Shown here: piece by piece, positions 1-64,000 of the stretch
Numbering within the stretch: the stretch's first letter is position 1
How the letters are laid out: each line of letters opens with the position of its first letter
DNA from: Promethearchaeota archaeon
GTDB lineage: Archaea; Asgardarchaeota; Heimdallarchaeia; Hodarchaeales; Hodarchaeaceae
Length of the DNA: 64,000 nt
Direction of reading: 5' to 3'
Assembly: GCA_048938105.1 (NCBI GenBank)
Contig: JBHLMN010000006.1
Coordinates: forward strand, 64,001-128,000
Program-made: the position numbers and the translations under genes
Notes under the pieces: generated by a model
Seen by the model: only the letters and a program-made list of their open reading frames with translations
Told to the model about the DNA's origin: nothing
Databases searched by the model: none

Positions 1-1813
1 CGCCAGGAGCCCATGCTATCTCTTGATGCTTGAAATAAGTATTGTACAAATTGGCATACTCCCCTCCCTGTCTTAATAAGTCCTCATGGTCTCCTTCTTC
101 AATAATTTTCCCCTGATCTAGAACAATAATTCGATCTGCATTCTTGACTGTACTAAGGCGATGAGCAATAACAATAGAAGTCCTGCCTCTCATTAATTCT
201 TCCAACGACTCCTGTATCATACTTTCGGTATAGGCATCTACAGAAGAAGTAGCTTCGTCCAAGATTAGAATTCTAGGATCTGCTAGAAGAGCCCGAGCAA
301 AACTAACTAGTTGTCTTTGACCCGTACTTAACAAGCATCCTCCTTCCCCAACTTGCGTTTGTAGACCGTCTTTTAGATATTCTAAGATCTCATCTACTCT
401 GGAAATCTTCAAGGCACGCTGTAAGTCCTCTTTACTCGCATCTTTACGGCCATAGGTAATATTCTCTTCAATAGTGCCGTTAAAAAGAAATGGTGTTTGT
501 AAAACTATTCCTAGATGCTTTCGGTAGGACTTGAGTTTAATATCCCGAATGAGGATATCATCAATCAAGATTTTTCCCCCTTGAAATTCATAAAACCGAG
601 CTAATAATGATATAATAGAGGTCTTTCCTGCCCCTGTATGACCCACTATTGCTAATTTTTCACCTGGCGGAATTATAAGAGAGAAATCTTTCAAAACAGG
701 AGCATCAGAAACATATTCAAAGTCAACATTTCGAAATTCAATCTTGCCTTTTATCTTGTTAACCTCTACATCCCCAAGATCTTGTACTTCTGGTTCCGTA
801 TCGATAACTTGGAGAATACGCTCATATCCAGCAAATCCAGCTTGAAGTTGTGCATAGAAGTTTACTAGCTGAGTGATAGGGAAGAAAAATCGAGTTAAAT
901 AAGCTAAAAAGACGTATAGTGTTCCTGCAGTTATAAAGCCAAGGCCTGAGATTGCTGCTTGACCACCAATCCCTAGTATGGCCATTGTTCCAATTGCTGA
1001 CAAAAGATCAACGAATGGGAAGAACATACCCATAGAGATACTTCTTCTAAATCCTGCTACAAAATGTTGCTCATTTATTTCCTTAAACTCATTTAGAACC
1101 TCCGTTTCCACACCAAATGATTTGCTAACTTGAATACCATTCACAGATTCAGCCATGGCAGAGTTTACTTTAGCATGAACTCTTCGAAAGCTCATACTCG
1201 TAATCCTCGCAATTTTACGGAATAAATAACTCAGAATTAACAGTACTGGGATGACTAGGGCAGAAATCAGAGCTAATTCTAGGTTAATCACAGCTAAAAC
1301 GACAAATATGAAAATTAAAATCAAGAAATGCCCTAAGATAGTCATCACAATAGAAACAGCAACCCCATAATCAGAAGCATCACTTGAAACACGTGAGTTG
1401 AGACGACCACTGCGATGCTTATCAAAGAATTTCATATCTTGTTTCTGAAGAGCAGAAAAGATATCTCCTCGCAGATTAACCATGAAGTCAGGTACAAATT
1501 TCGCTGATTGAATGTTTATTATATAATCATTTACCCACGAGAGTATGGATAGGAAAAGATAGCTGATTCCACCCGCTAGTAAAATCCAAGAAAAAATTTC
1601 TGTTGATTGAGGATTTTGAAGGGTGTCAATAATATTGGCAAAAATTAGTGGTGTTAAGAGACTAGTAATAGTTGCAATGACCATTGTTACAGTAGAAATA
1701 ATTATTGGCCGTTTGTATGGAGCTATCCGTTTAATGGAGCGTCTGATCAATTCCCAATCTGAATATTTCCTTTCCTGATCTTTTCGATCTATACCTTCAA
1801 AAATCCAACTCAT
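1..1813 (-). CDS. ABC exporter ATP-binding/permease subunit (partner of 1814..3661); 3' end runs off the window
   Basis: Not in the ORF track. ATG at 1813 directly follows the TAA of the upstream gene. Hand translation gives MSWIFEGIDRKDQERKYSDWELIRR..., Walker A GHTGAGKT, signature LSTGQRQ, Walker B ILILDEATSSVD, and C-terminal GKIIEEGDHEDLLRQGGEYANLY. Confidence 0.93.
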   Translation of the reverse strand, partial: MSWIFEGIDRKDQERKYSDWELIRRSIKRIAPYKRPIIISTVTMVIATITSLLTPLIFANIIDTLQNPQSTEIFSWILLAGGISYLFLSILSWVNDYIINIQSAKFVPDFMVNLRGDIFSALQKQDMKFFDKHRSGRLNSRVSSDASDYGVAVSIVMTILGHFLILIFIFVVLAVINLELALISALVIPVLLILSYLFRKIARITSMSFRRVHAKVNSAMAESVNGIQVSKSFGVETEVLNEFKEINEQHFVAGFRRSISMGMFFPFVDLLSAIGTMAILGIGGQAAISGLGFITAGTLYVFLAYLTRFFFPITQLVNFYAQLQAGFAGYERILQVIDTEPEVQDLGDVEVNKIKGKIEFRNVDFEYVSDAPVLKDFSLIIPPGEKLAIVGHTGAGKTSIISLLARFYEFQGGKILIDDILIRDIKLKSYRKHLGIVLQTPFLFNGTIEENITYGRKDASKEDLQRALKISRVDEILEYLKDGLQTQVGEGGCLLSTGQRQLVSFARALLADPRILILDEATSSVDAYTESMIQESLEELMRGRTSIVIAHRLSTVKNADRIIVLDQGKIIEEGDHEDLLRQGGEYANLYNTYFKHQEIAWAPG

Positions 1814-3661
1814 TTATGGTCCTCCAAAAGCTGGTAGAATTGACGTTTTACTCACTTCCAGGGGAGGAAGTTCAACATTTTTCCCAAAAATTCGACGGTA
1901 ATCTGGTGAAGTTAATATTAACTTTGAATGATGGCCTTTGGCTACAATTTTTCCACCTTTAAGAACGATGACGCAATCCGCTTGCCGTATAGTAGATAAT
2001 CTATGAGTAATAACAAAAGTTGTTCTTCCTTGTATCACTGCATTTATAGCCTTGACAATTTTTTCTTCAGTTTTCGAGTCAACAGAGCTTGTACTATCAT
2101 CAAAGATTAAAATTCTGGGATTAGTTAAGAATGTCCTCGCTAGAGCTATTCTTTGCCTTTGTCCTCCTGAGAGTTGACTACCTCCTTCCCCAGCATAAGT
2201 ATCGTACCCTTTAGGTAACTTCATAATAAAATCATGAGCTTGGGCAAGCCGAGCAGCCCGTTCAATATCCTTTTGACTTGCATCCCTTGCACCAAAAATG
2301 ATATTCTCTCGAATTGAACGTGGAAAAAGATAGATATCTTGTTCGATTCGCCCAATGCTTTTTCGTAAAGATTCGAGTGAATATTCCTTAATATTGATTC
2401 CATCTATTGTAATGTCTCCCTCATAATCATAAAGTCTGAGTAATAAGTTAGTGAGGGAGGATTTACCTGATCCAGTAGGACCAACAATAGCAATGGTTTG
2501 ACCTGGTGCAACTGCAAAACTGATATTATCTAACACTGGCTTTCTTGAAGTTGGGTACTTGAATGTTACATTACTGAACCGAATTATTCCGGTGAAATGG
2601 CGAGGAAACTCTTTTTGACCATTTTCCACTCCCTTAGCAGTATCCTCTCCCACCTCTCTAACTTCCATTTCATGAATTCTCCGTGCTCCTGCCAGTCCTG
2701 CATTAAAAAGTCGTATTGCGAAACTAATTACATATGTAGGAACCATCAGACTAATTAATAATCCATTATAAGCGATTAATCCTCCAATAGTTAGTCTATC
2801 AATTAGAATTAAGTATGATCCAGCCAATATAGAGAATCCAATGGCTGAAAATAAAAGCAGGGTTGGAAAGTACCGTGCTTGAAGTACTTGCTGTCGGTAC
2901 CACGTTCCCCTGAAATCAAGAACGTACCTCATGAACTTCTGGCGTTCATACGATTCCTCAGCGAACGCACGTACAACTTCAGCCCCGGTAATGTTATCTT
3001 GAACTGCTGTAGCAATTGCACTCCACTTTCGCATGAAAGTATGACTAATAGGGGCCATCTTTCTGTTAAAACTAAAAACTGCCCATAAGTAGACAACAAA
3101 GAAGGGAATTGAAATAATTAATAATTCAGGAGAGTTTAAAACTCCTATTACCAAAAAAGCAGAAAAAACAATTGAAATAAAGACATCTGTCACCATACCA
3201 AAGCCAGGACTTATTAATCCACCGAGTTGTCCCAGGTCATTCGTAGCTAAAGCCATTAATTCTCCTGTTCTCACTGAGTCGTGGAATTTCAAAGGTTTAT
3301 TCTGCATACTATCGAAAAACTCCTCTCTAACACGTTTTTGAGCAGTCCATGATAACCAATCATTCGCAAGTGTTGTTACCGCTGCTACCAAAAACCTAAT
3401 TATTCCTAAAATTAAGAGGAAAAATACAAAATCACTAAGGAGAGATAATTGAGCTTCAGAACTCAACAAATCATCTTTATCAATAATTGCTAAGTCGATT
3501 GCTTGACCTAAAACGACAGGAATAAGTAAACGGGTGAATATTACGATTAGGGTACCAAATACCACAGCAGCTATAACTAGAGGATTAGCTGTTAAATGAC
3601 CTAAAAACCAACGCGGGAATGATTTCTGCTTTTTTTGGAGAACGATAACGTTCTGTGACAT
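1814..3661 (-). CDS. ABC exporter ATP-binding/permease subunit (fused TMD-NBD, MdlA/TmrB-like)
   Basis: N-terminal TM domain; GPTGSGKS Walker A, LSGGQRQ signature, ILIFDDSTS degenerate Walker B, ITHR switch. Confidence 0.95.
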   Translation of the reverse strand: MSQNVIVLQKKQKSFPRWFLGHLTANPLVIAAVVFGTLIVIFTRLLIPVVLGQAIDLAIIDKDDLLSSEAQLSLLSDFVFFLLILGIIRFLVAAVTTLANDWLSWTAQKRVREEFFDSMQNKPLKFHDSVRTGELMALATNDLGQLGGLISPGFGMVTDVFISIVFSAFLVIGVLNSPELLIISIPFFVVYLWAVFSFNRKMAPISHTFMRKWSAIATAVQDNITGAEVVRAFAEESYERQKFMRYVLDFRGTWYRQQVLQARYFPTLLLFSAIGFSILAGSYLILIDRLTIGGLIAYNGLLISLMVPTYVISFAIRLFNAGLAGARRIHEMEVREVGEDTAKGVENGQKEFPRHFTGIIRFSNVTFKYPTSRKPVLDNISFAVAPGQTIAIVGPTGSGKSSLTNLLLRLYDYEGDITIDGINIKEYSLESLRKSIGRIEQDIYLFPRSIRENIIFGARDASQKDIERAARLAQAHDFIMKLPKGYDTYAGEGGSQLSGGQRQRIALARTFLTNPRILIFDDSTSSVDSKTEEKIVKAINAVIQGRTTFVITHRLSTIRQADCVIVLKGGKIVAKGHHSKLILTSPDYRRIFGKNVELPPLEVSKTSILPAFGGP

Positions 3662-3804
3662 GATGAAAAACTAGTAATTATCATTTAAAAAAGGGGTGTT
3701 TCTGGCAATGAAACATAGAATGAAATTAAAAATAAAAAAAGAATACAATAATATGGTTTCTTTAAAAAAGAAAAAAGAGGATAAGAAGTGAATAAAGTTA
3801 ACTT

Positions 3805-6800
3805 CTAATTTTTCAGACGCTTCCTCACGATTGGTAGGAGTGAAAGAAACCCGAGAGCCAACAACCATTCGAAACCAGGTGTTACATTTGCGTCTGGATC
3901 ACCAATTACCGTAATCACCTGCTCGTAAACAGCTACTTGATTACGAGTGTTCATAATAGTCATTGTACATAGAAACTCACCGCTTCGTGTTACAACATAA
4001 TCAAAGCTATATGTTTCAGTCGTTTCGTCTTCATCGGTTTTCTCAAGAGCATACGATCCGATGTACTCTACTTCAACTACCACAGATGTAATGATAGCAT
4101 CTCCTTTCCGAAGTACCATTGTAAAAGTAATTTCTGTACCAACCTCTATCTCAGTTCCTGGTAAGATTTCTACAGAGATTATGGGATCCCATTCGTTGAC
4201 ATTAATTGTTATCCGACCAGAATCGCTTGTTTGCCCACGCTTATCAGTTACTCTAATATCAGCTGTATATGAACCAGCTTCATCAAATGTAACGATAGTC
4301 TCCCAGAGTTCTCCATCCGTGACATCCTCAATATAAGTCATCAAAATGTCTTCTCTCTTGACATGGAGAGTCACCTTATCAATGCCATCATCATCGGAAA
4401 CAACTGCACTAAATTTGATTGCTTCAGTTACTTCACAATGGGAACTATTTACAGAGAAACTATGAATGATGGGAAGACCTCTTTCAGTAGCAATATTTAT
4501 TGATAATTCAACAGAATCAAAGGAGACCCAGGTACCCCATGCTTCAATTACTAGATTGTAATCACCTGAATACCACAGATAGATATCTATTTGCCAAATC
4601 TCGTGAGTTTCATTTGAGAGGACTTGATTCATCCATACATCGCCATAATCGTGATCGAAGCAAACTATGACTCTATCGACACCTTCAGTTGATTCCTTAT
4701 GAATGGTTACCACAAGACTTAATTCTTCATCTAGGTAGTATTGCCCATTGTCATCAGGTTGGGAGACTGATAATATTTCAATAAATGTAGTATATTCTGA
4801 ATCAAAATCATCGTACGTATAACTGTTTTTTAGGTAAACATTGTCCCATGATTCGTAGATAATCATCCAATCATCTGTTCTGATAAGTTGATAATAATCA
4901 ATGTATAATTCACCAGACATTGTGAATCCTGAGTCATAAAGATGTTTTCCCAAGAAGTCTAAGGAAACATTATACAGGCCAATAGGTAAATCATAAAGAT
5001 TCACTTCTGTGTAATCCCATATTTGGCTAAGCTCCGCTTCAATTAGTATATCAATGCCAGAAACAGTCACATTAACCTCAAAATCAACTCGTAGGAGATC
5101 AAAGAACCCATCACTATCAAGATCTACCCCATAATCGAATATACGAGTAACCCAAGCATCAGGATAATCAACATCAGCACTAGTATAGGTACCTGGAAGA
5201 TAGAGATCATCATCTTCCTTCAGGACTAGTCCATCATCTGATTCAATATAGAGATAATTAATATAATACAAGGTTCCTGCAGGTTGTCCAAATATGTAAC
5301 GGCTATCGAGCTGTATTGTTAGATTATGCGTTCCAACAGCGAAATAACTCCAACTTGTGGAGAAATAATAATATCCACCTTCACTAGTTGTTGAGTAGAT
5401 ATTCCCTGAGGCATAATATTCTGCAGCTTCGGTAACTTCGATTTCAATTTTGATTTCAATATAATCAAATCTCCCATTACTATCAGTGTCAACCCCTTGA
5501 TCATAGATATTATCTGTTAAGCTGACTGCAGGATCATCAAATTCTGTGTGGGCATAAGTTCTGCTGAAAAGGTGATTATCTTCCTCATGAATACGTTCAT
5601 ACCACCCCTCATCTACAATATATTGATTAACATAGAAATAATTAATGTAAATCTGCGCTTCACTCTCATGATACCTTATCCACCAATCAGCTATCTTGAA
5701 CGTAAAATTATGGGTTCCTACTGTTAAATAAGTTTTATTTTCAAAATTAAAATCTTCACCACCTTCATCAGCACAAATGTAACCCCAAATGGAGTAATTT
5801 CCTGATTCTGTTACACTAACCTCTATTGCAAACTCTAAATAGTCATATTTGCCATTACTGTCGTCATCGACACCATAATCGTAAAAATTACCCGTAAGTG
5901 CAATTCCTGGTGGGTCGAAATCATCATGGTGATAGATGTTTAGGAAATAATAGTCTTCTTCTGAATAATCACACTGACCAGAATCTTCTTGTTCGATATA
6001 TTTGTAACTTAGATAGAATGTATCTCCATCAGGTTGATTAAAGACCCAATATCTATCAATTTGAAATGTTAAGTTATATTGGCCTTTGTCTAAAGTAAGC
6101 CATTCAGAGGATACTGTAACCCCGTAATCCCCTTCAATCGCATAAATTCGCCCATAAACATAGTATTTTCCAGGAGTATTGATCTCTACCTCTATCTTCA
6201 ACTCAATGTAGTTATATTTTCCGTCAGCATCAGTATCAACCCCTGAGTCAAAGTGATCACCTGTAAAGTAAGCTGGGGGCCTTTCAAAATCATCAGAATT
6301 ATAAACAAGATCAGTCACAAAGTTATCTTCTCGATAATCCCATTGTTTAACAAGGTTATCATAATCATCTACTTCATATATCTCAACATATTCTAAGGTG
6401 TATGTTGTAATAGTTAGTTGGCTAAAGATCCATTCTCCAGGAAAAGCTAGTATGAACTGATGAGTACCTGCGTTCAAAATTTGTTGCGTATCAGTGGTCA
6501 CATAATAGGTTTCTTTAGTAATGGGATTTCGTAACCTTCCTTGCATTGCATACTTACCAGTTTCATTGATTTCCACTTCAACAAAGATTTGTAGTTCATC
6601 CCATAAACCGTTACCATTAGTTTCTTCGACATGATCTGAATAAATTCCAGTCAATCTAGCTTTAGGTGGATCGAAATCTGTGAATATATAGGGCCCAAAT
6701 GTAGCGCTATTGTTATTATCCAAATCTGCCCAAGGATCCCCACCATATAACTCTAAGTCATCAAATTTAACTAACCCGTTTACCCCAGAGCGGAAGAATT

Positions 6801-8406
6801 TATCCCCCTCAAATCTTAGTTGTAACCAATACGTACCAATAATTGTGAAATGGGAACTATTACTTGCATAATCAATATTCACATAGTTTGAAGCAATATC
6901 CAACCACGCTCCAACGTGATAATAACCTATTTTAGTCACGACTACCTCAACATCAATAACAAGCCAATCCCATAAGCCATCTCCATCAGTATCATCACCA
7001 TTATCGTTGAAATTATGCGTTAAGTATGCACCTGGTCCTTCAAAGGTATTATAATTGTATAAGCTATCTGAAATCCATTCTACCCCACTAAATGAATAGG
7101 AATCGGTGTAATAATCACTATAGTCACCTTGGATATTAGAAAGTAAAAAGTGGTCATTTAAGATTTCACTTTGATAAATGTGAATACCATTGAAATCAAA
7201 AACAACATTTCTTATTCCTAAACCCACATCTTCAATATAAAAGCCACTAGCCCAATCATATGTGATGTAAGTATTTGTTGAGTTAATGTAAAGGCTAGCA
7301 TACATGTTCCACCATCCAGATTCAATTCGTAGGACATTAACTTCCATTTCAACTTGATAATAATCGTTAAAACCATCATAATCTGAGTCAATTAAACTAT
7401 CCCAGAATTGTCCAGTCGGTACAACAGGAGGAACATCAAAATCACTTGGATTACAGATATTTGTTGTATAAATATCCGAGTTTGAATATAATTCGTATGT
7501 CGGAGGATCATCATGTCTGATATAGAGCCAATCCAGTTCTAATGAATCCGAACCACTCATGTCAACGAATTTCCAACCAGGAAACTTCAGAGTAACTGTA
7601 TGTGACCCTAAACCAAGATACGTGTTGTTATAAGCGTAATCAGATACTCCACCTATAGTAGAGGGATTTACTCTGCCTTTAAAATAGTAAGTTGAAGGCA
7701 TTGAGACAGTTACAGGAATTCTAACGTAAATCCATTCATATTTGGAGTTGGAATCACGATCTAGAAAATCAAAGCTAATAGAGGCTTCATTAACAGTAAT
7801 GGGATATGGTAAGAAATCATCTACCTTATATGCTTCAGTTACTAAAACGATTTCATCGTCATAAATTGTGTAACTGGTACCGTTATTTTTGTAAAACGTT
7901 AAACGGATATCATAGGGACCAGCAAAACCAACTTCATTTATCGCATATCCACAAAAATCAAAGAGAGCAACTGTTTCAACGTTTGCAGTGATTTCGCCAC
8001 TCCAAGAAGCAGAAACACCCACTTGACTCCCACCTTTATAGAGATAAGCAGTTCCAGAGTAATGAGCGTTTTGCTTAGGTTTGAAGCGCATATTAAAGCG
8101 AAGTGTGTCATTCCCATAACCAAACATCTGCATTGTATGTTCTGTAAATGCTGTAACCTCGATTGTTGCTTCTGGATATACACTACCGTACCAATGAGTT
8201 AAACGCGGTTGAGTAATTTCCTCCTTTTGTTTAATTTCACTATTTGAATAATCGTCAGCTAAAATCTGACAAGGAGAACTACCACTCTCACAAAGATTTT
8301 TATCTGTAGAAGGAATTGTAAACACTCCCACAATCATTGAAGAGAGTAAGATTAACAAAAATATATTAATAGCCATATAAGTTCCTTTTATTCTTTGGAT
8401 CTCCAT
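3805..8406 (-). CDS. Large secreted surface protein with tandem DxDxDG Ca-binding Ig-like repeats and PGF-CTERM/Heimdall-CTERM-like anchor
   Basis: Signal peptide; eight clear ~125-130 aa repeats (e.g. DTDGDGLWDWLVIDVEV, DTDADGKYNYIELKIEV); C-terminal TPGFEWLLALGFLSLLPIVRKRLKN. Confidence 0.85.
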   Translation of the reverse strand: MEIQRIKGTYMAINIFLLILLSSMIVGVFTIPSTDKNLCESGSSPCQILADDYSNSEIKQKEEITQPRLTHWYGSVYPEATIEVTAFTEHTMQMFGYGNDTLRFNMRFKPKQNAHYSGTAYLYKGGSQVGVSASWSGEITANVETVALFDFCGYAINEVGFAGPYDIRLTFYKNNGTSYTIYDDEIVLVTEAYKVDDFLPYPITVNEASISFDFLDRDSNSKYEWIYVRIPVTVSMPSTYYFKGRVNPSTIGGVSDYAYNNTYLGLGSHTVTLKFPGWKFVDMSGSDSLELDWLYIRHDDPPTYELYSNSDIYTTNICNPSDFDVPPVVPTGQFWDSLIDSDYDGFNDYYQVEMEVNVLRIESGWWNMYASLYINSTNTYITYDWASGFYIEDVGLGIRNVVFDFNGIHIYQSEILNDHFLLSNIQGDYSDYYTDSYSFSGVEWISDSLYNYNTFEGPGAYLTHNFNDNGDDTDGDGLWDWLVIDVEVVVTKIGYYHVGAWLDIASNYVNIDYASNSSHFTIIGTYWLQLRFEGDKFFRSGVNGLVKFDDLELYGGDPWADLDNNNSATFGPYIFTDFDPPKARLTGIYSDHVEETNGNGLWDELQIFVEVEINETGKYAMQGRLRNPITKETYYVTTDTQQILNAGTHQFILAFPGEWIFSQLTITTYTLEYVEIYEVDDYDNLVKQWDYREDNFVTDLVYNSDDFERPPAYFTGDHFDSGVDTDADGKYNYIELKIEVEINTPGKYYVYGRIYAIEGDYGVTVSSEWLTLDKGQYNLTFQIDRYWVFNQPDGDTFYLSYKYIEQEDSGQCDYSEEDYYFLNIYHHDDFDPPGIALTGNFYDYGVDDDSNGKYDYLEFAIEVSVTESGNYSIWGYICADEGGEDFNFENKTYLTVGTHNFTFKIADWWIRYHESEAQIYINYFYVNQYIVDEGWYERIHEEDNHLFSRTYAHTEFDDPAVSLTDNIYDQGVDTDSNGRFDYIEIKIEIEVTEAAEYYASGNIYSTTSEGGYYYFSTSWSYFAVGTHNLTIQLDSRYIFGQPAGTLYYINYLYIESDDGLVLKEDDDLYLPGTYTSADVDYPDAWVTRIFDYGVDLDSDGFFDLLRVDFEVNVTVSGIDILIEAELSQIWDYTEVNLYDLPIGLYNVSLDFLGKHLYDSGFTMSGELYIDYYQLIRTDDWMIIYESWDNVYLKNSYTYDDFDSEYTTFIEILSVSQPDDNGQYYLDEELSLVVTIHKESTEGVDRVIVCFDHDYGDVWMNQVLSNETHEIWQIDIYLWYSGDYNLVIEAWGTWVSFDSVELSINIATERGLPIIHSFSVNSSHCEVTEAIKFSAVVSDDDGIDKVTLHVKREDILMTYIEDVTDGELWETIVTFDEAGSYTADIRVTDKRGQTSDSGRITINVNEWDPIISVEILPGTEIEVGTEITFTMVLRKGDAIITSVVVEVEYIGSYALEKTDEDETTETYSFDYVVTRSGEFLCTMTIMNTRNQVAVYEQVITVIGDPDANVTPGFEWLLALGFLSLLPIVRKRLKN

Positions 8407-9133
8407 TTTTTATCCCTCATTTTTAACAAGTATTTTATAATTGAATAACATTAACCTCCATAACATATCTCAGTGGTAGGTTAATAATCTAAGAAAATTC
8501 TGTCACATATATGAATTAGGTAGATAACTTGTTGAATACTCTTAAAAGAGTAACTAAAACAAAGTTAAGCTTTTAGTAAAAGGAATCATCTAAATAATCT
8601 ATATGGAGAGTAATAGTGGATTAGAATGATTTTCCAATCCTCAGACTGGTCTAATACGTCAGTAAATAAATATTACTCTTTTTTTTGCTTAATAAGCGAT
8701 CTTATATCTGTAAATAATTGTGATTGGTGTAGAATGAGAAGTTAATAGGCCCTTAAGGCCAAAAATATTCTATTCTCTCTTCTAAGTATTTTCAATTTCT
8801 TATCACAACTTATAAACATCATTTTCAAAAAAATATTACATCACGGCGGAATATAAAAAGCGAATCCAGAAATAATGGATGACTCTTTGTATTCTCTCAC
8901 TTTTATCACGTTTTTTCTTTGATCTTAGTCTATTAAAGTCTTATAACCTCCAACAACATAGAAATCTATATCAAAGCAGAATTTCGGAATATGTCAGTAC
9001 ATATTTCACTGCTTTTTATCCTTCAAATAGGAAAATAATTACCTGTTACAGTGGATATTGGGCCTTACTTCTTTCTCTATTACTTTACCAGCTTCTGCAT
9101 CTTTAAAAGCTCGCGCCAAGAAGGTATCCTGTC

Positions 9134-12031
9134 ATGGTAGACGAGAAAAAAGAATGTATCTATGTTCAAAATGCTCAGGTCCACAATCTTCGGAATTTGA
9201 CAGTTTCCATCCCTCGTAATCAATTTGTAGTCATTACTGGTGTAAGTGGATCAGGAAAATCAAGCTTGGCATTTGATGTAATTTTTGCAGAGGGACAACG
9301 TCGGTACGTAGAATCGTTAAGTGCCTATGCCCGACAATTCTTAGGAAGAATGCAAAAACCAGACGTAGAACTGATTGAAGGTTTATCTCCAGCAGTTTCT
9401 ATTGAACAGAAAACAACTAGTAAAAATCCCCGATCAACAGTCGGTACGCAAACTGAGATTTTTGATTATTTGCGTTTATTATTTGCTAATATCGGCATTC
9501 CTCACTGTACGTCTTGTGGAAAGGAATTACGGATTCAGACACCTCAATCAATCGTCCGAACAATACTTACTTGGGAAGAAGGAACAAAAATCAAAGTCTT
9601 GGCACCGATCATTAGGGGGAAAAAAGGTACTCACCATACTCAATGGGAACGACTTACAGAAATGGGATTTGTGCGAGTAAGAGTGGACGGAATCGAATAT
9701 GAACTTACAGATCCTCCCCAGCTCGATCGATACAAACTTCACTCCATTGAAGCCATCGTAGATCGACTTATTATTAAACCTAACATACGAAAACGACTAG
9801 TTGAAGCAATAGAACAAGCGCTTGAACTGGGAGATGGAGTGGTAATAATTTCAAAGGTAAATTCTGAACAGGCGGAGGTAAATAATGATTTCTTTTTTAG
9901 TGAGAATTATGCTTGTCCAGACTGTGAACTCTCCTATGAAGAATTGAAACCAAGGAATTTTAGCTTTAATTCGCCATGGGGTTCATGTCCTGAATGTCAG
10001 GGATTAGGGACAACACTACATGTAGACCCAAACTTAGTTATCACTAATCCAAGTTTGTCATTCCGTGAAGGTGGGATATTGGACAAACCTTTGATACCTG
10101 GGTCGTGGCGGTTTTCTTATTTCACCTCCCTTGCGAAAGTTTGGGATGATTTCTCTGTTGATACACCAATCGAGGATCTTTCTGATGAAGTAATAGAGAG
10201 ATTACTTTATGGCTCACAGAAAAGGATGAGTATTGTTTTTGAATCGGAAAGAAGTCGTTGGGAATCCAAACAACATCTTCATGAAGGTATTATTAGAACA
10301 CTATGGCGGAGGTATCAAGACACACAAAGTGAGAGTGCTCGTTCTTATTATGAACGATTTATGAGGAAGGATTTCTGTTCCAGCTGTAAGGGCAAGCGAT
10401 TAAAACCTGAATCCCTTGCTGTCACAGTCCAAGGTAAGAATATCATTGATATTTCAGAAATGACGGTTGATAGATGTTTAACATGGATTAAAAGCATTCG
10501 CTCTCAACTATCAAAGACTCATCTAAAAATTGCTACAAACATTTTACGAGAGATTGAAGCGAGACTAGAATTCCTTATTTCAGTAGGATTACCCTACTTG
10601 ACATTAGATCGAACTTCAATGACACTCTCAGGTGGAGAATCTCAAAGAATTCGTCTCGCAACGCAAATTGGATCTGCGTTAGTTGGTGTGACCTATGTAT
10701 TAGATGAACCTAGTATTGGACTTCATGCTCGAGATCAACAAAAACTTCTAACATCATTAAAGAATCTTCGGGCAATAGGAAACACAGTCCTTGCTGTTGA
10801 ACATGATCACCAAACAATATTAGCAGCAGATCATGTTATTGACCTCGGCCCTGGTCCAGGTATTCATGGAGGCACCCTAGTTGTCCAAGGGACACCAAAA
10901 GACATAATGAATTGTACTAATTCCACGACTGGAGCTTATCTTTCAGGAAAAAAGAGAATAGAAATACCAAAATATCGAAAAACTGGCAATGGAGAGACAA
11001 TCAAGATAATAGGTGCGACAGCAAATAACCTGAAGAATATTGATGTAGAATTTCCATTAGGCCGTTTTATTTGCATTACAGGTGTTTCAGGATCAGGTAA
11101 ATCAACATTAATGAACGATACATTGTATAGGGGCCTCATGAAATACCTTCACAGGTCACGAGAAAACGTTGGACCTCATAAAAAATTTGAAGGACTAGAA
11201 TTTATTGATAAAGTGATCAACATCGATCAAAGTCCTATCGGTAGAACACCTAGGTCAAATCCTGCAACTTACACTGGTGTTTGGAATAATATCAGAGCAT
11301 TATTCGCTCAGACACAAGAAGCGAAAGTAAGGGGATATAAACAGGGTCGTTTTAGTTTTAACGTTAAAGGTGGCCGGTGTGAGGCATGTCATGGTGGAGG
11401 ACAGATTAAGATTGAACTATCATTCTTACCAGATGTCTGGATTACTTGTGATGATTGCAAAGGTAAACGTTACAACACTGAGACATTAGAAATTCGTTAC
11501 AAAGGAAAAAATATATCTGATGTCTTAAACATGACTGTTGAGGAAGCATTAGATTTCTTTGCATATATTCCGAAAATAAAACACAAATTACAAACTATAG
11601 TAGACGTAGGTTTGAGTTATATCCAATTAGGTCAGCCTGCAACAACCTTATCAGGAGGGGAAGCACAACGTGTCAAATTATCTAAAGAGCTTTCAAAAAG
11701 ATCTACTGGTAAAACATTTTACATTCTAGATGAGCCAACAACAGGTCTTTCAACACATGACATCTCATATCTTTTAGCTGTTCTTCAAAGACTGGTTAAA
11801 GAAGGTAATACAGTTGTGGTTATAGAACATAATCTTGATGTTATCAAAACTGCTGATTGGATTATAGAATTAGGACCTGAAGGTGGGGATAATGGAGGAG
11901 AAGTGCTTGCCACAGGAACCCCAGAGGATATTTCTCAAATTGAATGTCCAACTGGTAGTTATTTACAGGGAATATTTCATTCAAGGGATGCAAAAACACA
12001 ACTAACATCATCAATTGAAACGAGTAATTAG
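9134..12031 (+). CDS. uvrA: Excinuclease ABC subunit A
   Basis: Two NBDs (GVSGSGKSS, GVSGSGKST), LSGGE signatures, CxxC zinc modules, AEGQRRYVESLSAYARQF and IDQSPIGRTPRSNPATY motifs. Confidence 0.98.
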   Translation: MVDEKKECIYVQNAQVHNLRNLTVSIPRNQFVVITGVSGSGKSSLAFDVIFAEGQRRYVESLSAYARQFLGRMQKPDVELIEGLSPAVSIEQKTTSKNPRSTVGTQTEIFDYLRLLFANIGIPHCTSCGKELRIQTPQSIVRTILTWEEGTKIKVLAPIIRGKKGTHHTQWERLTEMGFVRVRVDGIEYELTDPPQLDRYKLHSIEAIVDRLIIKPNIRKRLVEAIEQALELGDGVVIISKVNSEQAEVNNDFFFSENYACPDCELSYEELKPRNFSFNSPWGSCPECQGLGTTLHVDPNLVITNPSLSFREGGILDKPLIPGSWRFSYFTSLAKVWDDFSVDTPIEDLSDEVIERLLYGSQKRMSIVFESERSRWESKQHLHEGIIRTLWRRYQDTQSESARSYYERFMRKDFCSSCKGKRLKPESLAVTVQGKNIIDISEMTVDRCLTWIKSIRSQLSKTHLKIATNILREIEARLEFLISVGLPYLTLDRTSMTLSGGESQRIRLATQIGSALVGVTYVLDEPSIGLHARDQQKLLTSLKNLRAIGNTVLAVEHDHQTILAADHVIDLGPGPGIHGGTLVVQGTPKDIMNCTNSTTGAYLSGKKRIEIPKYRKTGNGETIKIIGATANNLKNIDVEFPLGRFICITGVSGSGKSTLMNDTLYRGLMKYLHRSRENVGPHKKFEGLEFIDKVINIDQSPIGRTPRSNPATYTGVWNNIRALFAQTQEAKVRGYKQGRFSFNVKGGRCEACHGGGQIKIELSFLPDVWITCDDCKGKRYNTETLEIRYKGKNISDVLNMTVEEALDFFAYIPKIKHKLQTIVDVGLSYIQLGQPATTLSGGEAQRVKLSKELSKRSTGKTFYILDEPTTGLSTHDISYLLAVLQRLVKEGNTVVVIEHNLDVIKTADWIIELGPEGGDNGGEVLATGTPEDISQIECPTGSYLQGIFHSRDAKTQLTSSIETSN

Positions 12032-12086
12032 ACTTAATTGATAATATACACTCAAATTTTTAACTTTCAATACTTATACTAGTTTT

Positions 12087-13517
12087 ATGCTTCATTTAAC
12101 TTTACTCACCTCCAAAGAACAAGAGATGATACATACAGCGGCATTAAATGTCTTGGAATCAGTTGGGTGTGAAATTCGGGATAAAAGATGGCTTAATGAA
12201 CTCGATAAAGCGGGAGCTAAAGTCGAGAATAAGAGTTCAAGGGTTTTTATTACTGATGAAGACTTAATTAATACTTCTATTGAAACATGTGGTCGAAAAA
12301 TAAAAAAACTGGCTCGAAATCCAAAAAATGATTTTGTTTTAGGTACAAACCATCCTAAAACTCATACACCTGAAGGTATGACGCATATCATTGATTTAAA
12401 GACAGCCAAAAGACGAGAATCACTATTATCTGATGTAAAAGAAATTGCAATAATCTGTGATAGCTTAACTAATGTAGATGCAATTATAAGTCCAATTGTC
12501 CCCAATGATGTCCCCCCACCCCTTCAATCTATCATATCTATGAAAGTTCTTCTAGAGAACTCTTCAAAACCTGTCATTCCTGGTGGGACCGCATTAAACA
12601 GGACTTTACCTTACATCTTTAAAATGAAACAAGCAATAGCAGGAGATCGTGATATTACTGAGTACAGTCTTGGGGTTGGTGTTTTTGCCACAAGTCCCTT
12701 AAAGTATTCTCCTGAACAATTAGATCTTCTATGGCAAAGTACTGAGATCGGTACTCCTTGTTCGGTGGGTTCTGCGCCTCAAGCAGGTTCAACAGCCCCA
12801 GCTTACCTAGCTGGTATGTTAACTCAATTTACTGCCGAAGTATTGATGGGACTTGTTATGGCACAGGTGAAGAGGCCTGGGTTGAGTCAGTATATTTATG
12901 TCCGTACTTATCTTATCAATCCTCGAATGGGAAGTCTCAATTCAAGTAGTCCAGAAGTTGGACTTATTCAAGCAGCAGCAACACAGCTATTCAAAGAAAA
13001 ATATCAAATCCCTGTAGATTCAGGTTGGGCTGTTAGTGATTCTCACATAGTAGGGTCTCAGGCTACCTATGAGAAAAGCTATATTTGGTTAATGAGTATG
13101 TTAGCTGGGGCAGACATGGTTTCAGGAATTAGTGGCCTTAGCAGCGGTCTGACTGCCTCGATTTCGCAAGCTGTAATTGATAATGAAATAATTGGTTATT
13201 TACGTCAGGGATGCTCAAGAATACTTGTTGACGACATGCATTTGAGTATCGAAATGATCAAAAATATCGGTATTGATGGTACATTTCTAACTCATCCTAA
13301 AACTGGGAAAATTATACGTCAAGAACGGTGGTTTCCAGATCTATCAACTCATGACCGTCATGAGATCTGGGAAGCAGCTGGTTCATATGGATTAGTGAGA
13401 ACAGCAGGTAAAAAAGCTTTAGAAATCCTTGAAAGCCATGAAGCCGAACCATTGGATTCCGATCTAAAGAAAACTTTGGACAAAATCGTCCATAAGGCAA
13501 AAAAACAATTAATTTAG
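12087..13517 (+). CDS. Trimethylamine methyltransferase (MttB/MtgB) superfamily protein, non-pyrrolysine
   Basis: IHTAALNVLESVG, SPLKY, AGSTAPAYLAG, SDSHIVGSQATYEK, VIDNEIIG, GTFLTHPKT and WEAAG motifs; no in-frame TAG. Confidence 0.88.
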   Translation: MLHLTLLTSKEQEMIHTAALNVLESVGCEIRDKRWLNELDKAGAKVENKSSRVFITDEDLINTSIETCGRKIKKLARNPKNDFVLGTNHPKTHTPEGMTHIIDLKTAKRRESLLSDVKEIAIICDSLTNVDAIISPIVPNDVPPPLQSIISMKVLLENSSKPVIPGGTALNRTLPYIFKMKQAIAGDRDITEYSLGVGVFATSPLKYSPEQLDLLWQSTEIGTPCSVGSAPQAGSTAPAYLAGMLTQFTAEVLMGLVMAQVKRPGLSQYIYVRTYLINPRMGSLNSSSPEVGLIQAAATQLFKEKYQIPVDSGWAVSDSHIVGSQATYEKSYIWLMSMLAGADMVSGISGLSSGLTASISQAVIDNEIIGYLRQGCSRILVDDMHLSIEMIKNIGIDGTFLTHPKTGKIIRQERWFPDLSTHDRHEIWEAAGSYGLVRTAGKKALEILESHEAEPLDSDLKKTLDKIVHKAKKQLI

Positions 13518-13765
13518 TTTCAGTATATCTCAAAAATACGATCTTCTAAACAAAAATTATTAAAGTAATTTATATTAAAGTACAAGCAGATAGCAGGATT
13601 AAAACAAGTGTCTTGATTACTTGCAATTCCTATTAGCAAGGAAATAATCAACAACGAGAATAATACTCGGGTGTGGAAGAATTTAAGTGCAATTTTCTTT
13701 CAAAAGACATTAGTTGTGCCAATTCATGCTTTTATGATAATTTAACAATATAGAAGGAAAATAAA

Positions 13766-13906
13766 ATGAAAAAAAACAATATGACAAAAAAATACGATGG
13801 AACAGCCCTTTTTGGTTCGATTATTAGATCACTTTTTACACCTATAAAAGACACAAGACGACCAAAAAAGGAAGGGTATGTTCCGATAAATCTACGTAGA
13901 GCCTAA
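13766..13906 (+). CDS. Putative small basic protein (46 aa)
   Basis: Read by hand: MKKNNMTKKYDGTALFGSIIRSLFTPIKDTRRPKKEGYVPINLRRA. GAAGG lies upstream and a T-rich tract downstream; it occupies an otherwise empty ~470 bp gap. Confidence 0.4.
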   Translation: MKKNNMTKKYDGTALFGSIIRSLFTPIKDTRRPKKEGYVPINLRRA

Positions 13907-13986
13907 AAAGCTCTCTTTCTATCTATTTTTCACTAATTTTTATAGAATAGTTTTAACTAGGGATTAAGTACCACGAGTTTGCCTCA

Positions 13987-15375
13987 TTACTCAACTATAG
14001 GCTTAAATCTCCCAGTAAAATGTCGAAGAATACCTGGATCATAAATGATTTTCATTCCAGTTATCTCTGTTCTGTTTTTATAGAGATCTACAACAGAATC
14101 GATAACATAATTGAGATGTTCCTGAGAATACACTCTCCTTGGGATTGCTAATCGAACTTGTTCCAACTCTGGATATATCCATTCCCCATTTTCCTGTTGA
14201 CGCCCAAATGCCACAGAACCTAGCTCAGCTGCGCGAATGCCATAACGCTCATATAAAGCTATCGTAAGAGCCCAACCTGGAAATCTTGATTGCGGGATAT
14301 GAGGGAGGAAACTTTTTACATCCAAATTAATAGAATGCCCTCCAACTGGTTTTATAAATGGAACTCCACCTTTTTCCAACCCTTTTGCTAAATATTCAAG
14401 CTGTTGATGCCGATATTCAAGATAATCCTCATGCAATACTTCAGTTAATCCTCTGGCAATAGCCTCTAAATCACGTCCAGCAAGTCCACCATATGTAGGA
14501 AATCCTTCTATTACGGTCATTCTTTCTGTGATTCGACGATAGATTTGTTTATCATTAAGCGCGATAAATCCACCAATATTTACTAGGCCATCTTTTTTTG
14601 CGCTTACCATACAACCATCAGCATAAGAAAACATCTTTTGGGCGATCTCTTTAGGTGAAAGATGTTGATACCCCTTTTCCCGTAGTTTTATGAAGTACGC
14701 ATTCTCTGCAAAACGGGCTGCATCTAGGAAAAAAGGTATCTTATTTTTCTTAGCAATTCTTGAAACTTCAGCCATATTTGCAAGTGAAACAGGTTGGCCT
14801 CCTCCAGCATTGTTCGTCACGGTGATAACAATCAACGAGACATTACTTTCGTTTTGAATATAATCTTCTAAAGCTTTTGTATTAAGATTTCCTTTAAAAG
14901 CATGGATTAATGATTGTTTAAAAGCCTCTGGTATGACAAAATCGTGAGCTTTTGCGCCTGCTATTTCAATATTTGCACGTGTAGTATCAAAGAATTGGTT
15001 AGAAACAGTCACCTTTGTACGATCAAGATTAAATGCATAACAAATTAAATTTTCAGCACTCCGCCCTTGGTGAGTAGGAATAACGTATTTATACCCAGTT
15101 ATATCTTGAATAACACTCTGAAAATTGAAAAAATTTTTACATTGTGCATATGATTCGTCTCCCAACATGATTCCAGCCCATTGATTATCAGACATGGCTG
15201 AAGTTCCAGAATCTGTCAATAAGTCAATGTATATGTTTTCTGCGGCAATGTTGAAAAAATTATATCCTGCTTCTTCTAACCATTTCTTTCGTTGTTTCCG
15301 TGTAGTTTTTTTAATGGGTTCAATAACTTTAATTTTGAAAGGTGGTGGATTTAGTTTTTGATTAAAATCTGACAT
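13987..15375 (-). CDS. tnaA: Tryptophanase (PLP beta-eliminating lyase)
   Basis: IDLLTDSGT, PTHQGRSAE, SAKKDGLVNIGG (PLP lysine), EGFPTYGGLAGRD; SAKKD and LRHFT favour TnaA over Tpl (SGKKD, LRFFT). Confidence 0.92.
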   Translation of the reverse strand: MSDFNQKLNPPPFKIKVIEPIKKTTRKQRKKWLEEAGYNFFNIAAENIYIDLLTDSGTSAMSDNQWAGIMLGDESYAQCKNFFNFQSVIQDITGYKYVIPTHQGRSAENLICYAFNLDRTKVTVSNQFFDTTRANIEIAGAKAHDFVIPEAFKQSLIHAFKGNLNTKALEDYIQNESNVSLIVITVTNNAGGGQPVSLANMAEVSRIAKKNKIPFFLDAARFAENAYFIKLREKGYQHLSPKEIAQKMFSYADGCMVSAKKDGLVNIGGFIALNDKQIYRRITERMTVIEGFPTYGGLAGRDLEAIARGLTEVLHEDYLEYRHQQLEYLAKGLEKGGVPFIKPVGGHSINLDVKSFLPHIPQSRFPGWALTIALYERYGIRAAELGSVAFGRQQENGEWIYPELEQVRLAIPRRVYSQEHLNYVIDSVVDLYKNRTEITGMKIIYDPGILRHFTGRFKPIVE

Positions 15376-15456
15376 ATTGATCTCTTCCTATAAATTATAT
15401 ACTAATTAACCACATATTCATCAAAAATTAAGAATGTAGCTACGGGTGTTTGTTTG

Positions 15457-16881
15457 TTAGATAGCACGAGCTTCTTCCATTTTTTTTTCAAACTGAGTCT
15501 GCCATATTGGGTAATCAGTTGGATTATCAGGATATTCTGTAAACAGTTTCTCGAAGAATTGGGCTCCTTTGAGTATTTTGTAAAGCTGAAGGAGAATACC
15601 ATATCGAGGAAAGGATTTGATACCAATTGTTAATTTCTCGCTGAATCCCAGCGCTTTCCCTGCGTGTAGATTTACAAATTGTTCTTGATTCAATATTTTC
15701 CTCTTTAGTAAGAATTCAACTCCTGAAACCTTGATTCGCCGTAAAGCTGCGGTGAATAGTTGTACTTTGGTGTGACTAAGACCGAAATGTTTCATAATAT
15801 CAACATTATACTGCCATAACTGTTTTTCAGAAACGTCGTTCACCTCAATCGCTTCTGCTGTTGCCTTTCCAGCATAATAACCTGCAGTCAGCGCTGGGCC
15901 GTGTCCTTCTGCTGATAATGGATTTACATGAAATGCAGCGTCACCTGCAGTCAAAAATCCTGATGCTACAGCATTCGTCATTGGATAACGAGTCGGTATG
16001 GTGTAACCTCCTTTCTCTTCTACCTCGTACGAGCCAGGAGGATAATAATATTTGTGTAAAACTTCCCAAAAACGTTCTTTCATTCCTCTCATTCTAGGTT
16101 CAAGAAACCAACCAATTCCAACATTAAGTCGTTTTGAACCTTTAGTAAAGACCCAAAAATAACCAGGTTCAGGGATTTCTTTGCGATAGATCAAAAAAAT
16201 CTTATTATGATAAGGATGATCTTCTCCTTTTAATCTAATAATTTCACGATAAGAAACAGCAACATCTCGCTTCTCCATCGTCTTTTCAAGAAAAGGAAAG
16301 CCATCTTTTGGGAGAGTTTTACGTATTTGGAAATTTCTGCCAGAACAATCAATTGTAATTCTCGCTCGGATTTCGTATGTTTGTTTGTTCTTTCTATCCT
16401 CAACTACTGCTCCTTTTACGACATCAGCGTCAGTGATCGCCTTAATACCTTTGGTCTCTGGTCGTACTTCAACACCATATTCTTCAGCTGTCCTCAAAAG
16501 CCGCTGACCATAGGGGTGACGATTTAGAACATAACCATCCCCTCGTATCGGAAAATCAGCTTTAGTTGTTTTAAATATTAAATGCTCTACAAAATCGGCA
16601 ACTTCTTCCCCGTGAGGCTTTTCAATACCTAGCTTCTCTTCTAGGAATGTCGCTGGTGCCAAATTTAACGCATCACCACAAACTTTGTTTCCGATTTCTT
16701 CATGTGCTTTTGCATCAATCAAAATTACATCTCGACCCATTTTAGCTGCTGTTAAAGCCGAAATTACCCCTGCAGGGCCCCCACCAACAACTAAAACCTC
16801 AGTTTCTACCATAACATTCACACCAAGCGTAGGAGGAGGCAATGACTTATCAGTTAAAAACTCCTCACCTTTATTTCTCAT
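15457..16881 (-). CDS. Geranylgeranyl reductase family FAD oxidoreductase (DGGGPL reductase-like)
   Basis: VVGGGPAG, KVCGDA, PGYFWVF, NVGIG, GDAAFHVNPLSAEGHG. Confidence 0.88.
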   Translation of the reverse strand: MRNKGEEFLTDKSLPPPTLGVNVMVETEVLVVGGGPAGVISALTAAKMGRDVILIDAKAHEEIGNKVCGDALNLAPATFLEEKLGIEKPHGEEVADFVEHLIFKTTKADFPIRGDGYVLNRHPYGQRLLRTAEEYGVEVRPETKGIKAITDADVVKGAVVEDRKNKQTYEIRARITIDCSGRNFQIRKTLPKDGFPFLEKTMEKRDVAVSYREIIRLKGEDHPYHNKIFLIYRKEIPEPGYFWVFTKGSKRLNVGIGWFLEPRMRGMKERFWEVLHKYYYPPGSYEVEEKGGYTIPTRYPMTNAVASGFLTAGDAAFHVNPLSAEGHGPALTAGYYAGKATAEAIEVNDVSEKQLWQYNVDIMKHFGLSHTKVQLFTAALRRIKVSGVEFLLKRKILNQEQFVNLHAGKALGFSEKLTIGIKSFPRYGILLQLYKILKGAQFFEKLFTEYPDNPTDYPIWQTQFEKKMEEARAI

Positions 16882-17007
16882 CTTTCAATCATAAGTTTAG
16901 AAGTATATTTTTCCCTGAATAAGTCTGGTTTCGCAAAATATCAACGGTATAATATCTAACATAATCCTTATAATTTCTGGATATTGGGAAAAATCCGGTT
17001 TATTCGA

Positions 17008-17928
17008 ATGGCTAAACATGATCGTTTGATAACGTTGAAAGAGGCGGTGATTTATTCCAATCATGTAGAGGAAAACATCCGCCTACAGATCGAACGAGGT
17101 GCATTGAAAAAATATGATAAAAAGGGAAATCTACTGGAAGATCCTTTAAGAGTGAAAGGTTTCTTTAAACTATCTGAATTGATGTCAGTTTATGATATAA
17201 AGGATCCTGAGGCTGTTAAAAAACGTTTTCTTTCACGAAAGATCAGGAGGGATAGTGCTAAGAATATAAATCCCAAAACAACAGTCTTACTACGATCCTT
17301 TGAAATGAATAACTTGAAGAAAGTGATGGATAATAGTATTGATACTTGGATTCTTTCACCAAGATTCACATTAAACGAAAAGGAGGATAAAGTAACATAT
17401 AGTGAGATTTCTAAATCACTAGTTTTAAGAGAAGTTCATAGTTACTTGAAAGAATCCCAGCGGATTCTAAGACCTAAGGGCAATGTCATAATCCATTCCA
17501 TTCCACGATTTCTCCCTTATTTTGGTCTACAACTTAATAAGTTGGGATTTTTCTTTAAATACTGGATTGTTTATCCAAAGAAAAATTCAATTCAGCAAAA
17601 TTTGAAGAAATTTGTCCCCTTAGCAAATGGAATTCTTTATTATGTAAAATCTCCCAAGAATTTTAGGATTAATCGTGTAAGGATACCTTATCGGCATTGT
17701 TCTTTCTGTAATGAACCACTAAAGGATTATGGTGGAAAAAAACACCTAAGACATGTAGATGGAATGGTTTTGTCAGATATATGGCATTTAGATCACAATC
17801 CTACAGACCAAAATCTACCCTCTGAAATCTCTTCCTTTATTTTAAGACGATTAATTGATCTTTCTTGTACATCAGAGTCGTCCCTGCTACTTGCGCCATT
17901 TGATGGAGAAATTTCTAATGAATTTTGA
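17008..17928 (+). CDS. HTH-fused, degenerate beta-class N4/N6 DNA methyltransferase
   Basis: N-terminal LITLKEA...IRLQIERGALKKY HTH-like segment; MTase body (RILRPKG, CSFC..KDYGGKKH, LSDIW, LRRLIDLS), but motif IV reads ILSPRF and motif I LAPFDG. ATG at 17008 preferred over TTG at 16984. Confidence 0.75.
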   Translation: MAKHDRLITLKEAVIYSNHVEENIRLQIERGALKKYDKKGNLLEDPLRVKGFFKLSELMSVYDIKDPEAVKKRFLSRKIRRDSAKNINPKTTVLLRSFEMNNLKKVMDNSIDTWILSPRFTLNEKEDKVTYSEISKSLVLREVHSYLKESQRILRPKGNVIIHSIPRFLPYFGLQLNKLGFFFKYWIVYPKKNSIQQNLKKFVPLANGILYYVKSPKNFRINRVRIPYRHCSFCNEPLKDYGGKKHLRHVDGMVLSDIWHLDHNPTDQNLPSEISSFILRRLIDLSCTSESSLLLAPFDGEISNEF

Positions 17929-18718
17929 AAATTCCATAATTACTGGGGATTGCATTGAAGAAATGAAGAAATTACCCTCTGAGATTGTTGATCTCGCATT
18001 TGCAGACCCTCCTTACAATTTAGAGAAAGATTATGGAATATATGAGGATTCCAATACCGCAGGTAACTATATCAACTGGACAGAGAAATGGTTAACCGAA
18101 ATTATACGGTTATTGAAGCCAGATGGGTCTTTTTATTTATTAAATCTTCCAAAATGGACTCTATATCATGCTGTGTTTTTAGATCAATTTTTGTATCGTC
18201 AGAATACAATTGCATGGGATGCTTTATCCACACCCCGAGGTAAGATAATGCCAGCTCATTATTCTTTACTTTATTATACCAAATCACCTCATGAATATAC
18301 CTTTAACAAATTAACCACAAAGCACAATTGGACGCATTGCGCCCGTGTAAAGTGTATTAAGCAACGAAATGCATCTTCATTAGTCGAACAGCCATTTTCA
18401 GACATTTGGACTAATATTTATAGAGTCAAACACCGAAGAAAGAGACATGCCCATCATCCTACCCAATTACCATTAACATTTATGGAAAGAATAATCTTAA
18501 CCTCTTCTAATGAAGGAGATATGGTATTCGATCCATTTCTTGGTGTAGGAACAACTACAATTGTAGCTAAACTCCTAAGACGAAAGTTCTTAGGTATTGA
18601 AATCAACCCTGTATATGTTCAAGAATCACTTAGAAAATTAAACCAAGTCTCATCATATCAGTCTCGTCTTGAATTTCAAAATAAACAACAAATAATGGAT
18701 CTTGAAAGATTTCTTTAA
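17918..18718 (+). CDS. Beta-class N4/N6 DNA methyltransferase
   Basis: IITGDCIEEM, FADPPYN (motif IV), HPTQLP, VFDPFLGVGTT (motif I), GIEINP. ATG at 17918 overlaps the previous gene by 11 nt. Confidence 0.93.
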   Translation: MNFENSIITGDCIEEMKKLPSEIVDLAFADPPYNLEKDYGIYEDSNTAGNYINWTEKWLTEIIRLLKPDGSFYLLNLPKWTLYHAVFLDQFLYRQNTIAWDALSTPRGKIMPAHYSLLYYTKSPHEYTFNKLTTKHNWTHCARVKCIKQRNASSLVEQPFSDIWTNIYRVKHRRKRHAHHPTQLPLTFMERIILTSSNEGDMVFDPFLGVGTTTIVAKLLRRKFLGIEINPVYVQESLRKLNQVSSYQSRLEFQNKQQIMDLERFL

Positions 18719-18765
18719 CAAAATCTCTTTTAAATTTTTTCACTAGGACCCCATAGTGATCAAAA

Positions 18766-20691
18766 GTGAATCCTAGTTTTAAAAAAAATCCACCTGGTGA
18801 GCATTATACACCACAGGTTTTAGCTCAATTTGTGGTTTGGTTTGCTTTTCAACAATTTTTTCGTCAACGATTACCTGATGATCAATGGGTTGAATCTTTT
18901 GTTCGATTTTCAGAAGGATTAATTCCTAAAATACCATCAAATGACTCAACATATCTACAAATGCAGAATCACACCAAAAACATTAAGATCCTAGACTTAG
19001 GGGCAGGAGACGGAGCTTTCCTATTAGCAACAGCTAGATTTCTTGAAAATCTTTATCGAAACGCAAACTCAACGGATTTTAAAGAACTAAAACTAAATAT
19101 ATTTGATAAGTGTATCTTTGGAGTTGATTATAATCCTCAAGCAGTTCATTCCTGTCGTGAGGATCTCAAAAAATGGATTCTAGATGATGGTTACTCTGAT
19201 CACAACCCTATTTTTACTGAAAAAGTAGAAAAATGCGTTGGACATCAAATAAGAACTGGAAATGTTTTACTTGGAGACATTCGCCTAGATAACCAAAAGA
19301 GCGTCTCAATAATAGAGTTTAATGAAGAATATAAAAAAAGAAGAATTTTTCATTGGCATAAAGAGTTTCCAAAGATTTTTACTAGTAAAAATTCAGGTTT
19401 TGACCTAATCCTATGCAATCCACCATATGTAACAAAGGATATCTCACCTGAGGATAACCGTCTTTATAGGAAATTGTATCGGGAGCAATTATTTGTTAAC
19501 CGTTTTAATTTATATCATCTATTCTTCGCTAGAGTGAATGATCTATTAGCTCCAAAAGGTATTGCAGTATTCTTAACTTCTAACTCTGTACTGACTGATA
19601 ATTACAGTTCAAAAGTACGAAGGTTTCTTCTTTCTCATTTTCATATTAATTCAATCATTGATTTTGTTAGTCGAACTCGGATTTTTCCAAATGTCCTCCA
19701 AGGAACTTGTATCTTAGTTATGCTTAAGAAAAATGGGACTTCTAAGCAAAAAACTCGAATTATTCGGACATTCGATATGAAATCTTTAATTCAAGGTGAA
19801 ATTGTTGAAAGATGCATTCCTACAACCCAATTATTTCACTTTAGGAAATTTATTCCCTCTCCATTTTCAAACACATTTAAAATTTTAACACATTTAAGGA
19901 AAAACACAATTCGACTAAAAAATCATTTTAAAATCCAAAGTGGGGAAATTAGACCTGCAGATAAAAAGATCAGATCTTATTACTTCAAAGAGATACCTAA
20001 AAACCTAAAGCCCTCAGACTTCGAGATTATATTAAATGGAAAAAATATTTCTCCTTATGTTATTAATCTCAAAGAAAATCGTGTGAAAGCTAGATGGTAT
20101 TTAAGACCTGAGAATGAGAATGAACGTATTTTTCGAGAAAAGCACACCCAAATTCCTCGAATTGTGTTTCAAAGGATTACAGCTAGAGAACAGTTACGTC
20201 GAGTTGTTGCAGGGAAGATTGATCAAGTTCACATTAACAATAATAAGCGAATTTGGGTTGAAAATAATGCTAATTATTTACTCCTTAATCATGATTTCCC
20301 ATCTAAATTGTTGTTATCAGCAGAGGCATTACTAGGAATCTTTAATTCACTCTTAATTAACTGGTACATACATCAAGTTAATTTAACAGCAGCTATCCCA
20401 CCAGCAGATTTGGAACTTATCCCTCTTCCTCTGAAAAAGCCTGAGAAACATAATCAATGGCAATTACTCCATCAAAGGGTAAATTCCATTCAGAAACTTC
20501 TCCAGAAATATTCTTCATCTTCAGAAATACTAACGTATCTTTGTCCTGTTTGTACATCCAGTGGAGAAATAAGTCAACTTCAATCAGATATAGATAGCTT
20601 AGTATTCCAACTTTATGAATTGCCTGAAAATTATCAGAATGAAATAATAAAACAATTAACTCAACATCATCAATACTTTAGCAATCATTAA
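18766..20691 (+). CDS. Gamma-class N6-adenine DNA methyltransferase (TaqI/Eco57I-like with C-terminal TRD), no nuclease domain
   Basis: GEHYTP, ILDLGAGDGAFL, FHWHKEFP, FDLILCNPPY, LLGIFNS, IDSLVFQLYEL. Confidence 0.9.
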   Translation: MNPSFKKNPPGEHYTPQVLAQFVVWFAFQQFFRQRLPDDQWVESFVRFSEGLIPKIPSNDSTYLQMQNHTKNIKILDLGAGDGAFLLATARFLENLYRNANSTDFKELKLNIFDKCIFGVDYNPQAVHSCREDLKKWILDDGYSDHNPIFTEKVEKCVGHQIRTGNVLLGDIRLDNQKSVSIIEFNEEYKKRRIFHWHKEFPKIFTSKNSGFDLILCNPPYVTKDISPEDNRLYRKLYREQLFVNRFNLYHLFFARVNDLLAPKGIAVFLTSNSVLTDNYSSKVRRFLLSHFHINSIIDFVSRTRIFPNVLQGTCILVMLKKNGTSKQKTRIIRTFDMKSLIQGEIVERCIPTTQLFHFRKFIPSPFSNTFKILTHLRKNTIRLKNHFKIQSGEIRPADKKIRSYYFKEIPKNLKPSDFEIILNGKNISPYVINLKENRVKARWYLRPENENERIFREKHTQIPRIVFQRITAREQLRRVVAGKIDQVHINNNKRIWVENNANYLLLNHDFPSKLLLSAEALLGIFNSLLINWYIHQVNLTAAIPPADLELIPLPLKKPEKHNQWQLLHQRVNSIQKLLQKYSSSSEILTYLCPVCTSSGEISQLQSDIDSLVFQLYELPENYQNEIIKQLTQHHQYFSNH

Positions 20692-20750
20692 ATTTATTTG
20701 TTTTAAGATCTGTTAATATGATTGCTTCAAATTAGATCGAGATCTACCCC

Positions 20751-22172
20751 TTAATCATTATGAGAATATTTTCGTTTCCTTACTCTTCTCTTAAGGGTGA
20801 ATAAAATAGGGAGAATTATTAGAAATACCCCAAATCCCCAAGATGCTGCAGCAATTGAACTTGGAGGAATAATAATTGATTCAAGCAATATTAGTTCTTG
20901 GAATGCTAATAATATTTGTATTTGATCAAGAAGATGTTGTGAGCTTTGATCTGATAAAGAGGGATAGAAACCTGAGTTTGGAGCTTGCAATTTTTCGATT
21001 AATGATACTGCAACATACTTTCCATATTGAAGGTTTTCAAAAAAAACATTACAGCGAATGATAAGACTCTGATCGCTCGCAAGAATCCCTTCTGATGGCT
21101 TTCGATTGGTAAAATTATAGTATTTATTACAACTCCAATCTAAATTAATCAAATAGTTACCAATAAATTTATTCAATCGATTTATGAGTGGATCAAGTGA
21201 GAAATCAAGGTGTAACGCGTTGTCAAGCCGATGCAACGCAAGAATAAGATCTCCCTGTTCTTTACAGTTATATATAGGTGATGTCCAAGATAAATTAGCA
21301 TAGAAAGATTCAGGGATTCCATAAGTTTTATTTGTTAGTTGATCAAGGGTTTCTACTAAGTTTTTAGCATTATTATGTAATAAAGATAAATTGAAAAGGT
21401 TGGGAAATGTTGCTGCTTCTGAAAGGAATTCGATAAAAAGAATCTGGTCACTTGTTAATCGAAAAGAATCATTTGGAAAAGAACTTAAAGTATTTGTTAA
21501 GTTATCAGTTTTAGCTAGTACCTTTTTCCAAAGATATATGCAGGAGTTATGAAATATCTCGAGATTATACGGGTTTAGGGGGATCTCTTCAGGTGTATAA
21601 ACAAGGTAACTTCTCAATGCTCTGATTTGTAATTCATATCCCTCTAGGTCTGTAAATGATTCATTCCATAAGGGAAATTTTTCGAATAATAACTCTCTGC
21701 CAAGATCCCACCATTGTGAACCACGTTCAAATTGGTTTAAATACCAAATCAAGTCTAGCAGTTCAACATTGGAGATTAAACGAGATTTAACAACAGAACC
21801 TTCAATTATTACTGGGTTAATTGTTGAATGATTTTGAGAGATCATTTCGAAAATAATTGCCTCTAGCATATTTGCTGTCAACTCAAGATTGAGACTTTCT
21901 GATGTTAATGGGGTAGTCTCAGTGTCATTAGTAAGATTAGTACCTGAAGGAAGACTTCTCATAAGAGAAGCAATAGAAAGAAAACCAGAAGGGATTACTA
22001 TAAGTAGCACAATTCCAATCAGTATCTTAGTTCTATTCTTTTTGGGCCTAAAAATAAGAGGTGACTTCCCTCTCTTCATTCGGGAGAGGGATTTACGACT
22101 TTGTTTGATATAGGTCTCAAGTTCCTGTTCAGAAGGTCCATCGAAACCTTCCTGACCCCGAACTTCACTCAT
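20751..22172 (-). CDS. Membrane-anchored protein with probable six-hairpin (alpha/alpha toroid) domain; N- and C-terminal TM helices
   Basis: TM after KKNRTK; periodic xxDQ helix starts (TSDQ, ASDQ, LLDQ) and SGFY; C-terminal SWGFG-TM-KRRVRKRK. Confidence 0.6.
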   Translation of the reverse strand: MSEVRGQEGFDGPSEQELETYIKQSRKSLSRMKRGKSPLIFRPKKNRTKILIGIVLLIVIPSGFLSIASLMRSLPSGTNLTNDTETTPLTSESLNLELTANMLEAIIFEMISQNHSTINPVIIEGSVVKSRLISNVELLDLIWYLNQFERGSQWWDLGRELLFEKFPLWNESFTDLEGYELQIRALRSYLVYTPEEIPLNPYNLEIFHNSCIYLWKKVLAKTDNLTNTLSSFPNDSFRLTSDQILFIEFLSEAATFPNLFNLSLLHNNAKNLVETLDQLTNKTYGIPESFYANLSWTSPIYNCKEQGDLILALHRLDNALHLDFSLDPLINRLNKFIGNYLINLDWSCNKYYNFTNRKPSEGILASDQSLIIRCNVFFENLQYGKYVAVSLIEKLQAPNSGFYPSLSDQSSQHLLDQIQILLAFQELILLESIIIPPSSIAAASWGFGVFLIILPILFTLKRRVRKRKYSHND

Positions 22173-22188
22173 ATAGACTTCACTTAAT

Positions 22189-23001
22189 CTACCTAGTTGT
22201 TATTAAATTATCACAGAATTTTTCAATATCTTTTGAGAAATAATGCTCTTTTTCTTCGATAACATAAATTCTTTCTGTTACGAATGGGATTCTGCGAAAA
22301 GAGTAAATTGGGTGAATAGAAATTGATTTTGAATTATTTTTCAAGTTCTCCCAAATAACCTGAATATTTTCTTCTGCTACTCTTACATCCTGAGGATTAG
22401 GTTCAAAAGATACATCCTCTTCGTGTTCTATTTGATTCATAATTGCAAAAAATTCTACTCCTTCCAGTTTAGAATAACATTCTGATATTAGTAAGTTTAG
22501 ACCCTTGATTTCGGATTTTACTGGTCGTGTGACAAGCATTACTTTATCCGAGACGACTAAAGCATCAAGAGATCGAAAAGTGATTCCAGGCATACAATCT
22601 ATGATCAAGAAATCATATTTTTGGGAATCACAATAGCGGATGAATTCAAAAAGCTTAGCAAGGATTCTCCCTTCTCCATGTTGGGTTAATTTTGAGCGAA
22701 CTTTGGATTTCTTTTGAAGAATCTCGATATCAGAGAAAACACAATCAAAATTAATTATTTTCGTTGAAACTATAACATCTTTTGGCTCTATATTTCCAAC
22801 TAGGAAATCAGTTAGGGACTTTTTACCTGATCCTTCACTAAGGAAATTCGGTTGTATATATGACTGGAGAGAGGGTGCTCGAAGATCGAGATCAACAAGA
22901 CAAACTTTCTTATTGAGAGTTGCTAACCTTACAGCAGTGTTGACGGATAAGAGAGTCTTTCCAACTCCTCCCCGATAGCTATGAAAAGTAATCGTCTCCA
23001 C
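22189..23001 (-). CDS. ParA/MinD-family P-loop ATPase
   Basis: HSYRGGVGKT deviant Walker A, LVDLDLRAPSL, YDFLIIDCMPG, IMNQ. The GTG start abuts the TAG of the wHTH gene. Confidence 0.92.
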   Translation of the reverse strand: METITFHSYRGGVGKTLLSVNTAVRLATLNKKVCLVDLDLRAPSLQSYIQPNFLSEGSGKKSLTDFLVGNIEPKDVIVSTKIINFDCVFSDIEILQKKSKVRSKLTQHGEGRILAKLFEFIRYCDSQKYDFLIIDCMPGITFRSLDALVVSDKVMLVTRPVKSEIKGLNLLISECYSKLEGVEFFAIMNQIEHEEDVSFEPNPQDVRVAEENIQVIWENLKNNSKSISIHPIYSFRRIPFVTERIYVIEEKEHYFSKDIEKFCDNLITTR

Positions 23002-23427
23002 CTATTCATCAACTCCTAATATTTTGTACAGGACTTCGGTTGCTTTGCTTTCAGGAGTGACTTTCACTCTCTTTTTAAGGACGAATCCAGTATCAGCTAG
23101 ATAATTCAAGTAGCGAGACTCCAATCCTCTACTACGATTAGTCTCAGCTGCAATATCAGAACTTGTAACCCAATCTTCCTTCTTTTGGATCGCTTTATAA
23201 GTCTTAAATAACCCTGGTCGCGATTCTTGTAGATTTAAAACTTCTAAACTCGTAGGCATTACTGTGTCTTCAATTTCATCCGAGTTCGATCCTTTTAAGC
23301 CCGTTGATCCTGCTACTTTCTCTAAAACGGTGTGCATATTTGACAAAGAGCTTTCAATATTAATCAGTTGCTGGGATATTTTCGTTATTTCCTTTAGAAT
23401 ATCTATTAAGACAGAATTTTCAGCCAT
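23002..23427 (-). CDS. Coiled-coil plus winged-helix DNA-binding protein
   Basis: N-terminal heptads (ILKEITKISQQLINIESSL); wHTH VTSSDIAAETNRSRGLESRYLNYLADTGFVLKKR...LY. Confidence 0.85.
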   Translation of the reverse strand: MAENSVLIDILKEITKISQQLINIESSLSNMHTVLEKVAGSTGLKGSNSDEIEDTVMPTSLEVLNLQESRPGLFKTYKAIQKKEDWVTSSDIAAETNRSRGLESRYLNYLADTGFVLKKRVKVTPESKATEVLYKILGVDE

Positions 23428-23458
23428 TTTTACCTATTATCATAACAGATGAGGTAAG

Positions 23459-23466
23459 TTTATATA
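23459..23466 (-). promoter_or_regulatory. TATA box of the wHTH-ParA/MinD operon
   Basis: TATATAAA on the minus strand, ending 32 nt upstream of the ATG at 23427. Confidence 0.65.
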
Positions 23467-23489
23467 CGTTGCGCAACATTGCGCAACGT
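23466..23489. promoter_or_regulatory. 24-bp palindrome made of two TTGCGCAA palindromes 10 bp apart; candidate operator or centromere-like site
   Basis: ACGTTGCGCAA-CA-TTGCGCAACGT, with perfect 11-bp arms, in very AT-rich intergenic DNA. Confidence 0.75.
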
Positions 23490-23775
23490 TTTTAAATCTA
23501 GTTGAACTTTGATTATATACGATGATATTTGTTGATAGATGTTGAAAAATTATCAGATTTGTAATATTAGGAAGTTATAATGTGAAGAAACAACTAATAA
23601 CTAAACTTAACTCAATATTACTATTCAAATCAACCTCTAATTAACAATATCCAATGAAATTCAATCTAGATAATTGTGCGAATTTCTCTTGAGAAAGGCT
23701 AATAGTCGATAATATATCTTATATAGTTGAAAAAGACCAATTAAGAATCAATAAATAATTGAGGTCGAAAGAAGT

Positions 23776-24666
23776 ATGAAAAAACTGCAAAAAAAACATT
23801 ATTTATTTATTATAACTTGCTTAAGCCTTCAATTTTTCATTACACCAGGAATTGTTCAAGGGGAAACTGCATTTGTTAACAGCTTTTGGAATACTTTAGG
23901 TTATGGTGAACATAATGTATTAACTGACTGGTCGGAAGCAGGAAGCATAGATTTTTCAGTGTTAGACTTCACAGGGGTACTTTATATCAAAAATGATTTC
24001 GATTCAATATACCTTGGTATAAGAATATTTGATAAAATTACAGAAAACTTGACTTGGAGGGTAAATTTTGATGTTGATGCTGATAATAACTGGGCTGAAG
24101 ATGCAAAAGCAATAAAATTACAGGGGGCACCCAATAATTTTGTTTTCTCTTATGATGATGAGTATTACATTCAAAACTATCCACAAGCTTTTCCTGATTT
24201 ACAATCGGATAATTTTTATTCTTCAATGAGAAATTTCACATCAGTTGGGAGAAAAAATACAATCTTTGAATTAACAATTCCTTTTCAAACAAATGACCCC
24301 CTTCATGACCTTCAGGTTCAGAATCCTGAAACAACGATTATTGGTCTTTCAATGGACGTTTTCTATATCGATACAGGTATAAATGGGACATGGCGAGGAA
24401 ATTCATATCCTAATTATGCTAATGCATCCAATTATGTCCATATCCTTTTCGCAGGCCCTCAAGATCGGAAAGTACCTGAGTTTGAAGAAGAGGAAGAGCC
24501 TCTACCAACTACCACTAAAACAACTGAAACAAAGAGTTCTACTGGGCCACCCTATGACATTAAGGAAGCTGGAGCTGCACATTCGTTTGAAGTAATACCT
24601 GCATTCATAGGATTAGTAGCAATTTCTTTAATATTAGGCAAATTTGGCAGGAGGAAAAAGGCATGA
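23776..24666 (+). CDS. Secreted DOMON/CBM9-like beta-sandwich protein with Thr-rich linker and CTERM anchor
   Basis: Signal peptide; DWSEA, LYIKNDFDSIYLGIRI, FDVDADN, IFELTIPF; tail HSFEV-TM-RRKK; GAGGT RBS. Confidence 0.7.
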   Translation: MKKLQKKHYLFIITCLSLQFFITPGIVQGETAFVNSFWNTLGYGEHNVLTDWSEAGSIDFSVLDFTGVLYIKNDFDSIYLGIRIFDKITENLTWRVNFDVDADNNWAEDAKAIKLQGAPNNFVFSYDDEYYIQNYPQAFPDLQSDNFYSSMRNFTSVGRKNTIFELTIPFQTNDPLHDLQVQNPETTIIGLSMDVFYIDTGINGTWRGNSYPNYANASNYVHILFAGPQDRKVPEFEEEEEPLPTTTKTTETKSSTGPPYDIKEAGAAHSFEVIPAFIGLVAISLILGKFGRRKKA

Positions 24667-26348
24667 GAAAAGATAAATGCGCTTCATTTCTTATTTTATG
24701 TCTTCTTTGTGGATCTATTATCCCAATCACTCATGCAAGAAGCGCAGCAAATGAAAAACAACAATTTTATGGTACAGTGTATAAACAAGCAACTTCATTA
24801 GACTCTGGATTCTTCCATGATAAAGGCGCGCTTAGAGATCAACCTAAATCTTCAGTCATTAGCACCATGCAGAATTCACTCCTAGCAATAACATTAATTG
24901 ATGAATATAATATGGGAGGATCCGTCGACTTGCTTACTATTGCCCAGAGAATAATAAACACGAGTTCAAAATATTTTAGACTAAATTTCCATAGTGATCG
25001 TAAGGGGTGGGTTTCTTCGTATGACTTTACCAAAGAAGCTGAAAGTTTTGTAAAAAGTCGAAAATACACCCATGATCAATTCTTAATGGAACTCGGACTG
25101 GCAAAGAACTATCTGAATTTAAATCAAGATGATCCAGAGAGACGAGATTACTTGATCGACTTTAATGAAACAAACAAATTCATTGAAGAATATTTATTAG
25201 TACCTAATGAAGGTTGGATTGATTCTGTTTTCACCTTTAATGAAACTTTATACACAAAAAATAAGTTCAAAATAGTGGAACACATTTGTTGGACTATTTG
25301 GGCAGTGTTAAGTTTACCTTCTGGTTTCAGCTCCCCTTTGACAATAGATGACATAATCCAAATGGCCGATTTCTTGAACGACAATGCAATGTTAAATGAA
25401 GCAATCTACAATGTTTTGACTCCAGATGGAGAAACAACAGACCAAATAATAAAATTACGTACCAACGCCCTCTATGGAATAATCAACTTACTCTTATATG
25501 AAAAAACTCAAGACATAAAATTCTTAGACAGAGGAAAAGCAGTTTATGACTTTTTAGTAATTAATCTTTGGGATAGAGGCTTTAAATTATTCTGGGATGT
25601 AGTCGATGATGGTGGATTACTTTTAGTTCAAGGTAAAAGTTTAATTGGAAACGCTCTAGCGTGTTTCTTATCAAGTCGGTTATGCCGTTATTTCCCAACT
25701 AACATTACAATGAAAAGTATCTATGTCCTTTCAAACATTTTCATGGAACAATACCTCAAGAAAAGTAATACTTATAGTTATTACATCTCCTGCAGCACTG
25801 ATGGCAACCCGTTGTTGTCTCCATTCACTCTTGAAAGCAACTTAATCCGATTATGGCAACGAATTAATACTCTACATATAATAGATGGGACATATTCTTC
25901 TTCCGTCTCGATTGGAGAGAAGGTTCAAATTGATCTAAGTCTTGCAAATCCTGACAACTTAACTTATGGAATAATTGTTACTGGAGACGAAATAGAGCCT
26001 TTTAATTTAACAACATCAGAATCTAATCCATTTCTTATGATATCTCTAAGGAAAAATGCTGAAATTGGACATACAGAGATAAATATCAATATACAAGTAT
26101 TGAACAAGACTATAGAGAGAGTTGACTCTTTATCGCTCCAGATTGGTTCGGATAGGAGAATACCTCAGGGACTCATTTACATTGTTGCTTTAGGAATTTT
26201 AGTATGTATGGTTATTATTGCACGTTATCCCCCTAAAGAACTTGAAGAATTTATTTCTCGACTAGCTTCTATTGGTGTTACTGAAGAACCATCTTCAGAC
26301 GATTCTACTTCTGTAAAGGAGGTAGACATTCCTCAAGGTGAGGATTAA
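24663..26348 (+). CDS. Secreted six-hairpin glycosidase/AGE-like protein with C-terminal TM and acidic tail
   Basis: KYTHDQ, KLRTNA...LYEKTQDIKFLDRGKAVYDFL...LWD..FKLFWD, KSLIGNA; ATGA overlap with the previous gene. Confidence 0.7.
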   Translation: MRKDKCASFLILCLLCGSIIPITHARSAANEKQQFYGTVYKQATSLDSGFFHDKGALRDQPKSSVISTMQNSLLAITLIDEYNMGGSVDLLTIAQRIINTSSKYFRLNFHSDRKGWVSSYDFTKEAESFVKSRKYTHDQFLMELGLAKNYLNLNQDDPERRDYLIDFNETNKFIEEYLLVPNEGWIDSVFTFNETLYTKNKFKIVEHICWTIWAVLSLPSGFSSPLTIDDIIQMADFLNDNAMLNEAIYNVLTPDGETTDQIIKLRTNALYGIINLLLYEKTQDIKFLDRGKAVYDFLVINLWDRGFKLFWDVVDDGGLLLVQGKSLIGNALACFLSSRLCRYFPTNITMKSIYVLSNIFMEQYLKKSNTYSYYISCSTDGNPLLSPFTLESNLIRLWQRINTLHIIDGTYSSSVSIGEKVQIDLSLANPDNLTYGIIVTGDEIEPFNLTTSESNPFLMISLRKNAEIGHTEININIQVLNKTIERVDSLSLQIGSDRRIPQGLIYIVALGILVCMVIIARYPPKELEEFISRLASIGVTEEPSSDDSTSVKEVDIPQGED

Positions 26349-26352
26349 CTGA

Positions 26353-29300
26353 ATGGAAGGTAAAGACTCTTCCCGCAATTGTCCAAATTGCGGAGTACCA
26401 TTATTACCACGAGCGAAATTTTGTACTCAATGCGGTACAAAAATAGAAGCTGCAAGGATATTATGTCCTTCGTGTTCTAAAGAACTTGAATTGGACACTT
26501 GGTCCTGTCCTTATTGTGGCGCGCAGATTCCTAAAGAAGTTACTCCACCTCCAGATCATAAAATTCCTGAACCAGGCCAAAAACCCACTATAGAAACAGA
26601 TACAGCTCCTGTTACGACAACACCTAGTCAAGTCAGTACATTTGGAACACAACTACTAAGTTCTCTTAGAGAAAATATATCAACTGTCATTGTTGTGTTA
26701 GGTGCCCTTAGTATCATTGCTGCAATATCATTTACAATTATTGTCCTCCTACCAAGAGAATTAATTTCAGATGTTGAAATACCTCCTTTCGAAGGAATAA
26801 TCTTTGATTTATTTGTAATCTTAGGATTGATAGCATTAATAACAAAAGAATTAACAGTTTATCTTGGATATATACCTAAAAAGGAAACACTGGATAGATG
26901 GTTCTCTTTTGTGCTAATTCTCATTTTCTGGACCAATTTAATTACATTCAGTCTGGGATTAGTTGAAGTAAGTGTTTTTTTCCAATTCGGGCTAAATTTT
27001 ACCACAATGTTCGTATTTCTATCATTAGTGAATTTCTTAGTTAGTCTCCTATACTTTATGAGGTATAGAGAACCTCTTTTTTCTAGTACGTTTATCACTA
27101 CGATTATGAGTATTATATATTTACTACAATGGATTATCCCAATTGATATAACATCTTATACCATTCTAATCTTCTTGACAACCTTTGGTGTTATATTTGT
27201 TTCACAACAAACTAAAGATATGATTCTTTTCATTGGTTTGACCATCCTACTTCCCTTGATGTTTCTTTCCCCGTATCTTTTAAGCAACTCTATTGTGATT
27301 GCAATTATCATCCTGTTAGTCTCATTTCCTTATTTAAATGCAATCTTACAAAAATTTGTTATTAAAGAACCTGAAAAAAAGGATTTAATAATTAAATCTC
27401 TTGGAGACTTATGTAGTACCTTCGGAACACTTAATGTAGGATTTTCAGTTTTTTATGGTCATCTTCCCCCAATTCTTTCAATCGTAATACTCGCATTTCC
27501 TGTCATTGGTTTTATTATCTTGAAAGTAATACGCCCAAATTTTCAAAGATTACCTTTAAGAGACGGCTCTACTTCGGTGTTCTTATTATTCACATTGGTG
27601 TTCTTTGATTTTATAATCAAAGATTTATTAGTATTATTCGGAGTCGCTTTTCTTTTAATATTATATTCTACTTTTACAATTTTTGAATACGCTTCAATCC
27701 AACAACAAAATTTACAGCATTATGCTGAATTTTTTCTACTATTATCCTTACTTGTTGTCTCTTTAACAAACTTGCTCTTTCTCTGGAAGATTTGTCTATT
27801 ATTGATCCCTCTTTTAACTTTATTAATTTTAATTACACAGAAAAAGGCTATTAATCATCATGTGGCTCGTGGTTTCGTATTTGGATCTGAAATATTAATT
27901 TTGGTGGCTTTTCTACAAACACCAGCATTCGATTGGCCTGTGATCCCAATCTTTACCATTATTATAATAATAGGAGTTTCAATTATATTCATTTTTTATA
28001 AAGAGAATAGAAAAAATGAGTTTTCACTAGATTTGGCTGTTTTTTCACTGATTTCCGAAGGAACATTACTTGTGATGATGTTATGGACAAAAAGTAGTAT
28101 TGAAATGCTTTACCCTGCTATTATACTTCTTGCTTTAACTAGTATTATCACTATTAGTCAAATACGACAAAAAATCTCACCTAATTTCTTGTGGTTAAAC
28201 TCTACGTTTATAGTTTGTTTTGGTTTGATGACCTATTGGAATGAATTTGATATAAGATGGACGGTTTCTGTGACTTTTCTACTAATTCTTCCAATATTAA
28301 TTGAAGGTTTACTAGCAAAAAGTACCGAAAACCTTTCAGCTGCAGAGACAATTGTTAAAAACAGAAATCTAAACATATCGTTAACAGCAATTGGTTTAGC
28401 TTTAATAATACTTTTTGAAGAATTAGATCCTATAAGTCATGCTGTATTATTCTTGATAATTCCTATTGTATGGATAGCAATATATCTTTTCGATAAACTC
28501 AATTTCAACTCTGTTTCTGAATTGTTAATAATCGTATTCCCAGGAATTATCTTCACACTAGAAATGTTGCTTAAGCAGGAAATATTTACACCGATTACTG
28601 ATAATATGTACCTTTATCTGACATTAATTACATTTTCAATTCCTGTTATAGTATTACAGGTAGAACATTTTCTTTTAAGAAGAACCAAGATAACAATCAA
28701 CCCATTAATCATTGGAACAGCACTAGCATCTTTAATAATAATGGTCGCATTCTGGACGTATAAGTTCCAACCTGAAGAAAATCTGATGCTTGTTTTCGGA
28801 TTGATATTTGCTTTAATTATCTCAGTTTTCTTAATAAAATGGCAATATGAGTCCATATTGCTGCTATTAGTTTCATTCTTACCTTCAACGCTATATGCAG
28901 GCTATATTGATTTTCCTTCTACGTTTGCATTTCATTTAATTCCAATTTTCCCCATTTTATTTAACTTAATAATGGGACTCATATACATAAGGACTGACCT
29001 CTCAGCTAAGCTACATGAATTCTTAATGTTGATTTATTTTGGGATTTTTATTCTATTCAATCCAATTCAGATGATTGAATACACCACAGCTTTGTTTACA
29101 TTATTCTATACTAGCTGGCTCTTTCTTGGGCTTATAAAACGAAAAATTAGTCAAGTTGTGTTTATTTCAACAAATTTACTTAATTCTATTTTCGTACTTG
29201 TCCTCATGGTCTTTATAGATCCTCTCGTTTCTGAATTATTCATACAAGAACTGGGAATTGACCTTCCATTCAAAACCACTCTGATTAGTTTGACTCTGGT

Positions 29301-29907
29301 AATGATGGCCTTAGTGACACTTTTTCACATTATAAGCTGGCAATTAACTGAAAATACTATTGAGTATTCATTTCTGATGGCTTTTACCCTGATATTCAAT
29401 AGTTCAGCTTTTATACTATCATCAGTTCAATTCTTAATTAGAACGACAGAAATTACGCTTAATACCATTGTATTATGTATTTTATCAGGTTTTACTATCC
29501 TATTAATCCTCTTTCTAATTTCATATGCTAGAATCAAGAGATTAAAAACGGATATTTCACTTGCTTGCACCTATACTGCAGCTATTTGGGTACTCTTATC
29601 ATCAATTTATTTTCCAAATATTGAACTAGTTTTTCTTTGGTTATTTTTTGCTCCTTTAATGATATTGGTGTTTATATCTACACGAAAAAGAAAAGAAATT
29701 GTCCTATTGGGAATTATTTTCTATTTTTTTGTTGGCCTGAGATTAATTGAACATATACTCGAGTTTTTATTAGCTGGAACAACAGAATGGAGCACAATTT
29801 TTGGATTAATAATCTTTGGAATAGAATTGGTTTCATTAGGTATTTATTCATCGATATCTGCTAAAAAAATTAATAAAACAAATAATGAAGATGGTTTCTC
29901 AACCTAG
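26353..29907 (+). CDS. Double zinc-ribbon domain fused to a very large polytopic membrane region
   Basis: CPNCG/CTQCG/CPSC/CPYCG, a Pro/Thr linker, then ~1050 aa of near-continuous hydrophobic helices. Confidence 0.85.
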   Translation: MEGKDSSRNCPNCGVPLLPRAKFCTQCGTKIEAARILCPSCSKELELDTWSCPYCGAQIPKEVTPPPDHKIPEPGQKPTIETDTAPVTTTPSQVSTFGTQLLSSLRENISTVIVVLGALSIIAAISFTIIVLLPRELISDVEIPPFEGIIFDLFVILGLIALITKELTVYLGYIPKKETLDRWFSFVLILIFWTNLITFSLGLVEVSVFFQFGLNFTTMFVFLSLVNFLVSLLYFMRYREPLFSSTFITTIMSIIYLLQWIIPIDITSYTILIFLTTFGVIFVSQQTKDMILFIGLTILLPLMFLSPYLLSNSIVIAIIILLVSFPYLNAILQKFVIKEPEKKDLIIKSLGDLCSTFGTLNVGFSVFYGHLPPILSIVILAFPVIGFIILKVIRPNFQRLPLRDGSTSVFLLFTLVFFDFIIKDLLVLFGVAFLLILYSTFTIFEYASIQQQNLQHYAEFFLLLSLLVVSLTNLLFLWKICLLLIPLLTLLILITQKKAINHHVARGFVFGSEILILVAFLQTPAFDWPVIPIFTIIIIIGVSIIFIFYKENRKNEFSLDLAVFSLISEGTLLVMMLWTKSSIEMLYPAIILLALTSIITISQIRQKISPNFLWLNSTFIVCFGLMTYWNEFDIRWTVSVTFLLILPILIEGLLAKSTENLSAAETIVKNRNLNISLTAIGLALIILFEELDPISHAVLFLIIPIVWIAIYLFDKLNFNSVSELLIIVFPGIIFTLEMLLKQEIFTPITDNMYLYLTLITFSIPVIVLQVEHFLLRRTKITINPLIIGTALASLIIMVAFWTYKFQPEENLMLVFGLIFALIISVFLIKWQYESILLLLVSFLPSTLYAGYIDFPSTFAFHLIPIFPILFNLIMGLIYIRTDLSAKLHEFLMLIYFGIFILFNPIQMIEYTTALFTLFYTSWLFLGLIKRKISQVVFISTNLLNSIFVLVLMVFIDPLVSELFIQELGIDLPFKTTLISLTLVMMALVTLFHIISWQLTENTIEYSFLMAFTLIFNSSAFILSSVQFLIRTTEITLNTIVLCILSGFTILLILFLISYARIKRLKTDISLACTYTAAIWVLLSSIYFPNIELVFLWLFFAPLMILVFISTRKRKEIVLLGIIFYFFVGLRLIEHILEFLLAGTTEWSTIFGLIIFGIELVSLGIYSSISAKKINKTNNEDGFST

Positions 29908-29994
29908 TTACTGTAGAGATCGTTTTAGCAGAAAAAATGAATCAAATATTACAGTCATATCTGTAAAGAGTTTTTATAGTCAATCTAGGTAAGT

Positions 29995-31050
29995 TTGCTA
30001 AAAGCACTCTCCAAAGAAAAAACAGGAAATAGGACATTGGATAATAATACTCGGAGATTGTATCTTAATAATTGGGCTATACTTGCTGCGGAAAATGAAG
30101 CTAAATGGCACTTTGGTGATATCACGGAAGAAAGGCTTCTCCAAACATTATATTTTGTAAATGCGCTTAGCAAGCTCGGATCTGAGATCTTAGGACAGGT
30201 TATCGGTGTCATCAGACTGCATTATCCCAAGCTTCATCCTACACAAGCACGAGAAATCATGGTCGTCAATTTACTGAACAAATATAGCATTGTGATATCT
30301 GATCCTTTAGTTACGACCAGACTGATTAAGAAAATTGAATTAGAGTCAGGTTCTGCTCCTCCATTCGATGAAATGCGAAGCATTCTGGCTGGGGCTGCTT
30401 CTGTTATTTATTCTCAGTTTTATTCTGAGGAAGGTGATAGTAATGTTGTGGATAGGTTATTTCGGGAAGCGGTTAATGCAGTAACTTATAGTGAACATGT
30501 CACTGTAGGAAATGGAGAATGTTCATTTTCAGCACTGAGTTTTGAGGAGTTATTATTCTTTCATGCGCTCCTGAAGGAATTATTTGAAAACCACTTTTCA
30601 ATATTACACCCTGGTAAGCCTTGGGGAATTATGAGTTCAATTTCAGGAGCTCCAATATTTTTATCATATGATCCTCCTAGTGATGCAGCTTTAATAAGCT
30701 CTTTTTCCTCAGTTATTGCGAATTATTGCAATTTTCTTTTCAATGCCTCCCCAGCACGACTTGTTTTCGGAATTAATCCCATGTCCGCAATGGATTTTAT
30801 TGTCACTAAAGAAAATCTCTTTGTAATCAACAATCCGAGGAAATTATTTCGTTTACAACGATTTCAGCGGCTATGGAAGAAGGTTCCTTCAGAGGTTGCA
30901 CATGAACTTGCACCTGCAATGAAGGACTATTTTACTGAATTAATTCTTCAAGAACGGCATGAGAGATTTAAAAAACTAAAATTTCATCAGATCATTAATC
31001 TAATGACCCAAATGGGGATAAAACGAGCACGAAAATATAAATTACCCTAA
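29995..31050 (+). CDS. Probable tandem longin-domain protein
   Basis: Two beta-beta-alpha-beta-beta-beta segments: FVNALSKLGSEILGQVIGVIRL and GAPIFLSY...DAALISSFSSVIANYCNFLFNASPARLVFG. Start codon uncertain. Confidence 0.6.
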   Translation: MLKALSKEKTGNRTLDNNTRRLYLNNWAILAAENEAKWHFGDITEERLLQTLYFVNALSKLGSEILGQVIGVIRLHYPKLHPTQAREIMVVNLLNKYSIVISDPLVTTRLIKKIELESGSAPPFDEMRSILAGAASVIYSQFYSEEGDSNVVDRLFREAVNAVTYSEHVTVGNGECSFSALSFEELLFFHALLKELFENHFSILHPGKPWGIMSSISGAPIFLSYDPPSDAALISSFSSVIANYCNFLFNASPARLVFGINPMSAMDFIVTKENLFVINNPRKLFRLQRFQRLWKKVPSEVAHELAPAMKDYFTELILQERHERFKKLKFHQIINLMTQMGIKRARKYKLP

Positions 31051-31080
31051 AATTTAGTATCTGATAAAATAGGGGTTAAT

Positions 31081-31245
31081 TCATTGATAATATTCTTCTT
31101 GTGCTATCTCTTTTCCGCAACGTTGACATTTATAAACACGAAATTCGTCATATTCATGTTTAGCAAACTCTCCTTTTGTAATTATCGACTGTTTTTGAGA
31201 GATTAATCTAAAAGAATGACCAAATATCAGGCATTTTAGACCCAT
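31081..31245 (-). CDS. Small zinc-binding protein (CxxFGH...CxRCG, DUF1660-like)
   Basis: MGLKCLIFGHSF...YKCQRCGKE; ATG at 31245 lies 16 nt after the YbaK stop. Confidence 0.65.
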   Translation of the reverse strand: MGLKCLIFGHSFRLISQKQSIITKGEFAKHEYDEFRVYKCQRCGKEIAQEEYYQ

Positions 31246-31261
31246 GAGAATAACGCATCCC

Positions 31262-31717
31262 TCAGATTGGAACAGAAACATCAGCAATAAGAGGATGAGT
31301 ACAATCTAAGAGCTCATCAATAGAAATTGATAGAAGTTTATTTGACGTTCCTCCACCAGCATATAACTGGGTGCTTTCTAGGCTTAATTCATCTAAAATG
31401 ATCGGTAAATCAACGCTGATAGGTGGAACATCCCCTACTTTGTAGCCTGTAACATTTTCAACTTGTTCAGGTGAAGCCAACTTAATATCTTTTACATGAA
31501 GCAAGTTTTTTAATTTCTTTGTTTTAATTTTGCGATTTCCTTGGAGAAGTACCAGATAAAATTCTTTCGTATCGGTCACAACAATAATTGATTTTATTAT
31601 TTCCTCTGGCATACAATTTAAGGCCTTTACACTCTCATTGACCGTTTTTGTAGAAGTCTTTAAAGAAATTATTTTCGCTGTAAGCCCATTTTCATCGATG
31701 TATTGCTGAAGTCGCAT
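31262..31717 (-). CDS. YbaK/EbsC-family aminoacyl-tRNA deacylase
   Basis: IIKSII, LASPEQVENVTGYKVGDVPP, YAGGG. Confidence 0.92.
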   Translation of the reverse strand: MRLQQYIDENGLTAKIISLKTSTKTVNESVKALNCMPEEIIKSIIVVTDTKEFYLVLLQGNRKIKTKKLKNLLHVKDIKLASPEQVENVTGYKVGDVPPISVDLPIILDELSLESTQLYAGGGTSNKLLSISIDELLDCTHPLIADVSVPI

Positions 31718-31741
31718 CGTTGAACCCTCAAAACGGTATCA

Positions 31742-32557
31742 TTAACGTATTAATCCTCCAACAGCTGTAACTTGAATACCTTTCTCCTCTAATTTATCTA
31801 AGAGCGGATTAATTCCAATAGAATCAGAAGCAAGATGTCCTGTAATAAGAAGCTGTCCATGTTCTAATTTTAAAATCTGAAATAATTCTGCTGGCACAAT
31901 ATGAATATAAATAACTGTGTCAACTTTATACTGATAATAACAATCAGCAACATCAAAACCTCCATTAGTCAGCGCTCCATGACTAAAAATCCAATTCCCT
32001 AATGGATTGTTTTCTTCTCCCTTAGCAATCTCGATTTTGGTCTGGGCCTCTCTGAATTCTATAAATGAGTCTTCTAAATGAGTTTTGACTTCGTGTAGGA
32101 GAGGATTCCCTTTCTTTTCAACTAATTCCTGAATAGATGCAGATATCAACCTTCGACCTAGCTCATCAGAGGGACAATGAATGTTAAGAAAGGGAATTCC
32201 AATTAATCGTGCAAAGGAGGGGACAGCATCATAATTCCTAGCATGTGAACCGAATTTAAATCCGAGAATTTTCTTATTAATAACTTTTTGAGCTTTTTCT
32301 TTGGGTACACCCTTTGATACCAATTGCTCCAGATGTTTTTGAAAGACTTCAAAGTGATTTACCAATCCTACAGGATGATGGGCAATAACACGATCAAATC
32401 CATGTTCTTTAGCATATAGGAGTTCAGCTACCCCTATGTCTATTCCATAAAGAATATTTTTGATGTTTTCTCCAGGAACATAGACAGCAGAGTCAGCGGG
32501 TAGTTCAGTCATGCCAACTAGATCAAGTGAAATATTGAGGATATCAGCCGTGTCCAA
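31742..32557 (-). CDS. NIF3-like dinuclear metal-centre protein
   Basis: ILYGIDIG, IAHHP, NIHCPSD, YIH, GHLASDSIG; TTG start with GAGGT RBS. Confidence 0.85.
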   Translation of the reverse strand: MDTADILNISLDLVGMTELPADSAVYVPGENIKNILYGIDIGVAELLYAKEHGFDRVIAHHPVGLVNHFEVFQKHLEQLVSKGVPKEKAQKVINKKILGFKFGSHARNYDAVPSFARLIGIPFLNIHCPSDELGRRLISASIQELVEKKGNPLLHEVKTHLEDSFIEFREAQTKIEIAKGEENNPLGNWIFSHGALTNGGFDVADCYYQYKVDTVIYIHIVPAELFQILKLEHGQLLITGHLASDSIGINPLLDKLEEKGIQVTAVGGLIR

Positions 32558-32608
32558 TTTAAGACCTCAAACAGTTTAAAACATCGTACCATTTTAACTT
32601 CATTCATT

Positions 32609-34327
32609 ATGTTTGATTACCCCATTTGGTATAATAGCTATCCTACAAATGTTCCCAAAACCTTAGAGTATCCCTTGAAGAGTTTAGCTGATGTATTAAC
32701 CGAGAATGCAAAGGATTTCCCTAATAACCCCGCATTACTACTTGCAGGTAAACAATTTCACACTACAAGAATTACATATGAACAACTTGATAAAATGTCC
32801 ACGAATTTTGCGAAACATCTTCACAAACTTGGTGTGCGAAAGAAAGACCGAGTTGCCCTTTTCTTGCCTAATTTTCCAGAATTTGTTATCGCCTTTTATG
32901 GAATACAAAAATTAGGGGCAATAGCTACGCCATTAAACATAATGTTTTCTCAGAAAGAACTGGAGTATCATATTAAGGATTCTGGATCCAAAGCCATAAT
33001 AACAATTGATGTGAAGACTGGGGAACAGGCATTTTTAGAGCTAATTCATAGTGTTGCTAGGAAGGTAGATCATCTCGAACATGTCATTGTTGTTTCTATA
33101 AAGCCGTATATAGGGAAAATAAAGGGATTCCTAGGGGGATTAGTAGGAAAAATAGGAAAGCTCAGCCCTGATGATATCTCTTTTGAAACGATGGTTCAAG
33201 ATGATGACACGGTCTCTTTCCCAAAACCAAATATCGACCCCAAAAATGATGTGGCGATGATTCCGTACACTGGAGGAACAACAGGATTACCAAAGGGCGT
33301 TATGCTAACTCATTGGAACTTAATCACTAATTGTTATGCTGGACACCATTGGATGATTCCTATTTACAACGGACTACCAGATAAAGGTAAGTATCGTTTT
33401 CTTGCTGCTCTACCTCTTTTTCACCTATTTGGAGGAACTTTAGCAATGCTTATCCCGATTTTTCTGGCAGGTGAGATCATATTGATGCCTAATCCTAGGG
33501 AAAGGAATTTTACTGAACTTCTAGAACTAATAGACACTTATAAACCAAATTTCTTACCATTTGTCCCTACAGGATTTATTGCATTACTGAATCATCCACA
33601 GTTTAAAAACTATGACTTAAAATCAATTGATTTTTGCTTAACAGGCGCCGCTCCTTTACCTGTTGAAGTGATGAAGCAATTTGAACAGGCCAGTGGCTCT
33701 ACTCTTTTAGAGGGATGGGGGTTAACCGAAACATCACCAATAGCTAGTGCTAACACTCCATCGAAACGGAAAATTGGTTCAGTTGGTGTTCCTTTCATTG
33801 ATACATCTGTGAAAGTTTTTGATTTAGAAGACAAGGAGAAAGAGCTAGAAATCGGAAAGAACGGAGAATTAGGTATTAAAGGCCCTCAAGTCATGAAAGG
33901 ATATTGGAATAAACCAGAGGAAACAGATTATGTTATGAATAGTCAAGAATACTTTATGACTGGCGATATTGGTCATATGGATGAAGAGGGATTTATATAC
34001 ATCGAGGATCGGAAGAAAGACATGATAATTGCTTCTGGTTACAAAGTTTTTCCTCGTGAGGTTGAAGAATATTTCTTTGAACATCCGCAAATTGAGAATG
34101 TAGCTATTATTGGAATTCCTGATGAATATCGAGGTGAAAGACCTAAAGCTTTTATTGTTTTAAAACAAGGGGCAACCATTACAAAAGATGAACTTATGGA
34201 ATATGCAAAAAAAGGTCTTTCAAAGTATAAGGTACCAAAAGAGATCGAAATACGTGACTACCTGCCTTTAAGTGCTGTAGGAAAGGTTTTACGAAGAGAA
34301 CTACGAGAGGAAGAGGAAAAAAAATAG
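32609..34327 (+). CDS. Long-chain fatty-acid--CoA ligase
   Basis: YTGGTTGLPKG AMP-binding loop, EGWGLTETSP, TGDIG, DRKKDMII, SAVGKVLRR. Confidence 0.95.
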   Translation: MFDYPIWYNSYPTNVPKTLEYPLKSLADVLTENAKDFPNNPALLLAGKQFHTTRITYEQLDKMSTNFAKHLHKLGVRKKDRVALFLPNFPEFVIAFYGIQKLGAIATPLNIMFSQKELEYHIKDSGSKAIITIDVKTGEQAFLELIHSVARKVDHLEHVIVVSIKPYIGKIKGFLGGLVGKIGKLSPDDISFETMVQDDDTVSFPKPNIDPKNDVAMIPYTGGTTGLPKGVMLTHWNLITNCYAGHHWMIPIYNGLPDKGKYRFLAALPLFHLFGGTLAMLIPIFLAGEIILMPNPRERNFTELLELIDTYKPNFLPFVPTGFIALLNHPQFKNYDLKSIDFCLTGAAPLPVEVMKQFEQASGSTLLEGWGLTETSPIASANTPSKRKIGSVGVPFIDTSVKVFDLEDKEKELEIGKNGELGIKGPQVMKGYWNKPEETDYVMNSQEYFMTGDIGHMDEEGFIYIEDRKKDMIIASGYKVFPREVEEYFFEHPQIENVAIIGIPDEYRGERPKAFIVLKQGATITKDELMEYAKKGLSKYKVPKEIEIRDYLPLSAVGKVLRRELREEEEKK

Positions 34328-34354
34328 ATAGAAAGAATTCAGTAATAAGAGATT

Positions 34355-35095
34355 TTAATACTTTTTTCGTTTCTTTTTTGGAGGTTTAGTGATCAGAGTT
34401 TGAATTTGAGCGATTTCTGGATCCGTCTGATGTTCTTTTCCATATAAACATTGGTCGAGTAAGAAACACTGTGAACACTTGGGATTATTTTTTTGGCAAA
34501 GATTTTGCCCATGAACCACTACTAAGGCATGAAACCTCCCAAACACTTCAAAGTTCGTTTCAAGCTCATTATTTAGTTCTTGCTGGAGGTCCTCGTATTT
34601 AATCTTCAAATAACTCACATTTCCAAGTAGTCGAGTTAAGAAACGTCGTGTATATGTTCCGACAATTGGAACTGGTTTTTGAAAACAATAAACTAAGATA
34701 GAATCAGCGGTTTCCTTACCAATACCCTTACAAGCTAACAATTCTTGCCGAGAGGGTGAATTGTCTCGATCAGAATATGTCAGTAGTAGTGTACTGAGGG
34801 ATTTCAAATATAATGCTTTTTGTTTATAGAAACCAGCTGGTTTGATAAGCTCTTCAAGTTGTTGTACTTTTATTGTTTGTAATTTTTTGAAAGAAAATAT
34901 GGTAGCACCTCTTAAATTCGCTATTGCTTTGTTGACATTTCTCCAATTGGTATTTTGAACCAAAATTGTTCCTATTGCAACCTCGTAAGTTTCTTGTAGA
35001 CTTTTATTATCTTTGATCCAGAGGTTCCATGTTTCTGCATGGGGATCAAGTTGAATATAATGTTGTTTCAATTGTTTATACACTTTAGAGATCAA
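34355..35095 (-). CDS. Endonuclease III-related HhH-GPD protein (COG2231-like) with [4Fe-4S] motif
   Basis: ILVQNTNWRNV, IKPAGFYKQKA, KGIGKETADSI, C-x6-C-x2-C-x5-C. Confidence 0.9.
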   Translation of the reverse strand: MISKVYKQLKQHYIQLDPHAETWNLWIKDNKSLQETYEVAIGTILVQNTNWRNVNKAIANLRGATIFSFKKLQTIKVQQLEELIKPAGFYKQKALYLKSLSTLLLTYSDRDNSPSRQELLACKGIGKETADSILVYCFQKPVPIVGTYTRRFLTRLLGNVSYLKIKYEDLQQELNNELETNFEVFGRFHALVVVHGQNLCQKNNPKCSQCFLLDQCLYGKEHQTDPEIAQIQTLITKPPKKKRKKY

Positions 35096-35338
35096 TTCTC
35101 TCTGACACCTAGGTTGAAAAGTACTCCGATTACATTATTATCAATTTTCTTCTAAAAAAACTATAGTGCATTATTCTCCTCCGAAAGGCCTACTCTCATT
35201 CACATTGAAAATTAATTTCAAAAATAGATATGCTAATTAAAAGTTGAATAGTGTCGGGTTGTAATTATAAATTAATGGCAATTTCGGAGGTATTCTCTAG
35301 ATTGTGTTTTATACCTAACCTTCTAAAAGGTATCCTGT

Positions 35339-35752
35339 ATGAAAGATCACGAATTAAACCCAAGAATAGATAACTTAGCTTGGCAAACCATGATTGTTAG
35401 TTTATTTCGGCAATCAGACAGACAAACGCTAAATCTTATTACTTCTATTGTTGGAGTTTCAACTTCTGAAGACACATACACACTCATTAACAATATTTTT
35501 CATCTCGTTAGAAAAGGTGTCATTTATATCCCAGAAGCACGACTAAAAATTCTACATGATGCTCCTGAAAAGGTCGATGTTTATTTAATCAAAAACTTTG
35601 ATGAAGCTATGAAAGAGTTAGCGCAAGAACTCCATGAATTAAGGATCAAAGTTGATCGTTTATCTGAGATAAAGAAAATCCCTAGAAAGGTCTTAATCGA
35701 CCTTGAAAACTATGCGGCAGGGAAGTATATTGAGAAATTTCATTATACATAG
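35339..35752 (+). CDS. Hypothetical protein (possible winged helix plus coiled coil)
   Basis: 137-aa ATG ORF filling the gap; no recognised family. Confidence 0.6.
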   Translation: MKDHELNPRIDNLAWQTMIVSLFRQSDRQTLNLITSIVGVSTSEDTYTLINNIFHLVRKGVIYIPEARLKILHDAPEKVDVYLIKNFDEAMKELAQELHELRIKVDRLSEIKKIPRKVLIDLENYAAGKYIEKFHYT

Positions 35753-35907
35753 ATACCTTTTTTTCCCACTATTCTCATTACATTATCTTATCTTTAGCTT
35801 TCTTAACGGAGAGATGAAATCCTTTAACTAGTGTACTTTATTAAGGATTTATAGCCATTATTTCTTATATCCCTAGAAGGAACTAAAAAAGTAAAGGTGA
35901 AGAAAAA

Positions 35908-36546
35908 ATGGGTATATTTGATCGGGATAAATTTGGTGTGCAACAAAGGCATCGACGATTACTATCAGCACAAGAAGCATACCACATAAAAGACGTAGAT
36001 ACAGACCAAGATCTCCTTTGGATAAAACGGGACAGATTTGGACGAAAAACGCATATGCATATGTTTCCAGGTGACCCTAAAACAGCTCCAGAGATTATGA
36101 CAATAAAGGATCTTTCATCATTTGATGCTTGGGCTAGTTTTGATGTCTTAGACAATGAAACAAATCAAAACCTTGGGAGAGCAAAACGAAATTTCTGGTC
36201 AAGTATCTTTAGAGAGAATTGGACCGTATGGGATGGATCTGGAAAGGTAGTAGGGAAAGTAAAAGCTAGAAGCTTGTTAATCAGTCTTATGCGAAATATG
36301 CGGTGGATTTTTGGTTGGATTCCTGTAATTGGATGGATAATTGAGTCGTTTGCTTGGTTAATCCGATTGCAATTTGATATTTATTTCATTCAAAATGGTT
36401 CAGAAGTGAAAGTAGGAGAGTTCAATCGCAGGAGGACAATTGGAGATAAGTACATATTGGACATGACTGCAGATAGCAAACGAACGTTCAATCGAAAATT
36501 TGCGGTTGCATTAGCGGTCTTACTCGATTCTGCAGAACAAAGATAA
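35908..36546 (+). CDS. LURP-one/scramblase (tubby C-terminal-like) family protein
   Basis: FDVLD..LGRAKRNFWSSIFRENWTVWD, GDKYILD, final helix FAVALAVLLDSAE. Confidence 0.8.
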   Translation: MGIFDRDKFGVQQRHRRLLSAQEAYHIKDVDTDQDLLWIKRDRFGRKTHMHMFPGDPKTAPEIMTIKDLSSFDAWASFDVLDNETNQNLGRAKRNFWSSIFRENWTVWDGSGKVVGKVKARSLLISLMRNMRWIFGWIPVIGWIIESFAWLIRLQFDIYFIQNGSEVKVGEFNRRRTIGDKYILDMTADSKRTFNRKFAVALAVLLDSAEQR

Positions 36547-36693
36547 TCTCTACAGCTGGATAATTAATCAAAAATCCCCCCTCCTTCTTTTTTTGGTAAT
36601 TATTCTCTTTTTGAGAATCACACTTAGGGAGGGATAACAAAGTAAAAGCCTAGATTTATTTCCCTTAAATATTACCACGGAGGTCGATAAAGC

Positions 36694-37512
36694 ATGCTGG
36701 AAGGATTAATAGTCAGTATAGGGATTTTCATTATATTAGGACTGGTTACTTATACTGGTGCATGGTATACAGCGAAATCAGACTCCCCACGTGCACTAAT
36801 AGGCGTTTATATTCTATTTCTAACATTAGCTCAATTTTTCGCAGCAAAAATTGCAGAATTTGATTTAGGTCTGGAGTCAATCCCAATCATTGGATCTTGG
36901 TTGATTGATTTAGGGATGCTCCCCATTTTTGCACCCGTAGGCGTTATTGTATTTCCTTTTACTCTTCAAGTTACAGATATGGTTAACGAACGATTTGGGA
37001 GAAAAGTAGTATATGAAATGATCTGGATAGCCTTGGTCAGTCAAATCATTATGGTTCTGCTATTGATATTAGCTGGATTCCTCCCTGCAGCTGGAGAGGA
37101 CCCTTTAGGCCCATTTGCAATTGTCCCTGCTATCACTCTAGCATCATGGATTAGCTTTCTTATTAGCGAACGATTTGATGCATGGATTTATGACAAGATT
37201 CGTTCATGGATTCACACAAATACTGATACAGGAAAAGAGTGGTGGAAATATCTCTGGATTAGAAATGTGTTTAGTGACATCCTAAGTCTAGGCTTAGATT
37301 CCATCATCTTTATCCCATTAGCTTTCGTTGTTTTCCCCTCCATTCAAAAAATAATGGATCCCTCAATCGGTATAATAACTCTTGATTTCATGATTACTCT
37401 CATTATTGGCCAACTAATAACAAAATGGTTCTTAGGTCTAATCGATACTCCCTATATGTACTTGACCCGTTGGATATATGACAAAACAAGTCCTATAAGT
37501 GTTGAAAAATAA
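36694..37512 (+). CDS. Queuosine/preQ0 precursor transporter (YhhQ/VUT family)
   Basis: FPFTLQVTDMVNERFG, ASWISFLISERFDAWIY, LWIRNVFSD, DSIIFIPLAF, LIDTPYMY. Confidence 0.9.
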   Translation: MLEGLIVSIGIFIILGLVTYTGAWYTAKSDSPRALIGVYILFLTLAQFFAAKIAEFDLGLESIPIIGSWLIDLGMLPIFAPVGVIVFPFTLQVTDMVNERFGRKVVYEMIWIALVSQIIMVLLLILAGFLPAAGEDPLGPFAIVPAITLASWISFLISERFDAWIYDKIRSWIHTNTDTGKEWWKYLWIRNVFSDILSLGLDSIIFIPLAFVVFPSIQKIMDPSIGIITLDFMITLIIGQLITKWFLGLIDTPYMYLTRWIYDKTSPISVEK

Positions 37513-37665
37513 GTTCATGATCTAAGTGATTGAGAAATTTCTCTAATTCAACATGAAAGTAAGCCTTCCAAACTAGTTGAAAGTTGATCTTTCCATTGTT
37601 AGCTTGATACTATAATCATGTGTTCAGAGACTTATGGATCCTTTGTTTGAACCACAAGGGTATCA

Positions 37666-39837
37666 TTATAGCGCTGCTAAGCTCTCTAAAGCATCATTCA
37701 GGAGAAAAGGTTTGGATTTGAAGCTGATATTTGGATAATATTGTGTGTAATACTTCAAACCCACACCCAGTTGAATCACAAACTGATCTTCTCTTGAAAG
37801 TGATTCTCCATTATTATCCAAAGATTGGAGTTTAAAGTCAATGGTGTTTTTCACTGTAGGTACTAATTCTTCCCACAATATGGAAGCTGATTCTTTTAAG
37901 CGATTTCTACAAACAAAGATGACATCAAATTCAATACTCCTTTTCCCTCGAATCTGGGTACTGGTTTCCATCTCCGCTCGAACAGGGTAAACCGCTGTGA
38001 TATAGAATTGATTTTCTAGCAGACTTTCTATTATCGAAGCCCATGCTTTCAGCTGCTTATGATGGAACGTGAATATCAACAGTCCTTCTTTTTTCAACAC
38101 TCTTTGGATTTCTGCAAAAACAGCTTTAAGCCCTTGTTGATAATCCTCATCATGTTTTCCGATTTTAATGTTTTTCACAATTTCAGCTTTCTTTGGTGTT
38201 AAAGCTGGTTTAAACCAGGGATAATACTCTTTCAGGCCTAGCTGTAACCAAACGTAATAGAAATCTGATAATTCTGCATATTGGACATTATCATAATAAG
38301 GGGGATCTGTTATGACCAAATCTACGCTATTTTGAGGAATGTGAATTTCTTGGGAGGAGTGACAATAAAGATAGACATTTCTTGATGGTTCTTGTTCTAA
38401 TTCGGAATAAGATGAGACTACCTGAGCATTGATCTGACGTGTCATCTCTTGACGTTTAGCTTTTCCATCTTTAGCAATGTAATATTCGTACGGTTTTTGA
38501 CAGTATTTCTTTATTCGTATAGTTTTAGCGAAGAAGTTCTTGAACGTTCCTGTGCCATATTTAGCTGTACCAAAGACATTGTTTTCAACTGGATTCAAGG
38601 TGGCTGGAAAAGCATGTTTGCGAAACAAATTATAGATGTAATGGTTCTTTCTATGATATTCACAAAGCAGGTTATTGTATTCCAGAGCGGTTGAAAACGT
38701 AATAAGAAAGAATTCTTTCAAATTTTGGTCTTGAATTTGTAGAATCTCCCTCAATAGTTTTCCTAGCGATAATAGTTGTCTGCTGTTAAACATATCAGTA
38801 AAAAACTGAAATTTGTGGTTAAGTAACTCCTGAGTTTTTGCCCCAATGGGAATAGCTTGTTGAGGAAGGGGTAATTGTTTTTGAATCGACTTGAATTCGT
38901 GACATGCTTGGTGATAAAGTTTGAAATCATTTTGATCAGCTTGTTTGTAACCTCGTGTATTACAAGCAGAGCAGTGATACTCGAGAGCATACAACCGTTC
39001 ATTAGGTCTTCCCTGTTTTGTGCTGACGTCTACTATCTTGGCTGTATGCCCACAGTGGGAACAATAATACTTTCCCCGTTTTACTATAAATGAAAATGGA
39101 TCAAAAGACCAACCACATTTTGGACAGAGAAGATTCTTTTGAGTCAATTCCTGGAAAATTGTTTCACATTTTGGACAGAGAAAGTAAGCTTTAGAGACTT
39201 CTTTCCGATTATTTGCAAATATATAACTTCGAAATAGAGGATTAAATTCTAAACATTGTTCACATTGAATTTCTTTCACCCAGAAGAAATACATAACATC
39301 CGCTTGTTGTGAACAATGTCCACATTGGGTCTTATAATATTTGGAAAGTTCATTCCTTAGCTTAGAAGACAGTTTTTCGAACTTAATTTGGAGGTCATCA
39401 ATATTAACATCTTCCAATGCTTTTTTCACTGTAAACCAAGCAACAGGATTCAAATCTCCTCCAATAATACCCCCGAATCCTAAACGCGAAGCTTCAATGA
39501 CTGTTGTTCCTCCTCCCATAAAAGGATCTAACACTAAAAGATCCTGAAAATTATGTTCTAGTAGGTAGATATCCCAAAAATCCTCCTCATATGGAATACT
39601 ATGATCCTTAAATGGAGTAGCCTTATCTTCTACTATCCTTGTTGAAGAAGAAAGTGATGCAAAAATGAGGATAGATCTAAATACTGACCCTAAACGTCGA
39701 GCAAACCATTTATGAAGAGTTAGAATAGGACGATAATATCTCTTTGCGTTACTCTCTTTATAAGCTATCTCACTGACTTTTGTGAATGGAAAATAACTCT
39801 CAATTGCTTTTTCTGATAATTTTGCTTGTTGGTTCAT
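37666..39837 (-). CDS. Adenine-specific DNA methyltransferase with Zn ribbons (COG1743/DUF1156-like)
   Basis: LHKWFARR, LDPFMGGGT, several CxxC pairs, FNSRQL, ITDPPYYDNVQYAELSDFYYVW, FTFHHK. Confidence 0.92.
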   Translation of the reverse strand: MNQQAKLSEKAIESYFPFTKVSEIAYKESNAKRYYRPILTLHKWFARRLGSVFRSILIFASLSSSTRIVEDKATPFKDHSIPYEEDFWDIYLLEHNFQDLLVLDPFMGGGTTVIEASRLGFGGIIGGDLNPVAWFTVKKALEDVNIDDLQIKFEKLSSKLRNELSKYYKTQCGHCSQQADVMYFFWVKEIQCEQCLEFNPLFRSYIFANNRKEVSKAYFLCPKCETIFQELTQKNLLCPKCGWSFDPFSFIVKRGKYYCSHCGHTAKIVDVSTKQGRPNERLYALEYHCSACNTRGYKQADQNDFKLYHQACHEFKSIQKQLPLPQQAIPIGAKTQELLNHKFQFFTDMFNSRQLLSLGKLLREILQIQDQNLKEFFLITFSTALEYNNLLCEYHRKNHYIYNLFRKHAFPATLNPVENNVFGTAKYGTGTFKNFFAKTIRIKKYCQKPYEYYIAKDGKAKRQEMTRQINAQVVSSYSELEQEPSRNVYLYCHSSQEIHIPQNSVDLVITDPPYYDNVQYAELSDFYYVWLQLGLKEYYPWFKPALTPKKAEIVKNIKIGKHDEDYQQGLKAVFAEIQRVLKKEGLLIFTFHHKQLKAWASIIESLLENQFYITAVYPVRAEMETSTQIRGKRSIEFDVIFVCRNRLKESASILWEELVPTVKNTIDFKLQSLDNNGESLSREDQFVIQLGVGLKYYTQYYPNISFKSKPFLLNDALESLAAL

Positions 39838-39862
39838 GCTTTTATTCCATCAATTGCCATTA

Positions 39863-40906
39863 TCATGTATAAAGTGCAACAAAGAATTCTCCTAGTAAGT
39901 TGAAGATCACATAGATAATTGCAGAAAAGAGTGCTGATATCGGTGTTGTAATGACCCAACTTATTCCTATTTCTTTGAGACTGTCCTTATCTACTTTCTC
40001 TTTATTTACAAAACCAACTCCAATAAAAGCAGCAACTAGAATATGTGATCCAGACAAGGGAATAGCCATTAATGTACCAAAGAACATGATTAGACTAACA
40101 GAGATGCTAGCCGCTAATGCTGATGTTGGAGAAAGTGCTACAATATCATTTGCAAGTTTTTTCACTACTCTTCTACCAAGGAATATGACCCCAAAGCACA
40201 TTCCTAATCCACCAGCGATTAATGCTAAATACAGTCCAGTTATAGGAAATGGTCCAACCATGTATGTTTCCATCACAAAATCTTCGATTGCCATAAGAGG
40301 ACCAATGGCTTTGGCTACATCATTACCACTTCGAGAAAAAACTGAAATGAGTAAAAAAACTGCTAAGGCATAGAAAGCTACCTTTTCTTGTCTTTCATAA
40401 TCCGCATAACCCTTTGTTTTAACTGATTGTCGAAGTTTTATGATTAATGCGTAAAAAAGAAACCCTCCAACAAGTCCGATAAGAGGACTTACAACCCAAC
40501 TGAGTAGAACCCAAAAGAGAGTATCATAATTCAAAGATATTAATCCCCATTCAATGAGAGCAACCCCTATGACGCTTCCGACAACTGATTGGGTTGTACT
40601 AATCGGAACTCCTTTCAATGATACAATAAACAGCCAGAGAGCCATTGAGATTAGTACAACAAACACCATTGATAGAGAAAGAGCATACTCAGGGGTAGTG
40701 AACTTATTCCCCACTGTCTTTGACACAGATTCTCCTAAGAAAAAAACACCAATAAAATTAAATAGACCACCGATGAGGACAGCAACGCTCAATGAAAGTA
40801 AACCAGCACCTACTGCTGGAGTCATGGTTTCGTCGTTTGCTCCAATCGTGAATGCGACAACAAAACCAAGAAGAAGAGCGGCACCTATAATGATCAGTGC
40901 AGTCAA
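39863..40906 (-). CDS. Inorganic phosphate transporter (PiT family)
   Basis: GANDET and GNDVAKAIGP PiT signatures, PISTTQ, PLSGSH. TTG at 40906 with an AGGTG RBS is preferred to 40930. Confidence 0.93.
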   Translation of the reverse strand: MTALIIIGAALLLGFVVAFTIGANDETMTPAVGAGLLSLSVAVLIGGLFNFIGVFFLGESVSKTVGNKFTTPEYALSLSMVFVVLISMALWLFIVSLKGVPISTTQSVVGSVIGVALIEWGLISLNYDTLFWVLLSWVVSPLIGLVGGFLFYALIIKLRQSVKTKGYADYERQEKVAFYALAVFLLISVFSRSGNDVAKAIGPLMAIEDFVMETYMVGPFPITGLYLALIAGGLGMCFGVIFLGRRVVKKLANDIVALSPTSALAASISVSLIMFFGTLMAIPLSGSHILVAAFIGVGFVNKEKVDKDSLKEIGISWVITTPISALFSAIIYVIFNLLGEFFVALYT

Positions 40907-40926
40907 GGTATTACACCTACAATCAA

Positions 40927-41580
40927 TCAACTATGTTTGGCTATGAGCACTTTTAAGTAATCAGTCCCTTGCTCTGCTTCAATGCTAATACGAGTAGTGG
41001 CGTTAAGTATTCGACTTGTACCGCGTGGAAGTTCGTCGTTCACTATCTTTTCTGAGATAGTATAGAAAAGATCTCGTACTTCATCCCTTTTTTCTTCTAC
41101 CTTACGTGCAAGCTGTGATGCTTTTTCATAATCATTGAAAAAGAGTTTATTAGCTTCGACAAAGTCTTCGATCACATCCTCAGTCAAGTCTACTATTCTA
41201 TCGAGTTCGGGAGGAAAATAGCTAGCATCAATTTTTTTAATACAAACTATTCGAACTGCCCTTTCAATCCGATCTAATAGGTGATCTGCATTCAACATCA
41301 TATTGTAGCGTTCCTCAGTGATTTGAGGAAGATAAGCCTTTTTCTTGAAAATTGTTTCGAAGAAGATGTCTTTTACTTCGTCTGCATCCCTTTCAAGCTG
41401 AATTATTTCATCTCTTAACGCAAGACCTCTTTCAAAATCCCCTCCTCTCCAAGCTTTCAATGCTTTTTCGAATTTATCATAAGCTTCTTCTATTGCTTCA
41501 ACAAGCTTAATAAATAACTCTGTTCCCTTTTTATGTATATCTTTATCCTTCAATAATTGTCCAAAGTATTCTCCAGTCAT
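40927..41580 (-). CDS. DUF47/PhoU-like phosphate transport regulator
   Basis: IIQLERDADEVK...YLPQITEER and a second repeat KVEEKRDEV; directly upstream of pit; ATG at 41580. Confidence 0.88.
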   Translation of the reverse strand: MTGEYFGQLLKDKDIHKKGTELFIKLVEAIEEAYDKFEKALKAWRGGDFERGLALRDEIIQLERDADEVKDIFFETIFKKKAYLPQITEERYNMMLNADHLLDRIERAVRIVCIKKIDASYFPPELDRIVDLTEDVIEDFVEANKLFFNDYEKASQLARKVEEKRDEVRDLFYTISEKIVNDELPRGTSRILNATTRISIEAEQGTDYLKVLIAKHS

Positions 41581-41658
41581 GAAAATCACTTCTATTATGC
41601 TTTTATTAGTCTCGTTAAAAGGATTCTTCAACAGTCACTATTTTGTCTCTTAAGAAGA

Positions 41659-43758
41659 TTACATTTTAATGCCTTTTAGATGATTAAATATATTTGATAA
41701 AATTTCTTCTAGGTTTACTAAAGGATCTCGGTTATAATTTTCAGCAATTTTTGGTAGAAACATTGAGAAAATTTCTTCCCAAGTGGCTACATTCTGGTTT
41801 TGCATTGGAGATGTCGAACTATCTTCTACCTTCCTGATTACCTCCAGTTCTAAGCTCTTCCAATCCATTGATTCCTTTAAGTGTATTTTCGTAGGTGTTT
41901 TCCGACAAATAAGTATAATATCAAAATTTCTTCCTTTAACAGGCCGGGCACGAAACTCACTCTGAACTGGAAATGCTGCAGTTATCTGAAACAAGCTACA
42001 CTTTAATGCCTCAAGAATCATCATCCATGCTGTAACATTAGAGTGGTGAAAAGTAAAAACCATTGGAGCATCTGGTTTTAACACTTTATAACATTCTTGA
42101 AAGATTCTTGTTATTTTTTCAAGGAATTTTTCTTTTTCTCGTGATGTACTCACTTCTCGATCGGTAGGGATGAGAGCTGAACGAAAAAAAGGATATTGAG
42201 AGGTTAAGACTATCTTAAGCCAGACATAGAAAAAATTTGCCAATTCAGAGTATTGAATATAATTAAAATAAGGAGGATCGGTCACTATAATATCAACAGA
42301 AGCCTGAGGAATACCCAATCTCTGAAGATTTTCTGAAGTGTCAGCTATAAGTAAAGTATCAGCTTTAGAACCTGCTTGTAACATCTGAAAAGTTTCAACT
42401 GAATTGGCCTCAATTTTATCTGCAGCAATGGGTATCCTTACAATCGTATTATTTTGAAAAGCTATTTCGAAAGGCGATTTGCAATATTCTTTTGCTTTCT
42501 TTATCCTCTCAAGGTAAGTAATGAATGTCCCATTCCCTTTTTTAGTTCCCCAGACGTTATTTTCTACATACATGGTTGGAACTAAAAAAGATTGGTAATT
42601 AAAGACGTTTACAATCTGTTTCATTGTATAGTTATAAGGACAGATAACTGTATGAAATTCTAAGCTACTTGAAAAAGCCATTAGAAGAAATTCTTTGATA
42701 TTTTGGTCTGATACTTGTGATATTGCCTTTAAAAGTAAACTTAAACTGAGTAATTGTCTTTCATTAAAGAGATCTGAAAATCGTTTGAAGCCATAATTTC
42801 TTAGATTTGATACGTTTTTCCCCTCTTCTGGTAATAGTTCTCGGGGAAATTGAAGATTATCCTCTCTTTTTCTGAATTCTCTCTGAACTTCTACAAATTT
42901 ATCTTTATCCCTCTCACTTGCTTGCTTATAATCGCGGGTTCCACACGCTTGACAGAAGAATTCAATAGCGATTTGTCTTGCTGATAAAGAATGTTCAGTT
43001 TGTTGAAGCAGCTCTAACAATCTATATTCTTTCTGACAATTAGTACAAGTGAACAGTTTCAACCGACAATTCCCCAATTTAGGAATAAAATCATGAGAAC
43101 ATGTGGGACAGGTTGACAGCTCATCAAGTTTTTCCATTGTATAAAATAAATTCTTACAACTAGGACAGATCACCATTGTAGCAGGGTCTTTTCGTTGTTT
43201 CTTACCTATGATGTAATATTTGAATAGATCTTCCTCGGAATGACAGGAAGGGCAAAAAATTGTACGTACCCAAAAAATATACATAATATCCGCATTCGAA
43301 GAGGCACAATTTGGACATACAGTTTTATAATAGGTTTTAATTTGACGACCTACACTTTGAAAGAGTTTCTCAACTTCTTGATCAAAAAGTTCAATGTTGA
43401 AAGGATCCATCTCCTTTTTCGTCGTCAACCAAGCGATTGGATTTACATCAATGCCAATTGTCTTGATTCCAAGACGATGAAGTTCGACAATAGTAGTTCC
43501 TCCACCACAGAAAGGATCTAGGGCGATTTTATCCCGAAAATCGTGATTTTGATAGAAAGCACCTTTTCCTGACCGATTTGGATCAAAAAGAACTTCTTGA
43601 CTAAATTGAGAAAGTCCTATTGCGCGTATTGTACTCCCGGGTCTGCGAGCCCAAGACTTGTGTATGGAATAGATAGGCCGATAAAATTGCCGTCTCTGTG
43701 ATTCTACTTTCGCTATTGGTTGAATAGCATCAAGAGGAAACTGTTCTTCAATTGTCAA
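41659..43758 (-). CDS. Adenine-specific DNA methyltransferase with Zn ribbons (COG1743/DUF1156-like), paralog of 37666..39837
   Basis: IHKSWARR, LDPFCGGGT, CxxC pairs, FNERQL, VTDPPYFNYIQYSELANFFYVW, FTFHH. Confidence 0.92.
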   Translation of the reverse strand: MTIEEQFPLDAIQPIAKVESQRRQFYRPIYSIHKSWARRPGSTIRAIGLSQFSQEVLFDPNRSGKGAFYQNHDFRDKIALDPFCGGGTTIVELHRLGIKTIGIDVNPIAWLTTKKEMDPFNIELFDQEVEKLFQSVGRQIKTYYKTVCPNCASSNADIMYIFWVRTIFCPSCHSEEDLFKYYIIGKKQRKDPATMVICPSCKNLFYTMEKLDELSTCPTCSHDFIPKLGNCRLKLFTCTNCQKEYRLLELLQQTEHSLSARQIAIEFFCQACGTRDYKQASERDKDKFVEVQREFRKREDNLQFPRELLPEEGKNVSNLRNYGFKRFSDLFNERQLLSLSLLLKAISQVSDQNIKEFLLMAFSSSLEFHTVICPYNYTMKQIVNVFNYQSFLVPTMYVENNVWGTKKGNGTFITYLERIKKAKEYCKSPFEIAFQNNTIVRIPIAADKIEANSVETFQMLQAGSKADTLLIADTSENLQRLGIPQASVDIIVTDPPYFNYIQYSELANFFYVWLKIVLTSQYPFFRSALIPTDREVSTSREKEKFLEKITRIFQECYKVLKPDAPMVFTFHHSNVTAWMMILEALKCSLFQITAAFPVQSEFRARPVKGRNFDIILICRKTPTKIHLKESMDWKSLELEVIRKVEDSSTSPMQNQNVATWEEIFSMFLPKIAENYNRDPLVNLEEILSNIFNHLKGIKM

Positions 43759-43773
43759 TGAGACATCATCCGA

Positions 43774-46089
43774 TTACCTAATGAATTTGTTGAGTTCGTC
43801 GGCTAAAGTTTCATAAAGTTGGCTTAAAAAGTTAGAATCATGGTTAAGAGTCAATATGTCACAAATTTTCTCATCTAGTAGAAATCTAATGTAGTTCTTG
43901 TTATTCTTTGCTTCAATGATTTGTTGATAAAATGATGGGAGTTGGTTTGATTCGAGGATAAATTGATCAAAAATCAGTAGCAACTCTTTTCGATCCGTTT
44001 GTGTCACTTTTCGGGGATTTAAGCAAAAGAAATTCCGCATATCTGTTCCAAAGATCTGTCCGAGGGCTCCAGTCTTTTCTCTACGTAATGCGAAATAAGT
44101 TAAAAGAAATACAGAACTATTCAGGTAAGCCGAAAGAATTTTATCGTTCTCTTCATCAAAAGTTCTAATAAATATGAAATTATCCGTGAGGATAACAGGA
44201 TTGGGAGAGTAATAGGCTATAATATTGTTACTTGACAGGCTGAGCTCATGAGTTAGAGCAACTCTTGCTATTTTCCTCCCCTTTTTAATATGCTTGTAGG
44301 TTAATGCTTTAAATCCTCTTTTGTGAAATTTTTGTTCACCCCATCTTATATAATCCTCAACAGCATTTTCTATTGTATTGTCGTCAGGAATCACGACAAT
44401 ATAATCAGATATTTCTGGAATGATCTGTTTATAATGAGAGGATTTCCTTAATACAGGAGCAATATATTTACGTGACACTTTCAGAACAGAGTTATTTTCA
44501 ATGTTCTGTATTTTAATCCAGTCGCACGATTCGTTAATAATTTTCCAGTATTTATTTGGCAGGTAGAAGAAATCCGAAATCCCAGCACGAAGACCTCGAT
44601 CCGCATCATACCTTGGTGTCTTCACTACTTGAACTACTTGCTTTATCATCTCTAGTTGTCTTACTTGTTCAAATAACTTAAAGAATGTTTGATTGAAGAA
44701 ATAAATTGTCCAATTCATTTGTACTGTTTCTTTTAAGATTTTATTTGAAATATTACGGATTCTAAGATATGAATCCTCATAGTCTTCTGTAGTTTCAGCG
44801 ATTTTTTTTGTTAAATTCAGGATTTCTTTCCTCAATAATTCCTTCTTTAATACTACAAATTTCGTTTTTGATTTAGCTTTTTTGCTTTTTTTAGCAATGA
44901 AGAGGATTTCTTTGAATGCACACTGTTCTGAAAATGTTATTTGGGCTTCTGAAGTAATGATATATTGAAAAGTGAATTTTGATAAAAGAAAACTAAGGAT
45001 AGGTTTCATTGTGTAAGAATTGATAAAAGAAAGTGGTAATACAAAAGCAAGAATACCATTTTCTTTCAATAATCTCAATGAATCCAGAAGAAAATAAGCG
45101 TACAATCCTAAATATTTCTTATTATAAACCAACATTATCTCGTGGTTACGAAGATGTCCCTCTAAGAAGTCTTTATACTCACTATCTAAACGATCAGCTC
45201 GCGTAAAGGGAGGATTCCCAAGAAGTATATCTACATTAGGTATTTTTAATTCCGGGTCTTCTGCTTTTTGATCCATATTAAGTTTAAAGACGTCAAGAAT
45301 AGCAATCTGACTGGTATCCAAAGGATACATAGGATCCTGCAGGGTTAGATTTATTCCAGCAAGCTGAGCTGCAAAGACAGATACATCAATCCCATAAAGG
45401 TTCTGTAAAATTTGGGAATGACTTAACTCTGCATTTAGCTCCTTTAAGCGACGATAAGCGCTCACTAACAGTGTTCCAGACCCACAAGCAGGATCAAGAA
45501 TCTTAACTTGGGTATTTTTTATTGCTAAATGTGTTAAAAAAATACTAGCAACATTTGATGTATAATACGCAGCTAAAAATTTACGAAGCTTAAAAGGAAT
45601 TAATCCGTGGAATATCTTCCCTAAAACGTCTGATGTGAACTTGTGTAATTGAAATGGAAGTAACACCTTTAACACACGATTCAAGGTGGGGACTGATTCT
45701 TCTGGGAGTAGTTCCACGATACGAGCATTAAAAATAGTTCTATTGTTTGTACTGGTAATTAATCCATCAAAAAGTACTTGCATTTGCTTAGTATCTTTTA
45801 TTGTGTTCATTTCTAAGGAATTTTCTTCATTATTTCTGGATAAAATAAGGTAAAAAAAGATTTGAGTGACTATTACGAATGCAGCAGCTCGGACAATAGC
45901 TTTTTCCAGTTCTTTTTTCCCTTTCTCTGATCGAGTGACTTTATTATCTACAACACGCGCATAAAAGAATCCAAGTGGTTGTTCTAGCTTTCTAAATCCA
46001 ACTTCTTTAGTGAAGGTTTCGATTTCATCTACAGCATTCATCAAAGCCTTTAGAATTTCTTCTTCAGTAGAATGCTCTAATTCCTTCAA
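43774..46089 (-). CDS. Gamma-class N6-adenine DNA methyltransferase with C-terminal TRD; no evident nuclease domain
   Basis: DVLGKIFH, AAYYT, ILDPACGSGTLL, LGNPPF, YLNSS. Confidence 0.9.
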   Translation of the reverse strand: MKELEHSTEEEILKALMNAVDEIETFTKEVGFRKLEQPLGFFYARVVDNKVTRSEKGKKELEKAIVRAAAFVIVTQIFFYLILSRNNEENSLEMNTIKDTKQMQVLFDGLITSTNNRTIFNARIVELLPEESVPTLNRVLKVLLPFQLHKFTSDVLGKIFHGLIPFKLRKFLAAYYTSNVASIFLTHLAIKNTQVKILDPACGSGTLLVSAYRRLKELNAELSHSQILQNLYGIDVSVFAAQLAGINLTLQDPMYPLDTSQIAILDVFKLNMDQKAEDPELKIPNVDILLGNPPFTRADRLDSEYKDFLEGHLRNHEIMLVYNKKYLGLYAYFLLDSLRLLKENGILAFVLPLSFINSYTMKPILSFLLSKFTFQYIITSEAQITFSEQCAFKEILFIAKKSKKAKSKTKFVVLKKELLRKEILNLTKKIAETTEDYEDSYLRIRNISNKILKETVQMNWTIYFFNQTFFKLFEQVRQLEMIKQVVQVVKTPRYDADRGLRAGISDFFYLPNKYWKIINESCDWIKIQNIENNSVLKVSRKYIAPVLRKSSHYKQIIPEISDYIVVIPDDNTIENAVEDYIRWGEQKFHKRGFKALTYKHIKKGRKIARVALTHELSLSSNNIIAYYSPNPVILTDNFIFIRTFDEENDKILSAYLNSSVFLLTYFALRREKTGALGQIFGTDMRNFFCLNPRKVTQTDRKELLLIFDQFILESNQLPSFYQQIIEAKNNKNYIRFLLDEKICDILTLNHDSNFLSQLYETLADELNKFIR

Positions 46090-46271
46090 TTATGGCCACT
46101 TCTGCCTTTTTAAACCAAGTGTAAGCGAATTTAACATAAGAATGTTGCTAAAATGAATTAGATTATACAATTTTAACCAGAATTTCTTATAATATTTCTC
46201 TCTAGAAAACGTTTTCAAATTTATGTAATGAACAGTAATATCAGGCGTGAACATCCTGTTAGGTGTGACTG

Positions 46272-47174
46272 ATGGATGTGGCAGTTCTTCCTCTCACTAG
46301 AGAATATTACTTACCCTTGGAGAAGATTTACATCCAAATCGTTGGTGATTTTTCTAGTCCAGAAGATCTAAACAACTTCCGTCGGTATATCCGTTATAGA
46401 TCAGATCTAGTCAAAATAGCAATTCATAATTCAAGAATCATTGGATATATTATTGGTAATCAAAGTAGTTCCCTAAAACCAGGGATTTTTTCTCTTTATG
46501 TTGTCCCTGATTTTCGAAAACGTCAAATTGGGAGTAAACTCCTCCATAAACTAGAGAGGGAGTTCACTATGGGGAAACCTAATTTACAATATCTTTCTGT
46601 TCGAATTCCTGAGTCATTTTTTGATTCAAAGGTTTTTTTTCTGAAACAAGGATTTGATGTGATAACAACGATTAATTGTTATGCCAAGGATAATCTTTCT
46701 TTTCCATACCAAGTTAATCCTAAAATTGAAATCAGGTCAGCTACAAAGAAGGACCTCATTGATCTTATTAAATTGGAAAAAATTTGTTTTTCAGACTACT
46801 GGCAAAAAAATTCTGACGATTTCAAAAAAGAAATCGAATCTACGACAAATTCCTTGCTTTTAGCTTTGATTGAGGGGAAACTTGTAGGATATAACTCCAA
46901 CTCAGTATCTATAAACAGAATGGAAGGGATTTATGCTCGTATTGCCACACTTCCGCAATTTCGTAAGCAACATGTTGCAACAAGTCTCACTGTTAAGGCA
47001 TTTCAATGGTTTAGAAAACAAAAGGTTCAAAAAATTTTGTTAACGACATTTGCTGATAGTGAAATTCATAATATAATGTATAAAGGTTGGGGTTTTAAAT
47101 TTATTGAACAAGAATTGATTATGGCTAAAAAATTCAAAGGGTTGATTCCTGACATCACTAACAAAGTATCTTAA
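46272..47174 (+). CDS. Tandem GNAT acetyltransferase
   Basis: Two acetyl-CoA motif A copies (VVPDFRKRQIGSKL, TLPQFRKQHVATSL) with FFLKQGF and MYKGWGF. Confidence 0.88.
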   Translation: MDVAVLPLTREYYLPLEKIYIQIVGDFSSPEDLNNFRRYIRYRSDLVKIAIHNSRIIGYIIGNQSSSLKPGIFSLYVVPDFRKRQIGSKLLHKLEREFTMGKPNLQYLSVRIPESFFDSKVFFLKQGFDVITTINCYAKDNLSFPYQVNPKIEIRSATKKDLIDLIKLEKICFSDYWQKNSDDFKKEIESTTNSLLLALIEGKLVGYNSNSVSINRMEGIYARIATLPQFRKQHVATSLTVKAFQWFRKQKVQKILLTTFADSEIHNIMYKGWGFKFIEQELIMAKKFKGLIPDITNKVS

Positions 47175-47277
47175 AACAGAAGAACAATAATTAGTTCAAG
47201 AAAATCAAATTTAAAACCTTCAAGATAATTTCGAAATAAGGAATAAGGAATTAATACTTATACTTTAGTGATTTATT

Positions 47278-47874
47278 TTGGCAATTGGTAAAGATCAAGC
47301 GCTTACACAGGGCAGATTTTATCCCTCTTCCGATAAGAAAGTTATTTATCAGTGCGCGCTAAACAACACAACTGGATTTCTCAAAGATATCACCATTTTC
47401 TCTGTTCTCATTGGATTTTTTACTTTTCTAATTATGCAGTCCTTAGCGTTTTTAGCTGTGCTTCTTTCGTGGATAATTATTGTTCCGTGGCTTACTCCAA
47501 AGCATTATAAATTCCTACAAATAGATAAGCATGTAATAACTTATGGGACTGGATCGATCTTTGCATTACTTCGATCCAAGATGAAGACAATCTATATTTT
47601 GGAAAGAAATAGATACAGGGATATTCATTATCTTCGACTCGATCGCTGGATAAGAAAAAAGTTTGGTGGTAAAATGGACAGCTTTGGTCGTGTCCAAATC
47701 AAAGTTAATAATTCTAAACCTATATTCCATATGCTCATTGAATCAACAGACTTTACAAAACTCGTGAAAATCTTAGAAGCTCATCGGTTTGATTCAAAGG
47801 TTCAAAAAACATTATCCCGTGGAGAATTAATGCTCATATTCCCATCTTCTCCTCGTTATACTACTACAGCGTAA
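47278..47874 (+). CDS. Hypothetical membrane protein (two TM helices plus possible PH-like domain)
   Basis: Hydrophobic hairpin followed by a basic beta-rich domain. Confidence 0.6.
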   Translation: MAIGKDQALTQGRFYPSSDKKVIYQCALNNTTGFLKDITIFSVLIGFFTFLIMQSLAFLAVLLSWIIIVPWLTPKHYKFLQIDKHVITYGTGSIFALLRSKMKTIYILERNRYRDIHYLRLDRWIRKKFGGKMDSFGRVQIKVNNSKPIFHMLIESTDFTKLVKILEAHRFDSKVQKTLSRGELMLIFPSSPRYTTTA

Positions 47875-49494
47875 GATCTAATAACAAATTAGTGATGAAT
47901 AATATCACAAAGAAAAAGGAATGATCTTCTGTTTCTTTCTGTTACTACTTTTGTCTTGAAGCCAATTTCCGAACAACTATAAATGCAACGACGATTGTAA
48001 GAAAGAGGACAAGCCGAAGACCAAGAGGAGGCGAGGGAGGGGAAGGTAATTCATTCTGGATATTAAAGATGTCATCAGAGACATCATCAGCTTGTAAACC
48101 ATCTACACCTTCAGCAATAACTTTAAAGAGATATGAACCATCAGGAACATTAGTAGTATTCCAATCAAAAGTATATATAATGATATTTAGAGTAATATCA
48201 CCTCCTGAGGTTGTAGCGAATCGAATCCACGATTGACCATTATTTGATGAATAATAAAATGTATAATAGACTGGATATTCTCGATAATCGATCGCAGATT
48301 TCCAACGCACAGGTATTGTACCATTGAGGAGTTCTCCACCATTTGGAAACACTAATAATAGCCCTACTAATTCATATGGAGGTTGAATTGAAGATTGAAG
48401 TGGATTTTGGTCTTGGTTGTTTGAAGTACCATCAATGGAGTACGGGGTGTCTATAATACCATTAGTATCCACATCTAGAGACAAAACAATCACTTCTTGC
48501 CAGTAATTTAAAGAAAAAACATTGTTTTCCCCGTCGTCTGAAGCTTGAGATTTTCCATCAGGATTATTCCTAATAAAATCGTTCCATTTAATCTTATTTC
48601 TTCTAGAATATACATTAAGTGAAACTCCATAATCGTTATTGTTGGAGATAATATTGCTATAGATATCACAATCATTAGAGTTCCCAACAAGAATTCCATG
48701 TCTATCATTTTCATCTATAGTGTTCATGATAATATTGATTTCCTGACTCTCCTGTAAATAGATTCCGTATGCACCACTGTGGATAATAGTATTATTGAGA
48801 ACATTACAATCATAAGAATTTCTAATATGGATCCCGATCCAAACATTATAGGAAACAATATTACCAGAAATAGTACTGTATGAAGAGTCATGAATCTCTA
48901 GTCCTGATCCTTCATTTCTATTCAAGTCATTAAATGAAATATCACTTCCATCGCTATCGTCTATATAGATTCCACCTCCTCCATTGCTAGAAATAGTGTT
49001 GTTGAAGATGTTACAGTCACCAGATAACGTAAGATAAATACCCATCCACCCGTTAAAAGTAATGAAGTTACCAGAAAGTGTATTATTTTCAGAAGAGTCT
49101 AAATAAATTCCAAATTCATCGTTATCCGACACATTATTCCCTATAATCGTGTTCCCACTGGAAAAAAGAAGTGAAATTCCACTTCTACTATTACTTAATA
49201 AGTTGTTTCTTAGGATAGACAAATTAAAGCTTAAAATAGCTAGTAAACCGACAACACCATTCACCAGATTTTGATTCGTAACTGTCATATCGCTACAATT
49301 GACCAAAATGACTTGCCCTGCTCCACTAGGAATGGTTCCCCCTGATCTATCCTCCCAAAAAATGATTGGTTTTCCATTTATGGTATTATTGGTTACAAAT
49401 CTTTGAGAGAAATGCCCAAGGTGATCTCCATTAATATAAAAGTCATTATTTACTAGGTTATTTTCTACAATGATATTATTCCCCGAGTAATACA

Positions 49495-49918
49495 ATGCAA
49501 TTCCAATCCCATCATTGTTAGAAACAGTATTATTCACCAGCACACTGTCCCAAGACTCATAAAACTCAATTCCTGACCAAAGGTTATTATAAATGAGATT
49601 GTTAGAGAGATTACTTCTCATAGAATGTTGGAGTTCAATTCCAATTCCATCATTTCTAAAAACGATATTATCAACAACTATACCACGTCCAGACTCATAA
49701 AACTCAATTCCTGATCCACTGTTATTGTGAATAAGATTGCTAGCGAGATAACAGCTCTCAGAGTTAACAAGTTCAATTCCAATTCCCTCATTATCGAAAA
49801 CGATATTATCAACGAGTGCACCACCCCTAGACTCATATAACTCAATTCCTGACCCACCGTTATTGTGAATAATATTGCTAGCGAGATAACAGCTCTCAGA
49901 GTTATCAAGTTCAATTCC
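49495..49918. repeat. 138-bp (46-aa) tandem intragenic repeat, 3 copies
   Basis: Units start at 49633 and 49771 (gttcaattccaattcc...), with a more diverged copy at 49495. Confidence 0.85.
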
Positions 49919-50050
49919 GATTTCCCCATTGTTGAAAATAGAATTATTGACAAACACGCTATTCTCTGATTCATAGAGATAAATACCTCTCCACGTATTG
50001 TTAAATATGATATTATCAGTTAGATTGCTTTCCTTTGATGCCCAGAGGCT

Positions 50051-50190
50051 AATTCCATTCTCGTTATTGAAAATAGTGTTATTGACTACTTCATTTATCC
50101 CTGAGTTATCAAGTCCAATTCCATTCTCGTTATTGAAAATAGTGTTATTGACTACTTCACTTATACCTGAGTTATCAAGTCCAATTCCAT
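50051..50190. repeat. 66-bp (22-aa) tandem duplication with 2 mismatches
   Basis: 50051-50116 versus 50117-50182; encodes GIGLDNSGI(S/N)EVVNNTIFNNEN twice. Confidence 0.95.
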
Positions 50191-51958
50191 ACCCGTTTTT
50201 AGATATGATATTCCCGAGAATAATGCTTTTGTTTGAGTTGAATAGCCTAATTCCGCTTCCATCCCACCCATACCACCACCAGTTAAAATGGCTATTACTG
50301 GAGATCAAGTTATTCGAAATGATGCAGCTCTCAGAATTCCAAAGATATAATCCGCCTCTGGAATTATTGGAGATAATACTCCTAGTTATATTACTATTCT
50401 CCACTGTATTCAGAAATATTCCGTACCTACTGTTGTTTGAAATATTGTTATTGGAGATAACCAATTGAGAACTCGAAATCGCTATCAGTCCAGATGTGAC
50501 ATTTGAAAGGTTTTGATTGGAAATCGTTATATTAGTGCAATTCACTAAAAAGACCTGACCAGCCTCATCAGGGACGGTTTTATCAGTCATATTTTGCCAG
50601 AAAATTATTGATTTCCCGTTGATTGTGTTATTCGTCACTTCTAACTGACCATAGTCCTCAAACATCCCCTCATCAATGTCTATTCCATTATTTATCAGAA
50701 TATTGTCTTTGATCGTGTTATTTGGAGATTCATAAAGAGAAATTCCTGATTCTTTGTTATTGGAAATGACATTAGTGGAGATTGAACTAGATCCCGATCT
50801 TTCAAGGTAGATTCCAGTTCTACCGTTTTCAAGCAGGACATTATCTGAAATAGTACTTGCCGCGCTTTTCAATAAGAAAATTCCATCCTCCCAATTGCAT
50901 GAAATAGTGTTGTTCCAGATTGATAACTTAGGACTGGAAATTGCAAATATACCAGATGAAACTTCTGATAGATTTTGATTGGAAACCGTGATATTCGCAC
51001 AATTCACCAATATAACTTGGCCTGCTCCACTAGGAACGATTTTATCAGTCATATTTTGCCAAAAAATTAACTTTTTCCCGTTGATCGTGTTATTTGCTAT
51101 TTCTGTCTGAAAATATCGATCAGCTTCCCATCTATCAACATCAAAACTACAATTCACTAGAATATTATTTATTATCCTATTGTTTGCAGAATGAGAAAGC
51201 CAGATTCCAGACTCTTCGATGTTGATAAGAAAATTGTTTGTTATCTCACAGTTCTCTGAGTCTAAAATGTTAATTCCAACACTACTATCAGTTACAGTAT
51301 TGTATGACACGTTGATGTTCCATGAGTGCCAGAGCTCAATTCCAGACGACCATCAAGAAGAGTTAGTAGTTAGAGTGTTATTATTCAAGACAATGTCTCC
51401 TGACCATGCAAGAATTATACCAGAGTAGCTGTTGTTTACTATATAAGTATTGTAGACATGCACATTCCTCACATTTTCAAGGAGAATCCCGTTACTTCCT
51501 CCGCTAATGATGCAATTTCTTATGTGAAAATGACGATTAGTATTGGAAATTGCTATTATGTCACCCCAATGCTCTGGCGTGGGATTAATATGATAGTTCT
51601 CTAAAATATACGGATCTGATCGAGAGCCACTCCCTGGAAAGTCGTAAATACCGCTAAACTCGTCATTATTATCGATATGAATGGGGCCACGCTGGTCATA
51701 CTTTGTAGATAGATTCGGAGGAAGATTTTGGGATATAGTTTGGAAATCATGCGATGACTGGGTCGAAGATTCTCCCCTCATCTTTTGAACCATTAGGTTG
51801 CTGGTTTTTCCCTCAGTTATGTGAATAGAATACGAAAACGGTTCAATAAAGGTGATTAATAAGAATACAACCAAGAATTCCCCTTTTTGGTTAATTTTCA
51901 TTGTGTGAACCGTATTCTATTATTTAACCTTCTACCTAGAGATGAACCTCTTAAGTCC

Positions 51959-52432
51959 TCATTTTATGCCTTTGGCAATATGTTCAGCGTCATGAGTGGA
52001 AAGATCATCAATTTGTAGCGCAAAAGGATGTAAGAGTCCCCTGTTATCAGACCACAACTTTCCAAATTCCCTGAAGACTCTTTGACGACTTTGTATGAAA
52101 TATTCACGAACAGTTTCTAAAGAAAGATGTTTCTTTTCGTTGATTATTTGATTATTCCAACGATTTACGAATTTCATTTGCTCTTCTTGCTTATAATCAG
52201 AAAATCGACAAAACCTCGGAATATAGGGTTCTTCATGTATCTGACTTTTCAGAATGTTTAAATACTCCTCATCCCACGCTTGAAGATGAATCATTAGTTC
52301 TTTTAGATTCCAACCATTTGATGCACACCAGTCAGGGTGGAGGTTTAAAATTCTCTCAGTGGAATTCTTTAGAGCTTTTATTTTAGATAACCATTCTTCC
52401 TTACTTATCTGACTTTGATTCAAATAATGCAC
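51959..52432 (-). CDS. DinB/ClbS/DfsB-like four-helix-bundle protein
   Basis: GWNLKELMIHLQAWDEE and C-terminal HDAEH. Confidence 0.75.
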   Translation of the reverse strand: MHYLNQSQISKEEWLSKIKALKNSTERILNLHPDWCASNGWNLKELMIHLQAWDEEYLNILKSQIHEEPYIPRFCRFSDYKQEEQMKFVNRWNNQIINEKKHLSLETVREYFIQSRQRVFREFGKLWSDNRGLLHPFALQIDDLSTHDAEHIAKGIK

Positions 52433-52528
52433 AACTTTTATACGTATATTAAGAGTATGCTATCCTTGTGAAACTTATATAATCCTAAAATATGATATGT
52501 ACGAAAATGTTTTTATTTTCTTCAATTT

Positions 52529-52563
52529 AAAAAAAGGAGGAATTGTTTGCACTAACAATTCCT
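52529..52563 (-). terminator. Hairpin plus oligo-U terminator after the SBBP gene
   Basis: Minus strand AGGAATTGTT-AGTGCA-AACAATTCCT, then CC and T7, about 20 nt after the stop at 52585. Confidence 0.7.
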
Positions 52564-52584
52564 TAACATGTGAGCTTTCTTGAT

Positions 52585-54390
52585 TTACTTTGATAATATT
52601 GATCTTCGCTTATATAGCACAGCCATTGTCCCTATGATTGCTAAGACTGGAAACATCTCGAACCCAATCGTACCGTTCGTAGTTGAGAACGTTGTTGTAG
52701 TCTTTTGTGTTGTTGATGTCGTAGAGGATTTATCTGGAACCCAATCTGGAAGGTTGATTATGCTTAAGAATACGTCATATCTACCTTTACATTCCTTCTG
52801 ATAAGCGTTTTCTGTGACGGGGAAATCATATGAAAAAGTGCAACCTGTGATACATAGATTGCCTGCACTATTGAGTACAGATCCGTATGACCCTATCTCA
52901 ATATAATTTCCTCCTATAAAGGTCGATGCTTGGAGAGCGGAGCCGTCTGCAGCTAATTTTACAGCATAGATGTCGAAATATTCAGTATCAATGACTGCTG
53001 ACTCATTAGGTACAAGAGGAAAATCACTAGATCTCGTCATCCCTGTGATATATAATCTGTTTCCACTATCTAATATACAAGCTCCACTCATTTCATCATC
53101 ACTTCCACCAATGAAGGTTGAATAGAGAAGGGTGGAGCCATCTGCAGCTAATTTTGTGACGAAAGAATCGCCACCTCTTTGATCAAAATAAAAATGAGAA
53201 TCTTGAACCCAACCATTACCTCCATTAAATGTTTGATCATAAGCATTGGTCGTTGTTGGAAAATCACTAGATTTTGTTTCACCGTAAAGATATAGGTTAT
53301 CTGAGCTATCTAGTGTAAGAGATTCAATATGATCATATTTACTTCCACCAATGAAGGTTGAATATACTAGAGAGGTTCCATTGGCTGATATTTTTGTAAT
53401 GAAACCATCAGAACTACCACCATAAGTTGTATTATATGCTGTACTCGTCGTTGGAAAATCATCTGACCACGTTTCACCTGTAATGTATATATTCTCAGAG
53501 CTGTCTAGAGTAATCCCCCGTGAAAGTTCATCACCACTTCCGCCAATAAAGGTGGAATAGAGAAGCTTTGACCCATTGGTTGAGATTTTACTAACATAAG
53601 CATCACCAAAGAAGCGATATAATCCCCAAGGATACAAATAAACCTCATTACTATACCCCCCATATGTTGAGTCAAATGCAGTTGGTGTTGTTGGAAAATT
53701 AGCTGAGTGAGTCGAACCTGTTATATAAACATTATTTGATCTATCTAAGACAATATCATCTACATAATCATTGTCGGTTCCACCAATGAAGGTCGAATAG
53801 AGTAGTTCTGAGCCATCTGCAGATAATTTGGCCACAAAAGCGTCAGTTGTCCCGTTGTGTGTTGAATCATAAGCATGTTTTATTGGGAAATTTTTGGAAT
53901 GTGTTACACCACAAATATATACATTATTTGAACTATCTAATGCAATGCTTTGAGCGTAATCGTGGTTACTTCCACCTAAAAAGGTTGAATATAAAAGCTG
54001 TGAGCCATCAGCTGAGAATTTAACAATAAATACGTCATAACCACCATTATGAGTGGGATCATAAGCATCCGTTGTATTTGGGAACAGTGGGGACATTGTG
54101 CCTCCACAGATGTATATATTGCCTGAACTATCTAAAGCCATATCACCTAATCCCTCCCAGTCACCACCACCGATATAGGTTGATGCAGTTAACTTTTGTG
54201 GATCGATCGTAATAGATTGTAAAGGATCATCCGCTATTAATAGTACTGGTTCTCCCTTGGTGTCTTCAATCAGCTGTATCGATTTGTCATGGTTTATAGG
54301 ATTTATTGCAGAATATATGAAAAGGATCGATAGCGAAAAGAAGCTTATTAAGAATATTACTTTCTTTTGTTTAATTAATTCTTTATTCAT
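52585..54390 (-). CDS. SBBP-repeat beta-propeller surface protein with CTERM anchor
   Basis: Seven YSTFIGG..D...LDSS.N.YI.G.T.S.DFP repeats; Thr-rich linker; IGFEM-TM-KRR. Confidence 0.92.
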   Translation of the reverse strand: MNKELIKQKKVIFLISFFSLSILFIYSAINPINHDKSIQLIEDTKGEPVLLIADDPLQSITIDPQKLTASTYIGGGDWEGLGDMALDSSGNIYICGGTMSPLFPNTTDAYDPTHNGGYDVFIVKFSADGSQLLYSTFLGGSNHDYAQSIALDSSNNVYICGVTHSKNFPIKHAYDSTHNGTTDAFVAKLSADGSELLYSTFIGGTDNDYVDDIVLDRSNNVYITGSTHSANFPTTPTAFDSTYGGYSNEVYLYPWGLYRFFGDAYVSKISTNGSKLLYSTFIGGSGDELSRGITLDSSENIYITGETWSDDFPTTSTAYNTTYGGSSDGFITKISANGTSLVYSTFIGGSKYDHIESLTLDSSDNLYLYGETKSSDFPTTTNAYDQTFNGGNGWVQDSHFYFDQRGGDSFVTKLAADGSTLLYSTFIGGSDDEMSGACILDSGNRLYITGMTRSSDFPLVPNESAVIDTEYFDIYAVKLAADGSALQASTFIGGNYIEIGSYGSVLNSAGNLCITGCTFSYDFPVTENAYQKECKGRYDVFLSIINLPDWVPDKSSTTSTTQKTTTTFSTTNGTIGFEMFPVLAIIGTMAVLYKRRSILSK

Positions 54391-54821
54391 CTTTCTTGCA
54401 ACTCCTCCTTATTGAGTCTTGAAGTATTTTCAGTTTTTTTCTCATAATTTCTCACATTTCATATCTTTTTTATATAACAAAATAAATAAATCTCCTATTA
54501 TATAAATATTTCCATAATAAATTATAATATGCAAGTTTATATTACGGTTTATATTTGTATATATAATCCATATTCAAGTATAATTCAATAAATAAAGGAT
54601 CTAAAAATTAATTTATGGATCTTACCTTTATTTTTAACTAAATATTAAATTAAAAAAATAATAATGAAAATATTATAATCATAGGGGAAGAATCAGTCAT
54701 TGTTAATTGAGAAAACATATCTTACATGACATCAAGCTATCATTTGATGTTGCAATAAATTTATAACGAGTATTTATATGTTAATATTCAAACTCTTCAA
54801 CAGATCAACAACCTTATTTTT

Positions 54822-56006
54822 TTGGCTGATTTTACTATGGCTGGATTGTCAAACGATATCAAAGATACTATTAAGTTTGAATCACTTTTGATGGATATTT
54901 TAAGACCAAACATCAACGAACAGCATGCTCGTATCCTCGCTATGATGTTCAAACTCGGTGGGTATACTACTCTGAATGTCTTGACAAAAAAGCTTACTAT
55001 GGCGCAACCTACTGTGAGTAACAGAGTAGCTGAATTAGTTGAATTGGGTGGTTTTCTAAGAAAGAACTCTGAACTCATGCCCATTGCCCTGGTCCTCCTT
55101 CTTACAGTTGACGAATTAGAATTACTCTTAAGGAACAAAATTATCGCTTACCGAGAGGCATGTCAATTTTTGGTGCAATTGTCAGATATCTCTGACAGTG
55201 AATTGGGAAAATACACATTTATTCAAGCCATTGATAAGTTATATCCTAAATCAACAAGCTATCAATCATATTTAGTACAGCTCATAGCTAATACTTATCT
55301 CCACAGCCCTGTTTCAAGAAATAGATTATTTCAGCAAGTTCGATCTAATTTAGGAGAATCCAAGAAATTAGAAAAAGAATTAAGTTCAATAATTGCTTCT
55401 CATGACGATATTTTTCATATTATTCATCAGAAACAGCAGATAAAGGAAATGTTTGTCCAACCAAAACTCCCTTTAAGGATTTTCGCGCAAAATCGTTTGA
55501 ACTATCTTGAATCCCTATTCTCATATTACCAAGAACTCCTCATAGAGTTATCAGATTTAATGTCAAGTGATTATGATTCAATTACCCCTCATAAATCTCT
55601 CCATTATCCCTCAGAAATCAAACGTAGATTAAATAGATGTCTAAACCATTATTCCACGATTCGTGTTATTGATAATTCGGTCTATCAGGAAAGAGATGAC
55701 ACGAATGGAATATTAGAGCTTTTGTTTGAGAGTAAGAATTTTACACAAGATCATAAAGTTATGATATTAACTAAAAAAAGGGTATTGGTTCCAGATAACA
55801 TTAATTCATCCCAAATTACTGTTCGACCTTTATCTAAGCAGATCAGTAGAGATTATATAACAAGAGATTTCATAATCTTCGAGAAGCATGGATGTTTAGT
55901 ATGTCCATCTGCTTCCAGTGATCCCTATTATAACATATCTCCCCACTTCATTTCAGAGATTTTGAATACTTTTCATTCGATTTGGAGAAAAAAACATGTT
56001 GATTGA
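54822..56006 (+). CDS. TrmB-like transcriptional regulator (wHTH, possible second wHTH, C-terminal effector domain)
   Basis: EQHARIL...TLNVLTKKLTMAQPTVSNRVAELVELGGFL HTH; C-terminal alpha/beta domain ending DFIIFEKHGCLV. Alternative ATG at 54837. Confidence 0.75.
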   Translation: MADFTMAGLSNDIKDTIKFESLLMDILRPNINEQHARILAMMFKLGGYTTLNVLTKKLTMAQPTVSNRVAELVELGGFLRKNSELMPIALVLLLTVDELELLLRNKIIAYREACQFLVQLSDISDSELGKYTFIQAIDKLYPKSTSYQSYLVQLIANTYLHSPVSRNRLFQQVRSNLGESKKLEKELSSIIASHDDIFHIIHQKQQIKEMFVQPKLPLRIFAQNRLNYLESLFSYYQELLIELSDLMSSDYDSITPHKSLHYPSEIKRRLNRCLNHYSTIRVIDNSVYQERDDTNGILELLFESKNFTQDHKVMILTKKRVLVPDNINSSQITVRPLSKQISRDYITRDFIIFEKHGCLVCPSASSDPYYNISPHFISEILNTFHSIWRKKHVD

Positions 56007-56475
56007 CTTTTTAAGGCTGATTAAAGGATTTATTTTAGTTATAGGCCCTAAAGAAGCAGGTAAAACTAGCATTTTGAGAAGGCTTGTAACAGGAACATTT
56101 GAAGAACACAAACCAACTCTGGGTTTTCACGAAGAGAAAATAGCTAGAATGAGAATAATTGAGATCGGAGGACATCAAAATTTTAAGGATTACTGGAAGA
56201 TTGCTCTGGAACAGTCTCCAGTGCATATTTTTTATGTTATCGACATAACAAAAAAGTCTGAATTTACCGATTATCGACAATTCTTAGATGATTTCAATCA
56301 TTCATATCCCCAGCTTACTGAAAAGACAACATTAATAGCTAATAAAATTGATCTAACAATTAAGATTCCCGAACACTTTAAAGAGATTAAGTCTATTATT
56401 CTATCCAGTGCAAAAAATGGGGAAGGGATGTTTGATATATTAGAAACTATTGCAAAATATAAAGATAGCGTTTAG
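55996..56475 (+). CDS. Small GTPase, Arf/Sar1-like
   Basis: G1 GPKEAGKT, G2 PTLGF, G3 EIGGH, G4 NKID, G5 SSAK; N-terminal amphipathic MLIDFLRLIK; 11-nt overlap with the regulator. Confidence 0.9.
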   Translation: MLIDFLRLIKGFILVIGPKEAGKTSILRRLVTGTFEEHKPTLGFHEEKIARMRIIEIGGHQNFKDYWKIALEQSPVHIFYVIDITKKSEFTDYRQFLDDFNHSYPQLTEKTTLIANKIDLTIKIPEHFKEIKSIILSSAKNGEGMFDILETIAKYKDSV

Positions 56476-56540
56476 ACGACTTTATAGCTTCAACGTGTTA
56501 ATAGAATTTAAGTATCTTTGTAAAGGACATGCAAGATCAA

Positions 56541-58895
56541 TCATTTTATGAGAATTTGGTATAATTCGTCCTCGATTCGCTTAATCCAATCTAAGCTAAT
56601 CTCTGAAATATCTGATAGAATATTTGATTTGAGGAACTGTGTGATTTCGTCTCTTTTTGATAAAATAATTTTGTCGAACTGTTTTTGATAAAAAATTATC
56701 AAAATTGCAGGAACAACTCCTCCCAATTTAAGTATTCTCGGATCCTTAACCATATTATCCCTCACATTAAAGCTAAAAGAGAGGAAATGCCATTCTATAT
56801 CGGTAGGTTCAACAATGGAAGTGTGAGGAAAAGGACCATATATATTTTCGATTTCTCCATGCTGATATAGTACTGCACTATACTCTATCATTGAACGAAG
56901 CTCGTGATCATCAAAGGAGCAATTCCCACCTTTTCCTTGAATAGATAGTCCTTCGTCAGTGAGTGATCCTATACAAACAGCAATAGATAAGTTCTCTAGA
57001 TCTCTTGGAAGAACGGCCGCTTTTTTCTTCCACATAATGAACCCTATGGCTATACTCGCCATAATTATTAACAACATAAGGAAAACTAGATATAATGAGG
57101 ATTTTGGAGAGTTCGAAATGGCAAATTCACCAGAAAAAGCTGTTGATGATAGATCTCCTGAACATGTTGCCACAACTTTGATCATATAAGTTGAATTGTC
57201 TTCAAAAAGAGTCGTATCCCATGTATAATTGGTGGTTGTAAGTCCTGAAACTAGTAAAGTCCATTCATTTCCACCGTCCGTAGAATAATACACAGAATAG
57301 CTGATTAGATGGTTCCGCCAAGAATCATTGACTACAGTCCATTCAATGATGATCATTTCAGAGATGGTTTCACCAGTAATCGGAGACGTAATGTTAAGGG
57401 GAGATAGTTGATGAGGTGGAGAGCGAGATGATAAGGGATATGGATCATATGTATTAGTAATCACTCCAAAAATAGGGTATTTATCATCTACAATACCATC
57501 ATTATTAATATCTGGATCTGTCCACTCACTCCAATAGTTGTATGAAAAATTATTGTTTTCTCCAGAGTCAAGTGCCTGAGAGGATACACCTATATTGTTT
57601 CCAATAAAATCATTCCATTCAAATAGGTTATTGGAAGCTTGTGATGATAAATAAATCCCAAAGTTGGTGTTATTTGAGAAGACATTTCCATAAAGGCTGT
57701 TATTCGAGGAGTACTCAATGTAAATACCGTAACTGTTATTGTTGACAGTATTAGCAGAAAGAATACAACTCTCCGATTTATAAAGTTCAATACCATATCC
57801 AGAATTGTTAGAGGCGATATTATTAGATAGAATATTGCTTCTAGAGTTCCGAATAATAATTCCTACATTCTTATTGTTATCAACAGTGTTGGTTGAAAGA
57901 AAACAACTCTCAGATTCAAAAAGTACAATACCATGTCTAAAATTACGAGAAATAACATTACTGGAAATATTGCAATTTTGAGATCTGCTGTTATTGATTC
58001 CAGACATACCATTTTTGTGAATGAGATTACTGAAGAGAGAGGTACTATCAGAATTTTGGATATTAATTCCATTAAAATGGTTGTTAAAGAGGTTATTATC
58101 TGAAAGCGTGCAATTACGAGAGTTCCAAAGGGAGATGCCATCTTCCATATTATTAAATATCAAATTATCTCTTAGACTGTTCGATTCAGATTCATCAAAA
58201 AAAATTCCTATCTGTACGGAATCTGAAACCAGATTTTTTGAAAGAACATTATTGCCTGAATCATAAAGATTAATTCCATTTTTTTCGTTGTTGCCTATTG
58301 TATTGTTAGAAAGTGTATTGTTTTTCGAACGAATGAAAAAGATCCCATCCCAATTGTTCCTAGACATGTTATTTCTTGAAATTATGTTATTGTTAGAGTC
58401 TACTAGTTGAACCCCTCCCAAGGAGTTTTTGGTGATTGTATTTCTGTCAATGATAATACTCTCTGAAAATTCAATAGAAATCCCTTTTGCATTATTCTCA
58501 ATTATGGTGTTATAAGTAATAAGCCCATTGATGACATTAGTAAGAGAAATTCCTTTTTTTCCCCCATATAAAAAACAGGCATTTATATGAAAATGCACAT
58601 TAGTGTTCCTAATTTCGATTAGGTTTTTATCTGATGGTCCTGTGATATTATATCCAGTAATTTCATAAGGAAATGTCAAGCTTCCATCACCTACCCAGTT
58701 TTCCTTCGTTGCAGTAGCACTAAAGTTTGAATTACCATTGATGTAAATAGGGCTCTGCTCTTCATATTTTATAGAATGGTTAAAAAGAGTAGAGTCAGAG
58801 CCAAGATGATAATTGTGAGTAAGATTTAATGAAACGTTAATTGAGAGAAATAGAAAAAATATAACGAAATGAAAAGAGTTCTGGGAGAACTTCAT
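56541..58895 (-). CDS. Receptor-like protein: NosD/beta-helix ectodomain, Ig-like domain, single TM, cytoplasmic uDENN/longin-like domain
   Basis: Signal peptide, GDGSLTFPYEI, ~23-aa GI.L..S..N.IS.N repeats, TM followed by WKKK, ~150-aa tail with TDEG, IYGPFP, FSFNVRD...DPR. Confidence 0.8.
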   Translation of the reverse strand: MKFSQNSFHFVIFFLFLSINVSLNLTHNYHLGSDSTLFNHSIKYEEQSPIYINGNSNFSATATKENWVGDGSLTFPYEITGYNITGPSDKNLIEIRNTNVHFHINACFLYGGKKGISLTNVINGLITYNTIIENNAKGISIEFSESIIIDRNTITKNSLGGVQLVDSNNNIISRNNMSRNNWDGIFFIRSKNNTLSNNTIGNNEKNGINLYDSGNNVLSKNLVSDSVQIGIFFDESESNSLRDNLIFNNMEDGISLWNSRNCTLSDNNLFNNHFNGINIQNSDSTSLFSNLIHKNGMSGINNSRSQNCNISSNVISRNFRHGIVLFESESCFLSTNTVDNNKNVGIIIRNSRSNILSNNIASNNSGYGIELYKSESCILSANTVNNNSYGIYIEYSSNNSLYGNVFSNNTNFGIYLSSQASNNLFEWNDFIGNNIGVSSQALDSGENNNFSYNYWSEWTDPDINNDGIVDDKYPIFGVITNTYDPYPLSSRSPPHQLSPLNITSPITGETISEMIIIEWTVVNDSWRNHLISYSVYYSTDGGNEWTLLVSGLTTTNYTWDTTLFEDNSTYMIKVVATCSGDLSSTAFSGEFAISNSPKSSLYLVFLMLLIIMASIAIGFIMWKKKAAVLPRDLENLSIAVCIGSLTDEGLSIQGKGGNCSFDDHELRSMIEYSAVLYQHGEIENIYGPFPHTSIVEPTDIEWHFLSFSFNVRDNMVKDPRILKLGGVVPAILIIFYQKQFDKIILSKRDEITQFLKSNILSDISEISLDWIKRIEDELYQILIK

Positions 58896-59012
58896 TTACC
58901 TTGTTTCCCTCAATGACCTTTGGTTCAACTTTTTTTTTGGATCCTTCCAACACTTGGAACGAGAATTCGGTTATTCCTCACGAAAAGATGAGGGAGTATT
59001 TTAAAGTTGTCT

Positions 59013-60623
59013 CTAAGAAACAAGTGGTGCTCTATACAATCCCAAGAGATGGCGAGTACTACTATGAATTTCAACTTCTTCAACGTGAATTACTCCACTT
59101 TCATATATTGATATTACATTGAATGTATTCATCCTCTTTGAACGAATTTTCTTACTTGAAAAAGTTCCAGCATTCACAAAAACCGTATCTTCAATTTGCA
59201 TTGTTGTAGCGTAATGATCAAGCCCTGATAACACGAGGGGAACTTTATGACCAGTAACAAAATCAATTACATCACCAGCATCAGTGACAGCCCGTTTGAA
59301 ACGAGCACGAGGGATTGGTAAGGCACTATGGTGCATCACAACGAAAAAGAATTTGTATGATCCAAAAGTCTCGAACTCATGTTGAATCATCCTTAACCGA
59401 CTACGGCCAACATGACCTGCAGGATCTGGACCAGTATTAATACCAAGAACACGGAGGGATGGATCTTCAAAAACAGGATCTAAAGGCCCGACTTGTTGAA
59501 CCCATAACTCCCGACCAAAGGGTTGTAGATCTCTTGAGCCAGGTACAATTAAATACGGAATATCATACCCACGAAGCTCTCGTAATTTGATTTTTGCGAT
59601 AGCAAAATCCTCTGGATAAGCATCATTTGTTAAATCTCCGCAATGAATAAGCATATTCGGATTCTCCCGAAGCATCATTTTAATCCCGAGATCATAAACT
59701 TCAGCAAGAAAATGACTACCTGGACTGAAGTGTGTATCGGAAAATTGACAAATTTTGCTTAAGAGTTTATCCCCCGGCACAAGATAGCCAGCTTGTGGTT
59801 TAAGCTCTCCTTTTAAAATTGAAGTTGTTTCTTTGACTGGTTGTTGAAATTTAGAATAAGATTCGATTCCATAAAAGTTGATATTCAATTCTTCATCAGC
59901 TAGTGTGAGTTCTACAAAAGTGTGCCCTGCTTTCCCACGAGTCTTGAAACTACTGAAAGTACCGCAATTCACAAGCAAACAACGTCTTATTCCGTTTGAG
60001 AGGGAGAATATATTTGGGTAGTGACGGTGAGCAGTAATTATCACATCAATTCCCGCCCTCCAGATGACTTGCATGACATCACCTGCGTCTAAGATCATCG
60101 ATCTTTCCCTTCCAGTGTTTGGAATTGGTAATAGGTGATGATGGAAACAAAGAACCTTTACAATGTCATCGCTATAGCTATGAAGTTCATTAATAGCTTC
60201 AAGACCCCGATCACCAATTCTACCAATATTTTCATCGGGTTCAGAACTATCAATGCCAAGGATAATCATATTACCCCCATCTTTCGTTGTGTCAATTAAA
60301 AATTGGCGTTCACCAAAGAAATCTTTCCATAACTTGTCTCCAATGTTTCTCATATCATGATTCCCAGTCAATGTGTAGAAGTTTTCAACCTGGGAAAAAT
60401 GTCTATCAAGAAGTTTTTTGGCATACACAAAGTCCTCATAGGTGCCTGAATCAGTAATATCTCCGAGATGGAGAAGATAAGCATTCGGGTTTTCCTTTAA
60501 AAGACCCTGAATTAGTTTAATCCCTGTTTTAAAAGCTTTCTTATTAAAAAAGCCAGTAAATTTTGAAATATGACTATCAGAAAAAATGATTACTTCTTCT
60601 TTTTGAGAAGAATCCATTGTCAC
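59013..60623 (-). CDS. Tandem calcineurin-like metallophosphoesterase
   Basis: Domain 1: DSH, GDITD, GNHD, HHH, AHRH. Domain 2: DTH, GDLTN, GSRD, MHH, GLDH. Confidence 0.9.
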   Translation of the reverse strand: MTMDSSQKEEVIIFSDSHISKFTGFFNKKAFKTGIKLIQGLLKENPNAYLLHLGDITDSGTYEDFVYAKKLLDRHFSQVENFYTLTGNHDMRNIGDKLWKDFFGERQFLIDTTKDGGNMIILGIDSSEPDENIGRIGDRGLEAINELHSYSDDIVKVLCFHHHLLPIPNTGRERSMILDAGDVMQVIWRAGIDVIITAHRHYPNIFSLSNGIRRCLLVNCGTFSSFKTRGKAGHTFVELTLADEELNINFYGIESYSKFQQPVKETTSILKGELKPQAGYLVPGDKLLSKICQFSDTHFSPGSHFLAEVYDLGIKMMLRENPNMLIHCGDLTNDAYPEDFAIAKIKLRELRGYDIPYLIVPGSRDLQPFGRELWVQQVGPLDPVFEDPSLRVLGINTGPDPAGHVGRSRLRMIQHEFETFGSYKFFFVVMHHSALPIPRARFKRAVTDAGDVIDFVTGHKVPLVLSGLDHYATTMQIEDTVFVNAGTFSSKKIRSKRMNTFNVISIYESGVIHVEEVEIHSSTRHLLGLYRAPLVS

Positions 60624-60802
60624 GATATTTTCACCTGAGATATTTATAGAAGTTAGAGAGGATAAAAACTCTACTTTTTATCCAATCCAAACTTAATAAT
60701 TACAAATTTTCTAAAGTTTCCGAACATGATAGTGTGCACCTTAAACTTTTCTTTTTTGTTAGAATAAAATTATGAAGTGGATGAAAAAGTGAGTCTACAC
60801 TC

Positions 60803-62923
60803 ATGAAGTGTCCTAAATGTCTTGGGAAGGGGAAAATTCTCGTCAAACATAAACGAAAATGTCCCATGTGTCGTGGAATGGGTTCAACAAAGATCATTGT
60901 TGGTTCTAAACCAACAGGAAAAAACAAATGTCCAAAATGCCTTGGTACAGGTAAAATTGAGAAAGAAGTTGAGAAGACTTGTCCTATGTGTAAAGGAACA
61001 GGAATTGAGAAAAATCAATGTATTCTCTGTGATAAACCAACACCTTCAAAACAACAACTATGTGAATCCTGTAAGAAAAATCCATTGATTTATGAACTAA
61101 TTACTCCCGTTTCATTAAACGCAGTGGAATTTATGAAAATATATTCAGGTAAAGTAGTGAAGAAAGTTGAATTTGGCATCTTTGTACAACTCGCACAAAA
61201 GGTTGAAGGATTGATTCGTGATAAAAGGTTTAAGGGGGAAGAGGGAGATAAAATCTTCGTTAAATTGAAAAATAGGAAGGGGGAAAAACTAGAATTTCAG
61301 GAAACAAAAATAACAAACATTTCTCAATTCGAGATCAAGCGTGTGCATGATCCTGTTCCTTTACAGAAAATCAACATGGATCATGAGGTTGGGTCCTTTT
61401 TTTCCGTTCAATCACGGGTCGAGAATATTCGCCAAATTCCCCGTGGACCAAAAGTCTTCACACTCCTTGATGAGACTGGTGTGATCGAAGCTGCAGCGTT
61501 TCATCTTGATTTCGCAGAGAAGATTGCAGTTGGAGATATTGTTGAAGTCATGGGACAATACACTAGTCATCGGGGCTCAGAACAAATTGAAATCTCCGAC
61601 ATCTTTGTAGTTGACCCTGCATATGCTAACGCATTCGTGCAAAAAATGGAGAAATTACTTGATACGAGAAGCGAACCACCTCAAATTGACTTTTTAGTGA
61701 GATCTGAAACGTTAGAGTCATTAAAAGAGAGATTTGTGACCATTGCTAAACGTATACGACGAGCTTTACTTGAATTACAACCTATAATCATCAGACACCA
61801 CAATGATTGTGATGGAATCGTAGCAGGGATAGCTTTGGAGACCGCGTGTCGTGAACTATGGTTTCAACTTTTTGGACATTCTGACGAGGATCAATTACGG
61901 CATCTTGTAAAAAGAAATCCCAATAAACCTCCTTTCTATGATCCTCTTGACGCGGTTCGGGATCTAGATTTTGCTCTCTCCGATCAGGACCGATTCGGGG
62001 ATAAGATTCCTATCATTATTATGTTGGATACCGGAAGCAGTGAAGAAAGCTTATTTTCTTACAATTTGCTAAAATCATATGGAATTGAAATAATGGTTAT
62101 CGATCACCACTTTCCATCAAGTAATATTCAGGATGCAATTGATAGCCATCTTAATGTTTATTTTGTTGGTGGTGATTATAATATTTGTTCAGGGATGCTT
62201 GGTTGTGAGTTAGCTCGCTGTGTCAATCCTGATATCACTGATACTATAAACCATCTGCCCGCTATTGCTGGAAAAGGGGATCGTGTTGAAGGGGAAGAAT
62301 TAGACCAATACATCAAGATTGCGAAAAAGAAAGATTATTCAGAACATTTTATTGAGGACATTGCAGTAGCAGTTGATTATCAAGCATATTTCCTAAAATT
62401 TTCACCTGGCCGTCTTCTTCTAAGTGATCTATTAGGAATCCAGGGAAAACAAGAGAAACAAATTAATTATGTCAAATTATTATCAACTGAAGCTCGCAAA
62501 CATTTGGAAAACCAATTGCACATCTCCTTAGAATATGTTCAGGAGGAAACTTTAGTAAATGGAGTTCATTTAGCGATTTTGGACGTAGAAAAATATGCGA
62601 ATCGCTTTGATTACCCTCCTCCTGGAAAGATAACAGGGTCTCTCTTTGATCATCTTGCTAAGAAGGATCGGAATTCTGCGATAGTGACGATTGGTTTAGG
62701 TCCTGATTTCGCTATTTTCCGTTCACAAAATATTAAACTGGACTTTCCCAATTTTATTAAGAAATGTGCTAAAAAATTACCTCGTGCAGCTGTTGAAGGC
62801 GGGGGACATGAGGTTGTGGGTAGTATGAAGTTTATCCATGGTGCATATGATGAAGTAACGGAAACAATAAGAGAATTGTTGACTTTGATTGAAATCCAAA
62901 TTATTAATGAGAAAAAAGCATAA
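60803..62923 (+). CDS. Archaeal RecJ-like DHH exonuclease with DnaJ-type Zn finger, S1 and OB folds (COG1107-like)
   Basis: Four CPxCxGxG repeats, FGIFVQL S1, OB fold, HHNDCDG, LDTGS, IDHH, GGGH. Confidence 0.93.
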   Translation: MKCPKCLGKGKILVKHKRKCPMCRGMGSTKIIVGSKPTGKNKCPKCLGTGKIEKEVEKTCPMCKGTGIEKNQCILCDKPTPSKQQLCESCKKNPLIYELITPVSLNAVEFMKIYSGKVVKKVEFGIFVQLAQKVEGLIRDKRFKGEEGDKIFVKLKNRKGEKLEFQETKITNISQFEIKRVHDPVPLQKINMDHEVGSFFSVQSRVENIRQIPRGPKVFTLLDETGVIEAAAFHLDFAEKIAVGDIVEVMGQYTSHRGSEQIEISDIFVVDPAYANAFVQKMEKLLDTRSEPPQIDFLVRSETLESLKERFVTIAKRIRRALLELQPIIIRHHNDCDGIVAGIALETACRELWFQLFGHSDEDQLRHLVKRNPNKPPFYDPLDAVRDLDFALSDQDRFGDKIPIIIMLDTGSSEESLFSYNLLKSYGIEIMVIDHHFPSSNIQDAIDSHLNVYFVGGDYNICSGMLGCELARCVNPDITDTINHLPAIAGKGDRVEGEELDQYIKIAKKKDYSEHFIEDIAVAVDYQAYFLKFSPGRLLLSDLLGIQGKQEKQINYVKLLSTEARKHLENQLHISLEYVQEETLVNGVHLAILDVEKYANRFDYPPPGKITGSLFDHLAKKDRNSAIVTIGLGPDFAIFRSQNIKLDFPNFIKKCAKKLPRAAVEGGGHEVVGSMKFIHGAYDEVTETIRELLTLIEIQIINEKKA

Positions 62924-62965
62924 ATTTTTTACACTAATTGATTGATTCTAAAAAATAAGCCTTAG

Positions 62966-63571
62966 GTGTTCATATTGGTGGCAAAAATCCGTCAATATCA
63001 CCCCTCAGATGAGGAGGAATGGATACAATGCCATTCACTTTCTTATTTAGATTCAATTCATTATGATGAACTAATCAAAGCGAAGCCTCGCTATGAAAGC
63101 CCAAGTGTTGAGTTAGTGGGAATTCTCGATGATAAAATTGTCGGAATTTTAGACATCGAAATGGAACAAAAACATGGCCAATTTTGTTTTGATGAAACTG
63201 AACGTAGTGGAATGATTTCAGTCATTGGGGTACTTTCAGAGTATCGAAGGAAGGGAATAGGAACAAAATTAATTGAGAAAGGAATGGAAATAATCCAAAA
63301 AAATTTTGATGTTCATCGAATCGAAATTTGGGTTCGTAAAGATTCTGGAATAACAGCTTGGTTGAAACAAATCCAGTTTCAAGAGATTCATCGATTTTAT
63401 GAAGTAGTATTAACCGCAGATTTTTTTGAGAAATATCAAATTGATTTACCTTTTGGTTTAGTGCCAGCTGTTCTCACCAGTAATCTAGAATCAGAAGGAT
63501 TTTCTGAATTGACGCAGCAGCATCCTCCCGAAAGATCATTCCCGATTCTAATTTACGAAAGATTCTTTTAG
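62966..63571 (+). CDS. GNAT acetyltransferase
   Basis: IGVLSEYRRKGIGTKL motif A. Confidence 0.88.
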   Translation: MFILVAKIRQYHPSDEEEWIQCHSLSYLDSIHYDELIKAKPRYESPSVELVGILDDKIVGILDIEMEQKHGQFCFDETERSGMISVIGVLSEYRRKGIGTKLIEKGMEIIQKNFDVHRIEIWVRKDSGITAWLKQIQFQEIHRFYEVVLTADFFEKYQIDLPFGLVPAVLTSNLESEGFSELTQQHPPERSFPILIYERFF

Positions 63572-64000
63572 AATAACTCTTCTATTGGATCGAAAAGGGA
63601 GAATTTATCAGCTGGCTCACTTTCACTTATAGCTTCCATCATTCCCCTCACAAGACTTGATACTTTGTTGAGTCCTTTTTCTTCAAAAATTGAGACATGT
63701 TCCCATCCCACATGACGCCAACCTGTGAAATAAGACATTTTATTAATTTCTTTCTCAAAATTATGTATATCAGTCTCATTCGCGAGTAATTTTTCCAAGA
63801 TGACTTTCTTTATTTCATCCGCTGAGATACTTTCCAGAATTACTGGTTCAGACCCAGCTTTTGGATATTTTCGCCTCAGATCTGTCCAATTTGTATCTAA
63901 TTCCAACATTGTTGGCCTCATGTCATTGAGTAATCCCAGAATTGCCATCTGATTACCAGGGTCAGCTTGATGGCTTAAACCTAAGGTGAGGGCTCTACTG
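63568..64000 (-). CDS. Hypothetical protein; 5' end outside the window
   Basis: The frame of ORF 63568..63948 stays open to the window edge (SRALTLGLSHQADPGNQMAIL...). Confidence 0.65.
   Translation of the reverse strand, partial: SRALTLGLSHQADPGNQMAILGLLNDMRPTMLELDTNWTDLRRKYPKAGSEPVILESISADEIKKVILEKLLANETDIHNFEKEINKMSYFTGWRHVGWEHVSIFEEKGLNKVSSLVRGMMEAISESEPADKFSLFDPIEELF

What the first reader, a model, noticed from the sequence alone, without database searches (positions are those of the whole stretch)
17008..18718. Pseudo-methyltransferase plus intact beta-class MTase: a possible reader/writer heterodimer reminiscent of METTL14/METTL3
Seen: the first gene has an N-terminal HTH-like domain and a full Cys-containing TRD (CSFC..KDYGGKKH) but has lost the catalytic motif (ILSPRF for D/SPPY) and the SAM-binding motif (LAPFDG, with the protein ending right after). 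Its frame is intact and overlaps by 11 nt an MTase with intact DPPY and DPFLGVG. Known: beta-class MTases such as EcoP15I Mod work as dimers that split recognition and catalysis, and METTL3/METTL14 is an active/inactive pair. Inference: a maintained inactive targeting or regulatory subunit.
Basis: partly seen in the sequence, partly recalled or inferred. Interest (0 to 1): 0.75.

Follow-up and report, generated by a model that had tools for sequence, protein, structure and literature searches.

The report
Dead-plus-live split DNA methyltransferase pair
Two overlapping genes in this Asgard (Hodarchaeales) archaeon encode a working DNA methyltransferase and a conserved, catalytically dead, shortened copy of the same fold with a DNA-binding head; in hundreds of bacteria the same two parts are one protein, so they most likely act as one two-part enzyme.

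Summary
Gene 1 (17008-17928) is a beta-class N6/N4 methyltransferase fold. It has no catalytic D/N/S-PP-Y/F motif (SPRF instead) and stops inside the SAM loop (LAPFDG). Gene 2 (17918-18718) is intact and overlaps it by 11 nt.

Gene 1 is not decaying. Orthologues down to about 40% identity keep the dead motifs, the truncation and the overlap. dN/dS is about 0.2 overall and 0.02-0.1 in the N-terminal head and the CxxC...KDYGGKKH knuckle. In the 21 genomes of the genus searched, including this one, genes 1 and 2 are present together or absent together.

The strongest evidence is a fused form. At least 593 loci in genomes of many phyla, almost all bacterial, encode one protein of about 570 aa. It has a dead N-terminal module (0 of 98 with motif IV or FxGxG), then a live module about 50% identical to gene 2. 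Its AlphaFold model is confident (pTM 0.90). These genes often sit beside BanI- or DpnII-like restriction enzymes.

The best reading is a hard-wired asymmetric version of the beta-class methyltransferase dimer, here split, without a restriction enzyme, and stably inherited. METTL3/METTL14 is an analogy, not kinship. "Reader" is unsupported. No complex or activity was tested. This scan had already reached the same reading on orthologous pairs in other genomes.

The parts
16882..17007 (.). Divergent intergenic region between the geranylgeranyl reductase gene (minus strand) and gene 1. It holds an A/T-rich TATA-like box (CTTATAATTT) conserved in the closest orthologues.
   Evidence: Alignment of upstream regions. 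The only inverted repeat is 9 nt with 70 nt between the arms, so no operator-like palindrome was found.
17008..17928 (+). Gene 1: a 306-aa pseudo-methyltransferase. It has an N-terminal winged-HTH-like head followed by a truncated, catalytically dead beta-class MTase module.
   Evidence: PF01555 at 39.9 bits, profile positions 2-189/221. Best solved relative is M.MboIIA, E 1.2e-13 and Z 11.6. There are 37 homologues of 180-343 aa, those named by their sources coming from Hodarchaeales, Heimdall-group or other Asgard MAGs. dN/dS is about 0.15-0.25.
17008..17277 (+). N-terminal head (residues 1-90) with the motif EENIRLQIERG; probably a MerR/excisionase-type winged HTH.
   Evidence: Block-mean pLDDT about 78-93 over residues 11-70. 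VIA hits to Xis 4j2n_A (Z 5.5) and CbpM 3ucs_B (Z 5.6). Weak Atlas lead to HTH_17. No Pfam hit. dN/dS about 0.06-0.19.
17356..17367 (+). Dead motif IV: SPRF in place of (D/N/S)PP(Y/F).
   Evidence: Alignments. In the orthologues this position reads SPKF, FPRY, FPKY, APKF, SPEF, APSF or FFPY, so the first residue is not conserved. dN/dS of this half is 0.18-0.58.
17698..17784 (+). CxxC-x11-HxxH knuckle plus SDIW (CSFCNEPLKDYGGKKHLRH ... SDIW). This is the most conserved part, a probable zinc-binding and DNA-facing loop of the target-recognition region.
   Evidence: Invariant C231, C234, K239-K245, H249, S256, D257 and W259 in 35 homologues. The same motif is invariant in the dead module of 98 fused proteins. 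dN/dS is 0.02-0.10. Zinc binding is inferred, not tested.
17890..17928 (+). Remnant of motif I (LAPFDG) and the end of gene 1. The codons for FDGE (GATGGAG) also form a Shine-Dalgarno-like GGAG 11-14 nt before the start of gene 2.
   Evidence: GATGGAG is conserved in 8 of 9 orthologous junctions.
17918..18718 (+). Gene 2: an intact 266-aa beta-class DNA amino-methyltransferase (DPPY at residues 30-33, HPTQLP at 180-185, DPFLGVG at 205-211).
   Evidence: PF01555 at 158.9 bits, full length. NCBIfam PRK11524 (below its cut-off) and CcrM-type models. About 50% identical to the live C-terminal module of the fused proteins. In the tree it nests among those modules.
18766..20691 (+). Gene 3: a 641-aa gamma-class N6-adenine MTase (Eco57I-type catalytic domain with NPPY, plus a TaqI_C specificity domain). 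No nuclease domain was detected. It lies next to genes 1 and 2 in most orthologous loci.
   Evidence: PF07669 at 2.5e-28 and PF12950 at 6.6e-8. Found downstream of gene 2 in the loci of G003, G005, G009, G011, G012, G014, G015 and G020.

Best explanation
Genes 1 and 2 encode the two halves of one DNA methyltransferase built as a permanent asymmetric pair. Gene 2 binds SAM and transfers the methyl group. Gene 1 is a paralogous module that lost the catalytic motif and half of the SAM-binding Rossmann fold. It kept the dimer-forming core and a strongly conserved CxxC...KDYGGKKH...SDxW loop, and it carries a winged-HTH head. It probably takes the place of the second, catalytically idle protomer of the usual beta-class MTase homodimer. 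In that role it would hold or shape the DNA (the non-target strand or flanking DNA) and stabilise the live subunit. The conserved 11-20 nt overlap, with a GGAG inside the last codons of gene 1, would couple translation so that both parts are made together. In most relatives the two modules are one polypeptide with a C-terminal HNH_repeat tail, serving type II restriction systems. Here the gene is split, the tail is gone, an HTH sits on the dead subunit, and no restriction enzyme was detected next to it. The pair is inherited with a third (gamma-class) MTase beside a housekeeping gene, so it most likely acts as an orphan modification system. Shown: the sequence features, the conservation, the co-occurrence and the fusions. 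Inferred: the complex, the role in DNA binding, the zinc site and the orphan status.
For: 1. Purifying selection. Whole-gene dN/dS is 0.15-0.25 for the closer pairs. It is 0.06-0.19 in the head and 0.02-0.10 in the knuckle region, but 0.18-0.58 in the former catalytic half.
2. The dead motifs and the truncation are kept in all homologues down to 38-42% identity.
3. Strict co-occurrence. Eleven genomes of the genus, including this one, have both genes adjacent. One more has gene 1 cut by a contig end. The other nine have neither.
4. The overlap is conserved at 11, 17 or 20 nt.
5. Rosetta-stone fusions. There are 38 fused sequences among the proteins fetched, nearly all from the best 150 HMMER hits (34 distinct clusters plus 4 near-identical members of one of them), and at least 593 loci in species genomes. 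All 98 fused proteins examined have the knuckle. None has motif IV or FxGxG in the N module. All 98 have a (D/N/S)PP(Y/F/W) motif (DPPY or DPPF in those listed) in the C module.
6. Gene 2 is about 50% identical to the fused C modules and nests among them. Gene 1 groups with the dead N modules, nearest to that of P0041, whose C module is in turn nearest gene 2. Dead and live modules are separated by one branch with SH-aLRT 100.
7. The dead module of P0041 ends ...VAAYDGEP, at the same point where gene 1 ends ...LAPFDGE.
8. The AlphaFold model of the fused protein P0039 has mean pLDDT 89 and pTM 0.90 across both modules, with only the linker uncertain. This indicates a fixed mutual arrangement.
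9. Published structures show that beta-class MTases generally dimerise. In CcrM, one protomer's active site faces away from the DNA while its accessory domain binds the non-target strand (PMC6787082). In EcoP15I Mod2 only one protomer methylates (PMC4490356).
Against: No direct evidence of a gene 1-gene 2 complex was obtained. Gene 2 looks complete and might work alone or as a homodimer. The gene 1 model itself is mediocre (mean pLDDT 67, knuckle region below 50). The head could serve gene regulation instead of targeting. One split relative (P0043) carries an XRE-type HTH, the type used by restriction-modification controller proteins. The tree is a quick search with SH-aLRT support only, because the careful search did not finish. 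The conserved FDGE may be constrained partly as a ribosome-binding site rather than as protein.
Confidence: 0.7

Rival explanations
1. Gene 1 is mainly a transcription factor, analogous to a restriction-modification controller protein. Its HTH would bind the operon promoter, and the dead MTase body would act as a sensor or dimerisation domain. It would control when genes 2 and 3 are made, and would not take part in catalysis.
For: The N-terminal winged-HTH-like head is under strong constraint. A split relative, P0043, carries an XRE-type HTH on the same dead module. Gene 1 is the first gene of the operon.
Against: Most family members are fusions without any HTH on the dead module, so the conserved function of the dead module cannot be HTH-driven regulation. 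No operator-like palindrome or broadly conserved element was found upstream. The two roles are not exclusive.
Confidence: 0.12
2. Gene 1 binds gene 2 but acts as a brake. It would form a less active heterodimer that limits or times methylation, rather than enabling or targeting it.
For: The co-occurrence, overlap and fusion evidence for association is the same as for the best explanation. Inactive paralogues can regulate in either direction in other methyltransferase families (review PMC10908127).
Against: A permanent covalent fusion to an inhibitor in at least 593 loci, many beside a restriction enzyme whose host must be fully protected, is hard to reconcile with inhibition.
Confidence: 0.07
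3. Gene 1 works on its own as a DNA-binding protein, for example a reader of methylated or unmethylated sites or a nucleoid protein. It would be merely co-transcribed with the methyltransferases.
For: It keeps DNA-facing loops of the MTase fold and has an HTH.
Against: The natural fusions, the confident two-module model and the exact co-occurrence with gene 2 point to joint action. Nothing tested speaks for methyl-mark recognition.
Confidence: 0.06
4. Gene 1 is a recently broken duplicate of a methyltransferase gene, that is, a pseudogene in decay.
For: It has lost catalytic and SAM-binding motifs, and its match to the family profile is weak.
Against: The frame is intact in every orthologue, the same truncation point is kept at 38-75% identity, and dN/dS is about 0.2 and as low as 0.02 in places.
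Confidence: 0.01

Closest known systems
Homodimeric beta-class DNA amino-methyltransferases with division of labour (CcrM, M.MboIIA, M.BceJIV, M.RsrI; EcoP15I Mod2)
   Same: Both genes have this fold and the same permuted motif order. These are the best sequence and structure matches: M.MboIIA at E 1.2e-13 and Z 11.6 for gene 1, and Z 28.4 for the live module of the fused form. Dimer formation is reported as conserved in beta-class enzymes. In EcoP15I Mod2 only one protomer methylates (PMC4490356).
   Different: In those enzymes the two protomers are identical and both could catalyse. Here the idle partner is a separate paralogue that cannot bind SAM or catalyse. It is truncated after strand beta-1 and has its own conserved CxxC knuckle and an HTH head.
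Fused dead-plus-live MTases of bacterial type II restriction-modification loci (unnamed; for example P0039, P0041, P0045, loci L025-L104)
   Same: They have the same two modules in the same order. The dead module has the knuckle and no motif IV or FxGxG. The live module is about 50% identical to gene 2. The dead module ends at the same point.
   Different: They are one polypeptide of about 530-650 aa, mostly with a C-terminal HNH_repeat tail and no N-terminal HTH. Many are adjacent to BanI-family (16 of 80 loci) or DpnII-like (23 of 80 loci) restriction enzymes. I found no paper describing this family, but REBASE could not be consulted.
METTL3-METTL14 and ciliate MTA1-MTA9 (MT-A70 family active/inactive pairs); DNMT3A-DNMT3L
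   Same: The design is the same: an active methyltransferase paired with a catalytically dead paralogue that supports substrate binding (review PMC10908127; my own knowledge for details). There is distant fold similarity, with Z 8.4 to METTL14 and Z 9.2 to chain D of the TthMTA1-PteMTA9 complex.
   Different: They belong to a different family (MT-A70, not PF01555). There is no sequence-level kinship and no evidence of descent, and their substrates and partner proteins are eukaryotic. The resemblance is convergent.
Split or multi-subunit prokaryotic MTases (M.AquI and M.EcoHK31I two-polypeptide C5 enzymes; type I HsdM-HsdS; M.AhdI M2S2); from my own knowledge, not tested here
   Same: Methylation needs two different polypeptides encoded by adjacent or overlapping genes.
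   Different: In those systems the second polypeptide is either a piece of one catalytic domain or a dedicated specificity subunit. It is not a dead copy of the whole MTase fold.

Membership tests
Beta-class N6/N4 DNA amino-methyltransferase (PF01555), gene 1 | MTase fold with beta-class order (motifs IV-VIII, target-recognition region, then X and I) | tested here: met
   PF01555 at 39.9 bits against a cut-off of 26.7. M.MboIIA at E 1.2e-13. Foldseek and VIA best hits are M.MboIIA, M.BceJIV and CcrM.
Beta-class N6/N4 DNA amino-methyltransferase (PF01555), gene 1 | Catalytic motif IV (D/N/S)PP(Y/F/W) | tested here: not met
   SPRF at residues 117-120. The orthologues read FPRY, APKF, APSF and similar, with the first residue not conserved.
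Beta-class N6/N4 DNA amino-methyltransferase (PF01555), gene 1 | SAM-binding motif I (FxGxG) followed by motifs II-III | tested here: not met
   LAPFDGE and then a stop. Profile positions 190-221 are absent. The same truncation is seen in all homologues.
Beta-class N6/N4 DNA amino-methyltransferase (PF01555), gene 2 | Full-length domain with motif IV and motif I | tested here: met
   158.9 bits over positions 1-219 of 221, with DPPY, HPTQLP and DPFLGVG. Enzyme activity and the target base (m6A or m4C) were not tested.
Dead-plus-live two-module MTase family (fused in bacteria) | Dead module with the CxxC...D(W/Y)GGK knuckle and without motif IV or FxGxG | tested here: met
   Gene 1 has CSFC...KDYGGKKH. 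All 98 fused members examined show the same pattern.
Dead-plus-live two-module MTase family (fused in bacteria) | Live module of the same subfamily immediately downstream of the dead module | tested here: met
   Gene 2 overlaps gene 1. It is about 50% identical to the fused C modules and nests among them in the tree.
Dead-plus-live two-module MTase family (fused in bacteria) | Single polypeptide with a C-terminal HNH_repeat tail | tested here: not met
   Here there are two genes. Gene 2 ends about 25 residues after the MTase domain, and Pfam finds no HNH_repeat in it, whereas the fused forms have one. This is therefore a split variant.
Type II restriction-modification system | Cognate restriction endonuclease encoded next to the methyltransferase | tested here: inconclusive
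   Of the flanking genes, only the membrane protein downstream of gene 3 was scanned, and it has no Pfam match. The upstream reductase and tryptophanase-like genes are named from their translated sequences, not from a family scan. Neighbours in two syntenic genomes have no nuclease match or no match at all. PF24447 was not found in this genome, but the control genomes also gave nothing. Restriction enzymes are often unrecognisable by profile.
MT-A70 family (METTL3/METTL14, MTA1/MTA9) | MT-A70 domain detectable by sequence | tested here: not met
   No MT-A70 family appears among the Pfam matches of gene 1 or gene 2 at E up to 0.1. Gene 1 matches only PF01555, and gene 2 matches PF01555 strongly plus three weak sub-threshold methyltransferase families. 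Structural Z to METTL14 is 8.4, below the 11.6 to M.MboIIA.
Restriction-modification controller (C) proteins | Small XRE-type HTH protein acting on a palindromic operator in its own promoter | tested here: not met
   The head has no HTH_3/XRE match and resembles Xis/MerR-type folds instead. No operator-like palindrome was found upstream. DNA binding itself was not tested.

The most novel reading that the evidence does not exclude
A large, so far undescribed class of prokaryotic DNA methyltransferases is built as a hard-wired asymmetric pair, with a dead zinc-knuckle paralogue fixed to a live catalytic module. These enzymes serve type II restriction systems in many bacterial phyla. In one Hodarchaeales genus the enzyme has been split into two translationally coupled subunits, freed from restriction, given a sequence-reading HTH on the dead subunit, and kept as a chromosomal epigenetic writer. 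This would be an independent prokaryotic invention of the METTL3/METTL14-type design.
Probability: 0.4. Interest if true: 0.75.

Novelty: new variant of a known kind. Interest (0 to 1): 0.6.

Why it matters
Active/inactive methyltransferase pairs are textbook biology for eukaryotes (METTL3-METTL14, DNMT3A-DNMT3L, MTA1-MTA9). I could not find them described for prokaryotic DNA methyltransferases. If the reading holds, a pseudo-enzyme partner is a common, ancient solution in bacterial restriction-modification enzymes. It would fix in the genome the asymmetry already seen in CcrM and EcoP15I homodimers. The family would offer simple, crystallisable models, fused or split, for how a dead protomer contributes to target recognition. 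It would also improve annotation, because the dead genes are currently labelled 'DNA methyltransferase' or 'hypothetical'. Finally, it adds an apparently orphan three-methyltransferase cluster to the little that is known of DNA modification in the archaeal lineage closest to eukaryotes.

Tried and rejected
The gene neighbourhoods of the distant split relatives (P0035, P0037, P0038, P0040, P0043) could therefore not be read.
- The gene 1 head has no usable Pfam match. The Atlas search gave only sub-threshold leads, with scores of 0.76-0.77.
- No relative of gene 1 was found in the phage collection. The fused form was not found in the plasmid collection, where only single-domain MTases matched.
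- Literature searches for a described dead-plus-live prokaryotic DNA MTase, for BanI/GGYRCC methylases and for 'pseudo-dimer' MTases found nothing relevant. Many subscription journals and REBASE are outside that library.
- I looked for an operator palindrome or a conserved regulatory element upstream of gene 1. I found only a TATA-like box shared by the closest species and a 9-nt repeat with distant arms.
- The search for a BanI-family nuclease in this genome found none, but the control genomes gave nothing either, so it is uninformative.
- The careful maximum-likelihood tree did not finish in two 300-s runs. Only the quick tree is reported.
- Model coordinates are not exposed, so the interface between the modules of the fused model could not be measured.
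- A programmed frameshift that would fuse genes 1 and 2 was considered, because gene 2 is always in the +1 frame. There is no evidence for it.
Full report
WHAT IS THERE. Three genes lie head to tail on the plus strand. Gene 1 is at 17008-17928 (306 aa). Gene 2 is at 17918-18718 (266 aa). Gene 3 is at 18766-20691 (641 aa). They diverge from a geranylgeranyl-reductase gene at 15457-16881 on the minus strand.

Pfam places genes 1 and 2 in PF01555, the beta-class N6/N4 DNA methylase family. Gene 2 scores 158.9 bits over the whole profile. Gene 1 scores only 39.9 bits and stops at profile position 189 of 221. Gene 3 is a gamma-class Eco57I-type adenine methylase with a TaqI_C specificity domain and no detected nuclease domain.

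Pairwise and profile alignments locate the motifs. SPRF (residues 117-120) stands where gene 2 has DPPY. LAPFDG (295-300) stands where gene 2 has DPFLGVG. Gene 1 ends six residues later, so the helix and strands that complete the SAM pocket are missing. The HPTQxP element of gene 2 is also lost in gene 1. The genes overlap by 11 nt.

IT IS NOT A DECAYING GENE. Names given to close homologues place the organism in the Hodarchaeales, within the Asgard archaea.
- Gene 1 orthologues were found in 11 of 20 other genomes of the genus, at 42-75% identity. All have open frames of about 304-313 aa. A weak match in a twelfth genome is to an ordinary methylase.
- The large protein collection adds 36 homologues down to 38% identity.
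- Every one lacks a catalytic Asp/Asn/Ser at motif IV, where they read SPKF, FPRY, APKF, APSF or FFPY. Every complete one ends at ...LLLAPFDGE or a close variant.
- For the least saturated species pairs, dN/dS is 0.15-0.25 over the whole gene, against about 0.11 for gene 2.
- By region, dN/dS is 0.06-0.19 in the N-terminal head and 0.02-0.10 in the CxxC...KDYGGKKH...SDxW segment. It is 0.18-0.58 in the former catalytic half.
Selection thus protects the head and the knuckle, not the old active site.

GENES 1 AND 2 TRAVEL TOGETHER. A search of the genus with gene 2 found orthologues in 11 of the 21 genomes, including this one. All 11 also have gene 1. In 10 the two genes are directly adjacent on one contig. 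In G014 they lie at the ends of two different contigs. One further genome (G008) has gene 1 cut off by a contig end. The other nine have neither gene. The overlap is kept at 11, 17 or 20 nt. The codons for FDGE (GATGGAG) supply a GGAG 11-14 nt before the gene 2 start in 8 of 9 junctions. That suggests coupled translation. It also warns that this remnant of motif I may be conserved partly as a ribosome-binding site.

The block reductase / gene 1 / gene 2 / gene 3 is syntenic in three other genomes, even where the outer flanks differ. Base composition matches the surroundings. In two more distant species the pair sits elsewhere. There it is followed by a metallo-beta-lactamase-fold gene and a convergent gamma-class methylase.

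THE KEY RESULT: NATURAL FUSIONS. An exhaustive HMMER search with gene 1 found 252 proteins at E up to 0.001. Many are 500-660 aa long with two matched stretches. Reading them shows a fixed plan:
- an N-terminal module with FKYW, the CxxC...D(W/Y)GGK knuckle and SDVW, but no motif IV;
- a poorly conserved linker;
- a complete methylase module with DPPY, HPCQLP and GxGTT;
- usually a C-terminal HNH_repeat (Pfam).
Of 98 fused proteins with the knuckle, none has motif IV or FxGxG in the N module. All 98 have a (D/N/S)PP(Y/F/W) motif (DPPY or DPPF in those listed) in the C module.

Gene 2 is about 50% identical to those C modules. Those listed come from Chloroflexota, Verrucomicrobiota, Planctomycetota, Acidobacteriota, Cyanobacteria, Bacteroidota, Patescibacteria and others. 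Within the Asgard phylum, the split HTH-bearing form was found only in this genus. Three other Asgard genera have matches to gene 1 in long reading frames (about 500-590 aa in five of the six genomes), which suggests the fused form, but their motifs were not read.

A domain-level tree gave these results (quick IQ-TREE, SH-aLRT only):
- All 43 dead modules are separated from all 56 live modules by one branch with support 100.
- Gene 2 nests inside the live modules of the fused proteins, next to those of P0041 and P0045.
- Gene 1 and the other HTH-bearing split forms group with the dead module of P0041.
- The dead module of P0041 ends ...VAAYDGEP, at the same point where gene 1 ends.
The pair is therefore the split form of this family. 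Because the fused forms are far more diverse, a fission is more likely than a fusion, but the direction was not tested.

STRUCTURE. The gene 1 model is mediocre, with mean pLDDT 67 and the knuckle region below 50. Its body still matches M.MboIIA, M.BceJIV, CcrM and M.RsrI best. Its head aligns to the Pukovnik Xis and CbpM winged-HTH folds at Z about 5.5.

The fused protein P0039, modelled with 99 sequences, gives mean pLDDT 89 and pTM 0.90. Both modules score above 90 in most 10-residue blocks and only the linker is uncertain. That is not expected if the two modules tumbled freely. Its C module matches M.MboIIA at Z 28.4, and the first about 114 residues of its N module match a partial Rossmann methylase fold at Z about 7. 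No solved structure contains this two-module arrangement.

CONTEXT OF THE FUSED FORMS. I clustered the neighbours in 80 loci.
- A BanI-family restriction enzyme (PF24447, E about 1e-146) lies just upstream on the same strand in 16 loci.
- A 314-aa DpnII/BanI-like protein (PF04556, E 1.5e-5, weak) lies just downstream in 23 loci.
- Small unknown convergent genes occur in others.
The family therefore supplies the methylase of type II restriction-modification systems and acts on DNA. In this window and its syntenic relatives no nuclease was recognised. PADLOC models call genes 1 and 2 type II methylases, and call gene 3 a type II or IIG methylase part.

HOW IT MOST LIKELY WORKS. Published structures show that dimer formation is conserved among beta-class amino-methylases. 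In CcrM the methylase domain of one protomer recognises and methylates the target strand. The other protomer's active site faces away, and its accessory domain binds the non-target strand (PMC6787082). EcoP15I Mod2 likewise methylates with only one protomer (PMC4490356).

The family found here looks like that asymmetry made permanent. One protomer became a dead scaffold and DNA-binding module, and the other stayed the enzyme. In the Hodarchaeales version the accessory DNA-binding element (the HTH) sits on the dead subunit, as the working accessory domain does in CcrM's idle protomer. All of this is inference. Complex formation, zinc binding, the target sequence and the methylated base (DPPY does not decide between m6A and m4C) are untested.

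RIVALS. A controller-like regulatory role for the head is possible and not exclusive, since P0043 carries an XRE-type HTH. It cannot explain the dead module in HTH-less fusions, and no operator was found. An inhibitory partner is unlikely given permanent fusion beside restriction enzymes. A free-standing 'reader' has no support. Decay is refuted.

COMPARISON AND NOVELTY. By membership, gene 1 has the PF01555 fold but fails the two catalytic criteria, while gene 2 is a regular member. Neither gene is MT-A70, so METTL3/METTL14 and MTA1/MTA9 are analogies of design only. I found no paper describing a dead-plus-live prokaryotic DNA methylase. A review of intrafamily hetero-oligomers covers eukaryotic cases only, judging from its section headings (PMC10908127). 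REBASE could not be checked.

This scan had already noted orthologous pairs in other Hodarchaeales genomes, and follow-up agents reached the same reading. My analysis was done before I saw those notes and it agrees with them. I rate this a new variant of a known kind, of moderate to high interest.

Noticed in passing
window 18766-20691: A gamma-class Eco57I/TaqI_C adenine methyltransferase with no detected nuclease domain follows the pair. It is kept with the pair in most orthologous loci. The more distant species G001 has a different gamma-class MTase convergent nearby. Whether it cooperates with the pair, for example by modifying the other strand of an asymmetric site, is unknown.
   Followed up: partly
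G000 contig C31:43275-45707 (locus L121:223-2655): The same genome holds a second, unrelated tandem protein of 810 aa. It has a weak N-terminal PF01555 match without DPPY (DFGES in place of FxGxG), followed by a strong C-terminal match with DPPF and FFCGSGTT. Dead-plus-live fusions may therefore be a recurrent theme. The genome has 41 PF01555 matches in all.
   Followed up: partly
window about 37891-43533, minus strand: Several long ORFs (704-741 aa) carry PF01555 split into pieces (profile positions 1-110, 119-203, 182-213). They look like tandem Mod-like methyltransferases with inserted recognition domains.
   Followed up: no
window 17902-17908 (GATGGAG): The codons for the conserved FDGE remnant of motif I double as a Shine-Dalgarno-like GGAG for gene 2, in 8 of 9 orthologous junctions. 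Protein-level conservation of this remnant may be partly a nucleotide-level constraint.
   Followed up: partly
gene 2, window 18335-18472; alignment A3: In the fused family the live module has four near-invariant cysteines (WC..W, YCLR.SC, HPCQLP), which could form a second metal site. The main Hodarchaeales clade keeps only two of them (HCARVKC; T replaces C in INWTEKW and HPTQLP). The divergent G001 and G016 copies keep all four.
   Followed up: no
P0042, P0043 (proteins): The knuckle-type methylase body has been joined to different DNA-binding heads. P0042 has a LexA DNA-binding domain plus S24 peptidase fused to an active enzyme. P0043 has an XRE HTH on a dead truncated module.
   Followed up: partly
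window 15457-16881 and loci L022-L024: The geranylgeranyl reductase gene stays divergently paired with the methylase operon in four genomes, even where the other flanks are rearranged.
   Followed up: partly

Follow-up and report, generated by a model that had tools for sequence, protein, structure and literature searches.

Layout of the locus

Within the window, i.e., the whole stretch of 64,000 nucleotides of DNA that was analysed, three genes encoding a regulator, a small GTPase and a receptor lie side by side where a preliminary description had put them, and their coordinates were confirmed. The open reading frame of the regulator, 54822..56006 (+), opens at a TTG at 54822 (394 aa), and the ATG at 54837 agrees with P0134, a database protein of 389 aa. 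The regulator gene overlaps the GTPase gene by 11 nt, and it is from this overlap that we infer their co-transcription. The receptor gene is convergent with the GTPase gene, from which it is separated by a gap of 65 nt. The features are, in window positions:

54837..56006, + strand: TrmB-like regulator, 389 aa counted from the ATG
55996..56475, + strand: Arf/Sar1-like small GTPase, 159 aa
56476..56540, no strand: spacer of 65 nt between the convergent GTPase and receptor genes
56541..58895, - strand: receptor, a single-pass membrane protein of 784 aa with signal peptide, beta-helix, probable beta-sandwich, transmembrane helix and longin tail
57486..58673, - strand: right-handed beta-helix, extracellular (about aa 75-470), from Pfam and NCBIfam
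57030..57098, - strand: transmembrane helix (about aa 600-622), followed by KKK, from hydropathy
56544..57023, - strand: longin domain, cytoplasmic (aa 625-784), from AlphaFold2 and VIA
56736..56738, - strand: codon of Arg720 (R96 in domain numbering), candidate Arg finger in the b4-b5 loop, from conservation

The receptor and its cytoplasmic tail

The anatomy of the receptor was found to be as described earlier, with a signal peptide, a beta-helix, one transmembrane helix and a cytoplasmic tail. Its N-terminus is hydrophobic (aa 8-26), the beta-helix was recognized through the Pfam families NosD (E 7.6e-56) and Beta_helix (E 2.1e-51) and through the para_beta_helix repeats of NCBIfam (E 1.3e-49), and a single hydropathy peak of 2.93 at aa 603-621 marks the transmembrane helix. 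The Ig-like domain that had been proposed between the beta-helix and the membrane fared less well, and is suggested faintly by an F5_F8_type_C match at E 0.003 and, in a homologue, a Kre9_KNH Ig-like match at E 1.4e-4. By its sequence, the receptor belongs to the type-I membrane proteins, and the part outside the cell contains a beta-helix of the carbohydrate type, which could be an enzyme or an adhesin instead of a sensor. No kinase or ATPase domain was found in the receptor or its neighbours by domain search. The ectodomains joined to such tails across the family differ widely, being a beta-helix, WD40 propellers or none at all.

The motifs that had been quoted from the tail were located at aa 642-649 (IGSLTDEG), 685-690 (IYGPFP), 707-713 (FSFNVRD) and 718-720 (DPR). 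In an alignment of 42 members of the tail family, which comprises 56 representatives, they correspond to the invariant or nearly invariant columns G25, G63, P64, P66, D94 and R96. The AlphaFold2 model of the tail (pLDDT 93.8, pTM 0.88) has the topology b-b-a-b-b-b-a-a, and DSSP applied to it gave strands at 14-22, 25-31, 61-67, 78-88 and 103-113, a helix at 39-55 and further helices at 114-159, i.e., a five-stranded antiparallel sheet. The proposal of a longin/uDENN-type fold was borne out by this topology, by Foldseek and VIA, and by the neighbours of the tail in the ESM Atlas. Foldseek gave as its best match the longin domain of a Loki Roadblock-Longin protein (E 3.4e-4), and VIA placed the Loki longin 8yqg_B at Z 13.0 (132 aa, 2.8 A) and the Lst4 longin 4zy8_C at Z 12.3 (123 aa, 2.8 A). 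Other longins of GAP complexes were found at Z 10.4 (a chain of the FLCN-FNIP2 complex), 9.7 and 9.2 (SEA/GATOR1, Npr2/3) and 9.3 (C9orf72-SMCR8); GEF-type longins at 8.5 and 8.1 (sedlin/TRAPP), 8.4 (CPLANE), 7.9 (DENND10) and 7.2 (Mon1-Ccz1); and SNARE and adaptor longins at 8.5 (VAMP7), 7.4 (Sec22) and 7.2 (AP2 sigma), with Roadblock, PAS and GAF folds reaching only Z 5.8-7.0. The ESM Atlas neighbours are eukaryotic clusters of Folliculin, SMCR8, C9orf72 and NPR2, together with a Heimdall cluster in which 23% of the members carry PF11704 Folliculin. By sequence, no Pfam family, including Folliculin PF11704 and NPR2 PF06218, matched aa 618-784 at E up to 10, and no PDB chain matched the tail. 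As modelled, the tail is a longin of the FLCN/Lst4/Nprl type that follows directly on the transmembrane helix.

The preliminary description had assigned the tail a GEF role, in which it would load the GTPase with GTP once the ectodomain is engaged, much as the longin pairs of Mon1-Ccz1, TRAPP and BLOC-3 act on Rabs. This assignment was not specifically supported and appears unlikely. GEF longins do occur among the structural matches (Z 7.2-8.5) and the locus yielded no further candidate for a GEF, but the longins of GAP complexes match better (Z 9.2-12.3; broadly, Z 9-12 against 6-8.5). Moreover, the tail consists of a longin domain only. The helices of this domain run up to the C-terminus at aa 784, and neither the receptor sequence nor the tail model has the cDENN and dDENN lobes that come next in DENN GEFs. 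A GEF role would also leave a nearly invariant Arg in the Arg-finger loop unexplained.

This residue, Arg720, is conserved at 90% or above in the 42-member alignment, in which D94 is nearly invariant as well. Arg720 sits in the b4-b5 loop, which is the Arg-finger loop of GAP longins, and Heimdall Folliculin-type longins have an invariant Arg in the same loop. An Arg finger has been reported in the FLCN/SMCR8-type longins of Heimdallarchaeia, with the target GTPase posed as a question (PMC12290439). When the profiles of the tail family and of the Heimdall PF11704 proteins were compared with hhalign, a borderline match (Prob 50.8%, E 1.6e-4) was obtained over 86 columns, from b4 to a3, in which R96 lies 3 residues from the invariant Arg of the Heimdall longins; against a single PF11704 sequence, E was 0.16. 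GAP longins have been associated with a GP motif where the b1-b2 loop ends (PMC12290439). In the tail-family alignment this motif is absent from that place, where D-x-G stands within the pattern (S/T)-x-(T/S)-D-x-G plus a hydrophobic residue, and the invariant G-P of the family lies on strand b3. The host genome has a PF11704 protein of its own (L059, 449 aa), with HGP in the b1-b2 loop and an ARG motif.

The GTPase and the regulator

The GTPase proved to be of the Arf family with a Sar1-like His in G3, as had been proposed. Pfam Arf matched at E 1.2e-15 with 57.8 bits (cut-off 22.3) versus 38.5 for Ras, and the best PDB sequence matches were Arl1, Arl3, Arf and Sar1. All of G1-G5, read off the sequence and the family alignment, are intact (GPKEAGKTS, PTLGF, EIGGH, NKID and SAK). 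In G3, Glu replaces Asp, and His replaces Gln as in Sar1; the paralogues keep Gln. The N-terminus reads MLIDFLRLIKGF, and the alignment with its own family shows that the present copy is without the C-terminal extension of that family.

That the regulator is TrmB-like was upheld by its fold. In its model (pLDDT 88, pTM 0.83), aa 121-386 form a TrmB-like unit in which a winged helix, a long helix and a PLD-like domain succeed one another, and this unit is preceded by an additional N-terminal winged helix (aa 27-88) and another long helix. Foldseek matched it to TrmBL2 (E 1.4e-6) and TrmB (E 6.7e-6), and VIA aligned 222 residues of model 121-386 with TrmB 3qph_A (Z 11.5) and 122 residues of the regulator with the TrmB sugar-binding domain 2f5t_X (Z 11.2, rmsd 3.2). 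By sequence it matched neither PF01978 nor PF11495, only MarR_2 (E 0.029) and Lrs14 (E 0.024), both below cut-offs.

Linkage of the genes in relatives

The three genes, which had been described as one module, keep their linkage in related genomes, and so do those of a paralogous locus. The regulator and GTPase genes adjoin or overlap in all 12 of the related loci examined, which are not independent because they come from one GTDB genus and two genomes of the same order. Genes for membrane-anchored tails lie at most 4 kb away in 11 of the 12, in four gene orders and with regulator identities down to about 37%; the twelfth is cut at the 3' end of the GTPase gene by an N-run (assembly gap). Within the genus, strong tail matches were found in 11/13 genomes with the regulator and in 0/8 without it. 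In the paralogous loci, two tail genes stand side by side. Farther afield, three other family-level lineages encode soluble proteins whose N-terminal domain is a tail-like longin, and the genes of these proteins lie near those of other Arf-family GTPases, with gaps of 7 nt, 2 nt or about 2 kb; distant loci of the tail family have no GTPase nearby in seven of ten cases. An Arf domain is fused to a tail-like longin in two Asgard clusters of 274 and 122 members (TM-score 0.70 over 137 aa).

The linkage could also arise if tail and GTPase never touched. The receptor genes would then be locally controlled targets of the TrmB-like regulator and encode surface proteins for the handling of glycans, the target of the GTPase would be the regulator or something else, and the tail would have another partner. 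TrmB-family regulators typically govern nearby sugar-related genes, a habit that fits this arrangement, as do the carbohydrate-type beta-helix of the ectodomain and the concentration of the linkage data mostly in one genus. Such an explanation seems improbable: distant relatives of the tail that have no regulator still adjoin Arf-family GTPases, Arf-longin fusions exist, and the model of the complex (see below) beats its controls.

The predicted complex of tail and GTPase

When two tails and one GTPase were modelled together, an interface was predicted above controls, with a score of 0.66 versus 0.19 for the best of three controls. In the calibration of this score, 58 of 80 solved complexes came up to the mark, as did 2 of 110 mismatched pairs; the design there differed from the 2+1 job, for which alignments of our own making were used and only the GTPase was scored. 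The score may partly stem from likeness to solved longin/roadblock-GTPase complexes. The runs share at least 92% of their contacts, with a partner pLDDT of at least 85. The tail contributes its b1-b2 hairpin (21-27), its helix a1 and its DPR loop (94-97) to the interface, and the GTPase its N-helix, P-loop residues 19-20 and switch regions I (37-48) and II (60-63). An interface across switch I, switch II and the P-loop is one that GEFs have as well, which is a further point for the GEF role considered above.

The model also bears on the idea that the tail is a non-catalytic dock for one nucleotide state of the GTPase, which would recruit the GTPase, possibly with the regulator, to the membrane or mark the receptor as cargo for GTPase-driven sorting (cf. 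SRX-SRbeta and the longin-SNARE and longin-adaptor pairs). The N-terminal helix of the GTPase (aa 1-10) packs in the model on helix a1 of both tails, which looks more like recognition than catalysis; SNARE and adaptor sigma/mu longins (VAMP7, Sec22, AP2 sigma) are also among the structural matches, and the tails are carried by very different ectodomains. On the other hand, the conserved D-x-R loop and the b1-b2 hairpin touch the P-loop/switch II region in the model and the nearest structures are catalytic GAP longins, and a pure docking role is considered rather unlikely.

A possible route from the membrane to the genes

The reading that is favored, and that is given nearly an even chance of being right, is that the three genes form a membrane-to-GTPase module that belongs to a single Heimdallarchaeial order and in which a GAP-type longin tail acts on a GTPase that is coupled to the regulator. 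The ectodomain would sense a ligand. The longin tails would pair and dock on the neighbouring GTPase at its switch I, switch II and P-loop, and this docking would set the nucleotide state of the GTPase at the membrane, with GAP-type activity via Arg720 in the b4-b5 loop as the most likely chemistry. Because their genes overlap, the regulator and the GTPase are probably produced jointly and function jointly, and the state of the GTPase might gate the access of the regulator to DNA, e.g., by retaining it at the membrane.

Asgard archaea have many small GTPases and many longin and roadblock proteins. In strain MK-D1, the GTPase genes generally lie outside operons with longin/roadblock genes (PMC10933270), which makes it hard to match GTPases with their regulators. 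The native regulators of Asgard Arf GTPases are still to be established and none has been named (PMC11914678), nor were any named in a related report (bioRxiv 10.1101/2024.02.28.582541). The locus and its relatives offer one definite pairing, of a tail of 160 aa with a GTPase of 159 aa. Since their genes stay linked, an interface between the two is predicted and a catalytic Arg can be proposed, this pairing is directly amenable to the bench. A longin domain linked to a surface protein and a transcription factor would provide a simple membrane-to-gene signalling route from components which eukaryotes later turned to organelle identity and nutrient sensing.

Comparison with known systems

The regulator shares with TrmB and TrmBL2 the winged helix, the long helix and the PLD-like effector domain (TrmB residues 8-239, Z 11.5; TrmBL2, Z 11.2). 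It differs from TrmB in its extra N-terminal winged helix and helix, in the coupling of its gene to a GTPase gene, and in that a C-terminal beta-barrel sugar subdomain is not evident. The GTPase resembles the Asgard ArfR/AArf proteins (bioRxiv 10.1101/2024.02.28.582541, PMC11914678) in having a Heimdallarchaeial Arf-family G domain and a non-myristoylated N-terminal helix, but its G3 is EIGGH and not DxxGQ.

As a whole, the module recalls the actinobacterial conservons and MglA-MglB, in which a membrane sensor, a regulator of the roadblock/longin superfamily and a Ras-superfamily GTPase are brought together in an operon; the parts of a conservon are the sensor kinase CvnA, the roadblock protein CvnB, CvnC and the GTPase CvnD (PMC13343842, PMC13621833). 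In contrast to conservons, it has no histidine kinase, its sensor and longin are one polypeptide, its GTPase is of the Arf family and not MglA/Ras-like, and a TrmB-like regulator is the linked output gene, which makes it an analogue and not a member.

The Heimdallarchaeial FLCN/SMCR8-type longin proteins (PMC12290439) belong to the same phylum and fold class as the tail. Unlike the tail, the Heimdall PF11704 proteins are soluble, about 430 aa long, 70-89% identical and not found beside this GTPase, and the tail family stands as a separate, more divergent group (Prob 51% only). Among eukaryotic proteins, FLCN-FNIP (Lst7-Lst4), GATOR1 Nprl2-Nprl3 and C9orf72-SMCR8 have the longin fold in common with the tail and are its best structural matches after the Asgard longin. 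Like the module as proposed, these GAP complexes combine a conserved Arg in the b4-b5 loop, an Arf- or Rag-type GTPase partner and a membrane site. The tail departs from their longins in having no sequence match to PF11704 or PF06218, no GP in b1-b2 and no DENN-like C-terminal half, in being covalently anchored to a surface protein by a transmembrane helix, and in being encoded here by a single gene and not by a pair. The FLCN-RagC-TFEB axis joins a longin GAP, a small GTPase and a membrane-held transcription factor, a likeness that is one of analogy only. A bolder and distinctly doubtful step would make the tail family a sister group, archaeal and anchored to receptors, of the FLCN/Nprl2/SMCR8 GAP longins, the tail the first native regulator named for an Asgard Arf-family GTPase, and the module a prokaryotic counterpart of eukaryotic membrane nutrient signalling of the FLCN-Rag-TFEB type.

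Gene Layout and Linkage of the Module

The module consists of three genes whose coordinates were re-derived and whose ORF positions were as stated in the preliminary description:

54822..56006, plus strand: regulator; read from the ATG at 54837, it agrees with database protein P0134 (389 aa)
55996..56475, plus strand: GTPase; 11-nt overlap with the regulator
56541..58895, minus strand: putative receptor, 784 aa; convergent, lying 65 nt past the GTPase stop

The N-terminus of the receptor is hydrophobic. Seven parallel beta-helix repeats lie in its NosD/Beta_helix region (E 7.6e-56 and 2.1e-51), and a single strong TM segment (aa 603–621) is followed by KKK. The protein ends in a 160-aa tail, in which the motifs quoted in that description were found at aa 642–649, 685–690, 707–713 and 718–720. 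The names on the closest database proteins are Heimdallarchaeota or Hodarchaeales. Two minus-strand genes flank the module: 52585..54390 encodes an SBBP beta-propeller surface protein of 601 aa that has an anchor at its C-terminus, and 59013..60623 a tandem metallophosphoesterase of 536 aa. Neither of them is conserved beside the module in the related locus L001.

The same three genes, in the same order and with the same 11-nt overlap, are found in the complete genome CP070760.1. A paralogous locus, L002, is located 35 kb away on the window's own contig (G000:C41:148000-164000), with a regulator that is 51% identical and a GTPase that is 55–56% identical to those of the window. Its five genes (5942..12255) are the regulator and the GTPase, followed on the minus strand by genes for three membrane proteins, in turn a polytopic one, a short one with beta-helix, TM and longin tail, and one with TM and longin tail. 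The polytopic protein (8321..9412, minus strand, 363 aa) matched no Pfam family; its C-terminal 120 aa look b-b-a-b-b-b-a, and it is kept beside tail genes in the loci L038, L042, L034 and L035.

The regulator and GTPase genes are adjacent or overlapping in all 12 fetched related regulator loci, a count that does not include the window locus. TM-anchored tail genes lie less than 4 kb away in 11 of them, and together with CP070760.1 and L002 these loci bear out the proposal that the three genes are linked in related genomes. The tail genes are arranged in four ways: downstream and convergent, downstream with one gene in between, upstream and divergent, or divergent next to an inverted pair. The twelfth locus (genome G066) has no tail gene and is uninformative on this point because an assembly gap begins at the 3′ end of the GTPase gene. 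Within the genus, strong tail matches were obtained in 11 of 13 regulator-bearing genomes versus none of the 8 without a regulator, and, because the genomes are kin, the linkage counts overstate independence; the linkage persists through rearrangement and through divergence to ~37% regulator identity. In a survey of 399 phylum genomes, regulator-family members came only from the window's genus, in 12 of its 20 species, and from two further genomes in the same order; the tail family is broader, occurring in 85 genomes and nearly all families of the class.

The Receptor Tail as a Longin-Like Domain

Pfam searches with the tail, carried to E 10, were negative, as were those of NCBIfam and of PDB sequences. 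When 1.8 billion representatives were searched exhaustively with HMMER, 56 relatives emerged, of which 37 had E <=1e-10. The domain of the closer relatives is C-terminal and immediately follows a TM helix, with ectodomains that differ (beta-helix, WD40 propellers, or almost none), and that of the more distant ones is N-terminal, in soluble proteins of ~350–460 aa. In the tail-family alignment (A1, 42 members), G25, G63 and P66 are invariant and L42, P64, D94 and R96 nearly so. The tail query also matched 34 separate stretches of a 4490-aa protein (P0102), which are either a longin-like repeat array or a compositional artefact.

The AlphaFold2 model of the tail, built with A1, has a pLDDT of 93.8, a pTM of 0.88 and the order b-b-a-b-b-b-a-a. 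At E <=0.001, its only Foldseek matches were the two longin-domain chains of a Lokiarchaeota Roadblock-Longin protein, and the same longin domain was the best match in the independent structural search VIA (Z 13.0, 132 aa, 2.8 A). It was followed by the Lst4 longin (12.3), a chain of the FLCN-FNIP2 complex (10.4), SEA/GATOR1 chains (9.7 and 9.2) and C9orf72-SMCR8 (9.3), with TRAPP, CPLANE, DENND10, SNARE and adaptor longins at Z 7–8.5 and Mon1-Ccz1 at ~7. A PAS, GAF or roadblock fold was not the first choice, with Z 5.8–7.0 versus 13.0 for longin. The ESM Atlas neighbours of the tail are eukaryotic Folliculin, SMCR8, C9orf72 and NPR2 clusters and a Heimdall cluster with PF11704 in 23% of its members. 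Because of these structural matches, from the model, Foldseek, VIA and the Atlas neighbours, the earlier designation of the tail as longin/uDENN-like was correct; the receptor ends after the longin domain and is therefore not a full DENN protein.

The GTPase, the Regulator and Related Pairs

The GTPase belongs to the Arf family of Pfam (57.8 bits, cut-off 22.3), and its best PDB matches are Arl1, Arl3, Arf and Sar1. Its G3 motif is EIGGH, with His at the position of the Arf catalytic Gln, as in Sar1, while the paralogues have Gln. The N-terminus MLxDFLRLIKGF is kept family-wide. A C-terminal extension of ~35 aa, ending ES(L/I)LKEFQGKF, is lacking in the window GTPase and its two closest orthologues (P0004, P0005) but kept by all other members of the family alignment (A2); the L002 GTPase retains the motif as ES(I/L)L(K/R)EFQGKF.

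Sequence searches with the regulator gave winged-helix matches only, all sub-threshold. Its model (pLDDT 88) matched TrmBL2 (E 1.4e-6) and TrmB (E 6.7e-6) in Foldseek, and in VIA TrmB residues 8–239 align to model residues 121–386 (Z 11.5; for the effector domain of TrmB, Z 11.2 and rmsd 3.2). The name "TrmB-like" holds at the fold level. The TrmB-like unit is preceded by an additional winged helix (aa 27–88) and a long helix.

Three further lineages at family level encode soluble proteins whose N-terminal part is a tail-like longin, each near an Arf-family GTPase other than that of the module; two of the pairs are co-directional, separated by 7 and 2 nt, and the third is ~2 kb apart. These three loci contain no regulator, and at seven other distant tail-family loci no GTPase was found. 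Arf-longin fusions make up two clusters of Asgard proteins, of 274 and 122 members, and the longin of these fusions superposes on the tail with a TM of 0.70 over 137 aa. Elsewhere in the genome of the window, a weak tail-like longin protein lies <1 kb after a Gtr1/RagA-like GTPase of 334 aa (L055, G000:C52:99774-102533), and at L056 (G000:C6:365470-366399) a weak tail-like domain forms a fusion with a response-regulator receiver domain.

Predicted Complex and Possible Role of the Tail

A complex of two tail copies (A1) with the GTPase (A2) as the scored partner was modelled along with three controls, and scored 0.66 versus 0.19 for the best control. In calibration, 58 of 80 complexes with known structures and 2 of 110 mismatched pairs attained this mark; the present job, with its author-built alignments and 2+1 design, differs from that calibration. 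The runs share >=92% of contacts, with a partner pLDDT of >=85. On the tail side, the predicted interface comprises the b1-b2 hairpin 21–27 (invariant G25), helix a1 (40–55) and, for one copy, the D-P-R loop 94–97; on the GTPase side, it comprises the N-terminal helix 1–10, the P-loop 19–20, switch I 37–48 and switch II 60–63, His included. Because longin/roadblock–GTPase complexes have already been solved, the pass may reflect likeness to these. The model supports, without itself showing, binding of the GTPase by the tail, and it is very improbable that the two make no direct contact.

As to what such binding would do, a GAP-type role is close to an even call. The ranking of structural neighbours of the modelled tail leans this way, as do the nearly invariant Arg of the b4-b5 loop in the family alignment and the place of this Arg in the predicted interface. 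Counting against it, the GP motif, which has been tied to GAP longins (PMC12290439), is absent from the b1-b2 loop of the tail. The preliminary description had read the tail as a GEF for the GTPase, which is unlikely, and a non-catalytic docking site is about as unlikely. The genome itself encodes a Folliculin-type longin protein, whose b1-b2 loop contains HGP and whose b4-b5 loop contains an invariant ARG:

L059 619..1968 (G000:C52), minus strand: Folliculin-type (PF11704) longin protein, 449 aa, carrying both motifs

Profile-profile comparison of A1 with Heimdall PF11704 longins (A4) was borderline (Prob 51%, E 1.6e-4), aligned b4 to a3 and placed the tail Arg three residues off the PF11704 Arg, with a loop six residues longer; with hhalign, A1 gave no significant match to one Folliculin-type protein taken alone (E 0.16). 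An Arf-family GTPase of 311 aa (C52:289684-290619), extended at its C-terminus and possibly an Arf-longin fusion, is encoded about 6 kb from the PF11704 protein. A second PF11704 match (23.5 bits; L060, G000:C52:40606-43854) falls within an 8857-aa open frame encoding a giant protein.

Comparison with Known Systems

All three kinds of part are known already: longins that regulate small GTPases, Arf-family GTPases of Asgard archaea, and regulators of the TrmB type. In the literature searched, no receptor-anchored longin was described whose gene is linked with those for an Arf-family GTPase and a TrmB-like protein. How a ligand would act on the tail, and the GTPase on the regulator, is our inference. 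Which native proteins regulate Asgard Arfs is stated as an open question in one paper (PMC11914678), as is, in another (PMC12290439), which partners the GAP-like longins of Heimdall archaea have; the module makes this testable. Its nearest prokaryotic counterparts are MglA-MglB and the conservons of actinobacteria, in which a sensor kinase is combined with a roadblock protein, CvnC and a GTPase (PMC13343842, PMC13621833). The module is without a kinase, and its sensor-like part is fused to the longin.
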